Assembly: GCA_050253415.1 (NCBI GenBank)
Contig: JBFWJC010000001.1
Span: 1,000,679 to 1,064,678 of the forward strand
DNA: 64,000 nt
Source: Pedobacter sp.
GTDB taxonomy: Bacteria > Desulfobacterota > Desulfuromonadia > Desulfuromonadales > Syntrophotaleaceae
Direction: 5' to 3'
Program-made: the position numbers and the translations under genes
Notes under the pieces: generated by a model
The model's database searches: none
Seen by the model: only the letters and a program-made list of their open reading frames with translations
Told to the model about the DNA's origin: nothing
Part shown: positions 1 to 64,000 of the stretch, piece after piece
How positions within the stretch are numbered: position 1 is the first letter of the stretch
Layout of the letters: the number at the start of each line of letters is the position of its first letter

Positions 1-689
1 GAAGCGATTGGCGAATCCGGCAGAATTTCAACCTGGGTGATGTACTCCTTGACCTGGTAGGCTTCGGTCAACTTACCTGATTTGCGTGTGGGCAGTAGTT
101 TCCTGCCGAACAGGGCCATATAGCTGATGCCAGCCACGACCAGCACCAACCCGAGGGGGCTGAAGGTAAACATGCTAAAACGCTCACCGGTGTATTCCTG
201 AAGCAGAACATTCATCAGGATATTCGGTGGTGTGCCGACCAAGGTGCAGACGCCTCCAAGCAGTGAGCCATAGGCAAGAGGTATGAGCATTTTTGAAGGG
301 CTCAGATGCAGTCGCCGGCATACCTCGAGCACTACCGGCATGAGTACCGCGGTGGCGCCGATGTTGTTAATGAAGGCTGAAAACAGCGCAACGCTGGCCA
401 TGATGATGGCGGTAAGACGCATTTCGCTGCCGCCCGCCAGACGGATCAGGTACTCGCCAGCTTTACCCAGGGCCCCGGTGTGAGTGATGCCGCAGCTGAT
501 CACAAACATGGCCGCAACGGTAATCACGGCAGGGTTTGCGAAGCCACTCAGAGCCTCGGGCACCGAAACCATGCCGGTAATGGCCAGAGCCAGGAGGACC
601 AACATGGATACCACATCCATGGGAAGCCATTCGGTGGCGAACAGTAAAATGGCTACGAGCAGGATGCAAAGGGTCAAGGCGATGGCCAT
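1..689 (-). CDS. SLC13/CitMHS-type permease, probably with TrkA-C domains (5' part; runs off window start)
   Basis: Manual translation from ATG 689: MAIALTLCILLVAILLFATEWLPMDVV...GFANPAVITVAAMFVIS...SAFINNIGATAVLMP...GGVCTLVGTPPNI; typical SLC13 motifs; absent from ORF track because truncated. Confidence 0.85.
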   Translation of the reverse strand, partial: MAIALTLCILLVAILLFATEWLPMDVVSMLVLLALAITGMVSVPEALSGFANPAVITVAAMFVISCGITHTGALGKAGEYLIRLAGGSEMRLTAIIMASVALFSAFINNIGATAVLMPVVLEVCRRLHLSPSKMLIPLAYGSLLGGVCTLVGTPPNILMNVLLQEYTGERFSMFTFSPLGLVLVVAGISYMALFGRKLLPTRKSGKLTEAYQVKEYITQVEILPDSPIA

Positions 690-776
690 AATGCCTCTGT
701 GTCGGGTCTGAAGGATTTGAAAGAGATAGGAAAAGTTTAAAGCGAAGGAGCGGGGTTACAAGGGGGAAAGGGAAAT

Positions 777-1409
777 TCAGTCCATTTCCGCGCGCAGAGA
801 TCGTGCAGTGGAGGCAGGGTCGGATGATTTGAGAAGGGCAGAAATCAGAGCGATACCGGCAGCACCGGCAGAGCGCACTTCGCGAATGCGGTCCTGGCAA
901 ATGCCTCCCAGTGCCAATACCGGCAATGGACTGGCGTCGCAGGCACGTCGCAGGGCGTCTACTCCCTGGGGCTCGCCGTAAGGGGCTTTGGAAGGCGTAA
1001 AATAGATGGGGCTGAAAGTGACGAAGTCAGCGCCTTCCGCTGCGGCCTGAACGATGTCTTCCACCCGGTGGGTGGAGCGCCCGATAATGGCTTGGTTACC
1101 GAGAATCCGGCGCGCCACGGCCGTGGGCAGGGAATGTTCACCAAGATGAACGCCATCAGCCCCGACCGCTACAGCAATGTCGATACGATCGTTAATGAGC
1201 AGGCTGGCGGAATAACGCGCCGTCAAAGATTTCAGATCCAGGGCCAAGCGGTAAAGTTCGTCGGACGGCAGATCTTTTTCACGCAGTTGCAGGGCGCGCA
1301 GGCCGCCAGCCAGGGCCCGCTCGATGATTCCCAGCAAGCTGTTTCCCTCGGGGATCAGTTTGCGGTCGGTAATCAGGTAGAGGCGGAACGCGTCTATGTC
1401 AAAGGTCAT
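777..1409 (-). CDS. thiE: thiamine-phosphate synthase
   Basis: LYLITDR, LQLREK, LLINDRIDIA, GVHLG, TPSK, ALGGI motifs; start trimmed to MTFDID (alternative 1418); last gene of thi operon. Confidence 0.92.
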   Translation of the reverse strand: MTFDIDAFRLYLITDRKLIPEGNSLLGIIERALAGGLRALQLREKDLPSDELYRLALDLKSLTARYSASLLINDRIDIAVAVGADGVHLGEHSLPTAVARRILGNQAIIGRSTHRVEDIVQAAAEGADFVTFSPIYFTPSKAPYGEPQGVDALRRACDASPLPVLALGGICQDRIREVRSAGAAGIALISALLKSSDPASTARSLRAEMD

Positions 1410-2535
1410 GGGGGGCATCCGATGTTTGCTCCAGAAACGCCCCGTCCCAGTCCTTCCACACCGGCTCATAGCCTTTGGCACGCAGCATGGCGCAGACCTG
1501 CTCGGCATCGCGGTCATCATCGATGGCGAACTGCTCGCCGCCGTCCCCCTCCTGCCCGTACCCCCCAGGTGCGGTGCTGGAGCCGGCGCTGAGCTGGGTA
1601 ATCCCAAGCGGCAGCAGATGATCGCGCAGCTCGGCACTTTCGCGGGTCGATAACACCAGCCCCGCATCGGGGATCAACAGTCGCAAAGCGCAGATCAACT
1701 GCACCAGAGCGCTGTCGGCCACCGGCGCCAGCGGTTCGAAGCCGCCGCCGGCCGGACGCATGCGCGGAAACGATACGTTCACGCGGCTGCGCCACCAGGT
1801 GCGCGCCAGGTGGCGGGCATGCATGCCGACAATAAAACCCTCGATGCGCCAGTCGCTCAGACCCAGCAAAGCGCCGACGCCGATGGAGCGCAGACCCGCC
1901 GCGCCGCCGCGATCCGGGGTGGTCAGCCGCCAGTCGAAATCCTTTTTGCGCCCGAAGGGATGCAGTTTGTCGTACAGTTCACGGTCGTAGGTTTCCTGGT
2001 AGACCGTCAGGTTGTCCACCCCGGCCGCCACCATCTGCCGGTAGCCGGCCTCGTCCATCGGATAGACTTCCAGGCTGATGGAGGCAAACAGCGGACGGAT
2101 GCGCCGTACCACCGCCACCAGCAGATCGTTGTCCACCCCCCGCGCTTCGCCGGTGAGCAGCTGGATATGGCGAAAGCCGCGCTGGCGCAGGATGCGGGCC
2201 TCGGTTTCGACTTCTTCCAGGCTCAGGGTGCGGCGCGGCACGTCGTTGGCGGCATTGAAGCCGCAGTACAGGCAGCCGTTGCTGCATTCGTTGGAGACAT
2301 ACAGCGGCGCATAGAGCTGGATGGTCTTGCCGAAACGCTGCTGGGTCAAACGATGGGCTTTTTGTGCCAGCGGTTCCAGGTAATCCCTGGCTGCCGGCGA
2401 CAGCAGCGCCATGAAATCAGCGCTGCGCAGGTGTTCCGTCGCCAGCGCCCGCTCCACGTCGCTGGCCCGACAGGCCGCAATCTGCCGGGCCAGCTCGGTG
2501 CGATCGTAGCTGTTGAATTCTTTTAAGAAGTTCAC
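1399..2535 (-). CDS. thiH: 2-iminoacetate synthase (radical SAM tyrosine lyase)
   Basis: YAPLYVSNECSNGCLYCGF (CxxxCxxC), YQETY, QFAIDDDR, VWKDWD; GTG start at 2535 immediately after thiG stop. Confidence 0.93.
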   Translation of the reverse strand: MNFLKEFNSYDRTELARQIAACRASDVERALATEHLRSADFMALLSPAARDYLEPLAQKAHRLTQQRFGKTIQLYAPLYVSNECSNGCLYCGFNAANDVPRRTLSLEEVETEARILRQRGFRHIQLLTGEARGVDNDLLVAVVRRIRPLFASISLEVYPMDEAGYRQMVAAGVDNLTVYQETYDRELYDKLHPFGRKKDFDWRLTTPDRGGAAGLRSIGVGALLGLSDWRIEGFIVGMHARHLARTWWRSRVNVSFPRMRPAGGGFEPLAPVADSALVQLICALRLLIPDAGLVLSTRESAELRDHLLPLGITQLSAGSSTAPGGYGQEGDGGEQFAIDDDRDAEQVCAMLRAKGYEPVWKDWDGAFLEQTSDAPHDL

Positions 2536-2537
2536 GA

Positions 2538-3308
2538 TCAATCCCTCAAAAATCCTGTCAGGGGGCTGGACGCTTCGGCCCGCTGTTGTTGCGCCGGCAG
2601 TCCGGCCAGGTAGGCGCGACGGCCCGCCTCCACCCCGAGGCGAAAGGCGTGGGCCATGCCGGCCGGATCGGGGGTGACGGCCAGGGCGGTATTCACCAGC
2701 ACCGCGTCGGCCCCCATCTCCATGGCTTCGGCGGCGTGGGACGGCGCGCCCAGACCGGCGTCGACCACCACCGGCACGATGGCCTGCTCGATGATGATGG
2801 CGATACTGTCGCGGGTACGCACCCCCTTGTTGGTACCGATCGGCGCGCCCAGCGGCATCACCGTGGCGGTACCGGCTTCCTGCAGGTGCTTGGCCAGCAC
2901 CGGGTCGGCGTTGATGTAGGGCAGCACCACGAACCCTTCCTTGACCAGAATCTCGGCGGCCTTGAGGGTTTCGATGGGATCGGGCAGCAGGTAATAGGGA
3001 TCGGGGGTGACCTCCAGCTTGACCCACGGCTCGCAGCCGGCGGCCCGCGCCAGGCGTGCCAGGCGTACCGCTTCTTCGGCGTTGCGGGCGCCGCTGGTGT
3101 TGGGCAGCAGCAGGTATTTGTCGCGGTCGATATGGGCCAGCAGGTCGTCGTCGGGCCGTTCGATGTCGACGCGACGCAAGGCGACGGTGACGATCTGCGA
3201 GCCGGAGGCGGACAGGGCATCGGCCATCAGGGCGTTGGAAGCGAACTTTCCGGTCCCGACCATCAGGCGGGAGGAAAAACTGCGGCCGGCAATGACGAGA
3301 TTATCCAT
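2538..3308 (-). CDS. thiG: thiazole synthase
   Basis: [49 protein letters not shown]. Confidence 0.96.
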
Positions 3309-3333
3309 GGGTATATCCTCTTTAAGGCGGGGT

Positions 3334-3534
3334 TTAACCCCCGCCGACAAATTGTACGATCTCCAGGCGATCGCCGTCGTTCAGCGCGGTAGCGGCGAAG
3401 CTGTCCTGCGGCACGATGGTGCCGTTATGCTCGATGGCCACCCGCGTCGGGTCGAGTTGCAGATGCTGAAGCAATTCGGGCAGAGTGGCCAGGGGTGGAT
3501 AGTTGCGGGTGTTGCCGTTGAGAGTAAGGTTCAC
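3334..3534 (-). CDS. thiS: sulfur carrier protein
   Basis: 66 aa ubiquitin-like, ends VQFVGGG; GTG start 3534. Confidence 0.93.
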
Positions 3535-3553
3535 TTTGTCATCCGTCCTGTGG

Positions 3554-4360
3554 TCAAGCGGGAGCTTCGCCAAGCAGCAACTGCAACACGGCGTTGGCCT
3601 GATGATGCGCGGCCACCCCCACGCGGGGCGCCATCAAACCGGTGCCGGGTGCTGCGGCCGTTTCACCATCGCCCACCAGGTACAAATTGCCGATGGCCCG
3701 ACGAGTGACGATAGTATTGGCCGGCCCGGCACCCGCCACGCCTGAGGCCGCAACCAGCGGTTTCTCAGGAAAGCGGGATAAAAAGGTTTCGGTAAGCATT
3801 GCCTTGGCCTGCGGATCGTCGAAAGCTTCCACCATGACGTCGACCCCGCCGAAGGTGGTGGCTACATTGTCGCGAGTCAACCTCATCACATGGGTGACGA
3901 GTTCCACTCCCGGGTTGATGCGTGCCAGGGTCGCGGCAAGTGCTTCAACCTTGAACATGCCTATCTGGTCGATGAAATACATCTGGCGGTTCAGGTTGGA
4001 TGGTTCCACTACGTCGTAATCGGCCAGCACCAGTCGCCCTACACCGCTACGTGCCAGAGCGACGGCAATAGGTGAACCGAGTCCGCCGACTCCGGCAATA
4101 CCGACAGTTGCCTGCTTGATACGGGCATGGACGCCGGGGGTATGACGTGCAACCAGCAGGGTTTCCAGTTCTTCAGCTGAAGGGATTTCTCCTCGCCGAA
4201 TCAGCACCATGCGGTCCCCGTCATTCAATGACTGATCCGAAGATGCCGGAAAACCGTTGAGAATGACGACGTCCGCTTGCGGTTTGATACGATCACGGGT
4301 TTCAAACAGTTTGGCACCTTGCGGTATGTCGTGAAGTTGTTCGTTTACCCAGATATGCAT
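3554..4360 (-). CDS. thiF: ThiS adenylyltransferase with N-terminal ThiS-like domain
   Basis: MHIWVNE ThiS-like N-terminus, GIAGVGGLGS, DYDVVEPSNLNRQ, LMAPRV. Confidence 0.9.
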   Translation of the reverse strand: MHIWVNEQLHDIPQGAKLFETRDRIKPQADVVILNGFPASSDQSLNDGDRMVLIRRGEIPSAEELETLLVARHTPGVHARIKQATVGIAGVGGLGSPIAVALARSGVGRLVLADYDVVEPSNLNRQMYFIDQIGMFKVEALAATLARINPGVELVTHVMRLTRDNVATTFGGVDVMVEAFDDPQAKAMLTETFLSRFPEKPLVAASGVAGAGPANTIVTRRAIGNLYLVGDGETAAAPGTGLMAPRVGVAAHHQANAVLQLLLGEAPA

Positions 4361-4375
4361 AAAGATGGTGTCCCC

Positions 4376-4404
4376 AAAAACAAAAGGCCGCAATACGCGA
4401 CCTT
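4376..4404 (-). terminator. intrinsic terminator, expression platform of TPP riboswitch
   Basis: Minus strand AAGGTCGC-GTATT-GCGGCCTT followed by TTGTTTTT, between aptamer and thiF. Confidence 0.75.
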
Positions 4405-4431
4405 GGCGGAACCGGTAAGTTCTGCTGTTGC

Positions 4432-4525
4432 GCCGCTTCCCTACGCCGGCATGATCCGGATCAGGTACGAAGGGTTGTTCCGCAAGTGCGAAACTCTCAG
4501 TTTTGCAACTCCCCCAGGGCTGAGC
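4432..4525 (-). ncRNA. TPP riboswitch
   Basis: Minus strand GGGGAG...CTGAGAG...CCCTTCGTACCTGATCCGGATCATGCCGGCGTAGGGAAG, canonical THI-box, upstream of thi operon. Confidence 0.95.
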
Positions 4526-4893
4526 TAGCATGTGTTTACAATGAATAAAGTAGCAGCAGGTCAGGGTTTTCGTCAATGTTTAACTTGGTGGAGGACGTGG
4601 CAATCAGACTTCCGCTGCGTTGGTATACAGTATTTGACTTTATGGGAATCGCTATCGGGTCGAAATCAAAAAGCATCGCCCCTGGATTCCAAAAATCGGA
4701 TACAAAAGATCTTGATACCCTGGTAAATCCCAAGTCTCACAGCCGGTCAGGGTGCGATCCCGATCCGATTTTGACATCGATTCTTTACTCAATAGAGGAT
4801 TTGTGAAGTTTGTTGTCAGTAGGTGTTGTCCCTGACCCCCGGATGTGGTTAAAATGTGCAGCGTTGCATCGATAATTATTTTAAGGAGTCTCC

Positions 4894-5196
4894 ATGAACA
4901 TCTCAGACCGTTACCGCGCCCTGGTGGACGAAGTGCGTAATTTACAGAACGCTTCCGGTGCATCTCAAGCCGAGCGCCTGTTAGCCCAGGCCGTACAGGA
5001 ACTTGCCCTCCATGAAGAAGGGGTTGGCGAAATTCCCCAGATGCGGTTGGAGAATGAATTGACCCCCGTATTACTCAAGGCCTATAACTCTCTCGACCGT
5101 GCCCGCTTGTTGTTCGATGAAGTCGGTGAAGAGGATCGGGTTGGTGCTATCTGGGAGACCGAACAGAAAATCTACCGTTTGCTCAATTCCCTCTAA
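4894..5196 (+). CDS. hypothetical helical protein
   Basis: 100 aa ORF, AAGGAG RBS, protein-like amphipathic composition. Confidence 0.75.
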   Translation: MNISDRYRALVDEVRNLQNASGASQAERLLAQAVQELALHEEGVGEIPQMRLENELTPVLLKAYNSLDRARLLFDEVGEEDRVGAIWETEQKIYRLLNSL

Positions 5197-5343
5197 GGAC
5201 TTCGTCCCCCGGATTATTCGCTTATTGCCATCCGACAGTTGCATGTTGGCGCCGTTCTTTTAGAGTTATAGAAAGGCTGCGGTACTGTGGATTCCCCGTA
5301 ACGATTACGGGGCACTGGCTACCGGTGGAAAGGAGAGCAATAT

Positions 5344-5529
5344 ATGTCCCTGGTGAAAACCTGGTATACGCCGGAAGAAGCGGTAGACATGTTTGGTATC
5401 AGCAATGCTCTTTTGCTCAAATGGGTGGACGACGGGCTGGTTCGTAGCGAGCGGGAACATGGCAAGGTCGCCCGGGTCAATATCGATGACGTTAAATTGC
5501 AGGTCGATGTGATGGTGCATCGTGACTGA
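5344..5529 (+). CDS. small MerR/excisionase-like HTH DNA-binding protein
   Basis: WYTPEEAVDMFGISNALLLKWVDDGLV winged-HTH pattern; AAGGAG RBS. Confidence 0.75.
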   Translation: MSLVKTWYTPEEAVDMFGISNALLLKWVDDGLVRSEREHGKVARVNIDDVKLQVDVMVHRD

Positions 5530-5566
5530 TGGAAACATTCGTACAGAAGCATAGGTGATGCTGCTG

Positions 5567-5604
5567 AAAAAACGGCTTTCAGATATCTGAAAGCCGTTTT
5601 TTTT
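5567..5604. terminator. bidirectional intrinsic terminator
   Basis: AAAAAACGGCTTTCAG-ATAT-CTGAAAGCCGTTTTTTTT between convergent genes. Confidence 0.85.
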
Positions 5605-5644
5605 AATCATCATTCAAGTCCGTTAAAAGTGTTCCGCGATGCTA

Positions 5645-6712
5645 TCAGGAGATCGCTCGACCACCGCATTTTTTAAGCTGTTTGTGGGCATAACGCAGCA
5701 TGCGTTCGGTGGTTTCCCAGTCGACGCACTTGTCGGTAATCGAAACACCGTATTTCAGCTGTTTGATATCCGCACACAGATTTTGATTGCCGGCTTCCAG
5801 GTTGCTCTCGACCATCAAGGAACAGATGGAGCGATTGCCTGCTACCACCTGTTCGAGGGCGTTGACCATGACTTCTTCCTGGCGCGCATGATCTTTGTAG
5901 GAATTGGCGTGACTGCAATCGACCATGATGGCTTGCGTCAGGCCGGCCCGATCCAGCATGTTTTCGGCTTCAGCGATATTTTCCGGGTAATAATTGGGTT
6001 TGCCGCCTCCGCCGCGCAACACGATATGGGTGTCGGGGTTGCCGGTGGTTTCGACGATGGAGGTGCGGCCGTCGCGGCAGATACCGAGGAAGCTATGCGG
6101 GTGGCAGGCTGCGCCAATGGCATCGATGGCGATTTGCAGGCTGCCGTCGGTGCCGTTTTTGAACCCGACCGGAAACGACAGGCCGCTGGCCATCTCACGG
6201 TGGGGTTGGGATTCCGAGGTGCGGGCTCCGATGGCTCCCCAGCTGATCAAGTCGGACAGGTACTGAATAATAATGGGGTCGAGCATTTCGGTGGCGATGG
6301 GCAGCCCCATTTGCGTGATGGCACATAGCAGGCCGCGGGCCACACCGAGACCTTTGGAAATCTGGTGCGTGCCGTTAAGGTCGGGATCGTTGATCAGGCC
6401 TTTCCAGCCGATGGTGGTGCGTGGTTTTTCAAAGTAGGCACGCATGACCAGAAACAGTTGATCATCCAATTCCTGTTTCAGGGCAGCCAGGCGTTCCGCA
6501 TACTCGATGGCCGCCTTGGTGTCGTGAATGGAGCATGGCCCGACAACGACCATGATGCGGGGATCTTGCTGCTTGAGGATGGCCCTGATCGTCTGACGGC
6601 TGGTCATGACGAATTCAGCCGCTTGATCTCCAAGTGGGAATACCTGCTTCAGGTCGGCTGGTGCAATAATAGGGGTCAGCGCGCGAACGTTAAGATTGGT
6701 GGTCCGGATCAT
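5645..6712 (-). CDS. aroF: class I DAHP synthase (AroF/G/H type)
   Basis: VVGPCSIHD, RAYFEKPRTTIGWKGLINDP, AIGARTSESQ, DCSHANS, YGVSITDKC. Confidence 0.95.
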   Translation of the reverse strand: MIRTTNLNVRALTPIIAPADLKQVFPLGDQAAEFVMTSRQTIRAILKQQDPRIMVVVGPCSIHDTKAAIEYAERLAALKQELDDQLFLVMRAYFEKPRTTIGWKGLINDPDLNGTHQISKGLGVARGLLCAITQMGLPIATEMLDPIIIQYLSDLISWGAIGARTSESQPHREMASGLSFPVGFKNGTDGSLQIAIDAIGAACHPHSFLGICRDGRTSIVETTGNPDTHIVLRGGGGKPNYYPENIAEAENMLDRAGLTQAIMVDCSHANSYKDHARQEEVMVNALEQVVAGNRSICSLMVESNLEAGNQNLCADIKQLKYGVSITDKCVDWETTERMLRYAHKQLKKCGGRAIS

Positions 6713-6855
6713 AGCGGTTCCTTGTCTGTTGGCTGGTCATGGATTACCTCCGCTGGTGGCGGTATCCCCGAGCTGGCGAAGCCAAAAATGTAGCGGTTTT
6801 TTCAATGTTTGTCAAAGGTTGACGCCTCTAACCTGTTTTTGATTTGCTGAAAGCG

Positions 6856-6885
6856 TTGACACCCTGCCTGCGGTTTGGGTATAAA
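6856..6885 (+). promoter_or_regulatory. sigma70-type promoter for yggT operon
   Basis: TTGACA-N18-TATAAA upstream of yggT. Confidence 0.6.
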
Positions 6886-6938
6886 TTGAGTTAATTATCT
6901 AGAAAAACGATAAAAATTCTTTCCAGCGAGGTTGTGTC

Positions 6939-7220
6939 GTGGGTATTGTTCAAGGGCTGCAGGTTACGCTTATTCAAATGTTTGCCTCCATTTTTGAGAT
7001 CTATGCCTATATCGTGGTGGCACGGGCGATTCTTTCCTGGGTCAGTCCCGATCCCTATAATCCCATCGTGCGGTTTCTTTACAGTGCCACCGAGCCGGTA
7101 TTGCAACGCATGCGCCGGGTCCTCCCCCTGCAATTCAGCGGTATCGACTTTACGCCGATGGTGTTGATATTTGCTTTGTTTTTCGTCAGTAATTTTCTGC
7201 GCACTCTGATTTACCGCTAA
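6939..7220 (+). CDS. yggT: YggT family membrane protein
   Basis: ILSWVSPDPYNPIVRFLYSATEPVL...GIDFTP motif. Confidence 0.9.
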   Translation: MGIVQGLQVTLIQMFASIFEIYAYIVVARAILSWVSPDPYNPIVRFLYSATEPVLQRMRRVLPLQFSGIDFTPMVLIFALFFVSNFLRTLIYR

Positions 7221-7234
7221 ACAGGAACCTATCC

Positions 7235-7780
7235 ATGTCCATCACCCCGATAGATATTCAACAGCACCGTTTTAAAACCCGCCCTTTTGGTTACGACAAG
7301 GCGGGGGTCGATTATTTTCTTGAGCAGGTTGCCGATGAACTGGAACGCTTTCATCTGGAAGTCCAGAAACTCAAGGAGGAACTGTCACGCACCCGTAGTG
7401 CTCTGGACGAAATGAAACAACGCGAGGTGACTCTCAAGGAAGCCTTGTTGACGACCCAGAGGATGACCGACGAGTTGAAGGCCAATGCTCGCAAGGAAGC
7501 GGAAATCGTGATTGCCGAAGCCGAGCTTCAGGGCGAAAGGATTGTACATGAAGCCCAGCTTCGCCACGGGGCCCTGCTTTCTGAAATCCAGGAATTGCGG
7601 TGCCAGAAGGTCTCCTTTGAATCGGGGTTGCGAGCCGTGGTGGAAAGTCATATGCGTTTGCTGGAATTAAATTCCCTGCCCATCAAAGATCAGGCGCGTT
7701 TTCAACCGGTAATGATGGAAATTCTGGAGGAAGATGTGCTGACGCAGCTTTCCCCCCCGGGGGAGGAGGATGCAGGCTGA
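7235..7780 (+). CDS. divIVA: DivIVA domain protein
   Basis: ITPIDIQQHRFKTRPFGYDKAGVDYFL N-terminus plus coiled coil. Confidence 0.9.
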   Translation: MSITPIDIQQHRFKTRPFGYDKAGVDYFLEQVADELERFHLEVQKLKEELSRTRSALDEMKQREVTLKEALLTTQRMTDELKANARKEAEIVIAEAELQGERIVHEAQLRHGALLSEIQELRCQKVSFESGLRAVVESHMRLLELNSLPIKDQARFQPVMMEILEEDVLTQLSPPGEEDAG

Positions 7781-8067
7781 TGCCCGCATGTCTTACCCAA
7801 ACCGACGAAGGTCTGCTGCTTGATGTGCATGTACAACCGCGTGCCTGTCGCAATGAGTTGGCCGGCCTTCAGGGGGATAGCCTGAAAGTTCGTCTCACCT
7901 CGCCGCCTGTCGAGGGAGCCGCCAATAAATTGTGCCGCGAATTTTTTGCAAAATTGCTGGGGGTTGCCAAAAGCCGGGTGACCCTCGTTTCTGGTGAAAA
8001 ATCCCGTCACAAACGCCTCCTTATCGAGGGTGTTACCCTCGAAGACGCCGAAAAAAAACTTTTTTGA
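7780..8067 (+). CDS. DUF167 / YggU family protein
   Basis: VHVQPRA, LKVRLTSPPVEGAAN, GEKSRHK. Confidence 0.9.
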   Translation: MPACLTQTDEGLLLDVHVQPRACRNELAGLQGDSLKVRLTSPPVEGAANKLCREFFAKLLGVAKSRVTLVSGEKSRHKRLLIEGVTLEDAEKKLF

Positions 8068-8209
8068 CTTTGTGGTCCTGAAGGCCCCCTCCTTGTAACA
8101 ATCCCATGTCGATTCACGGTAGGCCATTTACCTCAAAGGACTTTAAGGGTAAAATTATAACAAGGCCAGTCATAATAGGTCGCTGCGGAATGGAAAGGAG
8201 CGGTGGACC

Positions 8210-8452
8210 ATGGCATCCAATGTTGTAAATATCGACATGCATAGCAAACACCTTGAGGAAATCCGATCTCTTAAACGGGAAAATGAAGAGCTCAAAGCCA
8301 TCAACAAGGATCTGCTCGAACGCCTTGAGGGGTTACACGGCGAATATCAGGAGTTGCGTTTTTACATCAAAGGGATGGCTTCCCACGGTGAAGTTCTTGC
8401 GCTGAGGAAAAAAATTCTGGAATTGCAGAACGAGTTGCATTTCCGGCGTTGA
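8210..8452 (+). CDS. hypothetical coiled-coil protein
   Basis: 80 aa with heptad pattern; GGAAAGGAG RBS. Confidence 0.7.
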   Translation: MASNVVNIDMHSKHLEEIRSLKRENEELKAINKDLLERLEGLHGEYQELRFYIKGMASHGEVLALRKKILELQNELHFRR

Positions 8453-8687
8453 AAAACGCAGGGTGGCTACCGCAAGCGTACGTTAAACGTCATGAAACTA
8501 CCTTGGGTTGCAATCGGTTGTCATTTGCTCTGATGCACCAGGCGTATTTGCGCAGGTTGGGTGCGCAAGGGCTGCCGCCTATTCGCCTGGACCGCAATTT
8601 TTTGATAACGATCCGTCCGGTTCGTTGGAAATGTGTCAGCCACAAGGGCCCCTGTCGTCAGAGAATGAGAGGATCGTGCGTCTTACC

Positions 8688-8720
8688 TGCAACGGCGCCC
8701 GCAGCAGCGGGCGCCGTTGC
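8688..8720. terminator. GC-rich hairpin between convergent genes
   Basis: GCAACGGCGCCCGC-AGCA-GCGGGCGCCGTTGC, perfect 14-bp stem. Confidence 0.65.
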
Positions 8721-8723
8721 TGT

Positions 8724-9230
8724 TTATGGGGCGGTGTCGGGTGCTGGCGGTTCGCCGCTGAGTTCGGACAGGTCAAGCGTTCCTTTTTTTGAAAAACTGC
8801 GTGCTCGGCTGCCGATAAGGTAATTACCAAGAGTTACCTCCCCGGAAATTTCATAGGGTAAAGGTTTATTATGCTCAAGCAGGGGCCCCAGGCGCAGCAA
8901 ATTGAAATAGGAGGTCGATAAGCGCAGCGGCAGTTGACCGTATTGATGAGCGTTGAGGCGGATGCTGTCCAGAGATACCCCCTGGGCAATACGAATATTG
9001 TTAATAGACAGCGCATAGCGTAGGTCACGCACATTGATACTGAAATCGTTGGGATTGAACAGGTTTAAGTCGGCAGTAAGGATGGCGTGGCTCAAGGTCA
9101 GGTTTTCCACCTGCAATCCCACCAGGGCGACCTCGGGAGGTTCTGCGCGAAATGCGGCGCAGCCGGATAACAGGGTAACCAGCGCAACGAAGGGCAGCAG
9201 GCGATTCAAAAAGCGGGTGCGGATGGTCAT
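8724..9230 (-). CDS. LEA type 2 (WHy domain) lipoprotein
   Basis: Lipobox LLSGC, NPNDF motif, beta-rich. Confidence 0.85.
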   Translation of the reverse strand: MTIRTRFLNRLLPFVALVTLLSGCAAFRAEPPEVALVGLQVENLTLSHAILTADLNLFNPNDFSINVRDLRYALSINNIRIAQGVSLDSIRLNAHQYGQLPLRLSTSYFNLLRLGPLLEHNKPLPYEISGEVTLGNYLIGSRARSFSKKGTLDLSELSGEPPAPDTAP

Positions 9231-9308
9231 GGCGATCTCCTCGGTTGTTGCCGGCTCCATGGTTCGTGATGGTCTTATCGGTAACGGCCGTCGATATCCA
9301 TAAATTTA

Positions 9309-10457
9309 TCAGGATTTTTTGCGTTCGCTGATCCAACGCGTCAATCGCAACAACAGTCCCTGACGGGTCATGAGGGCTCCATAGGGGCACAGTTCCTGAC
9401 AGCAAAAACATTCGATACAGCGCTTGTAGTCGATATGCAGGCGGCCATGGGCCAGGCGCATAGCCTGGGGGGGGCAGTGTTTCACGCACAGACCGCATTG
9501 GCGGCAACGATGGTGGTCGACATAGGGACGGGCACTTAAAGAGCGTCGCAGTGGGGAGTGCAGCCATTGCGGAAGGCCCCAGACCATGTCGGCGCTCTGG
9601 GCCGGACGGATGCGCGGCACCGCCAGGTCCTCCAGCGAATCGCCGAGCAGTTTAACATCGGCAAGCTGACTGCCGCATCGCTGCGTTTGTTGCGCCAGGC
9701 GCTGGGTCCATACGTCCGCAGTCGTCATGCCTACCAGGCGGGTTGCGACGCTGTCGACAGCCAAGGCGTCGGAACCGGCCAGCAGGGCTCCGATGGGGAC
9801 GGGATCACCGCTGCCGGGGCCATTACCTTCCATGCCGACGATGGCATCGACGATAGTCAGGGCCGGACGGATATGATCAGCCAGTTCCAGCAGCATCAGG
9901 GCGAACAGGCTTTTGTCGGCGCCGGCCTGCAGGTGCAGGGCTGGTTTACGCATTCCGACCACCGCGCCGAACAGGTTTTTGACTCCGCAGGTCAAGCCCA
10001 TCATGCCGTGGGTCTTGAGTTTGGGAAGGTTGATGATGACCTCGGCATCAAGGATATCCTGAGCCAGTTCCAGTTGCCGGAAGGTACGACCGACCGGACC
10101 GATACGGACCGAGTCGCAAAAAGGAGCGAATGTGGCGCCGGTATCTTCGATGACCGCCATAATGCCGCAGTGGCGAGCCACCTCTTCGGGAGTACCGATC
10201 CCCGGTGAGTCGCCCACCGATACGATGCCGCCAGCTGCCTGGGCCAGGCGAATCACCGCGCGTACTACTTCCGGATGGGTGGTTACCGCCTTGTCAGGGG
10301 TTTTGCCTGCGAGCATGTTGGGTTTGATTAATACCCTTTGTCCGGGCTGGACAAAGGCCGCCATGCCGCCGAGTTCACGCATCAGCCGCTCAAGGGCTTG
10401 TTCCACTGTGGTACGGTGGTAATCGGTTGCTGCCACCAGGGCGACGCGGTGAGTCAT
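9309..10457 (-). CDS. DUF362 domain protein with C-terminal 2x[4Fe-4S] ferredoxin
   Basis: VLIKPN, TTHP, INLPKLKTH, GVKNLFG, GNGP; CxxCxxCxxxCP twice. Confidence 0.9.
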   Translation of the reverse strand: MTHRVALVAATDYHRTTVEQALERLMRELGGMAAFVQPGQRVLIKPNMLAGKTPDKAVTTHPEVVRAVIRLAQAAGGIVSVGDSPGIGTPEEVARHCGIMAVIEDTGATFAPFCDSVRIGPVGRTFRQLELAQDILDAEVIINLPKLKTHGMMGLTCGVKNLFGAVVGMRKPALHLQAGADKSLFALMLLELADHIRPALTIVDAIVGMEGNGPGSGDPVPIGALLAGSDALAVDSVATRLVGMTTADVWTQRLAQQTQRCGSQLADVKLLGDSLEDLAVPRIRPAQSADMVWGLPQWLHSPLRRSLSARPYVDHHRCRQCGLCVKHCPPQAMRLAHGRLHIDYKRCIECFCCQELCPYGALMTRQGLLLRLTRWISERKKS

Positions 10458-10849
10458 GCTGCCAGAATTCGGATATGCAGCTTGCGGCGGCGCGGGCCGT
10501 CGAATTCGCAAAAATAAATCCCCTGCCAGGTACCCAACACCGGCTTTCCGTCTTCGATCAACAGAGTCTGGTCCACGCCCAGCAAAGAGCTTTTGATGTG
10601 GGCATCGCTGTTGCCTTCGGCGTGGCGGTAGCCGGCATCGCGCGGGGCAAGGCGCTGCAGGCCAAGCAGGAGGTCGTGTACCACATCGGGATCGGCGTTT
10701 TCGTTGATGGTAATGGCGGAGGTGGTGTGCGGCACATGCAGATAAGCCATTCCGCGACCGATCCCCGCATTGCGAATCGCCTGCCGGACCAGGTCGGTAA
10801 TGTCGATCATATCTTCACGCTTATGGGTTGTGACATCCAGGGTGATCAT
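10454..10849 (-). CDS. yjbQ: YjbQ / UPF0047 family protein
   Basis: HTTSAITINE, HAEGNSDAHIKS, LGTWQGIYFCEFDGPR. Confidence 0.92.
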   Translation of the reverse strand: MITLDVTTHKREDMIDITDLVRQAIRNAGIGRGMAYLHVPHTTSAITINENADPDVVHDLLLGLQRLAPRDAGYRHAEGNSDAHIKSSLLGVDQTLLIEDGKPVLGTWQGIYFCEFDGPRRRKLHIRILAA

Positions 10850-11676
10850 GGCTGCGGCTCCTCGAGATAGGCGATGATGCGTCGGACAACCGATGGGTAA
10901 AACAACAGGGAGGCGTGGCCCATGCCGGACAGTTCCTCATTGGATGTTCCGGCCAAAAAGGCATTTTCCGCGGGCAGAACCATGTTGTCATGGATGGAGT
11001 AGATATTGAGGATCCCGGTGCAGTCCGGCCACGCAGCGGCAGCCAGGCGTTGCAGAAATGCGGAGCCCGGTACCAGCAGCAGACCCAGGGGCGAAAGCGC
11101 AAACGGCGCCAGTTTGGATCCTCCGTGTGGAGCGCCGAGAAACACGCAACGCTCTATTTTTCCGGCACCACCGCGAATCTGCAGGTAATTGCGGGCGATC
11201 AGGGCGCCCATGGAGTGTCCTAGCAGGTGCACCCGGCTAACACCATGCCGATGGCGCAAGGTATCGACCGTTTTGGCCAGTCTTTCGGTAAGAACTTCCA
11301 CGTCTTTCCAGGGAGGCAGGGAGATGGCATACAGAGCCGTGTGCCCGCGTCGCCGCAGATTCAGCTTGAGCCACCACCAGCAGGCACGACTCTGAAACAG
11401 GCCGTGCAGCAGGATAATCGGGGTCTGTTCGCGGGTGATGGGCGGCAATTTGCGGTTGAACCATCCGGCAGGCTGCAGTAGGATGGTCACCATCAAACAG
11501 GCCGCTTCGCCGAGGATCAGACCTGCTGCCAGAACCAGTTGCGCCAGGCGAAAACGGTAAAGGATCAGTTCCGGATTGCGGTTGGCGGATTCGTACCAAT
11601 ACGCCGCGTAACTCAGCGTCGTCAGGCCGATAATTACCCCGAAAAAAAGAATCGCTATTTCGAAGAAAAGCTGCAC
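10846..11676 (-). CDS. alpha/beta hydrolase (lipase-like) with N-terminal TM helices
   Basis: ILLHGL, GHSMG nucleophile elbow, GAPHGGS, HDNMV, GH; GTG start. Confidence 0.85.
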   Translation of the reverse strand: MQLFFEIAILFFGVIIGLTTLSYAAYWYESANRNPELILYRFRLAQLVLAAGLILGEAACLMVTILLQPAGWFNRKLPPITREQTPIILLHGLFQSRACWWWLKLNLRRRGHTALYAISLPPWKDVEVLTERLAKTVDTLRHRHGVSRVHLLGHSMGALIARNYLQIRGGAGKIERCVFLGAPHGGSKLAPFALSPLGLLLVPGSAFLQRLAAAAWPDCTGILNIYSIHDNMVLPAENAFLAGTSNEELSGMGHASLLFYPSVVRRIIAYLEEPQP

Positions 11677-11742
11677 AGTTCCTCCTGTTGGAGCTCATTA
11701 TGGCATGCCCATGCGTAAGCGTCAACGCGCTCATCATGCTTC

Positions 11743-12702
11743 GTGCCAACCTTTTTTACAGGTCCTGAAAGGCCCCCTGCCGTGGACAGCTTGATAGACC
11801 GCTTCTGCCATCATCTCGAAGTCGAGCGCAACCTGTCGCCGCATACCTTGCGTGCCTACCGCCAGGATCTGACCGAATTCGCACGATTTCTCAGCAACGA
11901 TGCAGACACGAAAGGGGGGGCGCCACACACGGTTTCCCTTCGTCAGGTTGATACCCTTGTGTTGCGTCGTTATCTGGCCCGTTTGCACAAGACCAACCGC
12001 AGGACCAGCATCGGTCGTAAACTTTCAGCCGTGCGCAGCTTTTTCCGCTATTTTGTCCGCCAGGGGGAACTGGAGGTCAATCCTGCCGAAACGATCTCTA
12101 CACCGAAACGGGAACATTATCTGCCCAAGGTATTGACCGTGGACGAGGTGTTCGACCTGATCAAGGCCGCCGATGGCGGCGAGCCGTTGACGGTACGCGA
12201 TCGGGCTATCCTGGAGCTGTTCTACTCCAGCGGACTGCGGGTAGGGGAGCTGGCGGGGCTCGATGTCGGTCATCTCGATCTGCGCGAGGGGCTGGTCAGG
12301 GTCAGGGGCAAGGGTGACAAAGAGCGTATCGTGCCCATGGGCCGGCCGGCCCGGCAGGCGCTCGGACGGTATCTGACCGAGCGCGGTGCTCCCGATCGCG
12401 TTCAACCCCTGTTTCTCAATTATCGCGGCGGGCGCCTGTCTGCCCGCAGCATCGAGCGCAATCTCAAAAAATGGTTGCTGCGCGCCGGGATCCTTAAGGA
12501 CGCCTCGCCCCACGCCTTGCGGCATTCCTTCGCTACCCATCTGCTCGATGGCGGCGCTGACCTGCGCGCCATTCAGGAACTGCTCGGTCATGCCTCCTTA
12601 TCCACTACCCAGAAATATACCCAGGTCAGCCTCGATCGGTTGATGGATGTTTATGATCGCGCCCATCCGCGAGGGCGCAAAAAAGATCGTAACGAGGAAT
12701 AA
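11743..12702 (+). CDS. xerC: tyrosine recombinase XerC (start may be GTG 11782)
   Basis: RNLSPHTLRAY, RDRAILELFYSSGLRVGEL, GKGDKER, HALRHSFATHLL, LLGHASLSTTQKYT. Confidence 0.9.
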   Translation: MPTFFTGPERPPAVDSLIDRFCHHLEVERNLSPHTLRAYRQDLTEFARFLSNDADTKGGAPHTVSLRQVDTLVLRRYLARLHKTNRRTSIGRKLSAVRSFFRYFVRQGELEVNPAETISTPKREHYLPKVLTVDEVFDLIKAADGGEPLTVRDRAILELFYSSGLRVGELAGLDVGHLDLREGLVRVRGKGDKERIVPMGRPARQALGRYLTERGAPDRVQPLFLNYRGGRLSARSIERNLKKWLLRAGILKDASPHALRHSFATHLLDGGADLRAIQELLGHASLSTTQKYTQVSLDRLMDVYDRAHPRGRKKDRNEE

Positions 12703-12712
12703 GCTCAGCGTG

Positions 12713-14101
12713 TTATTTCTTACCTCGCCCCCCCTGCTCTTTGTCGGAACCGGTTCTCATGGTGATGCGGTAGATAAAACCGGCGCGGTCGTCGGACAGA
12801 TACAGGGCGCCATCGGGACCGACGGCCGGCCCCACCGGACGACCCCATGCCGTGCGTCCCTGCAACCAGCCCCTGATAATATCCTGAGGCGGCCCGCTGG
12901 GGCGACCGTTTGCAAAGGGGATACCGACCAGTTTGTAGCCGGTGGGCACGGTGCGGTTCCATGAGCCGTGAAACGCCACGAACAGCATGTCGCGATATGC
13001 TCCGGGAAAATCCAGACCTCGACCGAAGGCGATACCCAGCGGAGCGGAATGAGCCTGCATATCAACCTCCGGCGGAAGAGTCTGGCGGCACCGCTCGTTG
13101 TTACCGAAGTTGGGGTCGGGGATGCGCTGGCCATAACAGAACGGCCAGCCGTAATCGCCGCCAGCGACGATGCGGTTGATTTCCTCTGGAGGCAGATCAT
13201 CGCCGAGCCGGTCGCGACCGTTGTCGCTGGCCCACATTTCGCCGGTTTCGGGGTGCAGGGCCAGACCGACACTGTTGCGCAGCCCGCGGCCATAAATTTT
13301 CGCCGGCCCACCGCCATGCGGTATGCGTAAAATCGCCGCGCGTCGAGGATCCTTTTCGATACAGACGTTGCAGCTGGAGCCTGCCGCCACGAAAAAATCG
13401 CCCTCCGATCCGACGATCACGCTGCGGGTCCAGTGTCCGCTGCCGCCGGGCAGATCCGTGGAAATGGTCTCGATGCGATCCGCATGTAAATCACCATTTT
13501 TGTCGGGCAGACGTATCAGGCGTGCCTGTTCGGCCACCACCAGGTCGCGTCCGTCGAAGGCGAGGCCATGGGGCCGATTGAGACCGTCGGCAAATACGAC
13601 CAAACGGTCGGCGACGCCGTCGCCGTTGCGATCTGGCAGCACGCCCACCTGGCCCACATGGGGCAACGATACATACAGATCCCCGTCAGAACTGAAGGCC
13701 AAAATTCGCGGAGCCTGCAGGCCTGCGGCAAATACGGAGATCTTAAGACCGGGAATGGCTTGCAGGTTGTGCGGGGCGGGTTTGACGACATTGGCCAACG
13801 CGTTCGGGATATACAATTGCACCGTGGTCAATCCGGCTTCGTCGGCGTTTGCAGGCTCATTTCCCGCAGGCCAGATAACGAAAATTACCCCTAGGGTGAC
13901 GGTTGCAGCTGCTGCCAATTGAGCGACAGCGCATCGCCAGTTCAGCTGTCGCGTCACGATCAGAAACGACAGGGCGGCCAACGCACAAGGAAGCAGGGCG
14001 TACCATGAAGAAGAGGGTGGTTTGAAATACAGAAAGCTGCCCAGCAGGCAGGTGGCAAAAAAGGCGGCGAAACCAGGGATGGTCAGCATCAATTTGGACA
14101 T
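12713..14101 (-). CDS. PQQ-dependent sugar/sorbosone dehydrogenase family protein with N-terminal TM segments
   Basis: GSSCNVC, GLRNSVG, DNGRD, YGWP, AHSAPLG, FHGSWNR, GRPV, SDD. Confidence 0.88.
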   Translation of the reverse strand: MSKLMLTIPGFAAFFATCLLGSFLYFKPPSSSWYALLPCALAALSFLIVTRQLNWRCAVAQLAAAATVTLGVIFVIWPAGNEPANADEAGLTTVQLYIPNALANVVKPAPHNLQAIPGLKISVFAAGLQAPRILAFSSDGDLYVSLPHVGQVGVLPDRNGDGVADRLVVFADGLNRPHGLAFDGRDLVVAEQARLIRLPDKNGDLHADRIETISTDLPGGSGHWTRSVIVGSEGDFFVAAGSSCNVCIEKDPRRAAILRIPHGGGPAKIYGRGLRNSVGLALHPETGEMWASDNGRDRLGDDLPPEEINRIVAGGDYGWPFCYGQRIPDPNFGNNERCRQTLPPEVDMQAHSAPLGIAFGRGLDFPGAYRDMLFVAFHGSWNRTVPTGYKLVGIPFANGRPSGPPQDIIRGWLQGRTAWGRPVGPAVGPDGALYLSDDRAGFIYRITMRTGSDKEQGGRGKK

Positions 14102-14267
14102 AAAAATCCCTCTGGAGATTTGGAAGCGTACATAAAGCATATCACGTGCAAAGATGATAATGGTTGCAGGAAGTGATAAGCTCACTTCCATAAGACAAAA
14201 TCCGGAAGGGACCCGGGTCTATTTACTCATACAACACACACTTAAGTCGACCGAAGGGGGAGATGCC

Positions 14268-15029
14268 ATGACCTATATGCTGAACCTTATTATGAACCTT
14301 GCGGTGCTCGTTGTCGGCTGCATGATCTATCTGCGCGTGCGAAAGCTGCATCGGCAGTTCAATCAGATGAAAAAGAAATTTTTTGATGAAACCGATGTTC
14401 ACATTCGCAGCCATTTTCCCCAGATGGAGTGTCTGCTGGGGCTTTACTATGAACTGGATTTGCGCAAAAGCCTGCCCTTGACGCGCGGTTGGGCCGGGTC
14501 GCCCGATTTCCTGTGGCACCTTACCCGCCACGCCAGAAAGAATTGTCCTCAAGTCGTCGTGGAGTGCGGCAGCGGCACAAGTACCCTTATTCTGGCCAGA
14601 TGCCTGCAATTGAACGGTGCAGGACATGTTTACAGCATGGATCACGACCCGGTGTTTGCGGAAAAGACCCGTCAGGAATTGGCGTTTCATGGTTTGAGTG
14701 AATGGGCAACGGTGTTCGACGCTCCGTTGCAAAAACACACCCTGAAAGGCGAGGAATGGCTCTGGTACGCACCGGAGGTGCTACCGGAAGGCCTCGGTAT
14801 CGACATGCTGATCATCGACGGACCGCCGGCATCGACCGGTATAAATGCACGTTATCCGGTGGGGCCTCTCCTTTTTCCCCTCATCAATCCTGGTGGTGCG
14901 GTTTTCATGGACGACTATGCCCGTCCCGACGAAACGGCGATTTCCAAGCTCTGGCGGGCAGAATGGCAGGATTTTTCTTTTATCGATATGCAGGCCGAAA
15001 AAGGCCTGCTCTGTATGATAAGGGACTAG
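14268..15029 (+). CDS. class I SAM-dependent methyltransferase, membrane-anchored
   Basis: VVECGSGTST (motif I), IDMLIIDGPP, FMDD; N-terminal hydrophobic helix. Confidence 0.85.
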   Translation: MTYMLNLIMNLAVLVVGCMIYLRVRKLHRQFNQMKKKFFDETDVHIRSHFPQMECLLGLYYELDLRKSLPLTRGWAGSPDFLWHLTRHARKNCPQVVVECGSGTSTLILARCLQLNGAGHVYSMDHDPVFAEKTRQELAFHGLSEWATVFDAPLQKHTLKGEEWLWYAPEVLPEGLGIDMLIIDGPPASTGINARYPVGPLLFPLINPGGAVFMDDYARPDETAISKLWRAEWQDFSFIDMQAEKGLLCMIRD

Positions 15030-15194
15030 TAGGTTGTCGGACTATCCATGAGCCGGCTGCAAATTCGGCTATTTGGCCCATATTTCAGCTCCTTTTCGGC
15101 CCATAGTTACAGCTATGAACCTTCAAACGAGCTGAAATCTGTTCTCAAACACCCAAATTTTCGCTTCGGCACGTATCGTCCGACAGCCTCCTAG
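15026..15194. mobile_element. palindromic MITE-like element
   Basis: Ends CTAGTAGGTTGTCGGACTAT and revcomp CTAGGAGGCTGTCGGACGAT (17/20 match); interior is also an imperfect palindrome. Confidence 0.7.
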
Positions 15195-15389
15195 GCGGTT
15201 GTCGGGTGCGTTGGGCAGTCCCAGCTGTGCCGCATATTTCGTTCCGGTACGATTCATGACTTATCGCAGCCCTCGTACAATGAGCTTGAACCCTTGGATT
15301 GAACAGTTAGACTATTTAATAATAGTGTGAGCATGCGATCTGTGATGCTTTCCGGCCTATCTACCGGTCGCGAATCCAGGAGGGCTAAC

Positions 15390-18143
15390 ATGCAGGAATT
15401 ATACTGGAAAGTCGATAGTCCCCTGGCCCGGCTGGCGGAACTGACCAGCTTTGCAGGAGATCTCTGGGAAAGACCGTTGCGGCGCGACGTACGCTCATTG
15501 GGTAAATTGCTCGGTACGGTGATCCGGGAGCAGGCAGGTATTCCGATCTACGAGCTGGAAGAAGAGCTGCGTCATGGTTCCATCTCCCATCGTCGTCTTC
15601 TTTACCATGCCAAGCCCCAGGACGAGGTCTGGCGCGACGACCAGCAACTGCAGGCCGCGGTCGGTCTGATCCGTGAGCTTTCCCTGGCCGATGCCGGTCA
15701 AATCGTTAAGGCGTTTTCCACCTTCTTCGAACTGGTCAATCTGGCGGAAACCCAGCATCGCAAAAGACGCTTGCGGGCGGTACGGTTGGCTCCTGAAGCC
15801 ATGGATAAACCAGGCTCCCTGCGCGGCACGCTGGTGCGGTTGCGCGACAAGGGCTTCAAGGCTGAGCAACTTCTCGCCGCATTGCAACACATCGAAGTGA
15901 TTCCGGTATTCACCGCTCATCCGACCGAGGTGGCGCGGCGTGTGACCCGCACCAAGCGGCAACATATTGCCTGGGCCCTGGAACAGCTGAACCGGCCATT
16001 GCTGTTCGAAGCCGAAGCCGCTGCGCATCAGCAGTCGATCCTTTGCGAAATCACCGCCCTGTGGCAGACCGAAGAAATCCGCCGTCATCACCCGACGGTG
16101 GAAAACGAGATCAACATGGGGCTCGATCATTACACGCCTTTTCTGATCCCTGCCCTGGGCGATTTTTATCCCGACCTTGCCGCGGCATTCGACGAAATAT
16201 TCGGGCATCAGCTGGCACCTTGCGATCTGCCAACGGTGGTTCGTTTCGGTTCCTGGATAGGCGGCGACCGCGACGGTAATCCGTCGGTAACCCCTGAATC
16301 GACCCGTATCGCCCTGGACCGCGCTCGTGGAGTCATTCTGGACAGCTACCTGCAGGACGTGGCGTTGCTCAGGGAGGTTCTTACTCCTTCCGGTTGCCGG
16401 GTTCCCACCACTGTGGCATTCCGTCAGGTACTACGCGACTACCGGGAAAACATGCCCGCGGCCGCTGCCCGCATGGCATCCTGCCCGGAATGCGAACTCT
16501 ATCGCCAATTTATGGAGGCGGTCGCGTATCGCCTTGCATGTACCCGCAACACGTTGAAACATGCCGATGCCTATCGGTCCGCGCGGGCGTTCCAGGATGA
16601 TCTGCTGCTGGTGCGTGTCAGCCTTGAGCATCATAGCGCTCATCGCCTGGCGCGACAGTATCTCGATCCGCTGCTGCGCAAGGTGGCAACCTTCGGGTTT
16701 CATCTGCATACCCTTGATATACGCCAGCATGCCCGCATGCACAGCCAGGCCGATGCCGATCAGGCCAACTGTCGCGTCGACAGCGCTGCGGTGTCCACGG
16801 TATTTGATACCTTGCAGAGTGTCGTGGCACTCAAACAGGAATTTGTACCGGAGTCGATCACCCGTTATGTCATCAGCGGTACCAGTTGCGCCGAAGATCT
16901 GCGGTTATGGCTGCGATTGGCCGAAAAATCCGGGGTGCAGGTTGGAGGCGATGCACGTAGTGGCGACCCTGGCCTGATGCCGGTGCCCCTGTTCGAATCG
17001 ATCGAAGATCTGCGTAATGCGCCGGAGATCTGCCGTCAACTTTGGACGGACGTGGGATACCGGCGGCAGCTCGATTCGTGGGGGGGCTGCCAGGAAATCA
17101 TGCTCGGCTACTCCGATTCCAATAAGGACGGCGGCATGTTCACCAGTACCTGGGAGCTGCATAAGGCTCAGCGGGCCTTGCATCAGATGGCAAGGCAGTG
17201 CAACGTCAGTCTGCGGCTGTTCCATGGTCGGGGCGGAACCGTCGGCCGCGGTGGCGGACCAACCCATCGCGCTATCCTGAGCCAACCCGGAGGGGCGTTT
17301 TTCGGTTCTCTCAAGATCACCGAACAGGGCGAGGTCATCAACTGGAAATATGCCGATTCGGAACTTGCGCAGCGCAATCTCGAGTTGATGGTCGCCGCCA
17401 GCCTCGAAAGCCTGCTGTGCCCCGACCTGTGCGATGTTGCAGCTAATCCCACCTGGGAGTCGGCGCTGGAAGAGATGTCCGCCATGGCCTTGGTGTTTTA
17501 TCGCCGGCATATCGCCGACAATCCCGATCTGGTGACCTATTTTGAGCAGGCCACGCCGGTGCTCGAATTCGAATTGGCCAAGATCGGCTCGCGGCCGTCG
17601 CGGCGCAAGTCCGCCGGTGGGCTCGATGACCTGCGTGCCATCCCCTGGGGGTTCGGCTGGATCCAGAGCCGCCACGTGCTGCCCGGCTGGTTTGGCGTCG
17701 GATATGCACTTACCGCCTTCGCGGAAAAGGGACCGGAGGCCAAGCGTCTGTTGTGCGAGATGATGGAACATTACCCGTTTTTTGCTGACCTGATTCGCAA
17801 CGTGGAACTGGCCCTGACCAAGGTTGATCTGCCCATTGCCCGGCGCTATGCCGAACTGGTCACGGATGCGGATCTCCGCGAGCGATTTTTTGACCTCGTG
17901 GTCAGCGAACATCAACGTACCCTGACGGCGGTACTTGATGTTACCGCTCAGACCCGCCTGCTCGAACATGAACCGAGTCTGGCCAGGTCCCTGCGGTTGC
18001 GCACCCCTTATGTCGACCCTTTGAGCCTGATGCAGATCGAACTGCTGCGACGTAAACGCAGCGGCGAGGAAAGCGATGAACTCAACTACCTGCTGGCCGC
18101 CACTATTCACGGTATCGCCGCGGGGTTGCGCAATACGGGGTAG
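15390..18143 (+). CDS. ppc: phosphoenolpyruvate carboxylase
   Basis: VFTAHPTE, SWIGGDRDGNP, QEIMLGYSDSNKDGG, FHGRGGTVGRGG, LRAIPW, C-terminal GLRNTG. Confidence 0.97.
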   Translation: MQELYWKVDSPLARLAELTSFAGDLWERPLRRDVRSLGKLLGTVIREQAGIPIYELEEELRHGSISHRRLLYHAKPQDEVWRDDQQLQAAVGLIRELSLADAGQIVKAFSTFFELVNLAETQHRKRRLRAVRLAPEAMDKPGSLRGTLVRLRDKGFKAEQLLAALQHIEVIPVFTAHPTEVARRVTRTKRQHIAWALEQLNRPLLFEAEAAAHQQSILCEITALWQTEEIRRHHPTVENEINMGLDHYTPFLIPALGDFYPDLAAAFDEIFGHQLAPCDLPTVVRFGSWIGGDRDGNPSVTPESTRIALDRARGVILDSYLQDVALLREVLTPSGCRVPTTVAFRQVLRDYRENMPAAAARMASCPECELYRQFMEAVAYRLACTRNTLKHADAYRSARAFQDDLLLVRVSLEHHSAHRLARQYLDPLLRKVATFGFHLHTLDIRQHARMHSQADADQANCRVDSAAVSTVFDTLQSVVALKQEFVPESITRYVISGTSCAEDLRLWLRLAEKSGVQVGGDARSGDPGLMPVPLFESIEDLRNAPEICRQLWTDVGYRRQLDSWGGCQEIMLGYSDSNKDGGMFTSTWELHKAQRALHQMARQCNVSLRLFHGRGGTVGRGGGPTHRAILSQPGGAFFGSLKITEQGEVINWKYADSELAQRNLELMVAASLESLLCPDLCDVAANPTWESALEEMSAMALVFYRRHIADNPDLVTYFEQATPVLEFELAKIGSRPSRRKSAGGLDDLRAIPWGFGWIQSRHVLPGWFGVGYALTAFAEKGPEAKRLLCEMMEHYPFFADLIRNVELALTKVDLPIARRYAELVTDADLRERFFDLVVSEHQRTLTAVLDVTAQTRLLEHEPSLARSLRLRTPYVDPLSLMQIELLRRKRSGEESDELNYLLAATIHGIAAGLRNTG

Positions 18144-18159
18144 ATGACAGGTCTGGAAT

Positions 18160-18189
18160 TGTAAGCTGTAAGCTGTAAGCTGAGAGCTG
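18160..18189. repeat. heptanucleotide tandem repeat
   Basis: TGTAAGC x3 plus TGAGAGC between convergent stops. Confidence 0.8.
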
Positions 18190-18193
18190 GTAT

Positions 18194-19060
18194 TTAATCG
18201 TGCCCGGTCAGGCGATAGTAGGCGTGGGGATGCAACCGTTTGACGATTTTATCCGCCAGCGGCGCAAACCATATCCGCGTCGGAATCCGTACGATGGAAA
18301 GTCCCAGTTCTTCTTTATATTGGCATAAACCTGGCGCCTCTCGGGCGTGAAGGCCATGCACGATCTCACTAATCGATCCTGAGCGGCGGCAGACCTGTAC
18401 CCAATCGAAAAACAATCCGAGGCTGATGTTGGTTTTCAGGTATTGCGAATGCAGAAACAGATCGTCCACATAAGCGGTTGCGCCGACCGCATAGCTGGTC
18501 AGGTAGCCTCCAAGTTTACCGTCCACCATCCCGCCAATGACAAGGGCTTTTTTCGACTCAAAGTATCGCCTTATCTGATCCCGGTATCCGCTGCGCGTGG
18601 GAACTCTGCCGTAACGGTTTCGGGCATGGGCCGAACAGAGGATGTCATACCCCTGGTCAAGAAGCAGACCCGGTTCTTGCAATGCGACAATACGAACCTG
18701 TGTGCGGAGTTTGCGCAGCTTGTTTCGGCAGCGGCCACTGAGGGTTTGCAAGGTGTAGCCGGACACGTCGGTGAGCAGGTGCAGCGGCATGCTGCCATTG
18801 GCCTTGCCGGCATCCGCAGGGTGCAGGGAGGTTCGAAATCCCCAGCATAGTGCATTGGGGCAGGTCGCTTCATCCAGGCTCATTCTGGCCATGTGATGTG
18901 TTGCGACATAGAAACCTGGATACCTTGCCCACCAGTACCGCCCCTTGTGGCGGATAATCTTTTCCCCCCTGAGAATCAGCCAGTCGGCAAGTTCTCTCTC
19001 GGTCATTGAAGCCAGCGATGCTTCCGTCGCATCTTTGAATCCGTGGCTGGAGACATTCAT
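18194..19060 (-). CDS. FemAB/GNAT-fold protein
   Basis: C-terminal half VIGGMVDGKLGGY...AYVDDLF...PGLCQYKEELG resembles the FemABX/GNAT 'GL.xFK..fG' signature; GGAGG RBS. Confidence 0.6.
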   Translation of the reverse strand: MNVSSHGFKDATEASLASMTERELADWLILRGEKIIRHKGRYWWARYPGFYVATHHMARMSLDEATCPNALCWGFRTSLHPADAGKANGSMPLHLLTDVSGYTLQTLSGRCRNKLRKLRTQVRIVALQEPGLLLDQGYDILCSAHARNRYGRVPTRSGYRDQIRRYFESKKALVIGGMVDGKLGGYLTSYAVGATAYVDDLFLHSQYLKTNISLGLFFDWVQVCRRSGSISEIVHGLHAREAPGLCQYKEELGLSIVRIPTRIWFAPLADKIVKRLHPHAYYRLTGHD

Positions 19061-19175
19061 ATCGTCCTACCTCCCGCTTTCGGCATCGGGCTCGTATGTT
19101 CCCGGGGCATGCAAGGCTCTGCCTCGATTACGGCCGGAAAGGACAGGTTGGCACAATCTCACGCACATCCGTGTC

Positions 19176-19820
19176 TCAGCTATCATGCTGATTAATGGCA
19201 TACAGGGATGTTTCTCCAAAATATCCCAGCCAATTTGCCAGGCCAACGAGTTTAAAACCGTCTTCATACAAGTGGTAATAAGGTATGGTTATCCCCATTA
19301 TGTCGGACATGCCGTCGACAGCGATGGACAGAAAGAAAAAACCTAATGCCAGCGCCAGCGTGATGAAGTTAGTTTTGAGGATGGTTTTCCTGAAGTACAT
19401 CAGGTAAATATAGATCATGGAACCATAGGTCACGAAAATATATCTTTGCCGCCAATGAAAAATTTGGGGGAAGACTCTTTCGTGCAACAGAAACAAATCG
19501 TCCAGCAGGAGCAGACTGGTGATAAGACCGGATATGAGGAAAAACTTCGCCATTTTCCCAGTGTCTTTACTTTTGAAAATAAAAAATGAAAAGAAACATA
19601 TGGCTGCAGTCGCACACCAGAAGAGAATGGCTATGTTTGAGACGACTCCCAAAAAAGGTGAGGAATTGGTAATGTCGGCCGGATCCCTGGTGAACATGGC
19701 AATCGGCGTACCGCTGTGGTTGCTTACCAAAAAAACCGTCAGCAGTAGCAGCCAGCAGGGAATGTACAGGCTTAAGAGTAATTTAACCGATGCTGGCAGT
19801 TTTAACATGGGAAATTTCAT
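19176..19820 (-). CDS. polytopic membrane protein (LDDLFLLHE motif), AT-rich
   Basis: About 6 hydrophobic segments; RDP, DDLFLLHE and EDGFK charged motifs. Confidence 0.75.
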   Translation of the reverse strand: MKFPMLKLPASVKLLLSLYIPCWLLLLTVFLVSNHSGTPIAMFTRDPADITNSSPFLGVVSNIAILFWCATAAICFFSFFIFKSKDTGKMAKFFLISGLITSLLLLDDLFLLHERVFPQIFHWRQRYIFVTYGSMIYIYLMYFRKTILKTNFITLALALGFFFLSIAVDGMSDIMGITIPYYHLYEDGFKLVGLANWLGYFGETSLYAINQHDS

Positions 19821-19983
19821 GACCGCCCTTATTGAGAAAGATTGTCATCATTGCATGGTTTCGTTGCCCTGGCTCGTCTCCTGGGACCCTGTAATGCATA
19901 GGATTTAGTAAGATTGCGCAGAGATTTTGCGTGTCAGTAAGGCATGATATTCACTGTCTGGCCATAGCTAAACAGTGAACATA

Positions 19984-20883
19984 CTAGCTTGGGGAACCCC
20001 CCGGCATCCGCACCGGGAGATAGCGCTCCTCCGCTATTTTCAATTCGTCGACATTCTGCAAGCGGAAGACCTCCTGAACCGGTGTGATCTCTTTTTCCAC
20101 CCCCATCAGCGATTGTTGTTCATGGATCAGGGCCGCGGTCTTTTGCATGGCAGCAATACTCGATCGCAGCAGGTGGTTGGCCCAGATCACTAGACTGATG
20201 CCGGCCTCTTGAAAAACCGGGGTCGGAGTCTGGTAATACTTGGTCGGCACCACTACGACGGGGCAGGTGTCCCCCCATTCATTCATGAAAGCCAGGACTT
20301 CTTCCGCGGTGGATAATTTGCTGTGGATCAGCAAGGCATCCGCTCCCGCCTTATGGTAGGCCTCGGCGCGTTTCAGGGCTTCGCCGAGCCCCCATCCGGC
20401 AATGAAGGCTTCGATTCGCGCGACCACGCAAAAATCGTCGTCCTGCTGGGTGTCCTTGGCCGCCTTGATTTTGCCGGCAAATATGTCGATGGCTTCCAAG
20501 GGCTGGCGGGCATTGTCCAATAACGAGTTATTCTTGGGGAATAGCTTGTCTTCGATGCAGGCCGCCGCGACCCCTCGTTGCTCCAGTTTTCGCACCAGTC
20601 TGCGCATATTATTGAAATTGCCGTAGCCGGTGTCGGCATCGAGCATGATCGGGATGGAGGTGGCGTCGCTCATGAATTCGATGACTTCCAGCACCTGGGT
20701 CCAGCTTGCTTCGTTGCTGTCCCGCACCCCGAGGGCCGCCGAAATGGCCAGGCCGCTGCCCCATATGCCTTTAAAGCCGGTCTCTTCGACAATTCTGGCG
20801 CTCAGACCGTTGTGGGCTTCCATGAGGAACTGCAGATCCGGCGATTGTAACAGGGCTTTGAACTGGGACGTCTTTTTTTGCAT
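19984..20883 (-). CDS. pepM: phosphoenolpyruvate mutase
   Basis: [17 protein letters not shown], diagnostic [10 protein letters not shown] (EDKx5NS), VARIEA, LIHSK, VVVPTKY, IWANH. Confidence 0.95.
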
Positions 20884-20909
20884 GGGAAGCCTCCGGGCGG
20901 TTGGAAGAG

Positions 20910-21875
20910 TCAAAGCGGCTGGTTTATTTTGGGCACATCGTATCCGGCCATTTGTCCCGACCGGGCGAAATTGTCGATGATGTCGATGATTCTGCGGCCG
21001 ATTTTCCGTTGGGAATCGATGGTCATAGCGCCGATGTGCGGGGTGAGAACGACATTGGGCAGGTCGGCCAGAGGGGATATCTTTTTGTCGCCCTCTGCCT
21101 GGTGCACATCGAGGGCTGCACCTCCCAGCCTTTCTTCGCGGAGGGCCTGGCTCAGGGCGACCTCATCCACGATTCCGCCTCGCGCCATGTTGAGGAGATA
21201 GCTGCCGGGTTTCATCAGGGCCAGTTCAGCGGAGCCTATGAGGTTGCTGGTCGTCGACTTCAGTGGGACGCAGGTGCAGAGGTAATCGGCGGTCGACAAA
21301 ACCGTGTGAAAATCGGTGAGGTGCATGCCCTTTTTCTTGAAATCAGCGGCGCGTTCCTCCGAGGGATGTTCGACGCAGCCCAGAACCTGCATGCCCCAGG
21401 CCAGTCCCATTTCGCCCAGCAGAGTGCCGATGTTGCCCAGCCCGACGATGCCGAGTCGCTTGTTTTCCAGCAGGTGTCCGGTCAGCTGGTGTTTGGCCCA
21501 CGTTCCTTCGCGCAGCAACCGGTCCGCGACAAGGATCTGGCGGGACAGGGCCAGCATCATGCCGAACGCCAGTTCGGCTACGGCGCGGGCCCCCGGTCCA
21601 GGAATGCGGACCAATTCAAGTTCGTTGGTGCGCAGATATTCCATGTCGATGTTGTCGAGTCCGGAACCGGCCCGGATCAGCAGCTGCAGGCCGGGAGCCT
21701 TGCTCATGAGGTCGGCGGTAATGTTTACTCCGCTTCGGAAAACCAATGCCTCCCGATCCTCTATCAGTGCCGCCAGGGTTTCCTCCCCGGCGCCGATGCC
21801 CGAAACCACATCATGCCGCCGTTGCAGGGTCTGCAGTGCTTCGGAATCGATCTGGCTTGCCAGCAGGATTTTCAT
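20910..21875 (-). CDS. D-2-hydroxyacid dehydrogenase (SerA-like, no ACT domain); candidate phosphonopyruvate reductase
   Basis: [19 protein letters not shown] Rossmann motif, NMARGG (Arg), DVHQAE (Glu), LTPHIG (His); start overlaps ATP-grasp stop (ATGA). Confidence 0.88.
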
Positions 21876-23095
21876 TTTTCCTCCCCGAGTGCCCGGTCCG
21901 GGTCCCTTTTGCGACGTTCGCCCCGGTTGGTGAATAGCAGAGCGGAGCGCACCATGTCTCCCCAGAAGGGGCGCGGATCCGTCCATGAAAATATGGCGAA
22001 GGTCTTTTTGCCACGTACCGATTTCCGCCATTCCCTGAAGGTCAGTTCCCCCTTGCGCCAGTAATAAAAGGCTGAACGGAGGTCCTGCCGGAGATTGATC
22101 CACTTCACCCCTCGGTATTGCTGGACCCGGTTGTCGGGTAACGGCAAGCCGAGGGCGTCGCAGTACATGGTGTAAAGCAGATCGACCCCGCCGGCTTCGG
22201 CAATGGCTGACCGGCCGGTGGGGCGACAGATATTCGGCTCGACAATGAAATAGTCACCCGATCGTTGGTCGCGCTTGATTTCCATGTAAGCCAGTCCGCG
22301 AAAATCGACGCTCTGAAACAGCCGTAGTGTTTCGTTTAGAACAAAATCGTCGCGACATTCCTCGCCGAGGGAACTCTGACCCATTTCCGGGGGCCATTGG
22401 CGGAGTTTCCTGGCCACAAAGGTTGCCAGGGGTTGCGAATCTGTATTGAAATAGGCGTTGCACGAATAAAGATTGGCATCTGGGCCTTCGATCCAGTTCT
22501 GCAGGATGAAGCAGCTCGTGCCGGATTTGTACTGTTCAAACGTGGCGATCAGTTGTTCAGGCGTGGTGATTTTGAAGGCTTTGAATGCGGAGAGTTCATT
22601 CCACGCCGCGGTTCTATAGTGCGGTTTGAGGACGCAGGGAAAGGCGACCTTGTCCGTTGCAGAAATCAGGTCATCACGATTATAGATGAACCAGGTATCG
22701 GGAATGCGGAACCCGAATTTTTGTGCAAAGGCATAGAACTGCAGCTTGTCCATTAGCATTTCCACAACATCCGGTTCCGGTAGGCACAGGTGATACCAGC
22801 GGGATAGTCGTTGCCGGTTTCGCGAAACGAGCAGGACATCGGGGTCGCAGCAAGGATAAAGTACCGCCTTTTGGGACAGCTGTGCGCCGAGCCGCTCCAA
22901 CGCTTCCAACATGTTGTTGGTGGTGATGACCTGGCGGCAGCAGTTGGTGGTGCAGTAAGGGTGATCTTTGTTTTCCGAAAGGGCGATGACGGGCAGCCGG
23001 TGGCGTTTGGAAAGAATCCGGGCCGTTTGAAGGCCCTGCATGAATTCTAGGCCGGTAACGACTGCAAAAGGTCTGGTTTCTGCGGCTGCCTTCAT
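21872..23095 (-). CDS. ATP-grasp carboxylate-amine ligase (D-aspartate ligase-like)
   Basis: MDKLQFY, FPCVLKP, ILQNWIEG, RKLRQWP, YMEIKRDQRSGDYFIVEPN. Confidence 0.85.
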   Translation of the reverse strand: MKAAAETRPFAVVTGLEFMQGLQTARILSKRHRLPVIALSENKDHPYCTTNCCRQVITTNNMLEALERLGAQLSQKAVLYPCCDPDVLLVSRNRQRLSRWYHLCLPEPDVVEMLMDKLQFYAFAQKFGFRIPDTWFIYNRDDLISATDKVAFPCVLKPHYRTAAWNELSAFKAFKITTPEQLIATFEQYKSGTSCFILQNWIEGPDANLYSCNAYFNTDSQPLATFVARKLRQWPPEMGQSSLGEECRDDFVLNETLRLFQSVDFRGLAYMEIKRDQRSGDYFIVEPNICRPTGRSAIAEAGGVDLLYTMYCDALGLPLPDNRVQQYRGVKWINLRQDLRSAFYYWRKGELTFREWRKSVRGKKTFAIFSWTDPRPFWGDMVRSALLFTNRGERRKRDPDRALGEEK

Positions 23096-23360
23096 CGATT
23101 CATTCTTTCGGCAGAGGGGATGATAAACGGTCGGACGGGCGACAAGTTTGTTTCCCATATAGAAAAACCATAACGTCGGATAAATTAAAGTCAAGTTGCA
23201 GGACACGAGTCGGCCCATGGGGGGGCGGAAACACTGTGGACGGGCCCGATGGAGGTAGGCAGCGGAAACGAAGGTCTGTGAAAGATGACCCTCGATTTTA
23301 AACGCACTCTATGGCAGAATCGCCGCCGATTCGTACGCCAACCCAAAAGGATCGCACATC

Positions 23361-24164
23361 ATGGACCATCAATTGCTGGTCATCTTTTTCCTCACCTTCG
23401 TCATCCACATCATTGGCACCCTGGCCTACTCGGTGCGCATCGCCGGCACGCGTACCGGGCGCATCGCCATCTCTTTTTCCCTGTTCAATATTCTGGTGCT
23501 CGTCTCACGCCTGTCCAATTCCTTTCAGGCCCCTTTGCTGGCAAAACGGGTGGAGGAAGATCTCCTGCGTCAAAACCTGTACGGGGTGGAGGGGGATTTT
23601 CGCTGGTTGTTGTTTGCCGCGACCCTGGCGACATTGGCCGGCGCGATGCTGATTCCGACCTTTCAGCGACTTTTCGCCAGAGCCGTGGAGAGTTTTGGCG
23701 CCTCGCGGTCGCTACCGAAAATGCTGCTGCGGGTCATCAGTCCGGCAGGTATGGCTCATCTTTGCAATGCGGTGGTTCTGCCCGCCAGGGAGAATGTCAC
23801 CAGAGCCTGGAAGGGGGAAAGGATGTCGCTGCGCATAGCAATCCTGAATACGGTCGCCATGGGCGTGTGGACCGTAGGTGTGTTTGCTTCCCTTTATGCC
23901 GGGTATCTCCACCCGGACCTTCGCAGCACGGCCAACAGTCTCTCGTCGGTTGTCAACGGGGCGGCGACCATTCTGATGTTCATCATCATCGATCCGTATC
24001 TGTCCATCCTTACCGATGACGTGGCCGGAGGAAGGGCGGGGGAAGCTTACTTTCGGCGATCCATCGTCTGGTTTGTCGGAAGCAGGTTGGCCGGCACCTT
24101 GCTGGCCCAGGCTTTTCTGGTGCCGGCGGCGCATTTCATCGTGTTTGTGGCCGATAAAATTTAA
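23361..24164 (+). CDS. amj: lipid II flippase Amj family (DUF2837)
   Basis: TLAYSVRIAGTRTGRIA, LVSRLSNSFQAPLL, IPTF, SALYA-like ASLYAG, NGAATIL, IDP; all hydrophobic. Confidence 0.85.
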   Translation: MDHQLLVIFFLTFVIHIIGTLAYSVRIAGTRTGRIAISFSLFNILVLVSRLSNSFQAPLLAKRVEEDLLRQNLYGVEGDFRWLLFAATLATLAGAMLIPTFQRLFARAVESFGASRSLPKMLLRVISPAGMAHLCNAVVLPARENVTRAWKGERMSLRIAILNTVAMGVWTVGVFASLYAGYLHPDLRSTANSLSSVVNGAATILMFIIIDPYLSILTDDVAGGRAGEAYFRRSIVWFVGSRLAGTLLAQAFLVPAAHFIVFVADKI

Positions 24165-24314
24165 CCATGGCGAAAGGCTGACAAGCATGATTGGTCATGC
24201 CGGATCCGGGACTGTCAATTCCGGCAAAGGGCATGTGTTTTTTTTGGAAGGGCATTAAATCCGAATCGACCTGATATACTCGATAGAAACGTTCCGGATA
24301 AAGGAGGTGTCTCC

Positions 24315-24485
24315 ATGACCGGGAAAGATATCGGGATCAACGTAGCGGATGGTTCAGCGTTAAAAAAGGTCGCGTTTGAAACTGTGATCGGTGCCGACCG
24401 GCCCTACTATTGGAGCTGGTACCGAATCGTTTTTGAGGAACCGGAAACCCCGGCGGGAGAGCCTGTAAAAACCCCACCCAACTAG
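24315..24485 (+). CDS. small hypothetical protein (56 aa)
   Basis: Perfect AAGGAGGT RBS; MTGKDIGINVADGSALKKVAFETVIGADRPYYWSWYRIVFEEPETPAGEPVKTPPN*; below ORF-track cutoff. Confidence 0.5.
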   Translation: MTGKDIGINVADGSALKKVAFETVIGADRPYYWSWYRIVFEEPETPAGEPVKTPPN

Positions 24486-24530
24486 TTTTGGCCTGGCAAA
24501 ACGAGCCCTCCGCGGTCATGGGAAAAGGTT

Positions 24531-26072
24531 TCAGCGCCCGAACCACTTCTTTTTACCGCTGAAAACCACCACTTGGTTGCGCCCTTTCTTTTTGGCCTGA
24601 AACAGCGCCTGGTCGGCGAACCCTATCATTTCGTTTTTAGTGTATGGATCCTCGGCCGGCGACATGGCGAACACCCCGAAACTCGCAGTGATACGGTGCC
24701 TTTCGTGCTCGTACTCAAAGGTGTGACGGGAGACCGCCAGACGGAGTTTTTCGGCCACCTTCTCGGCATCTTCAATGCCGGTCACCGGCAGCAGGATGGC
24801 AAATTCTTCTCCACCATAGCGCGCGAACAGATCGTACTCGCGCAATTCCTCTCGACACACATCGCAAAACTGGCGAAGCATCTCATCGCCGACCTGGTGA
24901 CCGAAGGTATCGTTGAGCTTTTTGAAATTATCGATGTCGGTCAGCACCAAGGCCAGGGAATGCGAGTGGCGCCGGGATCGTTTAATTTCCTTGTCGAGAA
25001 AGTTCTGGAAATAGCGGTGATTATAAGCCTGCGTCAGTCCGTCGAGGTTGGCCAGTAATTCAAGCTGGTGGTTCTTCTTTTCCAGCTCGGCGGTCAACAT
25101 TTCCAGCTTGACGGTTTTTTCCACCAACGCTCGATTCATTTCCTCGTAGCTGAGGTTCAGCACACTTAGCTCCGCATTGGCGATCTGCAGGATTTCGGTG
25201 ATGGATTTTTGCTCGTTTATCCTGAATTCAAAATAGTCGGCAGTCTGGTTCACTTCGGCATGAACGGTATCCAGCAGATCTGCCAGGAACCTGTCTTCAA
25301 GGTTGAGGAACTGCTGTGCCTGTGTATTGAAACGTGTCACGATCTCTTCGGGAGCCTTGCTGCGGAAGACTTTGGACAGCAACCCGGACAGGTAAACGAC
25401 TTGGCACAATCGTTTGATGTCGGGCTTGTCGCCATCATATCCGGTGGGATCGGCGTGGTAGCGCAGGGGCAGCACCAGGGCATCAGGGAAACCCCAGCTG
25501 CGTGTCACTTCACTGCCGATATAGGCATGATCGGCCCCGATCAAAGCGGTTTCGGCCTGGCACCGAGGCTGGCCTTCGTTTCCAATGGCTTGTTCAACCT
25601 GGAGGTATTTGTCGGGGAAGGCGCGGGCCAGAATCAGCACCCCCAGGTTCTGCAAGAGCCCGGCTACAAAGGCTTCTTCGGCAGCGTCCTTGTCGATTGC
25701 CGCCATCAGTTTGCGGGCCGCCACCGCCTCGGTCAGGGATTGCTCCCAGAAACGGGTATAGTCGAAACTGCCGTCATTGCTCCGACTGGGTTGCAGAAAG
25801 GAAAAAGACAGCACCAGGCTGCGTACCGCGTTGGTCCCCAGAATGGAAGCCGCCTGGTGAATGGTGACGATGGATTGGGGGAAGCTGTAAAAGGCCGAAT
25901 TGACCACCTTGAGGATTTTAGCCGAAAGGGAGATGTCCTTGGATACCAGCTCGGCGATATCGCTGATCGTAGTATCCTCCCTTGCTGTGATGCTGATCAG
26001 CCGCGACGCAACAGGAGAGAGAGTCGGCAGTACATCCGCCTGCAACACAGTCTTTAATACGGCCTCTTTCAT
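24531..26072 (-). CDS. HDOD-GGDEF diguanylate cyclase
   Basis: LPTLS...KILKVVNSAFY...FW...GLLQNLG (HDOD); DGLT, REYD I-site, RYGGEEF. Confidence 0.92.
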   Translation of the reverse strand: MKEAVLKTVLQADVLPTLSPVASRLISITAREDTTISDIAELVSKDISLSAKILKVVNSAFYSFPQSIVTIHQAASILGTNAVRSLVLSFSFLQPSRSNDGSFDYTRFWEQSLTEAVAARKLMAAIDKDAAEEAFVAGLLQNLGVLILARAFPDKYLQVEQAIGNEGQPRCQAETALIGADHAYIGSEVTRSWGFPDALVLPLRYHADPTGYDGDKPDIKRLCQVVYLSGLLSKVFRSKAPEEIVTRFNTQAQQFLNLEDRFLADLLDTVHAEVNQTADYFEFRINEQKSITEILQIANAELSVLNLSYEEMNRALVEKTVKLEMLTAELEKKNHQLELLANLDGLTQAYNHRYFQNFLDKEIKRSRRHSHSLALVLTDIDNFKKLNDTFGHQVGDEMLRQFCDVCREELREYDLFARYGGEEFAILLPVTGIEDAEKVAEKLRLAVSRHTFEYEHERHRITASFGVFAMSPAEDPYTKNEMIGFADQALFQAKKKGRNQVVVFSGKKKWFGR

Positions 26073-26282
26073 AAAACATTCTCCAAGTGGGGCTACAAAC
26101 ACAGTCTTTGGTTTACTCGGCATATCGTTGAGATGAATTTTTAATTAATCCATAAAAGCAAGTTTATTTCAATGACTTTCTGGGATTTTTCGGGCCGAGC
26201 AGGGGGGCAGGGTAACTGATATGCAGGTCTGAAAACCGCGTATCTTTCGTGGTTGTAAAAGAGTTTTTATCCTCAATAAGGT

Positions 26283-27371
26283 CTACCGATTGCCGATGCG
26301 CAACACCGCCTTGATGGTGTCTCCGTGCCGAACATCGGCAATGGCTCGGTTGATCTCCGTAAAGTCGTAGAATTTTATCAGGCGATCAAAGGGGAATTGC
26401 CCGGTCCGGTAGAGGCGGATCATTTCGGGGATGAACTGCCGGGGTGCCGCGTCGCCTTGAATAACACTCACATGGCGGCGGCCTTGCATGGCCTTCGGCA
26501 TGGCGCCTCCGGCCAGAAAGGCGGCACGGCCGCGCGGTTTCAGCACTCTGGCGGCCAGCCGTCCCAGGTTGCGGTCACCGGTGGTGTCCACCAGACAGTC
26601 GAGGCCTTCTGCAAGCTGCGCGGCAAGGTCGTCCTGGCGGCTGTCGAGCACGCCGGTTGCCCCCAGCTCCAGAGCCAGGCACAGACGGGCCGGATGCCGA
26701 TCCACGGCGATGATCCGTTCGGCACCGGCAATGCGGGCCGCCATGACCGCCGCCAGCCCCACGCTGCCGCTGCCGAAGATGGCGACGGACTCACCCGGCG
26801 TCACCGCCAGGGAATGCAGGATTGTTCCGGCGCCGGTCTGCAGGCCGCAGCCCAGAGGCGCCAGCAGGGGCAGCGGCAGATCGGGGGGGACCGGTACCAG
26901 ATTGCGTGCACAGACCAGCGCATGGCTGGCGAAAGACGACTGGCCGAAAAAATGACCACGTGCGCCGCTGCCCTGCAGGGCATTGCTGCCGTCCAGACGC
27001 TGGAAGTTGAAATTGAGTTTGAAAAAATGCGTGCAGGCAAACGGCCGCCCCTCGCCGCACGATGCACACTCTCCGCAGAATGCGTAGGACAATATCACCG
27101 GGTCGCCAGGACTGATCCCCGTGACATCCCGCCCGATTTCTTCCACCACCCCGGCACCTTCGTGTCCGAGCACCACCGGACCCATGGTTTCATCCCAGCA
27201 GTCCAGCATGTCGATATCGGTGTGACAGATGCCCGAGGCCGCCAGCCGTACCAGCACCTCGTCATGCCGCGGCCCCTGCATCGACAGAGGTTCGATAATC
27301 AGAGGGCCTCCCTGGTTTCGGAGTACGGCGGCCCTGATGGTATGCGGTCGGGAACGGCCCTGGTTGTTCAT
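26283..27371 (-). CDS. Zn-dependent (aryl-)alcohol dehydrogenase
   Basis: GICHTD, LGHEGAG, CGECASC...C, FFGQSSFA, PLGCGLQTGAG, GSGSVG. Confidence 0.92.
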   Translation of the reverse strand: MNNQGRSRPHTIRAAVLRNQGGPLIIEPLSMQGPRHDEVLVRLAASGICHTDIDMLDCWDETMGPVVLGHEGAGVVEEIGRDVTGISPGDPVILSYAFCGECASCGEGRPFACTHFFKLNFNFQRLDGSNALQGSGARGHFFGQSSFASHALVCARNLVPVPPDLPLPLLAPLGCGLQTGAGTILHSLAVTPGESVAIFGSGSVGLAAVMAARIAGAERIIAVDRHPARLCLALELGATGVLDSRQDDLAAQLAEGLDCLVDTTGDRNLGRLAARVLKPRGRAAFLAGGAMPKAMQGRRHVSVIQGDAAPRQFIPEMIRLYRTGQFPFDRLIKFYDFTEINRAIADVRHGDTIKAVLRIGNR

Positions 27372-27376
27372 GGCGG

Positions 27377-30300
27377 CTATTTGATACCAAAGGTGACGCG
27401 GTGCCCCTCCCCGGGTACTTTGGGCGCTTCGACGCTGATGCGGCTTTCCAGTTCCGGCTGCACGGCGATGAAAGCCTCTCTCAGATGACGGGCCCGTTCC
27501 AGTGCAAGTTGTTCAAGGGCATTGTCGTCCTTGGGATAGTGTTGACGGATGGCCTCCATCATTTCCTGCGGCGGCAATTTCCGGATCATGCCTATGAAGT
27601 TTTTCGGCTTGTCAAAAGGTTGTTCGGCATACACATCAAACAGTAGATCCGCGTATTCATCGGCATCCACCTCGGGGCTGATCTGCAGTTCCTGCGGTTT
27701 GATCCGGTCGCGCTCTTGCCTGGGCAGGTCGGCATGCTTGATCTCTTGCATGCGTCGTAGCGCATAGGCATCCGCCAGCATTGCACGATCTTCCTCATCG
27801 GCCTGGGGGATGAGCACCAGATTGATTTTGGGGCGAGACATCAGCATGTCGGCTACGGTTTCTACCGTCTTGAGATCTTGGTCAGGAAGGCGTCCTTCCC
27901 CCGGATCAAAAGCGATGTATTCGAGCCCTTGTTCTCCGCTCCCCATGATCCCGCCGAGAAACATGAAGGGCGAGGCCACCGCTTTTATAAGCAGATTGGC
28001 GATGACCTTGAACACCAGGCCGCCGACGCTGAAACTCGGGTCGTCCAGATCGCCGCGCACCGGCAGAGTGAGGTTGATGTTGCCGGCGGTATCCTGCAGC
28101 AGGCTTACCCCCAGCTTGACAGGTAAATTGGGGGCATCGGGAGATTTTATCTTGTCCCCCAATTCCAGGCTGTCGAGTCTGATCTTGTGAGTGGAGTCAA
28201 GCTTGCCCCTGTCGATGGAGATCCTGCTGTCGAGAGAGAAGCTTCCCTGCTCCAGCGGATAGGCGATAAAACGCTCGGATATGGGGGAAATCCGCGTCAG
28301 ATCCAGAGTCTTGAGGCTGGCCTGTAATTCGGCGGCGACATCCGCATGCAGGGGGTTCATGGTCCCTTCCCCCTTGATCGGAGCATCATTCAGCTCGCCT
28401 GAGAAAACAATTCTGGATTGTCTTTCCGGGGTGTTACGCAACTCCCCGACGGTAACCTTCAGTTTTTCAAGGCGGTTGGTTACGGCGGGTTTGTAGCGCC
28501 GGTCGCGCATCACCATGGTGCCATTGATGATCTCCACGCCACCGATACGCAGATACGGGGTGGAAGCTGTTTTGTTTTTTTTCACGGTTTGAGAACGAGC
28601 CGCAGGTGGTTTCGTTGTTGTGGTGGGCTGTTTACCGAGCAGCCTTGCCAGGTTGTTGGTTCCGTCGTTGCTCACGATCAGGTTGATATTCGGGCGAGTC
28701 AGTGTCACTTTGCCCGCGCTATAGCGCTGTCGGGCTGTATTGATATCGAGATCCCGAATGCGCAGGGTGCGTATCGCGGCAAACTCTTGTTTGCCGTCGA
28801 GCACCGATAAGGACTCAAGAGAGGCCTGCCCGCGGATCCTCAGCCGGTTTTTAGCGGTGTCTTTCAGGTCGGTCTGCAGCGCCAGGGTCAGGGTACCGGC
28901 GCCAAGCCGCAACGCCGGGTTGACCTGTCCTAACAGGGGGGAAAACGGTTTGAGATTGAGTCTGGTTGTGCGAACGCTCAGGTTCATGGCAAGGGGGGTA
29001 AGGGTCCCCTTGCCGTCGATGCGCAGGGTTCCCCCTTGTTTTTCCTGTCCGCTAAGGTCGATGTTCAGGGGCGGATTGACTGCCGAGTCGTAGCCGGTCA
29101 CACTGCCGCTCAGATTCTGAAAAGTCGCGTTCGAGGTTTCCCTCGGGCCTTCCAGCCTGACGCTTACCTGTCCGTTCGCAAGCTTCAACTCCGCCAGCTG
29201 CGTCTGCCAGGGCTTGCCCGGTTTTGGCGCATCCGTCCCGGTACTTCGGGCCGCTGCGGAAGGACGCAGTTGTAAAAGATCGATGGTCCCCTTGCGGTCG
29301 CGGCGCAGGCGCAGGTTCGGCTGGTCCAGGAGCAGTTGTCGCACCTCCAGGCGATGCGCCGGGACATCGACGGTCAATCCAGCAAGCGCCAGGTTTCCCA
29401 TCTGGAAGAAGACTTTGCCGGTGTCGTTGCGCAGCAATGACAGCTCCTGCAGATGCGCTTCCCCCTGTTTAAAAAAGATCGCCAGCTCCTCTTGATTCTC
29501 AGCTATGTCCAGACGACCGGCGCCGGAGAATACGCCCTTTTGGAGCGTCACCGGAATGCCGCTGTCCGCCATATACGGTTGGAAATCGGCGATGGGCAGG
29601 TCATCGAGGCGCAGTAGGATGTTTCCCTGCAGAGGGCTCGCCAGCAGCTTGCCTTCCAGGGAAAGGTGACCCGCGTCGTTGAGAGTCAGACTTGCCTTCA
29701 GCTCGGCGGGTTCGGTGCCGGGCAGGTCCAGATCGGTAAGGGTCAGAGCGATCTGTTCCGCCCGGGCCTGGAAACCGCTCTTGACTGTCCGGTCACGCCA
29801 CAGAACGCGAGCCTCGCGAAGCGTAAAGAGTTTCAGGTGCAGCGGCAGGTGGGGCTGCTGGTTTGCCGCCTGAGCCGGCTCTTGTTTGGCGGTGGTTTTT
29901 TTTAACCAGGTCTGCCAGTCGATGCGCCCGTCCTCGAGCCGTGCCAGATGGGCTTCCAGACCCTGCATATCCACCTTTTTAAGGGTCAACCCTTCAGGCG
30001 TGTTGAGGGATCCTTCCAGACCCACCGTCAGTCGTGGCAGCCGCAGCGCTTGATCGCCGTTTGGAGCCAGCACCTCGAGTTCGGTCAGGGTCAGTTGACC
30101 GCCAAGCCCCAGACGGATGCCGGTTTCAGGCTGTTGGCGCATGCTGAAGACCAGGTTTGTTTTTAATTGGCCGTTGTTGAGGGTGGCGCTGGTGAAGGGC
30201 TGTACATAGGGTTGAAAGCGTACCAGGTCCAGGTTGTCGAGGCGGATATCGAACTCGGTATGCAGTTGCTCGGCAAAGGGTGCCAATCGACCATCCACCC

Positions 30301-30976
30301 GCAGCAGTCGGTCGTTGATGACCGCTTTCAGGTAAGGGGTGATGGAGCGTTCCCGATGGCGTTTCAGGGTGGAGGTGAAGGGTGCGTAAAATTCCAGCTC
30401 CGCTACCGTATGTTCCGTTTCACGGATATCGTCGCGAAAATGAAGCAAGCCGCCGGAGATCTCCAGGTCGGTGAGCATCACTCCGAACAGGTTCCATTCC
30501 TGCTCCTCAGTAGCGGATTTATCCGGCTGTGGTTGCTGTGTGCCGTCAGGCGAAGCCTCCTGCGGCACCGGTGCCAGGTCGGCCAGGGAGAGGGTGCCAT
30601 CCTTGCGCAGCCGCATCTCGAGGTGCGGACTGGTTAACTTCAGGTCGCTTAAAACCGGCGCCAGGCGGTAGATGCCCGCCGGACTGACGCGCACCTCAAA
30701 GCGCTCCAGGTTGAAGCACTCCTCACCGTCGGGCAGCGGGATGCGCAGATTCTCCGCCGTCAAACGCAGGGTGAAGGGATTGAAACGTACTTTTTCCAGA
30801 GTACAGGTGCTGCCGAGTTTTGCGGAAAGCTGCTGCTCGGTCACATGGCGGATAATCGGCGGCAGGACCAGGCCGGCTGCCACGGCCCACAGGGCGATAA
30901 ATCCTGCTGTCCAGAGAGCGATGCGGCGCATGTTCTGTTTTTGTTTGGGAGTGAATACTGCGAGTCGATTTATCAT
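27377..30976 (-). CDS. DUF748 domain protein (AsmA-like, repeated) with C-terminal OmpA-like region
   Basis: N-terminal TM, VRFNPFTL, repeated beta-rich units, LPVRGDLDDPSFS, LIKAVASPF. Confidence 0.85.
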   Translation of the reverse strand: MINRLAVFTPKQKQNMRRIALWTAGFIALWAVAAGLVLPPIIRHVTEQQLSAKLGSTCTLEKVRFNPFTLRLTAENLRIPLPDGEECFNLERFEVRVSPAGIYRLAPVLSDLKLTSPHLEMRLRKDGTLSLADLAPVPQEASPDGTQQPQPDKSATEEQEWNLFGVMLTDLEISGGLLHFRDDIRETEHTVAELEFYAPFTSTLKRHRERSITPYLKAVINDRLLRVDGRLAPFAEQLHTEFDIRLDNLDLVRFQPYVQPFTSATLNNGQLKTNLVFSMRQQPETGIRLGLGGQLTLTELEVLAPNGDQALRLPRLTVGLEGSLNTPEGLTLKKVDMQGLEAHLARLEDGRIDWQTWLKKTTAKQEPAQAANQQPHLPLHLKLFTLREARVLWRDRTVKSGFQARAEQIALTLTDLDLPGTEPAELKASLTLNDAGHLSLEGKLLASPLQGNILLRLDDLPIADFQPYMADSGIPVTLQKGVFSGAGRLDIAENQEELAIFFKQGEAHLQELSLLRNDTGKVFFQMGNLALAGLTVDVPAHRLEVRQLLLDQPNLRLRRDRKGTIDLLQLRPSAAARSTGTDAPKPGKPWQTQLAELKLANGQVSVRLEGPRETSNATFQNLSGSVTGYDSAVNPPLNIDLSGQEKQGGTLRIDGKGTLTPLAMNLSVRTTRLNLKPFSPLLGQVNPALRLGAGTLTLALQTDLKDTAKNRLRIRGQASLESLSVLDGKQEFAAIRTLRIRDLDINTARQRYSAGKVTLTRPNINLIVSNDGTNNLARLLGKQPTTTTKPPAARSQTVKKNKTASTPYLRIGGVEIINGTMVMRDRRYKPAVTNRLEKLKVTVGELRNTPERQSRIVFSGELNDAPIKGEGTMNPLHADVAAELQASLKTLDLTRISPISERFIAYPLEQGSFSLDSRISIDRGKLDSTHKIRLDSLELGDKIKSPDAPNLPVKLGVSLLQDTAGNINLTLPVRGDLDDPSFSVGGLVFKVIANLLIKAVASPFMFLGGIMGSGEQGLEYIAFDPGEGRLPDQDLKTVETVADMLMSRPKINLVLIPQADEEDRAMLADAYALRRMQEIKHADLPRQERDRIKPQELQISPEVDADEYADLLFDVYAEQPFDKPKNFIGMIRKLPPQEMMEAIRQHYPKDDNALEQLALERARHLREAFIAVQPELESRISVEAPKVPGEGHRVTFGIK

Positions 30977-31327
30977 ATCTTTATCCTTTTGGTGATATCG
31001 CACAGGATAGGTTGGAAACGCAGTTTAAGTCTATCGAAGAGATGTAACAGGGCAATGTTAAAAGGAGTGGAATCGGTAAGTAGAATGGGACCGGCCGGGA
31101 TACACTTAGTGTGACACGGGGTTGGAGATAACGACGAGACCGACGACCATAGTTGGCTGTCCTTATGCAAATGCAGCATTATTTTGCAGGTTCACCAAAA
31201 AAATAAAAAACTAACGCATGTAATAGCGATGTGTTACCCACGGTTGATACGCTTGCGATATATTTCCCGTAAACATCGGCACCCACGTCCTGCGAAAAGG
31301 TGCGAAAACGACACGGAGGTATAGTTA

Positions 31328-31894
31328 ATGGCAAAACGGATTCTAATAATTTGCGGTGATTTTGTCGAGGATTATGAAGTAATGGTGCCGTTTCAGGCGC
31401 TTCAGGCCATGGGCTATGAAGTGGATGCGGTTTGTCCGGATAAATCGGCGGGCGATAAGGTCGCCACCTGCATTCATGATTTTGAGGGACATCAGACTTA
31501 TACGGAGAAACCCGGACACAATTTCAGTCTGAATGCAGAATTTGCCTCGGCCCAAGCGGCGGACTATGATGGTTTGCTGATTCCCGGCGGGCGGGCTCCT
31601 GAATACCTGCGTTTGAATGAAAACGTACTGAATCTGGTACGCGATTTTTATGCCGCAGGCAAGCCGATCGCTGCGGTTTGCCACGGGCCGCAGATCTTGG
31701 CTGCCGCAGGTGTTCTCAAGGGACACAAGGTTGCCGCTTACCCGGCCTGCGCGCCGGAAGTGGTTCTTGCTCAGGCCGAATATGCGGACATCCCGCTGGA
31801 TGCGGCTTGCAGAGATGGAAATCTGGTTACGGCCCCGGCCTGGCCGGCCCACCCTGCGTGGCTGAAGGAGTTTGCAGCCATGCTGGAAGCTTGA
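31328..31894 (+). CDS. DJ-1/PfpI family glyoxalase/protease
   Basis: [32 protein letters not shown]. Confidence 0.92.
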
Positions 31895-31993
31895 TCCGAA
31901 ATAAAATGGATAATCATTAACAGCGGGGTGGCATCTTTAAAAAGTATGGTATACACTGCCTCTTTAGTTGGTGTTAACCAAGGAGAGGGCATC

Positions 31994-32317
31994 ATGTGTG
32001 AACTTTACTCCGCCATCCCCCCGTCCGAATACGAATGTCAGACACGCTCGGTGCGTTTGAACGGCGCCGTGACCAGTATCCGGTTGGAGCGTCGATTCTG
32101 GTCGATACTCACGGACCTCGCCGAAGGAGAACATGTTACCCTGGGCAAGATGCTCTCTACTCTGCACCAGGAGGCTGTGTTCAAGCACGGTCATGTGGAA
32201 AACTTCGCATCCTTGCTGCGGGTGGTTTGCACCACCTATCTGGCACGACAGCCTGTCGGTGTTCGGAATGAATCTCGTGAAAAAACAGCGCCCGTTGCTT
32301 CGGGTGCTGTTGTATGA
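31994..32317 (+). CDS. ribbon-helix-helix domain protein
   Basis: TRSVRLNGAVTSIRLERRFW...NFASLLRV; AGGAG RBS. Confidence 0.85.
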   Translation: MCELYSAIPPSEYECQTRSVRLNGAVTSIRLERRFWSILTDLAEGEHVTLGKMLSTLHQEAVFKHGHVENFASLLRVVCTTYLARQPVGVRNESREKTAPVASGAVV

Positions 32318-32404
32318 GGACGTCACCCACTGAATTCCGGTAAAGGGCTGGACTTCATGTGTTTGACACATTTAATTACCCAGGCTTTGATAAGGAGGCA
32401 CCAC

Positions 32405-32695
32405 ATGGCATTGACGGTCATCGCAAAGTTCGTGGCAAAAGCGGGCAAGGAAGAAACCCTTCGCAAAGAATTGCTGGCGCGCATCGAGCCGACTCGCGCC
32501 GAAGCGGGCTGCATTATTTATGACCTGCATCAGGACATTGATAACCCTGCCGTGCTGGTATTCCTGGAAAGCTGGAAAAGTAAGAAAGACCTGGAAGAGC
32601 ATCTGCAGATGCCTTATCTGCAATCACTTTTGGGGATGGTTGACGAACTCTGCGCCGAAGCGCCGGAAATCCGACTGGCCAACCAAATTGGCTGA
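32405..32695 (+). CDS. ABM-family putative quinol monooxygenase
   Basis: PTRAEAGCIIYDLH, FLESW, HLQMPY; AAGGAGG RBS. Confidence 0.88.
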   Translation: MALTVIAKFVAKAGKEETLRKELLARIEPTRAEAGCIIYDLHQDIDNPAVLVFLESWKSKKDLEEHLQMPYLQSLLGMVDELCAEAPEIRLANQIG

Positions 32696-33011
32696 AAAAC
32701 GGATCCGAGCCGGATTTGATTCCATCTAGACCGTACCTTTGAGGCAGGAGTGGCTATTATGCCGCTCCTGCTTTTTTTTTCTGGAATGGGCCAAAGGCGT
32801 TGCGCTCCGCGCGACTGCACCTGCTTGCTTTTGCCGAATTATGGTCTTCGGTAACCTGCTGTGAGGTCATGGGTTATTGCAATTTGATAAGGAACGCCTG
32901 AATTCCTCTGTTTGCTATGGATTCGTTTGCGAGCGGATTGGGGTGCAAGAAAACAGGCCGCAAACATAAGGTTCGCGGCCTGTGATTTAACAAAAAGTTA
33001 TAAGGTATCTG

Positions 33012-33488
33012 TCAAAACGGAATGTCGTCATCCGGATTGAAGGGCGGTTCCTCATACTGGTTCTGCTGCGGGCTTTGTTGCGGCCTGCTGTTGCTGGCCG
33101 GGCGCTCCTGGCGTTGTTCACGGCGTTGATATCCTCCACCGCCGCCGCTGTTGTCTTCACCGGCACGTCCCAGCATCTGCATCTGGTCGACAACGATTTC
33201 GGTGATGTAACGCTTGTTGCCATCACGGTCGTCGTAGGAACGGGTTTGGATTTTACCCTCGATATAAATCTGCTTTCCCTTGGTCAGGTACTTGCCGCAA
33301 ATTTCAGCCAATTGCCGCCATACGACGATATTGTGCCACTCGGTTTTTTCCTGGCTGTTGCCGTCGCGGTCTTTGTATCTCTCCGTGGTGGCGAGAGAAA
33401 AGTTGGCAACGGCAGTGCCGGACGCCGTGTAGCGCAGTTCGGGGTCCTTGCCGAGATTGCCGACCAAAATGACTTTGTTAACCGACAT
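33012..33488 (-). CDS. ssb: single-stranded DNA-binding protein
   Basis: [20 protein letters not shown]-terminal DDDIPF. Confidence 0.97.
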
Positions 33489-33646
33489 GAGCTATTGCCT
33501 CCATGGGTTTTTGTTTAACTATGAGATATCTGGCTGAGTCTAGCGAAAATACACGGGGGTGTAAAGCAGTCTTTTAAAAAGGTTTGACTCCCCTCGGGCT
33601 GCTCCCGTAAACTGTCAACTTTCAATACCATAGGGAGTTAACTGCC

Positions 33647-34354
33647 ATGCTGCGTACACTGTTTTATCTGGTAACTTTCGTGCCCTGGACTCTGTTCGTT
33701 ATCGTCACCGGGTTGCCATTTTCTCTTCTAGGCCAGAGTGCTTTACATAGCTATTCCCGGGTCTGGGCAAGGCTCAGCCTGAAGCTGGCCGGTGTCAAGG
33801 TGGTGGTGACGGGGCGAGAAAACCTGTCTTCGGAGGGGGCTGTGGTCTATATGCCCAATCACCAGAGCAACTTCGATATCCTGGCGTTGTTTGTCAGTCT
33901 GCCCGGTCATTTTCGCTGGTTGGCCAAGGAAGAGTTATTTCATATTCCCTTATTCGGGTGGACGATGCGTCGCTCCGGTTATATCCCCGTCGATCGCTCC
34001 AACCGCAAAAAGAGCGTCGAGAGCATGCGTCATGCCATCGAGCGGATTTCAGAGGGTAATTCTGTGGTGATTTTCCCCGAGGGTACGCGTTCGCCGGACG
34101 GGCACCTCAAAGAATTCAAGGCCGGCAGTTTTACTCTGGCGATTCAGGCGCAGGCGCCTATCGTACCTATCGCCGTTACCGGTACCCGTGACGTGATGCC
34201 GAAGCACAGCCGCTGGATTCGCGGCGGTGTGGTCAATGTGACGATTTTCCCGGCGGTGCAAACCACAGGTCGGGCGGTACAAGAGCGTAATACCCTTCTG
34301 GAAGAAGTGCGCGGCCCCATCGAGGCCGTAGTGGAGAAGGCTTTGCAATCATGA
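33647..34354 (+). CDS. plsC: 1-acyl-sn-glycerol-3-phosphate acyltransferase
   Basis: NHQSNFD, FPEGTRS. Confidence 0.92.
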   Translation: MLRTLFYLVTFVPWTLFVIVTGLPFSLLGQSALHSYSRVWARLSLKLAGVKVVVTGRENLSSEGAVVYMPNHQSNFDILALFVSLPGHFRWLAKEELFHIPLFGWTMRRSGYIPVDRSNRKKSVESMRHAIERISEGNSVVIFPEGTRSPDGHLKEFKAGSFTLAIQAQAPIVPIAVTGTRDVMPKHSRWIRGGVVNVTIFPAVQTTGRAVQERNTLLEEVRGPIEAVVEKALQS

Positions 34355-36045
34355 CCGAGGCGCTTGCCACGGTGACGGCGGAGTTGCCGCCCGATGCTGT
34401 GCGGATTCTGCCGCTGGGAGGGCTGGGGGAAATCGGCCTGAACATGATGGCGGTGGAGTATCGGGGCGACCTGCTGCTTATCGACTGCGGTCTGATGTTT
34501 CCCGAGCCGCACATGCCAGGTATCGACCTGGTGATCCCGGACATCAGCTGCCTGGAAGGGCGTTTTGATCGGATTCGGGGGCTGGTGCTCACCCACGGTC
34601 ATGAGGACCATATCGGTGCGGTCCCGTTTTTGCTCCAGAAGCTCGGCTTTCCCACCGTTTACGGGTCACCGCTGACGCTGGGGCTGCTGCGCCATCGGCT
34701 GGAGGAGCACGAACTTCTCGGGCGTGCCGATCTGGTTGCAGTGGCACCGCGCACGGCGCTTGAACTCGGGGCGTTTCATGTCGAACTGTTTCGTGTAGCG
34801 CATTCCATCGTCGACGGCTATGGCGTGGCTATCCGTACCGAGGCGGGGTGGATTGTCCATACCGGGGATTTTAAACTGGACCAGACCCCGGTAGATGACC
34901 AGCCAACCGACCTTGTGCGATTGACTGCATACGGCGAGGAAGGGGTGTTACTGCTGCTTTCCGATTCCACCAATGTGGAAAAAAAGGGTTTTACCCTGTC
35001 GGAGCGGGAGGTGGCTACTGCGTTTGCCGAGATCATGCCGCGTGCTCGCGGACGGGTGGTGGTTGCCACCTTTTCGTCCAATATCCACCGCATTCAGCAG
35101 GTTGTGCAAGCGGCAGTCAACTGCGGGCGTAAAATTGTAATTACCGGTCGTAGCATGGAAGCCAATACCCGCATCGCCCGGGATCTGGGATACCTCAAAA
35201 TTCCTGATGATGTGCTGATCGATGTACGCCAGGCGCGGGATCTGCCGCATCATCGTGTGGTGGTTTTGACCACCGGCAGTCAGGGCGAAGCCCAAAGTAC
35301 CCTGGTGCGCATGTCTATGGACGAGTACAAGCCGTTGCCTCTGGATGAGGGGGACACGGTTATCCTTTCCTCCAAGTTTATTCCCGGCAACGAAAAAGCC
35401 ATCAACCGCCTTATCAATCACCTCTACCGGCGCGGCGCCGAAGTTTTTTATGAAACGACCAGTGAGGTGCATGTGTCGGGGCACGCCAGTCAGGAAGAAC
35501 TCAAAATGGTGGTTTCGCTGGTGCGGCCCCGGTATTTTGTGCCTATTCATGGTGAATATCGGCATCTGGTGAAGCACGCCGCCCTGGCGCAAAGCATGGG
35601 CATCGCCAAGGAGTGCGTTGCGGTGCTGGAAAACGGCTATCCGCTGATCGTATCTGCCGCGGGCCTGGTACGTGAGCCGCGTCTCCAGACCGGTCGGGTT
35701 CTGGTCGATGGCCGCGGCGTCGGTGATGTGGGGTATATGGAACTGCGCGACCGGCGGCATGTGGCGAATCATGGGCTGGTGGTGGCATTGCTGACCGTCA
35801 GTTCATCGGACGGCAGTATTCTGTATGGTCCGGAGTTACTGTCACGCGGGTTTGTTGCCGAGGAAGAAACGGATATTCTGGATGAGGCAAGACAGCAGCT
35901 CTGCGCGACTCTTGCGGAGGGCGCTCCGGAGATGGCCTGCGAGCGGGAGACCCTTGAGGTAGAGGTTCGCAAATGCCTGCGGCGTTTCTTTAATCGTACC
36001 ATTGAGCGGCGGCCACTTATTCTGCCGATAATTCTTGAACAATAA
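34351..36045 (+). CDS. rnj: ribonuclease J
   Basis: PLGGLGEIGLN, THGHEDHIG, HTGDFK, SDSTN, TGSQGE, HVSGH, PIHGE. Confidence 0.95.
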   Translation: MTEALATVTAELPPDAVRILPLGGLGEIGLNMMAVEYRGDLLLIDCGLMFPEPHMPGIDLVIPDISCLEGRFDRIRGLVLTHGHEDHIGAVPFLLQKLGFPTVYGSPLTLGLLRHRLEEHELLGRADLVAVAPRTALELGAFHVELFRVAHSIVDGYGVAIRTEAGWIVHTGDFKLDQTPVDDQPTDLVRLTAYGEEGVLLLLSDSTNVEKKGFTLSEREVATAFAEIMPRARGRVVVATFSSNIHRIQQVVQAAVNCGRKIVITGRSMEANTRIARDLGYLKIPDDVLIDVRQARDLPHHRVVVLTTGSQGEAQSTLVRMSMDEYKPLPLDEGDTVILSSKFIPGNEKAINRLINHLYRRGAEVFYETTSEVHVSGHASQEELKMVVSLVRPRYFVPIHGEYRHLVKHAALAQSMGIAKECVAVLENGYPLIVSAAGLVREPRLQTGRVLVDGRGVGDVGYMELRDRRHVANHGLVVALLTVSSSDGSILYGPELLSRGFVAEEETDILDEARQQLCATLAEGAPEMACERETLEVEVRKCLRRFFNRTIERRPLILPIILEQ

Positions 36046-36392
36046 TGCAGGGCGGTGCTGAAAACAGAGAGTGCCAATGAGTTTTTTGCATGCTATGCTG
36101 TCATGCCTGCTGCAAGAAATAATCGAATTCCTGTCGTTTTATTAAGTGGTTATCTTGTTATTGCCTGGTATTTATTTTTACAGGATTTCAAGCAGCTCTA
36201 TGTGTTTTTGTTGTTTTGGGTGCCATAGATCGCGCAACGTTTACCCTGACTGTCCCTGACCTGGATTCAATAGGGCGGGAAGGCATGTTTTTTGCTTTAT
36301 AATCTTTAATGTTTCACTGGTCCGATGACGGCATCGGGCTTGATTTGGTTGGGTTATCAACCGTCACTGTTGTCCGGAGTCAGAGGCACATC

Positions 36393-38648
36393 ATGAGCAA
36401 GGAACAGACCGTAAAACAGGCTGTAACATTCAAAGAGCGGTTCGTGCAGGAGTTGTTGGGAGTCTTCTGGTTGGCCGCGGGTATCTTTTTGCTGTTGGCG
36501 CTTGTTTCCTTTCACGCGGGTGACACATCTTTTAATGCCTCCCGATCCGGGGGTACTCATAATCTCGCAGGGGTTGTCGGTTCCTACCTTGCCGACCTGC
36601 TGTTTCAAGGATTCGGTTTTGCGGCGTTGCTGTTACCCCTCGGGGCTTTCGGTCTGGCGTGGCACTATTTTGCTTGCAGGCAAATCCATTTTCGATGGTT
36701 GCGGATTGTAGCTTTTGTTGGGTTTTTGTTGTCATTGGACGGTCTTATAGCCCTGAGGTTCGGCGCCGTGTCATGGTTCGGCCAGCCGATTGGGGAAGCC
36801 GGAGGATTGGCGGGACGGCTTCTGGCAAATATTTTGACCTCTGGAGTCAATACCGCCGGTTCGGTCATTCTGTTGATCGTGTTATTGCTTGTCTCTTTGA
36901 TGCTTGCGGTACGTTTTTCTCTGGTATTGATGATGGACCGGGTCCTGGAGCGGTGGGGGGGCTTCCTGGAAAACCGCCAGCAGCAACGGGCCCAGCGCAA
37001 GGAGGCCGCCCGTATAAAACGCGCCAGTATCGTTGCGGGTCCTGTTATCGTCCCTGCGGACAAGGTTGCTGCGGTGCCTGTCACGCCGAAACCGAAAGCA
37101 AAACGGTTGGACAAACCGGTTCAGGAGGCGTTTGATTTTATCGAGTGTACCGGCAGTTATCAGCGTCCGCCGTTGAGCCTGCTGGATCACGAAGAGGAAG
37201 GACCGCTGCCCGTCGATCGTGAAGCTCTGGCCATGAATGCCCGTATCCTGGAGAAAAAACTCAAGGATTTCGGCGTCGAAGGTGAGGTCACCGAGGTCAA
37301 GCCGGGACCGGTCGTAACCATGTACGAATTCGCCCCGGCACCAGGGGTCAAAGTCAATAAAATCGCCGGCCTTGCCGACGATTTGGCGATGGCCCTGTCG
37401 GCCATAGCCATCCGTATCGTGGCACCTATCCCGGGCCGCCCCGTGGTGGGCATCGAGATCCCCAACAAACAACGGGAGACGGTATACCTCAAGGAGATTT
37501 TAACCGCCGAGCAATTCCAGAAGTTTGGCGGGCGATTACCGATGGCCCTTGGTAAGGATATCTTTGGTCATACGGTGGTATCCGATCTGGCCAAGATGCC
37601 CCACCTTCTGGTGGCTGGCGCCACCGGTAGCGGTAAATCGGTTTCCGTTAATACCATGATCCTGTCGTTGTTATATTGTTCCTCGCCGGAAGATGTGCGC
37701 ATTATTCTCATCGATCCCAAGATGCTCGAACTCTCCATTTACGAGGGGGTTCCGCACCTGTTGCTGCCGGTTGTGACCAACCCCAAAAAGGCGGCACTGG
37801 CGTTTGCCTGGGCTGTGCGTGAAATGGAACGCCGCTATCGCCTCATGGCGGACAAGGGCGTACGTGATATCGATGGATATAACAAGCGCCTGCTCAAAGA
37901 CGCCAAACCGCCTGTCCCCGCGCCGATCGAAAACGACATCGTCGATGAAGATATGCCTGTCGCGGAAATTGTTCAGGACGGCGAAGTGCTGGAGCACGGT
38001 CATCTGCCGCGTATCGTGGTGATTGTCGACGAGTTGGCCGACCTGATGATGGTGGCCGGTCGCGAAATCGAAGAATCGATAGCTCGGTTGGCCCAGATGG
38101 CACGCGCTGCCGGCATCCACCTGATACTGGCAACCCAGCGTCCGAGTGTCGATGTCATTACCGGCCTGATCAAGGCCAACCTGCCGACCCGCATATCTTT
38201 TAAAGTTTTTTCCCGAATCGATTCACGTACCATTCTGGATCAAATGGGCGCAGAAAATCTCCTGGGTATGGGGGATATGCTGTTTCTGCCGCCGGGTACC
38301 GGCGCTTTGACCCGTGTTCACGGTGCTTTCGTATCCGAGCACGAGGTTAAGCGGGTGGTCGATTTTCTGACCAAACATGGCCAACCGGAGTACGATGCCT
38401 CGATTCTTGAGGCCCCGCCAAGCAGTGACAGTGGAGGCGGGGAGGATGAAGAGTACGATGAAAAGTGGGATGAAGCCCTGGCTATGGTCGCCGATACCCG
38501 TCAGGCTTCGATTTCCATGCTGCAACGGCGATTACGCGTTGGTTACAACCGTGCAGCGCGCATGATCGAAAAGATGGAGCAGGAAGGCATTGTCGGCCCT
38601 TCGGACGGCACCAGTCGACCCCGCGAGGTGTTCATTAATAAGACGTAG
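36393..38648 (+). CDS. ftsK: DNA translocase FtsK
   Basis: 4TM N-terminus, PHLLVAGATGSGKS, IDPKMLE, DELADLM, ATQRPSVDV, gamma domain LQRRLRVGYNRAAR. Confidence 0.96.
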   Translation: MSKEQTVKQAVTFKERFVQELLGVFWLAAGIFLLLALVSFHAGDTSFNASRSGGTHNLAGVVGSYLADLLFQGFGFAALLLPLGAFGLAWHYFACRQIHFRWLRIVAFVGFLLSLDGLIALRFGAVSWFGQPIGEAGGLAGRLLANILTSGVNTAGSVILLIVLLLVSLMLAVRFSLVLMMDRVLERWGGFLENRQQQRAQRKEAARIKRASIVAGPVIVPADKVAAVPVTPKPKAKRLDKPVQEAFDFIECTGSYQRPPLSLLDHEEEGPLPVDREALAMNARILEKKLKDFGVEGEVTEVKPGPVVTMYEFAPAPGVKVNKIAGLADDLAMALSAIAIRIVAPIPGRPVVGIEIPNKQRETVYLKEILTAEQFQKFGGRLPMALGKDIFGHTVVSDLAKMPHLLVAGATGSGKSVSVNTMILSLLYCSSPEDVRIILIDPKMLELSIYEGVPHLLLPVVTNPKKAALAFAWAVREMERRYRLMADKGVRDIDGYNKRLLKDAKPPVPAPIENDIVDEDMPVAEIVQDGEVLEHGHLPRIVVIVDELADLMMVAGREIEESIARLAQMARAAGIHLILATQRPSVDVITGLIKANLPTRISFKVFSRIDSRTILDQMGAENLLGMGDMLFLPPGTGALTRVHGAFVSEHEVKRVVDFLTKHGQPEYDASILEAPPSSDSGGGEDEEYDEKWDEALAMVADTRQASISMLQRRLRVGYNRAARMIEKMEQEGIVGPSDGTSRPREVFINKT

Positions 38649-38685
38649 GGTGCACACCCTGAATGTATTGCCAAGTGGAGGGCTT

Positions 38686-39138
38686 ATGGAAGATGTTTTA
38701 TGGTGGTATTGGGTGGTGTTCGGGCTGGTGCTGGTGATGCTGGAACTGGTGATCCCATCCTTTACCATTGTCTGGTTCGGGCTTGGCGCCTGTTGTGTCG
38801 GTCTGGTTATGCGGGTGTTTCCCGCGCTGCCATTCTCATGGCAATTGCTGCTTTGGGCTGGAACCTCAACCCTCTGGACTGTTCTCTGGTTTCGATGGCT
38901 TAAGCCGCACATGGCGGATCGCACCAAGGCCGGCATGTCCAAGGATGCCATTGTCGGTGAAGTTGGTATTGTGGTGCAGGCTGTACAACCACCTCATGGT
39001 AAGGGCCGGATCCGCTTTGTCGTGCCATTGCTGGGTGATGAAGAGTGGCCCTGCATTTGCGATGTGTCTTTGGCCCCCGGCGACGAAGCCCGGGTGCTGG
39101 ATATTGACGGGCACGTGTTACGCGTGACCAAGAAGTAG
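38686..39138 (+). CDS. NfeD family membrane protein
   Basis: TM helices with ELVIP, C-terminal OB fold (G..W...LRV); precedes SPFH gene. Confidence 0.85.
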   Translation: MEDVLWWYWVVFGLVLVMLELVIPSFTIVWFGLGACCVGLVMRVFPALPFSWQLLLWAGTSTLWTVLWFRWLKPHMADRTKAGMSKDAIVGEVGIVVQAVQPPHGKGRIRFVVPLLGDEEWPCICDVSLAPGDEARVLDIDGHVLRVTKK

Positions 39139-39240
39139 CGATCGGTTGTTGGCCTTTTTGCCTTTGTGGGCAGGGAGGCCCTTGTTGTTTTATGGCGGGT
39201 TTTTGTTTGTCTCCAATATCTTAAACCAGGGAGGAGTTCC

Positions 39241-40116
39241 ATGGAGTTTATGTTGGCTATAGTGGTGATGTTGATGGTGTTTGTAACCATTTTTCTCGGG
39301 GTGCGCATTGTTCCCCAGGGGCACAAGTTTGTGGTGCAGCGCTTGGGGAAATACCATAAATCACTTAATCCCGGGCTTAATTTTGTCATTCCGTATCTGG
39401 ATGTCATCGCCTACCGGGTATTGACCAAGGACATTTCACTTGATATCCCGAGTCAGGAAGTGATCACCAAAGACAATGCCGTCATCATGACCAATGCCAT
39501 TGCCTTCATCAGTATTATTGATCCGCCCAAGGCGGTGTACGGTATCGATAATTACCGTATTGCTATTACCAATCTGGTACAGACATCCCTGCGCAGTATC
39601 GTTGGCGAAATGAATCTGGATGATGCTCTGAGTTCTCGCGATATGATCAAGGCGCGGCTCAAGGAGTCGATTTCGGATGATGTTTCTGCCTGGGGTATCG
39701 TGGTTAAAACGGTAGAAATTCAGGATATTAAACCTTCCCAGACCATGCAGATGGCCATGGAACAGCAGGCCGCCGCCGAACGTACGCGTCGCGCAGCCAT
39801 TACCGAAGCCGAAGGCAAGAAAGTGGCGGCGGTGCTCAATGCCGAGGGTGCCAAGGAGGCCGCCATTCGGGAGGCGGAAGGTAACCTGGAAGCTTCCAGA
39901 CGGGATGCCGAGGCAAAAATGATCATGGCGGATGCAACCCGCGAGGCTATTACCAGGGTAACAGAGGCCATTGGGGATAACCAGCTGCCGGCCACCTATC
40001 TGCTCGGTGAGCAGTATGTCAAGGCCGTGCGGGATCTTTCAGCGTCGGGCAACGCCAAGATGGTGGTGCTGCCCTCTGATGTGCTGCAGGCGGTCAGAGG
40101 GCTGCTGGGAAAATAA
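39241..40116 (+). CDS. SPFH/stomatin (QmcA-like) protein
   Basis: VVQRLGKY, QEVITKDNA, LRSIVG, AAERTRRA. Confidence 0.92.
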   Translation: MEFMLAIVVMLMVFVTIFLGVRIVPQGHKFVVQRLGKYHKSLNPGLNFVIPYLDVIAYRVLTKDISLDIPSQEVITKDNAVIMTNAIAFISIIDPPKAVYGIDNYRIAITNLVQTSLRSIVGEMNLDDALSSRDMIKARLKESISDDVSAWGIVVKTVEIQDIKPSQTMQMAMEQQAAAERTRRAAITEAEGKKVAAVLNAEGAKEAAIREAEGNLEASRRDAEAKMIMADATREAITRVTEAIGDNQLPATYLLGEQYVKAVRDLSASGNAKMVVLPSDVLQAVRGLLGK

Positions 40117-40140
40117 CAACGCACGATGGAAAAATAACTT

Positions 40141-40176
40141 AAAAAGGGGAGCGGCATTGCCGCTCCCCTTTTTTTT
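40141..40176. terminator. bidirectional terminator
   Basis: AAAAAGGGGAGCGGC-ATT-GCCGCTCCCCTTTTTTTT between convergent genes. Confidence 0.85.
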
Positions 40177-40207
40177 AATTCAGGTGACGCTGAATCGAAA
40201 TGCTCGA

Positions 40208-41272
40208 TTATTGCCTGCCACTGTCTTCTGTGGTTGCCAATGCATCATTATCATCATTGTCGGCATCCGCTTGAGCTATGTGGAGTTGAAACTGCCGTAC
40301 GGCGTTGTTGTGTTCCCGCAGGGTGCGGGAAAACTGGTGACTGCCGTTACCGCGCGACACAAAATAAAGATAAGGCACGTTGGCCGGACTGGTTGCGGCC
40401 TGTAACGCTCTGGCACCGGGGTTCGCGATGGGGCCCGCCGGTAAACCGCGTTGCGTGTAAGTATTATAAGGCGTGTGAGTACGCAGATCGCGTCGGGTAA
40501 GGTTTCCGTTAAAATTTTCGATCCCGTAAATGACTGTCGGGTCGGCCTGCAAGGGCATGTTGCGCTTGAGGCGATTGTGAAACACTGCGGAGATAATCGG
40601 CATTTCCGAGCGCTTTGCGGTTTCTTTCTGGATGATGGACGCCAGTGTCACTACCTGATGGAGGCTAAGGCCTTGAGTTTCCGCCTTTTCCAGCAAATCC
40701 TTCGACAGGTGTTTGTTGAATTGGTTGACCATGAAGCGCAGCAGATGGCGGCTTGGAAGATTGACACCGAATCGGTAGGTTTCAGGAAACAGGTACCCCT
40801 CCAGGCTTGGTGCATCGATGCCGAGTTTCTGCGCAAAGGCTGGGTCCATCGCCAGGCGCAGGAATTCCTCATGGTCGGTGTAGCCGGCTTGCGCCAGGCG
40901 TCCGGCAATCTGCACGGCAGTCAGACCTTCAGGCAGGGTAACCCGTAGTCGCAGGGTATCGCCCTTGATCAACCGATCGAGTACCCGGCCGGGTCTGCTG
41001 GCTGCGGCAAAATTAAAATCACCGGCTTGGATATGGCGCGCATCACCCCTTAGCGTAGCAAGGATTTTCAGGTTGAAGGCGCTGCTGACAATCCCTTCAG
41101 CCTCCAGCTTTTTGGCAATCTGGTTGAAAGATTGGCCTTTCTGGATGGAAATAATTTTAGGCTGTTGAGGGAGAACAGGGCGCAGGATAAACAACCCCAA
41201 AGGCATGCCAAAGACAAACGCTGCCGACACGAGTACGGCGACGCCACATAAAAGTAGAGGACGTATTTTCAT
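40208..41272 (-). CDS. mltG: endolytic transglycosylase
   Basis: LEGYLFPETY, LASIIQKE, VFHNRL, LQADPT, YNTY, GLPAGPIANPG, LYFV. Confidence 0.95.
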   Translation of the reverse strand: MKIRPLLLCGVAVLVSAAFVFGMPLGLFILRPVLPQQPKIISIQKGQSFNQIAKKLEAEGIVSSAFNLKILATLRGDARHIQAGDFNFAAASRPGRVLDRLIKGDTLRLRVTLPEGLTAVQIAGRLAQAGYTDHEEFLRLAMDPAFAQKLGIDAPSLEGYLFPETYRFGVNLPSRHLLRFMVNQFNKHLSKDLLEKAETQGLSLHQVVTLASIIQKETAKRSEMPIISAVFHNRLKRNMPLQADPTVIYGIENFNGNLTRRDLRTHTPYNTYTQRGLPAGPIANPGARALQAATSPANVPYLYFVSRGNGSHQFSRTLREHNNAVRQFQLHIAQADADNDDNDALATTEDSGRQ

Positions 41273-41329
41273 AACTCCATGAGGCTGGCTCGGCAAGGCC
41301 GCTACGTGTTGAGAGCGGCCATCCGGGCT

Positions 41330-41920
41330 TCAAGCCTTGAAACGGTTTTCGCTGCCGTTCAGCAGCCGTTGGATATTCTGATGATGGCGAACGATAACCA
41401 CGAGGCTGATAAACAGCGTGGTTACTATCAAACTGAGGCTACCGCTGTTTAAGTATACCAGAAGTGGAATCGCTGCTGCCGCAGTGATGGAACCCAGGGA
41501 AACGTAGCGCCATTTCCACAACAGCAAGGCAAAGATTATAAAAGCGCCAAGGACGGCCAACGGAGAAAGAACCAGGAAGATGCCCAGAGCGGTCGCAACG
41601 CCCTTGCCGCCTTTGAATCTCAGGTATACAGGGTAGCAGTGCCCGATAAACGCTGCGGCAGCTACGGCGCCCACTTGAGCGTCGCCAAGCCCGAGCAGTT
41701 TCATGGCAATCAATACCGGCACGGCACCTTTGAGCGCATCGCCAAGCAAGGTCAGGACGCCGAGTTTCTTGCCTGCCACCCGGTAGACGTTGGTGGCTCC
41801 GATGTTACCACTACCTGAGTTACGGATGTCGGTTGCCCCGAACAGGCGGGTGAGGACGACACCTGTCGGTATGGCTCCGATCAGGTAGGCAGCGATCAGC
41901 GTGAAATAAAAAATCGTCAT
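41330..41920 (-). CDS. plsY: glycerol-3-phosphate acyltransferase
   Basis: GSGNIGATN, DALKG, GHCYP, FKGGKGVAT, HHQNIQRL. Confidence 0.95.
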   Translation of the reverse strand: MTIFYFTLIAAYLIGAIPTGVVLTRLFGATDIRNSGSGNIGATNVYRVAGKKLGVLTLLGDALKGAVPVLIAMKLLGLGDAQVGAVAAAAFIGHCYPVYLRFKGGKGVATALGIFLVLSPLAVLGAFIIFALLLWKWRYVSLGSITAAAAIPLLVYLNSGSLSLIVTTLFISLVVIVRHHQNIQRLLNGSENRFKA

Positions 41921-42359
41921 GGTGGACTCCACATACACTAAAAGCGGCCAGGGCCGCTTCAATGCAAGATTAGAGATCGGGAGACTAAGTGTGCCGGCAT
42001 CCCCCCGACTCTCGAAACCGGTATCGTATTTTAGCTGAGACCGGAAACCGAGATTTTTAATAATTGGACGAAATTTTTATCATGCCGACAGAGAAAAGGC
42101 AAGAGGATTCCCCTTGCCTATGCTGGTCAAAGCCGGGTTCGTCTTTTTTTATATATGATTTCAATAGGGTTAAGATTTGAAGAGAGAGCAGCCGATTACT
42201 TGTCTAAGGAGATCCTTTAGCCTGTCAAGGCCGGTGAACGTCGAAATACAATCCAGAAATGGTGCTTTTTTAGGGGGATCGCCGAGGCTTGCGACTGTGC
42301 ATAGCCATGGTAATGTTCTAATGGATTCATGGTAGCGACTCATACACAAGGAGGTCATC

Positions 42360-43547
42360 ATGCAAGGCTTTTGGAGTGCGTTTTTAAATCAGTTGGGGCA
42401 ATACGTCCCGAATGTACTGGGTGCTCTGGCTATTCTGGTGCTTGGTTGGCTTTTGGCGGTCGGAGTCAAAAAATGTCTGGCTGCGGTTTTGTCCAAACTG
42501 AAGTTGGATGAACGGTTGGCGGAAAAGTCTCATGAACCTCTTCAGCTGGAAAAACTTCTGACCGGTCTGGTCTATTATCTTATCCTTTTGTTTGTCCTGT
42601 TGTTGACCCTTGAGTCCCTGGGCGTGGTCGGTGTCCTGGCGCCGGTCATGAACATGTTTGACGGATTTATGGTCATCCTTCCCAACATGGTTGCCGCCGC
42701 CTTGATCGGAGTAGCGGGGTATGTATTGGCCAAGATCCTGGCCAATGCGGTGCTTATCGGTGGTCAAGGCCTTAACGGTATGGCGCAGAAGGCTGGCTTG
42801 AGTGACAAAATTAAATTGCCCCGGCTTGTCTCCCAGATTGTCTTTGTGGTGGTTTTCATCCCGGTACTCATTTCGGCGTTTGCTGCCCTTCACATTGAAG
42901 CTATCTCTATCCCTGCTACCCAAATGCTCAGTGAATTGCTGGCCGCAGTCCCTGACATTCTGGGGGCGGTTGTTATTCTTGCCGTAGCTTATATTCTGGG
43001 CCGCTTCGTCACCAATGTTTTGCGTGATCTGTTGCAAAACCTGGGCGTAGACCATTGGCCGGAAAAGCTTGGTGTAGGCACTTTGTTGGGTACCGATCGA
43101 CGGCTTTCGGTTTTTTGTGCCAACGTGGCATTTTTCTTTATCATGTTGGCGGCAAGTGTTTCCGCGGCTGAAAAGCTTATGATTGTCCTGTTGGCCGACG
43201 CTCTCAACACCCTGTTGATCTTTGCAGGTCAAATTCTGTTGGGTCTGGTGATCCTGATCATCGGTAATTATATCGCGACGTTTGCCTATCAGGCTCTTAG
43301 CAGTTCGCCGACCAAGTCGGCGATGGCTACTATTGTCAGGGTGGCCATTCTGGCACTGGTGCTGGCCATGGGGCTGAGAGCCATGGGTATCGCCGATGAA
43401 ATTGTCAATATGGCGTTTGGTCTGGCTTTGGGTGGCGTTGCTGTGGCTTTTGCCCTGTCCTTTGGCCTGGGTGGCCGGGAAGCGGCCGGGCGCCAAATGG
43501 AACACTGGCTGGCCAAATTGCGTGAAAAGGGGAGCAAGGAAGGCTGA
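42360..43547 (+). CDS. CmpX-like conserved TM-helix repeat / mechanosensitive channel-type membrane protein
   Basis: Repeated 'YVPNVLGALAILVLG / LPNMVAAALI / VPDILGAVVIL' units; C-terminal ALSFGLGGRE. Confidence 0.8.
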   Translation: MQGFWSAFLNQLGQYVPNVLGALAILVLGWLLAVGVKKCLAAVLSKLKLDERLAEKSHEPLQLEKLLTGLVYYLILLFVLLLTLESLGVVGVLAPVMNMFDGFMVILPNMVAAALIGVAGYVLAKILANAVLIGGQGLNGMAQKAGLSDKIKLPRLVSQIVFVVVFIPVLISAFAALHIEAISIPATQMLSELLAAVPDILGAVVILAVAYILGRFVTNVLRDLLQNLGVDHWPEKLGVGTLLGTDRRLSVFCANVAFFFIMLAASVSAAEKLMIVLLADALNTLLIFAGQILLGLVILIIGNYIATFAYQALSSSPTKSAMATIVRVAILALVLAMGLRAMGIADEIVNMAFGLALGGVAVAFALSFGLGGREAAGRQMEHWLAKLREKGSKEG

Positions 43548-43734
43548 TCCAAGCTGGTTCGAGCGAGGTCTTCAGAGGCTTCGGTTGAATGCCATGACTG
43601 CTTTATGGTGCGATGCTTGTCAAGCATCCCGCTTTTTTCCGCTCTTCCGCAGTTGTTGGCTGCTTGCCAGATGCTAGAATTTTAAAGTGCGGTATTACAA
43701 ATCGAGACCCTATTCATTTGAAGGAGATTAAAGG

Positions 43735-44181
43735 ATGCCTGAGTTTGCCAACCCTTTTTCAGGGCTTTCAGCCGATCGCAAGGTAACCCCGGAGGAATTG
43801 ATTCGCGCTATCCGCTATATGATTGCCGCGGAGTATGAGGCGGTGCAACTTTACATGCAGTTGGCGGAGTCGACGGATAACACGCTTGCTCAGGAAGTCC
43901 TCAAGGACATTGCCGATGAAGAGCGTGTTCATGCCGGTGAATTCATGAGGCTGCTGATCGAACTCGCTCCGGACGAAGCGACATTGTATGCCGAGGGAAA
44001 TCAGGAGGTGCAGGAGATTATTGATCGCCTTGCGGGACAGGTAGAAGCTTCGGGAATGCCTGCCGCAGCCGGCAATCCAGAACCCGGGTCCTCTGATTCT
44101 GCTGTTAAAGAAATGCCGGAGGGGGAAGAATCCTCTCCAAAAACACCGCCTCCAGGAGTTGGAAACATCTTCGGCAAGTAA
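43735..44181 (+). CDS. ferritin-like encapsulin cargo protein
   Basis: EYEAVQLY and DEERVHAGE di-iron half sites; disordered P/S/E/G linker; directly upstream of encapsulin. Confidence 0.85.
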   Translation: MPEFANPFSGLSADRKVTPEELIRAIRYMIAAEYEAVQLYMQLAESTDNTLAQEVLKDIADEERVHAGEFMRLLIELAPDEATLYAEGNQEVQEIIDRLAGQVEASGMPAAAGNPEPGSSDSAVKEMPEGEESSPKTPPPGVGNIFGK

Positions 44182-44217
44182 CCATTATTCAAACAAATTA
44201 TTATAGAGGAGTGATTT

Positions 44218-45054
44218 ATGGATATCCTGGATAGAAAGTCCTCTCCTTTGACAGAAGAGGAATGGCAACGAATCGATCAAGCGGTTCTCGTAACGGCGCG
44301 CAACATGCTGGTGGGACGCAAGATGATTGAAGTTCTGGGCCCGCTCGGTCCCGGCGTTTATGCTCTGCCCTATTCGATTTTTAGCGGCCTTCAGCCCGCC
44401 GGCATGGACATGATCGGCGACAGGGATGATCTGGTGGCTGCGGCGGAACGTCGTGAGACCATCAATATTCCCATGCTTTTCAAAGACTTCAAAATCTTCT
44501 GGCGCGACGTTGAGGCAGACCGGCATCTCGGGATCCCGCTGGATGTCAGTGTCGCCGCGGTGGCCACCGCCGATGTGGTTGTTCAGGAAGACGATCTCGT
44601 TTTCAACGGGAACAAAGAACTTGGCCAAAAGGGGTTGCTGACCGCCGAAGGGCGGTTGCAAGTTAAAAAGAGTGACTGGCAGGAGGGGGGGAATCCTCTG
44701 TCCGATACCGTCAAGGCCGTCAACGCCCTTACATCTGCGGGGCATTACGGCCCCTATTCCATGGCGGTCAGTCCCTTTCTTTATGGGCAGATGGTGCGGG
44801 TTTACGGTAGCACCGGCATGCTCGAATTGGATCAGGTTTCCGCCTTGCTGCGGGGGAAAATCTATCCGTGCAGCGCCATCCAGGGTAAAAAGGCGGTCGT
44901 CATCGCCACGGGCATTCAGAACCTCAATCTTGCCATCGGCCAGGATCTCGTTACCAGTTACACTGCAGCGGAAAACATGAACCATATCTTCCGGGTGTTT
45001 GAAACTGTCGCGCTTCTTGTTCGCAGGGCCGACGCTATTTGTACCATAGAGTAA
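44218..45054 (+). CDS. family 1 encapsulin shell protein (Linocin M18)
   Basis: MDILDR..SPLTEEEWQRID, GRKMIEVLGPLG, EDDLVFNG, GHYGPY, LAIGQD; 278 aa. Confidence 0.93.
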   Translation: MDILDRKSSPLTEEEWQRIDQAVLVTARNMLVGRKMIEVLGPLGPGVYALPYSIFSGLQPAGMDMIGDRDDLVAAAERRETINIPMLFKDFKIFWRDVEADRHLGIPLDVSVAAVATADVVVQEDDLVFNGNKELGQKGLLTAEGRLQVKKSDWQEGGNPLSDTVKAVNALTSAGHYGPYSMAVSPFLYGQMVRVYGSTGMLELDQVSALLRGKIYPCSAIQGKKAVVIATGIQNLNLAIGQDLVTSYTAAENMNHIFRVFETVALLVRRADAICTIE

Positions 45055-45160
45055 TTTGACGGACACGGTACCGCGGTAAGGTCTTGCCGCCGGTATCTTA
45101 TGGTCGCAATCCCTTGCCCATGGACCGGTTAAAGGGGAGATCAGACCTGCCGATGAAACA

Positions 45161-45193
45161 AAAAGCCCCACTCCCTGTAAAGGGGGTGGGGCT
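45161..45193 (-). terminator. terminator downstream of tRNA-Pro
   Basis: Minus strand AGCCCCAC...GTGGGGCT followed by TTTTGTTT. Confidence 0.65.
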
Positions 45194-45220
45194 AACCGTT
45201 TCCGGGAAAACGGAAATTTC

Positions 45221-45297
45221 TGGTCGGGATGACTGGATTCGAACCAGCGGCCCCCTGCTCCCGAAGCAGGTGCGCTACCAGGCTGCGCTACATCCCG
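45221..45297 (-). tRNA. tRNA-Pro(CGG)
   Basis: CGGGATGTAGCGCAGCCTGGTAGCGCACCTGCTTCGGGAGCAGGGGGCCGCTGGTTCGAATCCAGTCATCCCGACCA; cloverleaf, anticodon CGG, encoded CCA. Confidence 0.97.
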
Positions 45298-45403
45298 TTT
45301 TGTTTGGACGCAAATAATTATCACGCCCCTTTGGAAATTGCAACAGCAAATTTCCTCAGCTCGAAGCCTTTCAGTCTGTCCGGTTGATTCTGCTTAATCA
45401 TCG

Positions 45404-45442
45404 GTAACCCAAAAATAGCCCCAATTTAACAGACGAGTAACA
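45404..45442 (+). promoter_or_regulatory. Pho-box-like 11-bp direct repeats upstream of porin
   Basis: TAAC/TAGC/TAAC/TAAC at 45405, 45416, 45427, 45438. Confidence 0.65.
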
Positions 45443-45538
45443 ATCGGATCGCATAGTTCACGCGCTATGTGAGCCGGCGTGCCGCAAGGCATGCGTTTCC
45501 TGTTTTTTTGTTGTTTTATGATGAAAGGAGTACCAACC

Positions 45539-46894
45539 GTGAAGAAGTGGCAAGTATTGGCAGTCGTTTTGTTGGGTGCTGTCCTGGCAACCCCGGCTAT
45601 GGCCATTAATGTTGAATGGCATGGCGATTTTAATAACCGTTTCTCCTACAGTACTCAGGCGGATGTGTCTGTACGTACGGTTAAGGACAGCTCCAAGTAT
45701 GTTGGTATTGATGGGGCGAGAAACTATAAAGGTCTGAACTCCGGCCTGACCAAAAAGGATAAGAACGACAGCGATTTTTTTGGAGAACTTAAATATCGCA
45801 TGCACCTGGTGGCTTCCGATGATGAGAAAAAGGTCAAAGGCGTGGTCGGTTTTGAATTCGGCTCTTCCAAATTCGGAGGAAAAGGCGCCGATTTCGGTGG
45901 TGATGACAACGTGTTCGAGCTGCGTTGGGCATACACCGACATTGAATTGCCTTTCGATCGCGCATCCCGCCTGGTTGTGGGCCTGCAACCTGTTGGCTAC
46001 AACGCTCTGCTGTGGTCAGATAACGCCGGTGGGGTCAAGTGGAACCGCAAGGAGGGCAACTGGGGTTACTCCGTGGGCTGGTTCCGTAATGACTGGAATG
46101 CTAAAGGCGCCGAAAAGGACGATGCACCCGCTACCCAGAAAAGCCGTTACGATGATGCCTATGCTGCCGACCTGACGTACACGTTTGAAAGTGGTAACAG
46201 CCTGAATGCTTTTGCGCTTCTTATGGATTCGGGTGAAGAGCAAAGCGATATCTCTTTGGTCACCGATGCGCAGGATACGGAAATCTGGCTGGGCTTGTCC
46301 GGAAAAGGTAAGTGGGGCGCTCTTGCCGCCACCGCGACGGGTATCTACCTGACAGGTGAATTGTCCGATAGCACCCTTGGCGACTTTGATCGCAGCGCTT
46401 ATCTGTTCTATGGACAGCTTGACTACACCGCCGGCAAAACCACATTTACTTTAGGCGGTCTCTATGCTTCGGGCGACGACGATCCGACCGATGGCGATCT
46501 GGAAAATTTTGATGTTGTCGATATCTCTACAGCCATGATCGGTTCGGTCATCATTTTCGACAATTATTGCGATGACAACTCGTTTAGCCAAGCCCCCTAC
46601 TTATTCGATCAGGGGTATAAACTGATTTATGTCGGTGTGTCTCATAAGCTGAACGATAAAACAAAAATCTGGGCCAGGTACCTTTGGCACAATACTGCCG
46701 AGGATGCGTATCTCGGCGCTGATGACATCGGACATGAGTTTGTGGTCGGGACCAGTTATACCATCATGAAAGGTCTTACTGCGGATATCAACGCCGGTTA
46801 TCTTGTTGCAGGCGATGCCTGGGATGCCATGGGCACAGATGGCAACAGCGATGATGTGTTCCGTACCGACGCTCGTATCCGCTTCAAGTTCTAA
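45539..46894 (+). CDS. outer-membrane beta-barrel porin
   Basis: Signal peptide ending AMA, alternating beta-strand pattern, Asp/Gly/Tyr rich, C-terminal RFKF; GTG start after AAAGGAG. Confidence 0.85.
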   Translation: MKKWQVLAVVLLGAVLATPAMAINVEWHGDFNNRFSYSTQADVSVRTVKDSSKYVGIDGARNYKGLNSGLTKKDKNDSDFFGELKYRMHLVASDDEKKVKGVVGFEFGSSKFGGKGADFGGDDNVFELRWAYTDIELPFDRASRLVVGLQPVGYNALLWSDNAGGVKWNRKEGNWGYSVGWFRNDWNAKGAEKDDAPATQKSRYDDAYAADLTYTFESGNSLNAFALLMDSGEEQSDISLVTDAQDTEIWLGLSGKGKWGALAATATGIYLTGELSDSTLGDFDRSAYLFYGQLDYTAGKTTFTLGGLYASGDDDPTDGDLENFDVVDISTAMIGSVIIFDNYCDDNSFSQAPYLFDQGYKLIYVGVSHKLNDKTKIWARYLWHNTAEDAYLGADDIGHEFVVGTSYTIMKGLTADINAGYLVAGDAWDAMGTDGNSDDVFRTDARIRFKF

Positions 46895-46966
46895 CACCTG
46901 TACTTGCCTTCCCCTCCGCCCGGACCTCCTCTCTTATCTTCCGGTCCGGGCGGCTTTCCCGCCGTT

Positions 46967-46996
46967 GGCCGTCCGCATTGCGGACGGCTTTTTTTT
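46967..46996 (+). terminator. intrinsic terminator after porin
   Basis: GCCGTCCGC-ATT-GCGGACGGC-TTTTTTTT. Confidence 0.8.
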
Positions 46997-47032
46997 CGTA
47001 TGTTCTTGGCACAGCACTATCTTGCCGTTATT

Positions 47033-47049
47033 CTAATATATGCCTAACA
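47033..47049 (+). promoter_or_regulatory. Pho-box-like site upstream of phoB
   Basis: CTAATAT-ATGC-CTAACA; same half-sites as at pstS. Confidence 0.7.
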
Positions 47050-47107
47050 ATTGTGGGGTAGATAAGGTTGCCGCGTTGTAAATCAAGGAGAGGAGTTAGG
47101 CTGTCTC

Positions 47108-47800
47108 ATGGCTAAAAAACATATTCTGGTAGTAGAGGACGAAGAGGATATTCTTGCCCTGTTGCATTATAACCTGGTGCGAGAGGGGTTTCGGGTGTCC
47201 CTTGCCGGTACCGGCGAGGAGGGGCTGGAGACTATTGCCGAAGATCCCCCAGATCTGGTGGTACTCGATCTGATGTTGCCCGGTATCGACGGTCTGCAAG
47301 TCTGTCGCGCTCTAAAGGAAAATGCCGATACACGTAATATCGCTGTGGTGATGGTGACCGCCAAGGGGGAGGAGACAGATGTGGTTGCCGGTCTGGAGCT
47401 GGGTGCGGACGATTATGTCACCAAACCATTCAGCCCCAAAATTCTCATTGCGCGGATAAGATCGGTGCTGCGCCGCAGGGAAAGTACCGAGGAACCCGCC
47501 TCCGAACAGGCTGTTGTGCATATCGACGAACTGGTGATCCATCCGGGGCGCAATCAGGTCACCGTCAAAGGGGAGCCTGTGGATCTGACGTTTACCGAAT
47601 TCCGGGTTTTGCACCTTCTGGCCAGCCGGCCGGGGTGGGTTTTTACCCGCTACCAGATTGTCAACGCGGTGCGCGGTGATGATTATTCGGTGACTGATCG
47701 AGCGGTCGATGTGCAGATCGTCGGGTTGCGTAAGAAATTGGGTGCATACGGCCACTATATCGAGACGGTGCGGGGCGTCGGCTACCGATTCAAGGACTGA
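47108..47800 (+). CDS. phoB: OmpR-family response regulator PhoB
   Basis: VVEDE, LDLMLPG, TAKGEE, KPFSP, IETVRGVGY; pst context. Confidence 0.9.
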   Translation: MAKKHILVVEDEEDILALLHYNLVREGFRVSLAGTGEEGLETIAEDPPDLVVLDLMLPGIDGLQVCRALKENADTRNIAVVMVTAKGEETDVVAGLELGADDYVTKPFSPKILIARIRSVLRRRESTEEPASEQAVVHIDELVIHPGRNQVTVKGEPVDLTFTEFRVLHLLASRPGWVFTRYQIVNAVRGDDYSVTDRAVDVQIVGLRKKLGAYGHYIETVRGVGYRFKD

Positions 47801-47802
47801 AC

Positions 47803-49578
47803 ATGCGAAGAAAACCGATCTTTTGGCAGATTTATCCATCTTATTTACTCATTATTCTTCTCGCAATGGTGGCTGCAACCTGGCTTTTCTCCCGGGATTT
47901 GCGCGTCTTTTACCACCGGCAGGTCAAGGCGGATCTCGAGGCGCGAGGTCGACTGTTTGAGGAACAAGCCCGTGGGTTGTTGATCGATGGTGATCGTGTC
48001 GCGCTTGATGCGCTTGCCAAGGATCTGGGTCAGCGTACCTCAACCAGGTTTACCGTGGTGCTGGCTTCCGGCGAGGTGGTTGGTGATTCCCTGGAGGACC
48101 CCCGTCGCATGGAAAACCATGCAGGGCGGCAGGAGATTGCCCTGGCGCTGCGGGATAAAATAGCCGATTCGGTTCATTATAGCCGCACCCTGCAGGAAAC
48201 CATGATGTATGTGGCGGTGCCGATCCATATCGAAGGTCAAGTCGTTGGAGTGGTGCGGGCGGCACGCGCTGTGAATGAGATTCGCTGGGAGTTGACCGGG
48301 GTTTATCGAGGGGTGGTGTTCAGCGGCCTGCTGGTCGCCCTGGCTGCAGGACTGGTCGGATTGTACCTGTCGCGCCGCATGAGCCGGCCGCTGGAGCTGA
48401 TGAAGCGCGGGGCGGAACAATTCGCCCAGGGGCGTTTTGAACACAAATTGCCGGCCGCCGGTTCCCGTGAAATCTGCGCCCTGGCCGGGGCTATGAATGT
48501 CATGGCCGGCCAGCTTGACGAACGCATTCGCACCGTTCTCCGTCAACGCAGCGAGCAGCAGGCGGTGTTGACCAGTATGGTGGAGGGGGTCCTGGCCCTG
48601 GATAACGACGAACGCATTATCCATCTTAATCGGGCCGCGGCCGACCTGTTCCATGTTGTTCCGGAAGTCGTGGAAGGGCGGCGAATTCAAGAGGTGTTGC
48701 GCAAGGCTGATCTGCAGCGGTTCGTGGAGCGGACTCTGGCAAGCAGGTCGCCGGTGGAAGGCGAGGTGGTATTACCCAGTGCTGAAGGCGATCGTTTTCT
48801 GCAGGCCCACGGAACGGTGCTTCAGGATGGCGAAGGCAAGGGGATCGGGGTGCTGATCGTCTTGAACGATGTCACAAGGCTGCATCGACTGGAAAATATC
48901 CGGCGCGATTTTGTCGCCAACGTTTCCCATGAATTGAAGACACCCATCACCGGTATCAAGGGCTCAGTGGAGACTCTTATCGATGGGGCGGTAGAGCGCC
49001 CTGAAGATGCTGCGCGGTTTCTGAAAATTATTGCAAAACAGGCGGATCGACTTAATGCAATTATTGATGATCTGCTTGATCTGTCCCGCATAGAGCAGGG
49101 CGAAACGGAACAGGCCATGGAGCTGATATCGTCTCCGATCAGGCCGGTATTGCAGGCGGCAGTGCATGCCTGCGAAATCAAAGCTCGAGAGAAATCGATA
49201 GAACTGGTGCTGTCGTGTGCCTCCGATATATTCGCTGATATTAATCCTCCGTTGCTGGAGCAGGCCGTTATTAACCTGATCGACAATGCCGTTAAGTACA
49301 GCGATGCCGGCGGTACCGTCTGGATCGAGGGGGGCAGGGACGGGCGACAGACCCGGATTCAGGTGCGGGATCAAGGCTGCGGTATCGATCGGGAGCATCT
49401 GCCGCGCCTGTTTGAACGTTTTTACCGGGTCGACAAGGCGCGCAGTCGGCGTGCCGGCGGCACCGGCCTGGGGTTGTCCATTGTCAAGCATATCGTCAAG
49501 GCCCACCACGGCCGCGTGACGGTCGACAGTGTGCCGGGGCAGGGCAGCACCTTCCGTATTATTTTGTCGGGTGAATGA
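47803..49578 (+). CDS. phoR: sensor kinase PhoR (HAMP-PAS-HisKA-HATPase)
   Basis: DFVANVSHELKTP, NLIDNAVKY, FERFYRVDKARSR, GTGLGL. Confidence 0.92.
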   Translation: MRRKPIFWQIYPSYLLIILLAMVAATWLFSRDLRVFYHRQVKADLEARGRLFEEQARGLLIDGDRVALDALAKDLGQRTSTRFTVVLASGEVVGDSLEDPRRMENHAGRQEIALALRDKIADSVHYSRTLQETMMYVAVPIHIEGQVVGVVRAARAVNEIRWELTGVYRGVVFSGLLVALAAGLVGLYLSRRMSRPLELMKRGAEQFAQGRFEHKLPAAGSREICALAGAMNVMAGQLDERIRTVLRQRSEQQAVLTSMVEGVLALDNDERIIHLNRAAADLFHVVPEVVEGRRIQEVLRKADLQRFVERTLASRSPVEGEVVLPSAEGDRFLQAHGTVLQDGEGKGIGVLIVLNDVTRLHRLENIRRDFVANVSHELKTPITGIKGSVETLIDGAVERPEDAARFLKIIAKQADRLNAIIDDLLDLSRIEQGETEQAMELISSPIRPVLQAAVHACEIKAREKSIELVLSCASDIFADINPPLLEQAVINLIDNAVKYSDAGGTVWIEGGRDGRQTRIQVRDQGCGIDREHLPRLFERFYRVDKARSRRAGGTGLGLSIVKHIVKAHHGRVTVDSVPGQGSTFRIILSGE

Positions 49579-49642
49579 ATCTGCCGATATGCAGAGATTC
49601 CACCTGTTTCAAAAGCAGCATGGCAACGGGGCTTGCAAACTA

Positions 49643-49670
49643 TTCATGCAGGGCTAATATGACGCTAACA
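49643..49670 (+). promoter_or_regulatory. Pho-box-like site upstream of pstS
   Basis: TTCAT-N6-CTAATAT-GACG-CTAACA, 11-bp periodicity. Confidence 0.7.
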
Positions 49671-49764
49671 CTTCAACGCCAAGATAGCCTCCATCACACA
49701 AGGTAATGATCGTTTCCCTAGGACAATGTATGAGAAACCTTATTTTCCGAAAAGGAGAGCAGGA

Positions 49765-50763
49765 ATGAGTGTCGAGGTAATGAAGGGCTGGAAGAAAGCT
49801 GTCCGTGTTATGTTGGCGGCGGTTGTTGCGCTGCCGCTGGTAGCAGCTACCGGGCATGCCGATACCATCAAGGTGGATCCCAAGCTGGGAAGCTATGGCA
49901 AGGTACAAGGCGTGTCGGGTAATCTGAACTCCATCGGTTCCGATACCCTGAATAACCTCATGGCCCTTTGGTCGGAAGGGTTTCGCAAACTCTACCCCAA
50001 CGTCAATTTTCAGATTGAAGGCAAAGGGTCCAGCACCGCACCCCCGGCCTTGATCGAAGGGACGTCCCAGATCGGTCCCATGTCGCGGAAGATGAAGCGT
50101 CAGGAAATCGAAGCCTTCGAGAAAAAACACGGCTTCAAACCGACCATGATCGGCGTGGCCCTCGACTCCCTTGCCGTTTATGTCAACAAGGACAATCCCA
50201 TCGACAGTCTGTCGATGCCCGAAGTCGATGCTATTTTCTCCCAGACCCGCAAGGGTGGCCATTCAGAGATCGTTACCTGGGGACAGGCAGGCCTGACCGG
50301 TTCCTGGGCTCAGCAGCCTATCAGCATTTACGGTCGAAACAGTGCTTCGGGCACTTACGGCTTTTTCAAGGAACATGCTCTGTCCAAGGGTGATTTCAAG
50401 AATACCGTTAAGGAACAACCCGGTTCGGCATCCGTCGTACTTTCGGTGACCGAAGATAAAAACGGCATCGGCTACTCCGGTATCGGCTACAAGACTTCCG
50501 GTGTCAAGGCGATCGCCCTGTCCAAGGACGCCGGCGCTGCCGCTTATACTCCCAATTACGAGAACGTTCTGGAAGGCAAGTACCCGCTGGGTCGTATGCT
50601 CTACCTCTACGTGGTCAAAGCTCCCAATAAGCCACTGCCCAAAAACGTTGAAGAATTCCTGAAGTATGTTCTTTCAAAAGAGGGCCAGGAAATAGTCGTC
50701 AAAGACGGTTATCTGCCCCTGCCGGCAGGAGTCGCAGCCAAGCAGCTTAGCGCCATGAAATAA
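49765..50763 (+). CDS. pstS: phosphate ABC transporter substrate-binding protein
   Basis: Signal peptide, [24 protein letters not shown]. Confidence 0.93.
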
Positions 50764-50812
50764 GCAGTCGCTTCGTGTCGGTATTAAAGGCAGATGTGTA
50801 TTGCATCGGAAA

Positions 50813-50841
50813 AGCCTGCCGGTTCGTGGAACCGGCAGGCT
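50813..50841 (+). terminator. pstS-pstC intercistronic hairpin
   Basis: AGCCTGCCGGTTC-GTG-GAACCGGCAGGCT, no U-tract. Confidence 0.55.
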
Positions 50842-50879
50842 CTGTTGCGTTGTGAACGGATTGCATTGGTAAGGTGTCA

Positions 50880-53108
50880 ATGAATCGAAAAATCCTCAAG
50901 CGGATCAAACGTCGGGACCGTATCGCCCGCTATGTCATAACTGTGGGCGGCATGGCTATTATTTTTAGCGTCATATTGATCCTGTTTCTTATCGCCCGGG
51001 TGACCTTTCCTTTGTTTCAGGGGGCAAGCACCGAGCTGGTGAAGCAGTTTCCGCTGTCTCCCTCGAGTCAATCCGCGAATCTCGTGGCGGCCGGGCTCGA
51101 CGATTACCGGGAACACCCTTTTGTGTTCAGCCGTGATGGGATTGTGCGGTTTTATACGCCGAGCGCAGGTTCTGAAACGAGGGATGTGCGTATTGCGCCC
51201 CTTGTTTCCGGGGCAAACGTGTTATCTGTCGAGCGGTTTGCCGGACTATCCTTCGGAGTATTGTGGGATGACGGATCGCAGACGCTGGAACAGGTGCGGT
51301 TTACCTCGCGCTTTGACGAACAGGGCCAGCGCATTCAGGATCAGCAGATCGTGAGGCAGGCGTCTTTCCCTCCCCCTCCTGGCGGGATGGTAACCAAGGC
51401 TTTGTGTCGTCTCTCCGACGATGGACGACAAACACAGGTGGCGCTTCTGGATAATGGCGGGTTGTTGGTACGCCAGCATCTTGAGAGTGAAGACCTGTTG
51501 GGCAATCTGGAAACCGTAAACCATGAATTCGCTCTTTCCGGGCAGCCCGATGAAGTTATCGCGGCCCTTGCCCTGGACAGGGCAGGCAATACTCTCTACG
51601 CGGGAACCGACCAGGGTACCTTGCTGCGTTGGGATCTCTCCGAACCTGGTGAAGCCGAGTTGCTCGATCGTCTGCCGGCTTTTCCTGACCGTCGGGCTAT
51701 CACATCGCTGGCATTAATCTTTGGTGACGTCTCTTTGGCTGTTGGTGATGCGAAGGGTGGTGTGTCCACCTGGTTTGCCGTGCGGGTGTCCGCGGACGGT
51801 GATCAAAAACATCTGCAGCGCATCCACACTCTGGCCTCCCATAATGCGGCCATAAAAACCTTATATCCTTCGTTGCGGGATAAATCCTTGATCAGCGTGG
51901 ACGCTGACGGTGTGTTACATCTGGATCATATGACCAGTGAACGGCATTTACTCAGCCTCGAAACGGAGGCTCCGCTGCTGCTGAGTAGTCTGTCCCCCGA
52001 TGGACGGGGATTGTTTGCCGTCGACGCCGGCGGCATGGCGCATCTGTGGACGGTTCACAATCCGCACCCTGAAGTTAGCTGGAAGACACTGTTCGGCAAG
52101 GTCTGGTACGAAGGGTATGACGAGCCGGCTTATATGTGGCAGTCATCGGCTTCAACGGATGACTTTGAGCCCAAGATGAGCCTGACGCCGCTGGTTTTCG
52201 GTACCATCAAAGGCACTCTTTACGCCATGCTGTTTGCCGTGCCCCTGGCGATTCTCGGGGCCATCTACACCAGTCAGTTCGGCAACCCCCGTCTGCGTGG
52301 GATTATCAAACCGGCGGTGGAGGTCATGGCGGCGATCCCGTCGGTTATCATCGGTTTTCTGGCGGCTTTGTGGTTCGCCCCTCTGCTGGAGAGATCGATC
52401 CCTTCGCTGTTTTTAAGTCTGGCGTTCGTACCCTTGTTTCTGTTACTCGCCATGATCCTGTGGCAGTTCATCTGCAAGCACCCGCTGTGCAAAAGGCTCG
52501 ATCGCGGTTACGAGTTTCTGCTGCTGACACCGGTCCTGGTTCTGGCGGTTTTCTGCGCCATCAAGCTGGGGCCTGCGGTTGAAGCCGCCTTTTTCGGTGG
52601 TAGTTTCAAACTCTGGCTGTTTAGCGAAGCCGGTGTTCGATACGATGGGCGTAACTGCATCATCATCGCCTTTGCGCTTGGTTTTGCCGTCATTCCGATT
52701 ATTTTCACCATGGCCGAGGATGCTCTTTCCAACGTTCCCGGTAGTCTTAAGGCCGCTTCGCTGGCGCTTGGCGCCAGCCGCTGGCAGACCGTGTGGCGGG
52801 TTATCCTGCCTTCGGGCAGCCCCGGTATCTTTGCCGGCACCATGATCGGTTTTGGGCGTGCCATCGGCGAGACGATGATTGTTCTGATGGCTACAGGCAA
52901 CACCGCCATCATGGACTGGAGTATTTTTAATGGCATGCGTCCGTTATCGGCGAACATTGCTGTGGAAATACCCGAAGCCCCCGTCGACGGTAGCCTTTAC
53001 CGGGTGTTGTTTCTGTCCGCGGTTATTCTGTTTGTCATGACCTTTATTCTCAACACCGTAGCCGAGCTGGTGCGCCAGCACTTGCGTAAAAAATACGGCC
53101 GGTTTTGA
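50880..53108 (+). CDS. pstC: phosphate ABC permease with large periplasmic beta-propeller-like insertion
   Basis: IKPAVEVMAAIPSVIIG, AASLALGASRWQT, RAIGETM; about 400 aa N-terminal insertion with WD-like repeats. Confidence 0.9.
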   Translation: MNRKILKRIKRRDRIARYVITVGGMAIIFSVILILFLIARVTFPLFQGASTELVKQFPLSPSSQSANLVAAGLDDYREHPFVFSRDGIVRFYTPSAGSETRDVRIAPLVSGANVLSVERFAGLSFGVLWDDGSQTLEQVRFTSRFDEQGQRIQDQQIVRQASFPPPPGGMVTKALCRLSDDGRQTQVALLDNGGLLVRQHLESEDLLGNLETVNHEFALSGQPDEVIAALALDRAGNTLYAGTDQGTLLRWDLSEPGEAELLDRLPAFPDRRAITSLALIFGDVSLAVGDAKGGVSTWFAVRVSADGDQKHLQRIHTLASHNAAIKTLYPSLRDKSLISVDADGVLHLDHMTSERHLLSLETEAPLLLSSLSPDGRGLFAVDAGGMAHLWTVHNPHPEVSWKTLFGKVWYEGYDEPAYMWQSSASTDDFEPKMSLTPLVFGTIKGTLYAMLFAVPLAILGAIYTSQFGNPRLRGIIKPAVEVMAAIPSVIIGFLAALWFAPLLERSIPSLFLSLAFVPLFLLLAMILWQFICKHPLCKRLDRGYEFLLLTPVLVLAVFCAIKLGPAVEAAFFGGSFKLWLFSEAGVRYDGRNCIIIAFALGFAVIPIIFTMAEDALSNVPGSLKAASLALGASRWQTVWRVILPSGSPGIFAGTMIGFGRAIGETMIVLMATGNTAIMDWSIFNGMRPLSANIAVEIPEAPVDGSLYRVLFLSAVILFVMTFILNTVAELVRQHLRKKYGRF

Positions 53109-53119
53109 CAGGATTGACT

Positions 53120-54718
53120 ATGAAAAGCTTTTGGAAAAAAGGGGAGCCTTTTATCTGGCTGACCGGTGGCGCTCTGTCGCTGACCCTGCTGATGGCGGCC
53201 GTGCTTATCATCGTGGTGCTGGTGAACGGTCTCGGGGTATTCTGGCCATCCCGCGTTGCCACCGCAACCCTGCATGACGGTGGAGCGGTCATGGGAGAGG
53301 TAGTTCGCAGCGAGCCTGTTTATGAAGGCGAAGGTGAACGTTTGCAATTCAAGGTCGGCAACCGGGATTTGTACGGACTGGATTTCCGTTGGGTTAACAA
53401 TTCGGATATCTCGCGCCTTGAGTACGCGGACGATTCTCTTGTGCTGGAACGCATGGAATACGGCAATTTTTACGGCAGACTGGTCGGTTTGAGTGCCGAG
53501 TCTCTCGGTGTTACCACGCTCAAGGATCCTTGGCAGCAGTTGCGTCAGGCACATGAGTATGTCATGCAGCAAAAAAAGCAGCTGGATGCCATCGACGATG
53601 AACTGGCGACCGCCAGTAACCGCATGGCGCGCAGCCAGCGCAAAGAAAAAGGTTTGCTCTACAAGGGGCGCAGTCTTACGGATCCTGAAGTCGTCTCGCT
53701 GAAACAGCACCAGGCCGCTTTGCAGGAAGATTTTCATACGTTGTTGCAACAGCAGTCCGAACAGGTCGCCCGCTTGCGCGCCTATACGGCGAGCTTTGCC
53801 GATGTATCCGGCACCGAACGGGTCATGCCACTGGTCGACCTGGTGCGATTTTACAAACCCAACAGCATGTCGATGTTAAGCAAGGTCCGCTACTACATGG
53901 TGCGGCTGGCAGAACTGCTGTGCGGTTCCCCGCGCGAATCGAACACCGAAGGTGGGTTGTTTCCGGCTATTTTCGGAACCGTCATGCTGATTTTTGTGAT
54001 GAGCATGTTTTCCTTCCCCCTCGGGGTGTTGGCGGCTGTTTATCTGCGAGAGTACGCCAGGGAAGGTGTGGTGGTGCGACTGGTGCGCATTGCCGTGAAC
54101 AATCTGGCCGGTATTCCTTCCATCGTGTACGGAATTTTCGGTCTGGCGTTTTTTGTCTATGGCATCGGCGGCAGTATCGACCGGATGTTTTTCCCCGAGC
54201 AGTTGCCGACCCCGACCTTCGGCACCGGCGGGATTCTCTGGGCGAGCCTTACCCTTTCGCTGTTGACCGTGCCTGTGGTTATCGTGGCTACCGAAGAAGC
54301 GCTCGGTGCCATCCCCAACGGCGTGCGGGAAGGTTCGCTGGCGCTTGGTGCCACCAAGTTTCAGACCCTGACCCGCATTTTGCTGCCCATGGCATCTCCG
54401 GGCATCATGACCGGGCTGATTCTGGCCATGGCCCGGGCCGCGGGAGAAGTTGCGCCGCTAATGATTACCGGCGTGGTAAAAATCGCTCCGGCGCTGCCGG
54501 TGGATGGCACGTTTCCCTTTTTGCACCTGGATCGCAAGTTCATGCACTTGGGATTCCACATCTACGATATCGGTTTTCAGTCGCCCAATGTCGAGGCCGC
54601 CAAGCCGATGGTATTTGTGACCACGTTGCTGCTGGTGCTCATTGTTCTGGTCATGAGCAGCGTGGCCATCTATCTGCGCAACAAGATGAAGAAGCGCTAT
54701 ACTTATGGGACTTTTTAA
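53120..54718 (+). CDS. pstA: phosphate ABC permease with periplasmic coiled coil
   Basis: PRESNTEGG, NLAGIPSIVYG, EGSLALGATK, RAAGEVAP. Confidence 0.92.
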   Translation: MKSFWKKGEPFIWLTGGALSLTLLMAAVLIIVVLVNGLGVFWPSRVATATLHDGGAVMGEVVRSEPVYEGEGERLQFKVGNRDLYGLDFRWVNNSDISRLEYADDSLVLERMEYGNFYGRLVGLSAESLGVTTLKDPWQQLRQAHEYVMQQKKQLDAIDDELATASNRMARSQRKEKGLLYKGRSLTDPEVVSLKQHQAALQEDFHTLLQQQSEQVARLRAYTASFADVSGTERVMPLVDLVRFYKPNSMSMLSKVRYYMVRLAELLCGSPRESNTEGGLFPAIFGTVMLIFVMSMFSFPLGVLAAVYLREYAREGVVVRLVRIAVNNLAGIPSIVYGIFGLAFFVYGIGGSIDRMFFPEQLPTPTFGTGGILWASLTLSLLTVPVVIVATEEALGAIPNGVREGSLALGATKFQTLTRILLPMASPGIMTGLILAMARAAGEVAPLMITGVVKIAPALPVDGTFPFLHLDRKFMHLGFHIYDIGFQSPNVEAAKPMVFVTTLLLVLIVLVMSSVAIYLRNKMKKRYTYGTF

Positions 54719-54731
54719 GTAAGGTGAGGTT

Positions 54732-55514
54732 ATGAGTGAAACACATTCCGTCACGGTGACGGATCCGATAGTACAGGTTAAGGATCTTGGTTTTTATTAC
54801 GGGACGTCTAAGGCCTTGCACAATATCAGCCTGGATTTTCCGCGCAACCAGGTAACAGCTCTGATCGGCCCTTCCGGTTGTGGCAAATCAACCTTGTTGC
54901 GCTGCCTGAATCGTATGAACGATCTGGTGGATGGCGCGCGCGTTGAGGGCAGCATCCTGCTGGATGGGACGGAGATCAATACCCAGGCCATGGATGTCAT
55001 CGAGCTGCGTCGCCGGGTCGGTATGGTATTCCAGAAGTCCAATCCGTTTCCCAAGACCATCTATGAAAATGTCGTCTATGGTCTGCGTATCGCCGGGGTC
55101 AGGGATAAAACCGTGCTGGACGAGACAGTAGAGCGCAGTCTGCGCAATGCGGCATTGTGGGATGAAGTCAAGGACCGGTTGCATCAATCGGCTCTGGGGA
55201 TGTCCGGTGGCCAGATGCAACGCCTGTGTATTGCGCGGGCCATTGCCGTCAACCCGGAAGTGGTTCTGATGGACGAGCCCTGCTCGGCCCTCGATCCCAA
55301 ATCCACAGCCCGGGTCGAGGAACTGATCAGTGAACTGCGTGAGAAATACACCATCATCATCGTCACCCATAATATGCAACAGGCCGCCCGGGTTTCAGAT
55401 TACACGGCGTTTCTGTTTGAAGGGGTGATGGTGGAATTCGGCATCACCGAGGCTCTGTTCGTCAAGCCACGGCATAAGCAGACCGAGGATTACATCACCG
55501 GTCGCTTCGGGTAA
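54732..55514 (+). CDS. pstB: phosphate ABC transporter ATPase
   Basis: [40 protein letters not shown]. Confidence 0.96.
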
Positions 55515-55540
55515 CGCCTTTAACCTTTAATGAGGTAACG

Positions 55541-56188
55541 ATGCATATCGCACGGGAAATCGAAAATCTTAAAAAACGGGTTCTTACTCTCAGCGCCATG
55601 GTTGAGGAAAGTTTTGACCGTTCCGTACAGGCCCTTAACCGCATGGATGGTGTGCTTGCACGTCAGGTCATCGATGCCGACGTTCAGGTAGATCAATTCG
55701 AGGTCGATATTGAGGAAGAGTGCCTCAAGGTGCTTGCCCTGCATCAACCGGTCGCCAACGATTTGCGCTTTATTGTTTCCATTTTGAAAATCAACAACGA
55801 CCTGGAACGCATCGCCGACCTGGCGGTCAATATCGCCGAGCGTGTGCTTGATCTGCAGAAAATGGAACGTGCGCCCATTCCTTTTGATTTTGCCACCATG
55901 TCCGGTAAGGTTCACGACATGGTTAAAAAGAGTCTTGATTCGCTGGTCACTCTGGACCCGAAACTGGCCCGGGAGGTAATCAGTCTCGATGACGAGGTCG
56001 ACCAGATACACCATGAAACCTATCGCCTGGTGATCGATCAGATCAAGCAGCATCCTGACCGTATTCATGCCCTGATCTGCTATCTGGTCATTTCCCGCTA
56101 TCTTGAGCGGATTGCTGATCAGACCACCAACATCGCCGAGGACACCCTGTATCTCGTCGAGGGCAAGATCGTGCGTCATCAGTTTTGA
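55541..56188 (+). CDS. phoU: phosphate signalling protein
   Basis: QPVANDLR, DLERIAD, LERIADQTTNIAE. Confidence 0.95.
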   Translation: MHIAREIENLKKRVLTLSAMVEESFDRSVQALNRMDGVLARQVIDADVQVDQFEVDIEEECLKVLALHQPVANDLRFIVSILKINNDLERIADLAVNIAERVLDLQKMERAPIPFDFATMSGKVHDMVKKSLDSLVTLDPKLAREVISLDDEVDQIHHETYRLVIDQIKQHPDRIHALICYLVISRYLERIADQTTNIAEDTLYLVEGKIVRHQF

Positions 56189-56212
56189 GTTGCTGGCGGC
56201 ACCCTGTTTTAC

Positions 56213-56247
56213 AAAAAAGCCCCGCCAACATGGCGGGGCTTTTTGTT
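56213..56247. terminator. bidirectional terminator
   Basis: AAAAAAGCCCCGCCA-ACA-TGGCGGGGCTTTTTGTT. Confidence 0.85.
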
Positions 56248-56292
56248 CGTGGAGTGCTCGATGAACCGAGGAAGAATAACGTCAGTTGTCCG

Positions 56293-56868
56293 TTACCCTT
56301 TGCCGTTGTAGATCTCGCCACCTTGCTGACGGTATTTTTCCAGAACGGCAACGGCCTGCGGTCGGCAGGTGTCACGCAATACGCGGATGCCGCGTTTTTC
56401 CAGCAGGTGCGGCCAGTGCGGCGGCTTGTCCCCTTCGTCGAAACCGACGGCGCGCGCATCGCAGTCGCGGGCTCCGCACGATAGCTGCCTGATCCCAGCC
56501 CAGGGCAAGGCCCCGAGGCACATGGCGCAAGGCTCGGTGGAACTGGTCAGTTCCACGTTGAAGCCGGCGGCAGCCAGAGAAAAACTGCCCACCAGACGTT
56601 GCGCCGTCATCAACGCTAGCAGTTCGGCATGGGCCACTGAACAATTGGTGGCAGTCACCAGGTTGACTCCGGGGGCGATCAAACGGCCGCTACCCAGGTC
56701 GAACACAGCTGCGCCGAATGGTCCGCCGGTGCCTTCCCGGACATTGGCAGCCGCCAGTTCGATAACCAGTGCCATGCGGCTTTCCGCTGTGTCGAATATT
56801 TGCTCCGGCGCAGGCAGGACTTCACTCAGCCAGGCAGGTAAGGGCAATTCGATAACGGGGAAACTCAT
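56293..56868 (-). CDS. Zn-dependent nucleoside/nucleobase deaminase (CDA superfamily, GuaD-like)
   Basis: GGPFGA, AHAE, EPCAMC, GFDEG. Confidence 0.88.
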   Translation of the reverse strand: MSFPVIELPLPAWLSEVLPAPEQIFDTAESRMALVIELAAANVREGTGGPFGAAVFDLGSGRLIAPGVNLVTATNCSVAHAELLALMTAQRLVGSFSLAAAGFNVELTSSTEPCAMCLGALPWAGIRQLSCGARDCDARAVGFDEGDKPPHWPHLLEKRGIRVLRDTCRPQAVAVLEKYRQQGGEIYNGKG

Positions 56869-57707
56869 GCGCCGCGACGGGGAATCTGGGCTTCGATGCC
56901 TTGAATCAGTTCACACTCCTCAATGCATCGCGGGCTGTAATGGCGCTTGAGCCACAGACTCAAACCGTCCAGTCCCGGGAAGAGTACCCGTTCCGTAATG
57001 TTGGCCTGGTCGAGCTTATCGCGAATCTCCCATTTGAGTTCGGCCGGGATGATGATTTTGCGCCAGATGGTCGGATGTTCGTTGAGGAAATCGCACAGGG
57101 TCCGTTGCGGGTCCGACATGACCGAAAAGAACGCATACTGGTTGATGATACGATCCTCCATGGATGGCGGTTCCAGAAACAGTGCCGCATTGTCGTGGGA
57201 CAGGGCCTGCAGGTCCTGCAGGTTGGGGATCGCTTCATCCAGCATTTCGACAGTAAAGACGTTGGCGCCTTCCTCCTCAAGCTTGTTGCACAGAGGGCGG
57301 GGCAACAATTGGTGGGTTTTGACGTAATTAACTGCCCAGATGGCGCCATCAAGGTTGAACTTGCAGATGTTGGCCGTGGCAAAGTGCATGGCCACCAGGG
57401 GAGAATAGGTCCAGTCGAGCATGCGGGTCGGCAGGCCGTAGTGCTGTGCCACAGACATCCAGTGCCAGAAAGCGTCGGATTCGACCGCCGAGCGATGGGC
57501 ATACTTTTTAAAATTGCGCATCAGGTGGCGTTCGAGTTCGACGTATTTGCCGCCGAGGCGCATCAGGGTTGTTTTCAGGGTATAGCTGGCGTCGGACAGG
57601 CCTCGAAAAGCAAAACGGGAGCGGAATCGCCCGATTTCTTCGTTCCAGGAATCGGCAAACAGTTCTTTCTGCAGTTCGTCGTAGCTATGTATGCGGATCT
57701 CATTCAT
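56865..57707 (-). CDS. FRG domain protein
   Basis: FAFRG, AQHYGLPTRMLDWT, RIINQ, LFPGLDG. Confidence 0.9.
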   Translation of the reverse strand: MNEIRIHSYDELQKELFADSWNEEIGRFRSRFAFRGLSDASYTLKTTLMRLGGKYVELERHLMRNFKKYAHRSAVESDAFWHWMSVAQHYGLPTRMLDWTYSPLVAMHFATANICKFNLDGAIWAVNYVKTHQLLPRPLCNKLEEEGANVFTVEMLDEAIPNLQDLQALSHDNAALFLEPPSMEDRIINQYAFFSVMSDPQRTLCDFLNEHPTIWRKIIIPAELKWEIRDKLDQANITERVLFPGLDGLSLWLKRHYSPRCIEECELIQGIEAQIPRRGA

Positions 57708-57748
57708 GTAAGAGGACCTTCTGTCTGGCGCACCGAAGACGAAGAGGC

Positions 57749-58561
57749 TCAGACCACGCCCAGGATGACACTCGATTCCTGCACCACCGCCCAGGCTTCA
57801 TCGCCTTCGTGCAGTTCAAGGGCCTGGTCGCTGGTCTTGGTCAGAGTGGCGCTGACCGTGTTGCCACCGGGCAGTTCCAGGGTGATTTCGCAGTCTACGT
57901 GTCCCTCGACAGTGCGCTGGATGGTGCCGCGCAGGATGTTGCAGGCGCTGAGCTTGGCAGAGCCGAGGTCTTTGACGATCATCACCGCCGGCGCCTTGGC
58001 CATGGCAACCACTTCAGAGCCGATCTCCAACTCCAGGGCCTCGACGCTCTCGTTGGTGATAAGGGACGACAGCCGATCTCCCCCTTTGAGTTTCAGGGTG
58101 ACCAGCGTATTGATGGCACCTTTTTGCATTTGGGCAATCTCGCCGGACCACATGTTTCTGGCGCTGACTTTCATGTTGACCTTCCTCAGAAATTGGTAAA
58201 ATCCCTCGCCGTCTTCCAGATGTTTGCCGATGGAGCGTAAAAAACGTTCGTGCTCCTCCTGAATCAGGCGATAGCGATGAATGACTTCCTTGCCGGCTTC
58301 GGTCAACTGGGTGCCGCCGCCCCCGCGTCCACCTGTGGTCTTGATGACCAGCGGTTGGTCGGAGAGGTTGTTGAGCATTTCGATCTGCTCCCAGGCGGTT
58401 TTATAGCTGATCCCGACCGCTTTCCCGGCTTTGGTGATGGAACCCAATTCACCGACCTGCTCCAGCAGGCGGATGCGGCTGCTGCCGAGAAAGTCCTGGC
58501 CGGACTTTTTAAACCAGAGGGAGCCCGTCAGACTGAGGTCTTCCGCTATTTTCTTTTTCAC
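57749..58561 (-). CDS. modE: ModE-family regulator (HTH plus 2 TOBE)
   Basis: GSITKAGKAVGISYKTAW, GGRGGGG, VSARN and LSACN TOBE starts. Confidence 0.92.
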   Translation of the reverse strand: MKKKIAEDLSLTGSLWFKKSGQDFLGSSRIRLLEQVGELGSITKAGKAVGISYKTAWEQIEMLNNLSDQPLVIKTTGGRGGGGTQLTEAGKEVIHRYRLIQEEHERFLRSIGKHLEDGEGFYQFLRKVNMKVSARNMWSGEIAQMQKGAINTLVTLKLKGGDRLSSLITNESVEALELEIGSEVVAMAKAPAVMIVKDLGSAKLSACNILRGTIQRTVEGHVDCEITLELPGGNTVSATLTKTSDQALELHEGDEAWAVVQESSVILGVV

Positions 58562-58714
58562 GCAAAACTCCTTGTCGCAGAGACGATTTGATAACTATGC
58601 AACTAATTTAGTGGGTTTGCAGTGATAAGGCAAATGCTAATCGTATTTTTTCGGGAGTTCTAATATCCGGCAAACCTTTGTTGCGGAATCCGTTGGTAAT
58701 GACTGGATAGCTAT

Positions 58715-60790
58715 TCAGGGATGAGGTCCGGAATTGACAAGGGCAGAGGATAGGCGCGGAGTGGAATTATACAGGAGAGTCCTGTTCAATGCCTCGGCCA
58801 GGCATGGCTTGTGGAATAAAAAACCCTGACCGCGCAGGCAGCCCATGGCCAGTAGCAGGTGATGTTGCGCAAAGGTTTCGATCCCCTGGGCAATGGCGAC
58901 CAGGCCGAGATTGCGGGCCATTGCCAGCATGGCGCCGACCATGGCTGCATCGCTTTGACTGTGAGGCAGGTTTTGGATAAAGAGCCGGTGGATTTTAAGG
59001 TAATCGAATGGCAGGGTTTTAAGTTGCTGCAGAGAGGTGTAGCCCATGCCGAAATTGTCCAGTGACCAGCGAACCCCGAGGTCTTTGACGCTATGAAGGA
59101 TGCCCTCGGCCCGATCTGCGGTTTTTTGCAGGGTCGGTTCATTGATCTCCAGTTCCAGACAATCGGGGGGCAGTCCTGTCTCGCGGAGGATGCCCGCAAT
59201 GCTTGTTGCAAGATCCGACTGTCGGAATTGGCTGCAGGAAAGGTTGACCGCTACGGGAAGTTGGCATCTGCCGGGTTGTTGCCATCCGGCAGCTATGTCG
59301 CAGGCTTTTCTCAGGATGCTGTTGCCAAGGGCTGCCATCAGGCCCATCTCTTCAAGTCGTGGCAGAAAAGTTTCGGGGGACACTATCGATCCATTGGGAT
59401 GACGCCAACGCAAAAACGCTTCGACCGCAACGGGTTGTTGTGTGGCAAGCTCGTAGCGGGGTTGAAACAGCAGGAAAAACTCGCGATTATTCACCGCCCG
59501 GTGCAATTGGTTTTCCAGTTCCAGTTGCGCCACCAGGGCCTGGTTCATCTCTGGGGAAAACAACTGATAGCTGTTGCCACGTTCCTCTTTTGCCACATAC
59601 ATCGCAGTGTCGGCGTTGCGTAGCAATAGATCGGCGGAAATGCCATCATCGGGAAACACCGCCACCCCGATACTGGCGGTGATAGCGATATGGTGATTAT
59701 TTATTCGATATTCCTTTGACAGGGTGGTCAAGATTTTCTCTAGAATTCTTGGGAGGTTGGCCTGGTCGCGAAAGCCAGAGAGTAGAATAATGAATTCATC
59801 CCCGCCAAAGCGCGCAACGGTATCATTGCTACGCAGGCATTGTTGCAGGCGCTGACCGGCGATTTTAAGGAGCTCGTCGCCAATGGCATGTCCCAGTGTA
59901 TCGTTGACCTGCTTGAAACGGTCGAGATCGACGAATAAAAGGGCCAACGAATGATTGAACCGATTGGCTTCCGCCAAGGCCTGGGTGATCCGGTCGTCGA
60001 GTAGCGCACGGTTTGGCAGTCCGGTCAGTTGGTCGTAGTAAGCCAATTGCTCGATGTGGGATTTTTCGGGTTGAAGATTTTTCGGACTCGTAAACACGCC
60101 GATGGTGTATTGACGGTTGTGCGTGGCGATGGACGACAGCCACAGCTCGGCCGGCAAGGTCGAACCGTCTTTGCAACGGCAGATGACTTTGCGCGGGCTG
60201 CGGGGTTGGTCGGGATATCGGGTGGAAAAAAAATGAGGCCAGTCATGTTCCGGATGAGCCTGATCCTGCCACGGGGCGAGAATGGCGTGAAGGTTTTGTC
60301 GGAGCATTTCTTTGCGATCGTAACCGAAAAGGGCTGTGGCCCGAGGGCTCCAGTCGCGAACCAGGCCCTGATGGTCCAGCATGACAAACGCCGCCAGGTT
60401 CGCTTCGGCCATGTCCTGCATCATTCTCAAGCATTGCCGGGTTTGCAGTTTGACCAGGAATCGGCTGGTGATATCTTGAAAAGTTGCCCTGATAGCGCCT
60501 TGCAGCGCCGGAGTAGCGTGGGTGAAATGCCCTTGCAGATATCGGGTTTGCCCTTTTCGGGTCTGGCAGGCCAGCAAAGCCGAAGTCGCAGGGTACTCCT
60601 GGAGTTTGGCGAGGATTTGTTGCCAGCGGTTTTTCTGTGAAGGCAACAGGAGGTTTTGCAACAAGGGCCGCGGATGTTGGGCCGACGGATAGCCCAGCAT
60701 CGTTTCCCAGGCACTGCTTGCCGCGATGATGAGTCCGTCCGGTTGCACGATGCAGAAAAGATTGCTCTGGTTGTTCAGGGTAGCCCCCAT
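58715..60790 (-). CDS. PAS-PAS-GGDEF-EAL protein (EAL degenerate)
   Basis: DQLTGLPNR, RFGGDEF intact; EAF, DNFGMGY and AQGIET replace EAL, DDFGTGY and AEGVET. Confidence 0.88.
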   Translation of the reverse strand: MGATLNNQSNLFCIVQPDGLIIAASSAWETMLGYPSAQHPRPLLQNLLLPSQKNRWQQILAKLQEYPATSALLACQTRKGQTRYLQGHFTHATPALQGAIRATFQDITSRFLVKLQTRQCLRMMQDMAEANLAAFVMLDHQGLVRDWSPRATALFGYDRKEMLRQNLHAILAPWQDQAHPEHDWPHFFSTRYPDQPRSPRKVICRCKDGSTLPAELWLSSIATHNRQYTIGVFTSPKNLQPEKSHIEQLAYYDQLTGLPNRALLDDRITQALAEANRFNHSLALLFVDLDRFKQVNDTLGHAIGDELLKIAGQRLQQCLRSNDTVARFGGDEFIILLSGFRDQANLPRILEKILTTLSKEYRINNHHIAITASIGVAVFPDDGISADLLLRNADTAMYVAKEERGNSYQLFSPEMNQALVAQLELENQLHRAVNNREFFLLFQPRYELATQQPVAVEAFLRWRHPNGSIVSPETFLPRLEEMGLMAALGNSILRKACDIAAGWQQPGRCQLPVAVNLSCSQFRQSDLATSIAGILRETGLPPDCLELEINEPTLQKTADRAEGILHSVKDLGVRWSLDNFGMGYTSLQQLKTLPFDYLKIHRLFIQNLPHSQSDAAMVGAMLAMARNLGLVAIAQGIETFAQHHLLLAMGCLRGQGFLFHKPCLAEALNRTLLYNSTPRLSSALVNSGPHP

Positions 60791-61076
60791 GCATGAATAT
60801 TCGATGAATACGGATAGCCCTGAGAGTGCATGCGCCCAGTCGCAATTACGCTACCGCATGAAAACGAATCTGCGGTCCGGGTATATGCGACGAGGCCTTA
60901 ACTGTCAAAAACCAAAGTCTTAGGATCTCTTTTGACTAAGGTGGAAAGCCTTGTTTGTTGCATAGTAAGGGCTTTGTAATAAAAAGAAATCATTATTTAG
61001 TTTTATTTTTAAGTAGTCAAGAAAAAAGCTTGCTATCTAATTAGAGTCATCTTTTTTCTTAGGCCTCCGGCCAAAG

Positions 61077-62720
61077 ATGCGCCGCTTTACATTTCGTCGA
61101 AGATATCCGAGTATGTGGCCATCTGATCATGTCCATCATGAGGCCCGGCCAGGTTTGGCAGTAAAAGAGAGGATGACGGTTATGCAGCAGTTCAAGGGGG
61201 GCGACAGACAGGTTTCGATTGCGTTGAACCGGATCAGGAGCCGCGTGTCCCAACTCGCTCGAACGGTTGCCACGGATCATGCTAATGCTGAAAACAGCCG
61301 ATTGTGTGTTGAATGTTTGAGAGATGTTGCAAGTCTTGTTGAACAGGTTTCCCCTCAAACCTTTGAAGACAAAGAGGCACTGGTTCGGTTGGTTCATGAA
61401 CTTGAGAGTGGGGACAGGATCGCTCCGAATGCGGCTTTCATTCTGCAATCGGGGACACGGGTTGCTGATGGTCTTCGTCGACTTCCGACAGCTCACCGGT
61501 TTTTGGATCTGGAACGTAATCAGCTGCAGAGTATTTTTTCCGCCACCACCAATCTGGTGATGGTTACGAACCACGAGGGGATGGTCACGCTTCTTAACCC
61601 GGCGGCTGAACAATTTTTTGCAGGAAAGTCCTGGCGCAGCGTAGCGTTCTGGCAGTTGTTGGAATTACCAGGCAGCGAACTGCAGCAGGTGTTGGCCGCT
61701 TATACACCGGAAGACCATCACGAAATCTACCTTGCCGAGGCCGGGCAGTGGTTTAATCTGCGACTGGTGCCTTTTGACCCGTACGCCCAGGTTCCGGCCG
61801 GTTTCATTCTGATCCTTAATGACATAACCTGGCTGGTCGATAGCCGGCAACATCTTGAAAAGCTGGTCGCCGACCGAACCCACGCTCTGGCCAATTCGGA
61901 AAAGATGCTGCGCCTCATTTTTGATTCGGTCGGTAACGGCATTCTGCTGCTGAGCGACGATTATCATATCGTCAAGGCGAATCAGCGGGCGGGGCAGATC
62001 CATGCGTGTCATCCTGACGCGTTGGTTGGTAAGGATTTGCGTGATTTGACCGACAACCAGGGGCGTTGGACGTTGATCTCCTGCGTTGCCGCCTTGAACG
62101 AAGAATCGAGTATGAGTGCCGAGATTCAGGTGCGGCGCTCCGATGGCACCATGCTGCCGGCCAGTTTCATGGTAACGCGCGTCGAGATAGACGGGCGTAT
62201 TTTCTGGCCGGTAATCGTTCGGGATATTTCCCGTCAGAAAGCCCTGGAAGAACGCTTGCTCATGGAAAAGCAGCAGGTTGAAGAAATGAACGTAACGCTG
62301 CGCAATGTTATGAAGAGCGTTGACGGTGATCGCAAGGAATTTGAAAACAACCTTGCCAGACGCATTCGTACCCAGTTGCTGCCGGCGCTGGACCGTGTTG
62401 GCGCCGAACCTTCTGCGAATATTCGCGCAAGCTATCTGGACCTGGTGCGGGAACAGCTTGTCGGATTGACCAGCGGTTCCGCCTCGGAAATTGATGCCAG
62501 CTTGTTGAAACTGAGCAAAACCGAAATACGCATCTGCCAGTTTGTTCAGGCCGGGAGTTCCACCAAGGATATCTGCGAAGCGATGAATCTGGCATTTGAA
62601 ACGGTTCAGACGCATCGCAAAAACATTCGCCGCAAACTGGGTCTGCGCGGCAAAAATGTCAATCTTCACTCCTACCTTATAGGTCGTCGCTCTCTGCTCG
62701 CCTCTGTGGACGATAATTAA
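61077..62720 (+). CDS. PAS-PAS-LuxR HTH transcriptional regulator (true start may be ~61173-61182)
   Basis: Two PAS domains (LLNPAAE, ANQRA...IVRDIS); LSKTEIRIC...TVQTHRKNIRRKLG LuxR HTH. Confidence 0.88.
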   Translation: MRRFTFRRRYPSMWPSDHVHHEARPGLAVKERMTVMQQFKGGDRQVSIALNRIRSRVSQLARTVATDHANAENSRLCVECLRDVASLVEQVSPQTFEDKEALVRLVHELESGDRIAPNAAFILQSGTRVADGLRRLPTAHRFLDLERNQLQSIFSATTNLVMVTNHEGMVTLLNPAAEQFFAGKSWRSVAFWQLLELPGSELQQVLAAYTPEDHHEIYLAEAGQWFNLRLVPFDPYAQVPAGFILILNDITWLVDSRQHLEKLVADRTHALANSEKMLRLIFDSVGNGILLLSDDYHIVKANQRAGQIHACHPDALVGKDLRDLTDNQGRWTLISCVAALNEESSMSAEIQVRRSDGTMLPASFMVTRVEIDGRIFWPVIVRDISRQKALEERLLMEKQQVEEMNVTLRNVMKSVDGDRKEFENNLARRIRTQLLPALDRVGAEPSANIRASYLDLVREQLVGLTSGSASEIDASLLKLSKTEIRICQFVQAGSSTKDICEAMNLAFETVQTHRKNIRRKLGLRGKNVNLHSYLIGRRSLLASVDDN

Positions 62721-62957
62721 AGTCTATACCCGTAAATAAGCAGTTTTTTTGTTTTTGAGCACAAAGTTTTGCCGGTGTATACATTATTGAACACCTGTGT
62801 AAGCGGTTTTGTGTTCGATCGGGTACATGGATATACCCTTTAATACCCCGATAGCTCACCTGTTTGACACTTTCTCTGTGTGCTATAAAGCGATTCAGAA
62901 GGTTCTTTCGCGCCCTCAACGGTTTGCGGCTGGAGGTAGCAGACCTTTGGTGCGCGC

Positions 62958-63060
62958 TAGTCTCCGAGCCAGGCTTGCCTAAGGGGAAGGTCCTCAGGGT
63001 GGCTGGCCAAAGGGTTTCGCTGGAAACGGCGGTGCCTCCCACGTTTGGAAAGGAGATAAA
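62958..63060 (+). ncRNA. Moco RNA motif, probably tungsten-cofactor (Tuco) type
   Basis: TCTCCGAGC...CCTAAG...GGT...GAAA tetraloop stem...GCCTCCC ACGTTT GGAAAGGAGA, upstream of AOR. Confidence 0.85.
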
Positions 63061-63106
63061 CCGCAGTCCTGTTCCTGTTATTTCGCATTGGGAGGAAGTT
63101 AACACT

Positions 63107-64000
63107 ATGCACATCGTTCGCGTAAATATGTCTGACCTTACCGTCAAGACCGAGGAAGTACCCGCCGCATGGATGACTCTTGGCGGTCGCGCCCTGACAA
63201 CGACTATCGTGGCGGCAGAGGTGAAGCCGACCTGTCACCCGCTCGGTCCTAACAATAAACTCGTTTTTGCTCCCGGTATGCTGTCGGGTACTCCGGCTGC
63301 CAACTCCGGGCGCATGTCTCTCGGCGGTAAGAGCCCTCTGACTTACGGCATTAAGGAATCCAACTCCGGCGGCACCACGGCTCAGCAGTTCGCTAAACTG
63401 GGTATCCACGCCATGATCATCGAGGGACGTCCCAGCGAAGACAAATGGTATCGCCTGCACGTTGACAAGGATGGCGTAACGATCCATGAAGAGACCGAAG
63501 TCGTTGGGATGCAGAATTTTGCCGTCATTGCCGAGATGGAAAAACGTTTCGGCGACAAGATCGGTGTCATGACCATCGGTATCCCCGGTGAAAAACGTAT
63601 GGCCGCGGCCAATATTTCCGTAAAAGACCCCGATCATAAGATCCGTTCCCACGGGCGTGGTGGTATGGGCGCGGTTATGGGATCCAAGAAGATTAAATGC
63701 ATCACCGTAGACAGCACCGGCGCCGGCAAGGTGGAGATTGCCGATCCCGACAAGTTCAAAAAAGCCGCCCGCGTTTTTGCCAAAGCCATACTGGATCACC
63801 CGGTTACCGGCCAGGGACTGCCGACTTACGGCACCAACATACTGGTTAATATCCTTAACGAAGCCGGCGGTCTGCCGACCAAGAACTTTCGCTACGGTCA
63901 GTGGGAACATCACGACAAGGTGTCAGGCGAAACCATGCACGATACCATCGTAGAGCGTAACGGGCATCCCAAGCATGGTTGCCATGCCGGCTGTATTATT
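63107..64000 (+). CDS. aor: aldehyde:ferredoxin oxidoreductase, tungsten-dependent family (truncated by window end)
   Basis: Manual translation: MHIVRVNM...LGGRAL...CHPLGPNNKLVFAPG...KSPLTYGIKESNSGG...GRGGMGAVMGSKKIK...GCHAGCII; missing from ORF track because open-ended. Confidence 0.93.
   Translation, partial: MHIVRVNMSDLTVKTEEVPAAWMTLGGRALTTTIVAAEVKPTCHPLGPNNKLVFAPGMLSGTPAANSGRMSLGGKSPLTYGIKESNSGGTTAQQFAKLGIHAMIIEGRPSEDKWYRLHVDKDGVTIHEETEVVGMQNFAVIAEMEKRFGDKIGVMTIGIPGEKRMAAANISVKDPDHKIRSHGRGGMGAVMGSKKIKCITVDSTGAGKVEIADPDKFKKAARVFAKAILDHPVTGQGLPTYGTNILVNILNEAGGLPTKNFRYGQWEHHDKVSGETMHDTIVERNGHPKHGCHAGCII

Follow-up and report, generated by a model that had tools for sequence, protein, structure and literature searches.

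Five genes on the minus strand of the window (the whole stretch of 64,000 nucleotides analyzed here) occupy positions 18194-23095 and encode, in order, a putative ATP-grasp ligase, a dehydrogenase, PEP mutase (PepM), a membrane protein, and a GNAT-like protein. We consider it likely that they act as one cassette in which phosphonolactate is made and ligated onward, most likely on the cell envelope. The original prediction had singled out the PepM and dehydrogenase genes as a minimal, stand-alone pair; this description does not hold, as the conserved unit comprises five genes, three of which lay outside the interval then considered. Indeed, the order of the five genes is preserved in five related genomes (G004, G057, G070, G125, and G014), and four of them are found in a sixth (G090); the flanks of the block vary from genome to genome. 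The membrane protein is kept in all six of these genomes and the GNAT-like protein in five. The block also appears to be carried whole by a cultured relative, Syntrophotalea carbinolica DSM 2380 (L024). The named relatives belong to Pelobacter and Syntrophotalea, which are anaerobes, in agreement with the anaerobic host initially assumed. A scan of the region for terminators and promoters gave no clear operon boundaries; two promoter-like sites were found against 3.2 expected from shuffled sequences, and the one located 5' of the 407-aa ATP-grasp start (23167..23194, minus strand; TTGACT-16-TATGGT, 9/12 matches) is weak.

The 299-aa protein encoded at 19984..20883 (minus strand; ATG start with GGAGG 8 nt upstream) is, by family assignment, a canonical PepM, predicted to convert PEP to phosphonopyruvate. 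It matches PF13714 with an E-value of 5e-63 and the equivalog model TIGR02320 with 401 bits (cut-off 319.55), the latter across positions 1-283 of the 284 in the profile, and it contains no additional or fused domain, which bears out its earlier description as a bare PepM. The second-best model, that of phosphonopyruvate hydrolase, gives 241 bits and stays below its cut-off of 374. The motif EDKx5NS, the active-site signature of PepM, is present at residue 111, and the genome has no second PepM above the cut-off.

The dehydrogenase gene (20910..21875, minus strand; 321 aa; ATG start with GGGGAGGAAAA upstream) precedes PepM, which lies downstream across a gap of 26 nt (20884-20909). Its product is an ACT-less D-2-hydroxyacid dehydrogenase resembling 3-phosphoglycerate dehydrogenase (PGDH) and a putative phosphonopyruvate reductase. 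Both 2-Hacid_dh domains are present (PF02826, E 1e-51; PF00389, E 6e-19). Against the PGDH model TIGR01327 it reaches 240 bits (cut-off 454), and the match is restricted to positions 1-305 of the 525-position model; hence, the ACT region is absent. Residues R232, E261, and H280 align to the Arg, Glu, and His of the solved PGDHs 1WWK, 3DDN, and 1YGY, which we take to be the catalytic triad of these enzymes. The earlier account of a SerA-like dehydrogenase with this triad, without an ACT domain and 26 nt upstream of PepM is thus confirmed by the coordinates, the model match, and the aligned residues. However, while the absence of the ACT domain stands, its weight as an argument against SerA does not: the closest solved structure, 1WWK (307 aa; E 3e-61 over a full-length alignment), was itself deposited as an ACT-less PGDH. 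The view that this is not the housekeeping SerA is instead upheld by two other genes encoding full-length PGDHs (637 and 581 bits, both above the cut-off), and the window reductase, a third paralog, is therefore not the sole PGDH of the genome; separate serA genes that match the full model do exist elsewhere, a point that the original prediction had proposed to check. Further, His258 is invariant in the reductase clade, whereas the three aligned PGDHs have Phe at this position. The PGDH-like features are all retained, and, judged from its sequence, the enzyme might still act on 3-phosphoglycerate.

The clade to which the reductase belongs is PepM-linked. PepM lies beside the reductase in 8/9 loci with at least 48% reductase identity, versus 0/71 with 40% or less, and the linked loci span at least five phyla, so the adjacency noted originally is real and not a matter of chance. 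No phosphonopyruvate decarboxylase (Ppd) was found in the 100%-complete genome, where, with 4535 bases withheld, the best match to TIGR03297 has 31 bits (cut-off 312.5). The module had been called decarboxylase independent, and this is supported for the window genome; it does not hold throughout the reductase clade, a member of which in Gemmatimonadota (L098) adjoins PepM, Ppd, and an AEP-type transaminase, so that the clade is not always the sole sink for phosphonopyruvate. The equilibrium of the PepM reaction favors PEP by >500-fold (PMC12871164), and the block contains no other enzyme capable of pulling it. Hence, we propose that PepM, by its family assignment, supplies phosphonopyruvate from PEP and that the reductase very probably drives this unfavorable reaction by converting phosphonopyruvate and NAD(P)H to 3-phosphonolactate.

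This part of the proposed pathway agrees with the valinophos-type route, where phosphonolactate arises through PepM and a VlpB-type reductase, and it would be a new member of a kind already described. In Streptomyces durhamensis, whose valinophos pathway begins with VlpA (a PepM) and VlpB (a phosphonopyruvate reductase) and includes VlpF (an ATP-grasp protein), PepM is likewise combined with a 2-Hacid_dh_C reductase instead of Ppd, VlpB being assigned to the PF02826 family (PMC8942020), and the cluster also includes an ATP-grasp ligase, as does the window block (PMC12723261). The reductive branch to phosphonolactate is thus a described route and, as had been supposed, a minority one, with FrbC-like plus VlpB-like neighborhoods amounting to 5.3% in the survey reported in PMC8942020. 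The likeness to VlpB and VlpF is one of family and gene context. By gene families, none of the later vlpABCDE/DHPPA-core enzymes occurs in the conserved block, which holds only the ATP-grasp, membrane, and GNAT-like proteins besides PepM and the reductase. In lacking further oxidoreductase or kinase genes it differs from valinophos, and for this reason it probably stops at phosphonolactate and does not proceed to dihydroxypropylphosphonate. The ligase family of the block further differs in having a sulfolactate-linked sister clade and relatives in polysaccharide loci, and the host is an anaerobic member of the Desulfuromonadales. A second parallel is GCF 842 of Paenibacillus larvae, where PepM has genes for malate dehydrogenase, fumarase, and ATP-grasp ligases as neighbors: here too a Ppd-free passage from phosphonopyruvate to phosphonolactate is predicted, but the dehydrogenase belongs to another family, the product is predicted to be dehydrated to phosphonoacrylate, and the account in PMC8942020, as far as it bears on this cluster, describes no membrane or GNAT-like partner. 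None of the names Pelobacter, Syntrophotalea, and Desulfuromonas occurs in the supplement of that paper. The classical AEP route to phosphonoglycans and phosphonolipids (PepM, often fused to a cytidylyltransferase, with Ppd and AEP transaminase) shares the PepM start and has relatives in cell-surface glycan loci, and it co-occurs with the reductase clade in L098 and L100; the window genome, in contrast, has no Ppd, and its PepM is without a fused nucleotidyltransferase.

The stop of the ATP-grasp gene overlaps the start of the reductase gene by ATGA, and the two genes are translationally coupled. The putative ATP-grasp carboxylate-amine ligase is encoded at 21872..23095 (minus strand; 407 aa) within an open frame that extends to 23218; alignments with relatives begin near residues 37-50 of this 448-aa frame, and a database copy (P0215) has 407 aa and 100% identity. 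The protein has no Pfam match and only weak matches to NCBIfam ATP-grasp models (E 2e-10 to 1e-8) and to D-Ala-D-Ala ligase (E 0.0025) and cyanophycin synthetase (E 0.005) in the PDB. Some of its relatives are recognized by PF02786, and their source names include carboxylate-amine ligase and D-aspartate ligase. We propose that, coupled to the reductase, this ligase would probably activate the carboxylate of phosphonolactate and attach an amine to it.

A survey of the gene context of the ATP-grasp family across 80 loci points to the nature of its substrate. PepM and/or the reductase accompany the window-type ligase (at least 40% identity) in 18/26 loci, and ComA/ComB in 0/26; for the other type, ComA and/or ComB, identified by family names, are present in 27/39 loci, immediately upstream of the ligase, and PepM or the reductase in 0/39. 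A quick tree separates two clades, one with all 27 rows that are PepM-linked (SH-aLRT 100) and the other with all 24 that are ComA/ComB-linked (SH-aLRT 99); in a full-length alignment, identity between the two clades is only ~27%. The kinship of the ATP-grasp protein at L058 is taken from this 27% alignment and the quick tree, the E-value of an HMM having been dropped as circular because the model contained the L058 sequence. ComA and ComB catalyze the first steps of coenzyme M synthesis, leading from PEP to (2R)-sulfolactate; phosphonolactate from a D-specific dehydrogenase might not share this configuration. PEP is thus turned into a 3-substituted lactate by two enzymes, as proposed for PepM and the reductase; ComA and ComB form a C-S and not a C-P bond, are unrelated to PepM and the reductase, and are absent from the window. 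Each of the sister ligase clades is, by these linkages, tied to such a route, and, sulfolactate being the sulfur isostere of phosphonolactate, the split points to a ligase acting on a 3-substituted lactate. Our literature search found no published link of phosphosulfolactate with ATP-grasp proteins.

The last two genes of the block specify the membrane and GNAT-like proteins. The former (19176..19820, minus strand; 214 aa) is polytopic, with at least four strongly hydrophobic segments, and belongs to an uncharacterized family of 3344 representatives at E<=0.001 with invariant residues D46, S61, W68, D107, D108, H113, S165, E186, K190, and W197. It has no Pfam or NCBIfam match and no match to a known transporter family, a protein atlas returned unnamed clusters only, and Pfam searches with 13 of its relatives, some of them longer, were uninformative. 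This family also accompanies the trio of ATP-grasp, reductase, and PepM in L104, L229, and L236, and it occurs mainly in unrelated contexts (15/21 annotated metagenome loci). The latter (18194..19060, minus strand; 288 aa) has no match at E<=0.01 and is tentatively assigned through its relatives to the Acetyltransf_6/Fem-like proteins: PF13480 is detected in 4/21 members (best E 4.9e-6) and PF00583 in 3/21, and the family profile weakly matches PaiA-type acetyltransferases (E 0.005, residues 151-245). This is a small family (94 matches), whose neighbors outside the order include Bac_transf, DegT, and Polysacc_synt_2 genes. The idea that it is specific to phosphonates was rejected, since PepM is present in only two of 60 loci, both from Pelobacter sp. 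(L038 and L039). In the final step of our scheme, the GNAT-like and membrane proteins may prepare or hold an acceptor at the membrane, with a phosphonolactyl group on an envelope molecule, for instance a glycan amino sugar, as the end product.

The cell envelope is our leading reading of the destination, since polysaccharide loci harbor most relatives of each of three groups: the trio, the GNAT-like family, and the sister ComA/ComB clade. A polysaccharide deacetylase adjoins the trio in 10 of the 18 PepM/reductase-linked window-type loci; flippase, GT2, GT4, and Wzy genes are present in L097, L098, and L100; and in L229 the series ATP-grasp, membrane protein, reductase, PepM, and Fem-like gene is immediately preceded by genes for a GT4, a UDP-glucose dehydrogenase, and another GT4. 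In the window itself, the vicinity of the block is free of genes for glycosyltransferases, deacetylases, flippases, and sugar aminotransferases, and service to a neighboring glycan locus was accordingly rejected. Polysaccharide loci elsewhere in the same genome, on C7 and C15, carry ATP-grasp and Fem-like genes of their own, contrary to the notion that the polysaccharide locus of this genome is without an acylating pair. We suppose that in this lineage the cassette has become decoupled from any polysaccharide locus. The PEP carboxylase gene next door is convergent and missing from L024, L028, and L029, and it was set aside as a component of the system.

The main rival to envelope decoration, which we regard as rather unlikely, is that the block directs synthesis of a small, secreted phosphonate of the valinophos or phosphonoalamide kind, with the ATP-grasp protein ligating phosphonolactate to one or more amino acids, the GNAT-like protein modifying or detoxifying the product, and the membrane protein exporting it. 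The block is indeed compact and complete in itself, glycan genes are missing from its surroundings, and its patchy occurrence (PepM in 9/201 genomes of the order) is typical of accessory clusters; moreover, in L102 the reductase and PepM occur alongside two Fem-like genes, one gene for a cupin, and one for an AMP-binding enzyme, and no glycan genes were seen within 8 kb. Phosphonopeptides are likewise built by ATP-grasp ligases (PMC12723261), and in valinophos VlpF esterifies valine (PMC12723261; PMC8942020). Such a role is countered by the prevalence of polysaccharide loci among the relatives and by the failure of the membrane protein to match any known transporter. Much less probable is the modification of a membrane lipid or peptidoglycan precursor in place of a polysaccharide, whereby a lipid-linked acceptor would gain an amino acid through the Fem/GNAT-like protein and be capped, at the membrane protein, with phosphonolactate by the ATP-grasp protein. 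Fem-type enzymes do act on lipid-linked precursors, trios of ATP-grasp, Fem-like, and membrane proteins lacking glycan genes are seen in L297, L290, and L278, and a gene for the Amj lipid II flippase adjoins the block divergently; however, Amj has this position in the window and L027/L007 only, and not in L024, L025, L026, L028, or L029. Similarly improbable, and very doubtful, is the reading of the dehydrogenase as a commonplace ACT-less (type III) PGDH or other 2-hydroxyacid dehydrogenase that merely adjoins PepM, whose product would be used otherwise: the similarity of the enzyme in length and sequence to 1WWK and its intact triad and PGDH-like motifs agree with this, but the enzyme occurs in a genome already provided with two full-length PGDHs, belongs to a clade that is PepM-linked across phyla, is coupled to the ATP-grasp gene and close to PepM, and has no competing phosphonopyruvate consumer in the block nor Ppd in the genome.

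Returning to the envelope reading, one more general and decidedly tentative possibility is that a single ATP-grasp family places strongly acidic lactyl groups on envelope molecules, one clade using 3-phosphonolactate from PepM and the reductase and its sister 3-sulfolactate from ComA and ComB. The cassettes might then be interchangeable ways of adding phosphonate or sulfonate charge to the surface, with the window lineage having a portable five-gene version whose membrane and GNAT-like proteins define a new, non-polysaccharide acceptor. To our knowledge, neither phosphonolactyl nor sulfolactyl conjugates have been described so far.

Phosphonates constitute a large and poorly mapped pool of biological phosphorus, and most surveys track the decarboxylase route. 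A widespread cassette that ends at phosphonolactate and its onward ligation would, if our proposal is correct, enlarge this pool by a phosphonate conjugate not described before, in this case in anaerobic sediment bacteria. The links of the ligase clades to PepM and the reductase or to ComA and ComB offer a concrete substrate prediction for an uncharacterized ATP-grasp family, and the apparent presence of the whole block in the cultured S. carbinolica makes the idea directly testable. The same links suggest that bacteria can exchange phosphorus for sulfur in the same surface decoration.

The gene for the PEP mutase (PepM; 19984-20883, minus strand) lies 26 nt downstream of that for a PGDH-like reductase (20910-21875, minus strand), and each opens with an ATG preceded by a purine-rich ribosome-binding site. 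The 299-aa PepM matches PF13714 (E 5e-63) and covers 283 of the 284 positions of TIGR02320 (401 bits; cut-off 319.55), with no fused domain; it carries the EDKx5NS active-site motif at residue 111, and by its sequence it is a canonical PEP mutase. Both D-2-hydroxyacid dehydrogenase domains are found in the 321-aa reductase, which matches only the first 305 of the 525 positions of the PGDH model (240 bits; cut-off 454) and whose R232, E261, and H280 line up with the Arg/Glu/His of solved PGDHs. The original prediction had described this pair correctly, including the absence of an ACT domain. That absence alone is insufficient evidence for a dedicated role: among solved structures its nearest relative, 1WWK (307 aa, E 3e-61), is also deposited as a PGDH without an ACT domain. 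His258 (in DVHQAEG) is invariant in a 26-sequence alignment of the PepM-linked clade and is replaced by Phe in all three aligned solved PGDHs; it is a candidate specificity residue.

Our search of the complete genome (100% complete, 18 contigs, all but 4535 bases) recovered two genes for full-length PGDHs that pass the cut-off (637 and 581 bits), a single PepM, and no Ppd (phosphonopyruvate decarboxylase; its profile reaches 31 bits at best, where the cut-off is 312.5). On this gene complement, the reductase is a predicted third, dedicated PGDH paralogue rather than the housekeeping SerA, and the route is predicted to be decarboxylase-independent in this genome, both as originally proposed. 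Among 80 loci fetched with the reductase profile and scored for neighbors, a PEP-mutase gene adjoins 8 of the 9 reductases with at least 48% identity and none of the 71 with 40% or less; the linked loci span Chloroflexota, Gemmatimonadota, Planctomycetota, Ignavibacteriota, and Actinomycetota. As sequence evidence for a dedicated reductase, this linkage is better than the missing ACT domain. The clade is not intrinsically decarboxylase-independent, since in the Gemmatimonadota loci L098 (1866-8921) and L100 (744-3492) it occurs with a PepM-cytidylyltransferase fusion, Ppd, and a class-V aminotransferase, along with an ATP-grasp gene in L098; each may be a single glycan locus making two different phosphonates. 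A PEP-mutase-like lineage with EDN for EDK (L097, 8857-9858; L099; L104, 8519-9916; L251), 36 to 38% identical to the PepM studied here, has the same reductase and ATP-grasp neighbors. In the Pirellulaceae locus L229 (11157-11726 onward), the reductase is seemingly split into a 189-aa ORF and a second tblastn segment, which may reflect a frameshift or assembly error.

The pair had also been viewed as a minimal two-gene module, and this part of the interpretation does not hold, because the two genes belong to a block of five on the minus strand whose order is kept across related genomes. An ATP-grasp gene (21872-23095, minus strand; 407 aa), whose stop overlaps the reductase start by ATGA, precedes the pair, and genes for a membrane protein (19176-19820, minus strand; 214 aa) and a GNAT-like protein (18194-19060, minus strand; 288 aa) lie downstream of PepM. 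Five of the six related genomes examined keep all five genes in this order, from the ATP-grasp to the 288-aa protein, and G090, the sixth, retains four. The flanks of the block vary among these genomes. Names given to relatives include Pelobacter sp. and Syntrophotalea carbinolica. PepM itself is patchily distributed, being present in 9 of 201 genomes of the order, including 4 of the six others in this genus.

Several neighbors of the block deserve mention. A convergent PEP carboxylase gene (15327-18143, plus strand) is retained in L025, L026, and L027 and absent from L024, L028, and L029; the link is probably coincidental, though both enzymes use PEP. The divergent gene upstream of the ATP-grasp (23361-24164, plus strand) encodes the lipid II flippase Amj, an alternate to MurJ (PF10997, E 1.5e-95), and among related loci adjoins the block in L027/L007 only. 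Homologs of a 1208-aa DUF748/AsmA-like protein (27377-31003, minus strand) directly adjoin the ATP-grasp end of the block in L024 and L026. About 5.5 kb from the block, a tyrosine recombinase (11743-12702, plus strand) belongs to the phage-integrase family and has a SAM-like domain at its N terminus; it may be a XerC/D-like enzyme and not the integrase of a mobile element. Some 25 kb away (47108-55514, plus strand), genes for a response regulator and a PAS/HAMP histidine kinase lie with a phosphate-binding-protein-like gene, an ABC ATPase gene, and two genes for permeases of unusual length (744 and 537 aa); together they look like a Pho/Pst phosphate uptake set.

The ATP-grasp protein has no Pfam match and only weak ATP-grasp matches (NCBIfam, E 2e-10; D-Ala-D-Ala ligase, E 0.0025); its 2681 relatives carry source names such as carboxylate-amine ligase or D-aspartate ligase. 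The 288-aa family is small (94 hits), with a GNAT-like C-terminal half; its profile matches PaiA-type acetyltransferases (E 0.005), and 4 of 21 members match PF13480. Outside the order, its members occur without PepM and belong to polysaccharide loci, where their neighbors are Bac_transf, DegT, and Polysacc_synt_2 genes. One such locus, L058 from a Desulfuromonadales MAG, reads Bac_transf, GNAT-like, ComA, ComB, ATP-grasp, DegT, LuxR-type regulator, and Polysacc_synt_2, and its ATP-grasp aligns over its full length with that of the block (27% identity), including a common C-terminal tail. A search with an ATP-grasp profile that had the L058 protein at its head gave 80 loci, to which we assigned types at 40% identity or above. 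ComA and/or ComB adjoin 27 of the 39 L058-type ligases (both in 24) and PepM and/or the reductase none, whereas among the 26 ligases of the type studied here the counts are 0 and 18 (both in 16); the 15 loci below 40% identity have neither neighbor set. In a quick maximum-likelihood tree (85 rows; SH-aLRT support only; 6 of 90 loci left out for coverage below 80% or a stop codon), all 27 PepM-linked rows form one clade (SH-aLRT 100) and all 24 ComA/ComB-linked rows the other (99). ComA and ComB convert PEP and sulfite to 3-sulfolactate, in its (2R) form; PepM and the reductase would convert PEP to 3-phosphonolactate. That sister ligase clades are each tied to a route to an isosteric 3-substituted lactate argues for that lactate as the ligase substrate and for phosphonolactate as the reductase product. 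The ComA (phosphosulfolactate synthase), ComB (phosphatase), and ATP-grasp trio is itself conserved within exopolysaccharide loci, across many phyla and in an archaeal MAG (L176-L217 and L228; e.g., L058/L176:2401-5366, L181:5004-8158, L187:3843-8275, L193:5355-8170), which suggests an undescribed sulfolactyl decoration; our literature search found no paper linking phosphosulfolactate genes with ATP-grasp ligases.

The PepM-reductase step is already known in kind: as excerpted from PMC8942020, reduction of phosphonopyruvate to phosphonolactate by VlpB, a 2-Hacid_dh_C enzyme, is an established branch point, and FrbC-like and VlpB-like neighborhoods together make up a minority branch of 5.3%. 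A passage of a 2026 preprint (PMC12871164) likewise places 2-hydroxyacid dehydrogenases among the enzymes driving PepM forward. The cassette is set apart in other ways: it lacks genes taking phosphonolactate on to dihydroxypropylphosphonate, uses a ligase family with a sulfolactate-linked sister clade, keeps the membrane and GNAT-like proteins as a conserved accessory pair, and stands away from any glycan locus, its host being of an anaerobic genus of Desulfuromonadales.

Where the product goes is suggested chiefly by relatives, whose gene contexts indicate the cell envelope. Of the 18 PepM-linked ATP-grasp loci, 10 have a polysaccharide-deacetylase gene next to PepM, the reductase, and the ATP-grasp gene (the trio); most of these 10, chiefly from Chloroflexota, read deacetylase, reductase, PepM, and ATP-grasp. 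In L097, L098, and L100, the trio is embedded among genes for flippases, GT2, GT4, Wzy, and teichoic-type transferases, and the neighbors of the ComA/ComB version include exosortase, Bac_transf, GT2/GT4, flippase, and deacetylase genes. The trio with a membrane protein and a Fem/GNAT-like gene recurs in three phyla (the present block; L229 and L236; L104), L229 reading GT4, UDP-glucose dehydrogenase, GT4, ATP-grasp, methyltransferase, membrane protein, reductase, PepM, and Fem-like. Against the envelope count the lack of any glycan gene near the block and the separate ATP-grasp and Fem-like genes of this genome's own polysaccharide loci (contigs C7 and C15). The membrane-protein family, too, is mostly found in unrelated contexts: an ATP-grasp or Fem-like neighbor occurs in only 6 of 21 annotated metagenome loci. 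The family is large and unannotated (3344 representatives), the protein having no Pfam match and no named protein-atlas hit. Its members have ten invariant polar or aromatic residues, including a DD...H cluster and E186/K190, and those with at least 48% identity are linked to PepM or other block genes. About 3 kb from one homolog, after an ATP-grasp-like gene, L326 (8321-10345) has an ORF with a domain of the Ldh_2 family of malate/L-lactate dehydrogenases, which includes the sulfolactate dehydrogenase ComC; this may be another hydroxy-acid-making variant. The points against the envelope keep a self-contained small-molecule cluster making a secreted phosphonate conjugate as the main and a serious rival, albeit a less likely one; it has a precedent in valinophos, whose VlpF is an ATP-grasp enzyme according to an excerpt of PMC12723261. 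Taking these findings together, we propose that PEP is probably converted via phosphonopyruvate to phosphonolactate, which the ATP-grasp enzyme would, with somewhat better than even chances, ligate to an amine, presumably one freed by a deacetylase or supplied by a sugar aminotransferase. Tentatively, and at slightly under even chances, the acceptor would be a molecule of the cell envelope.
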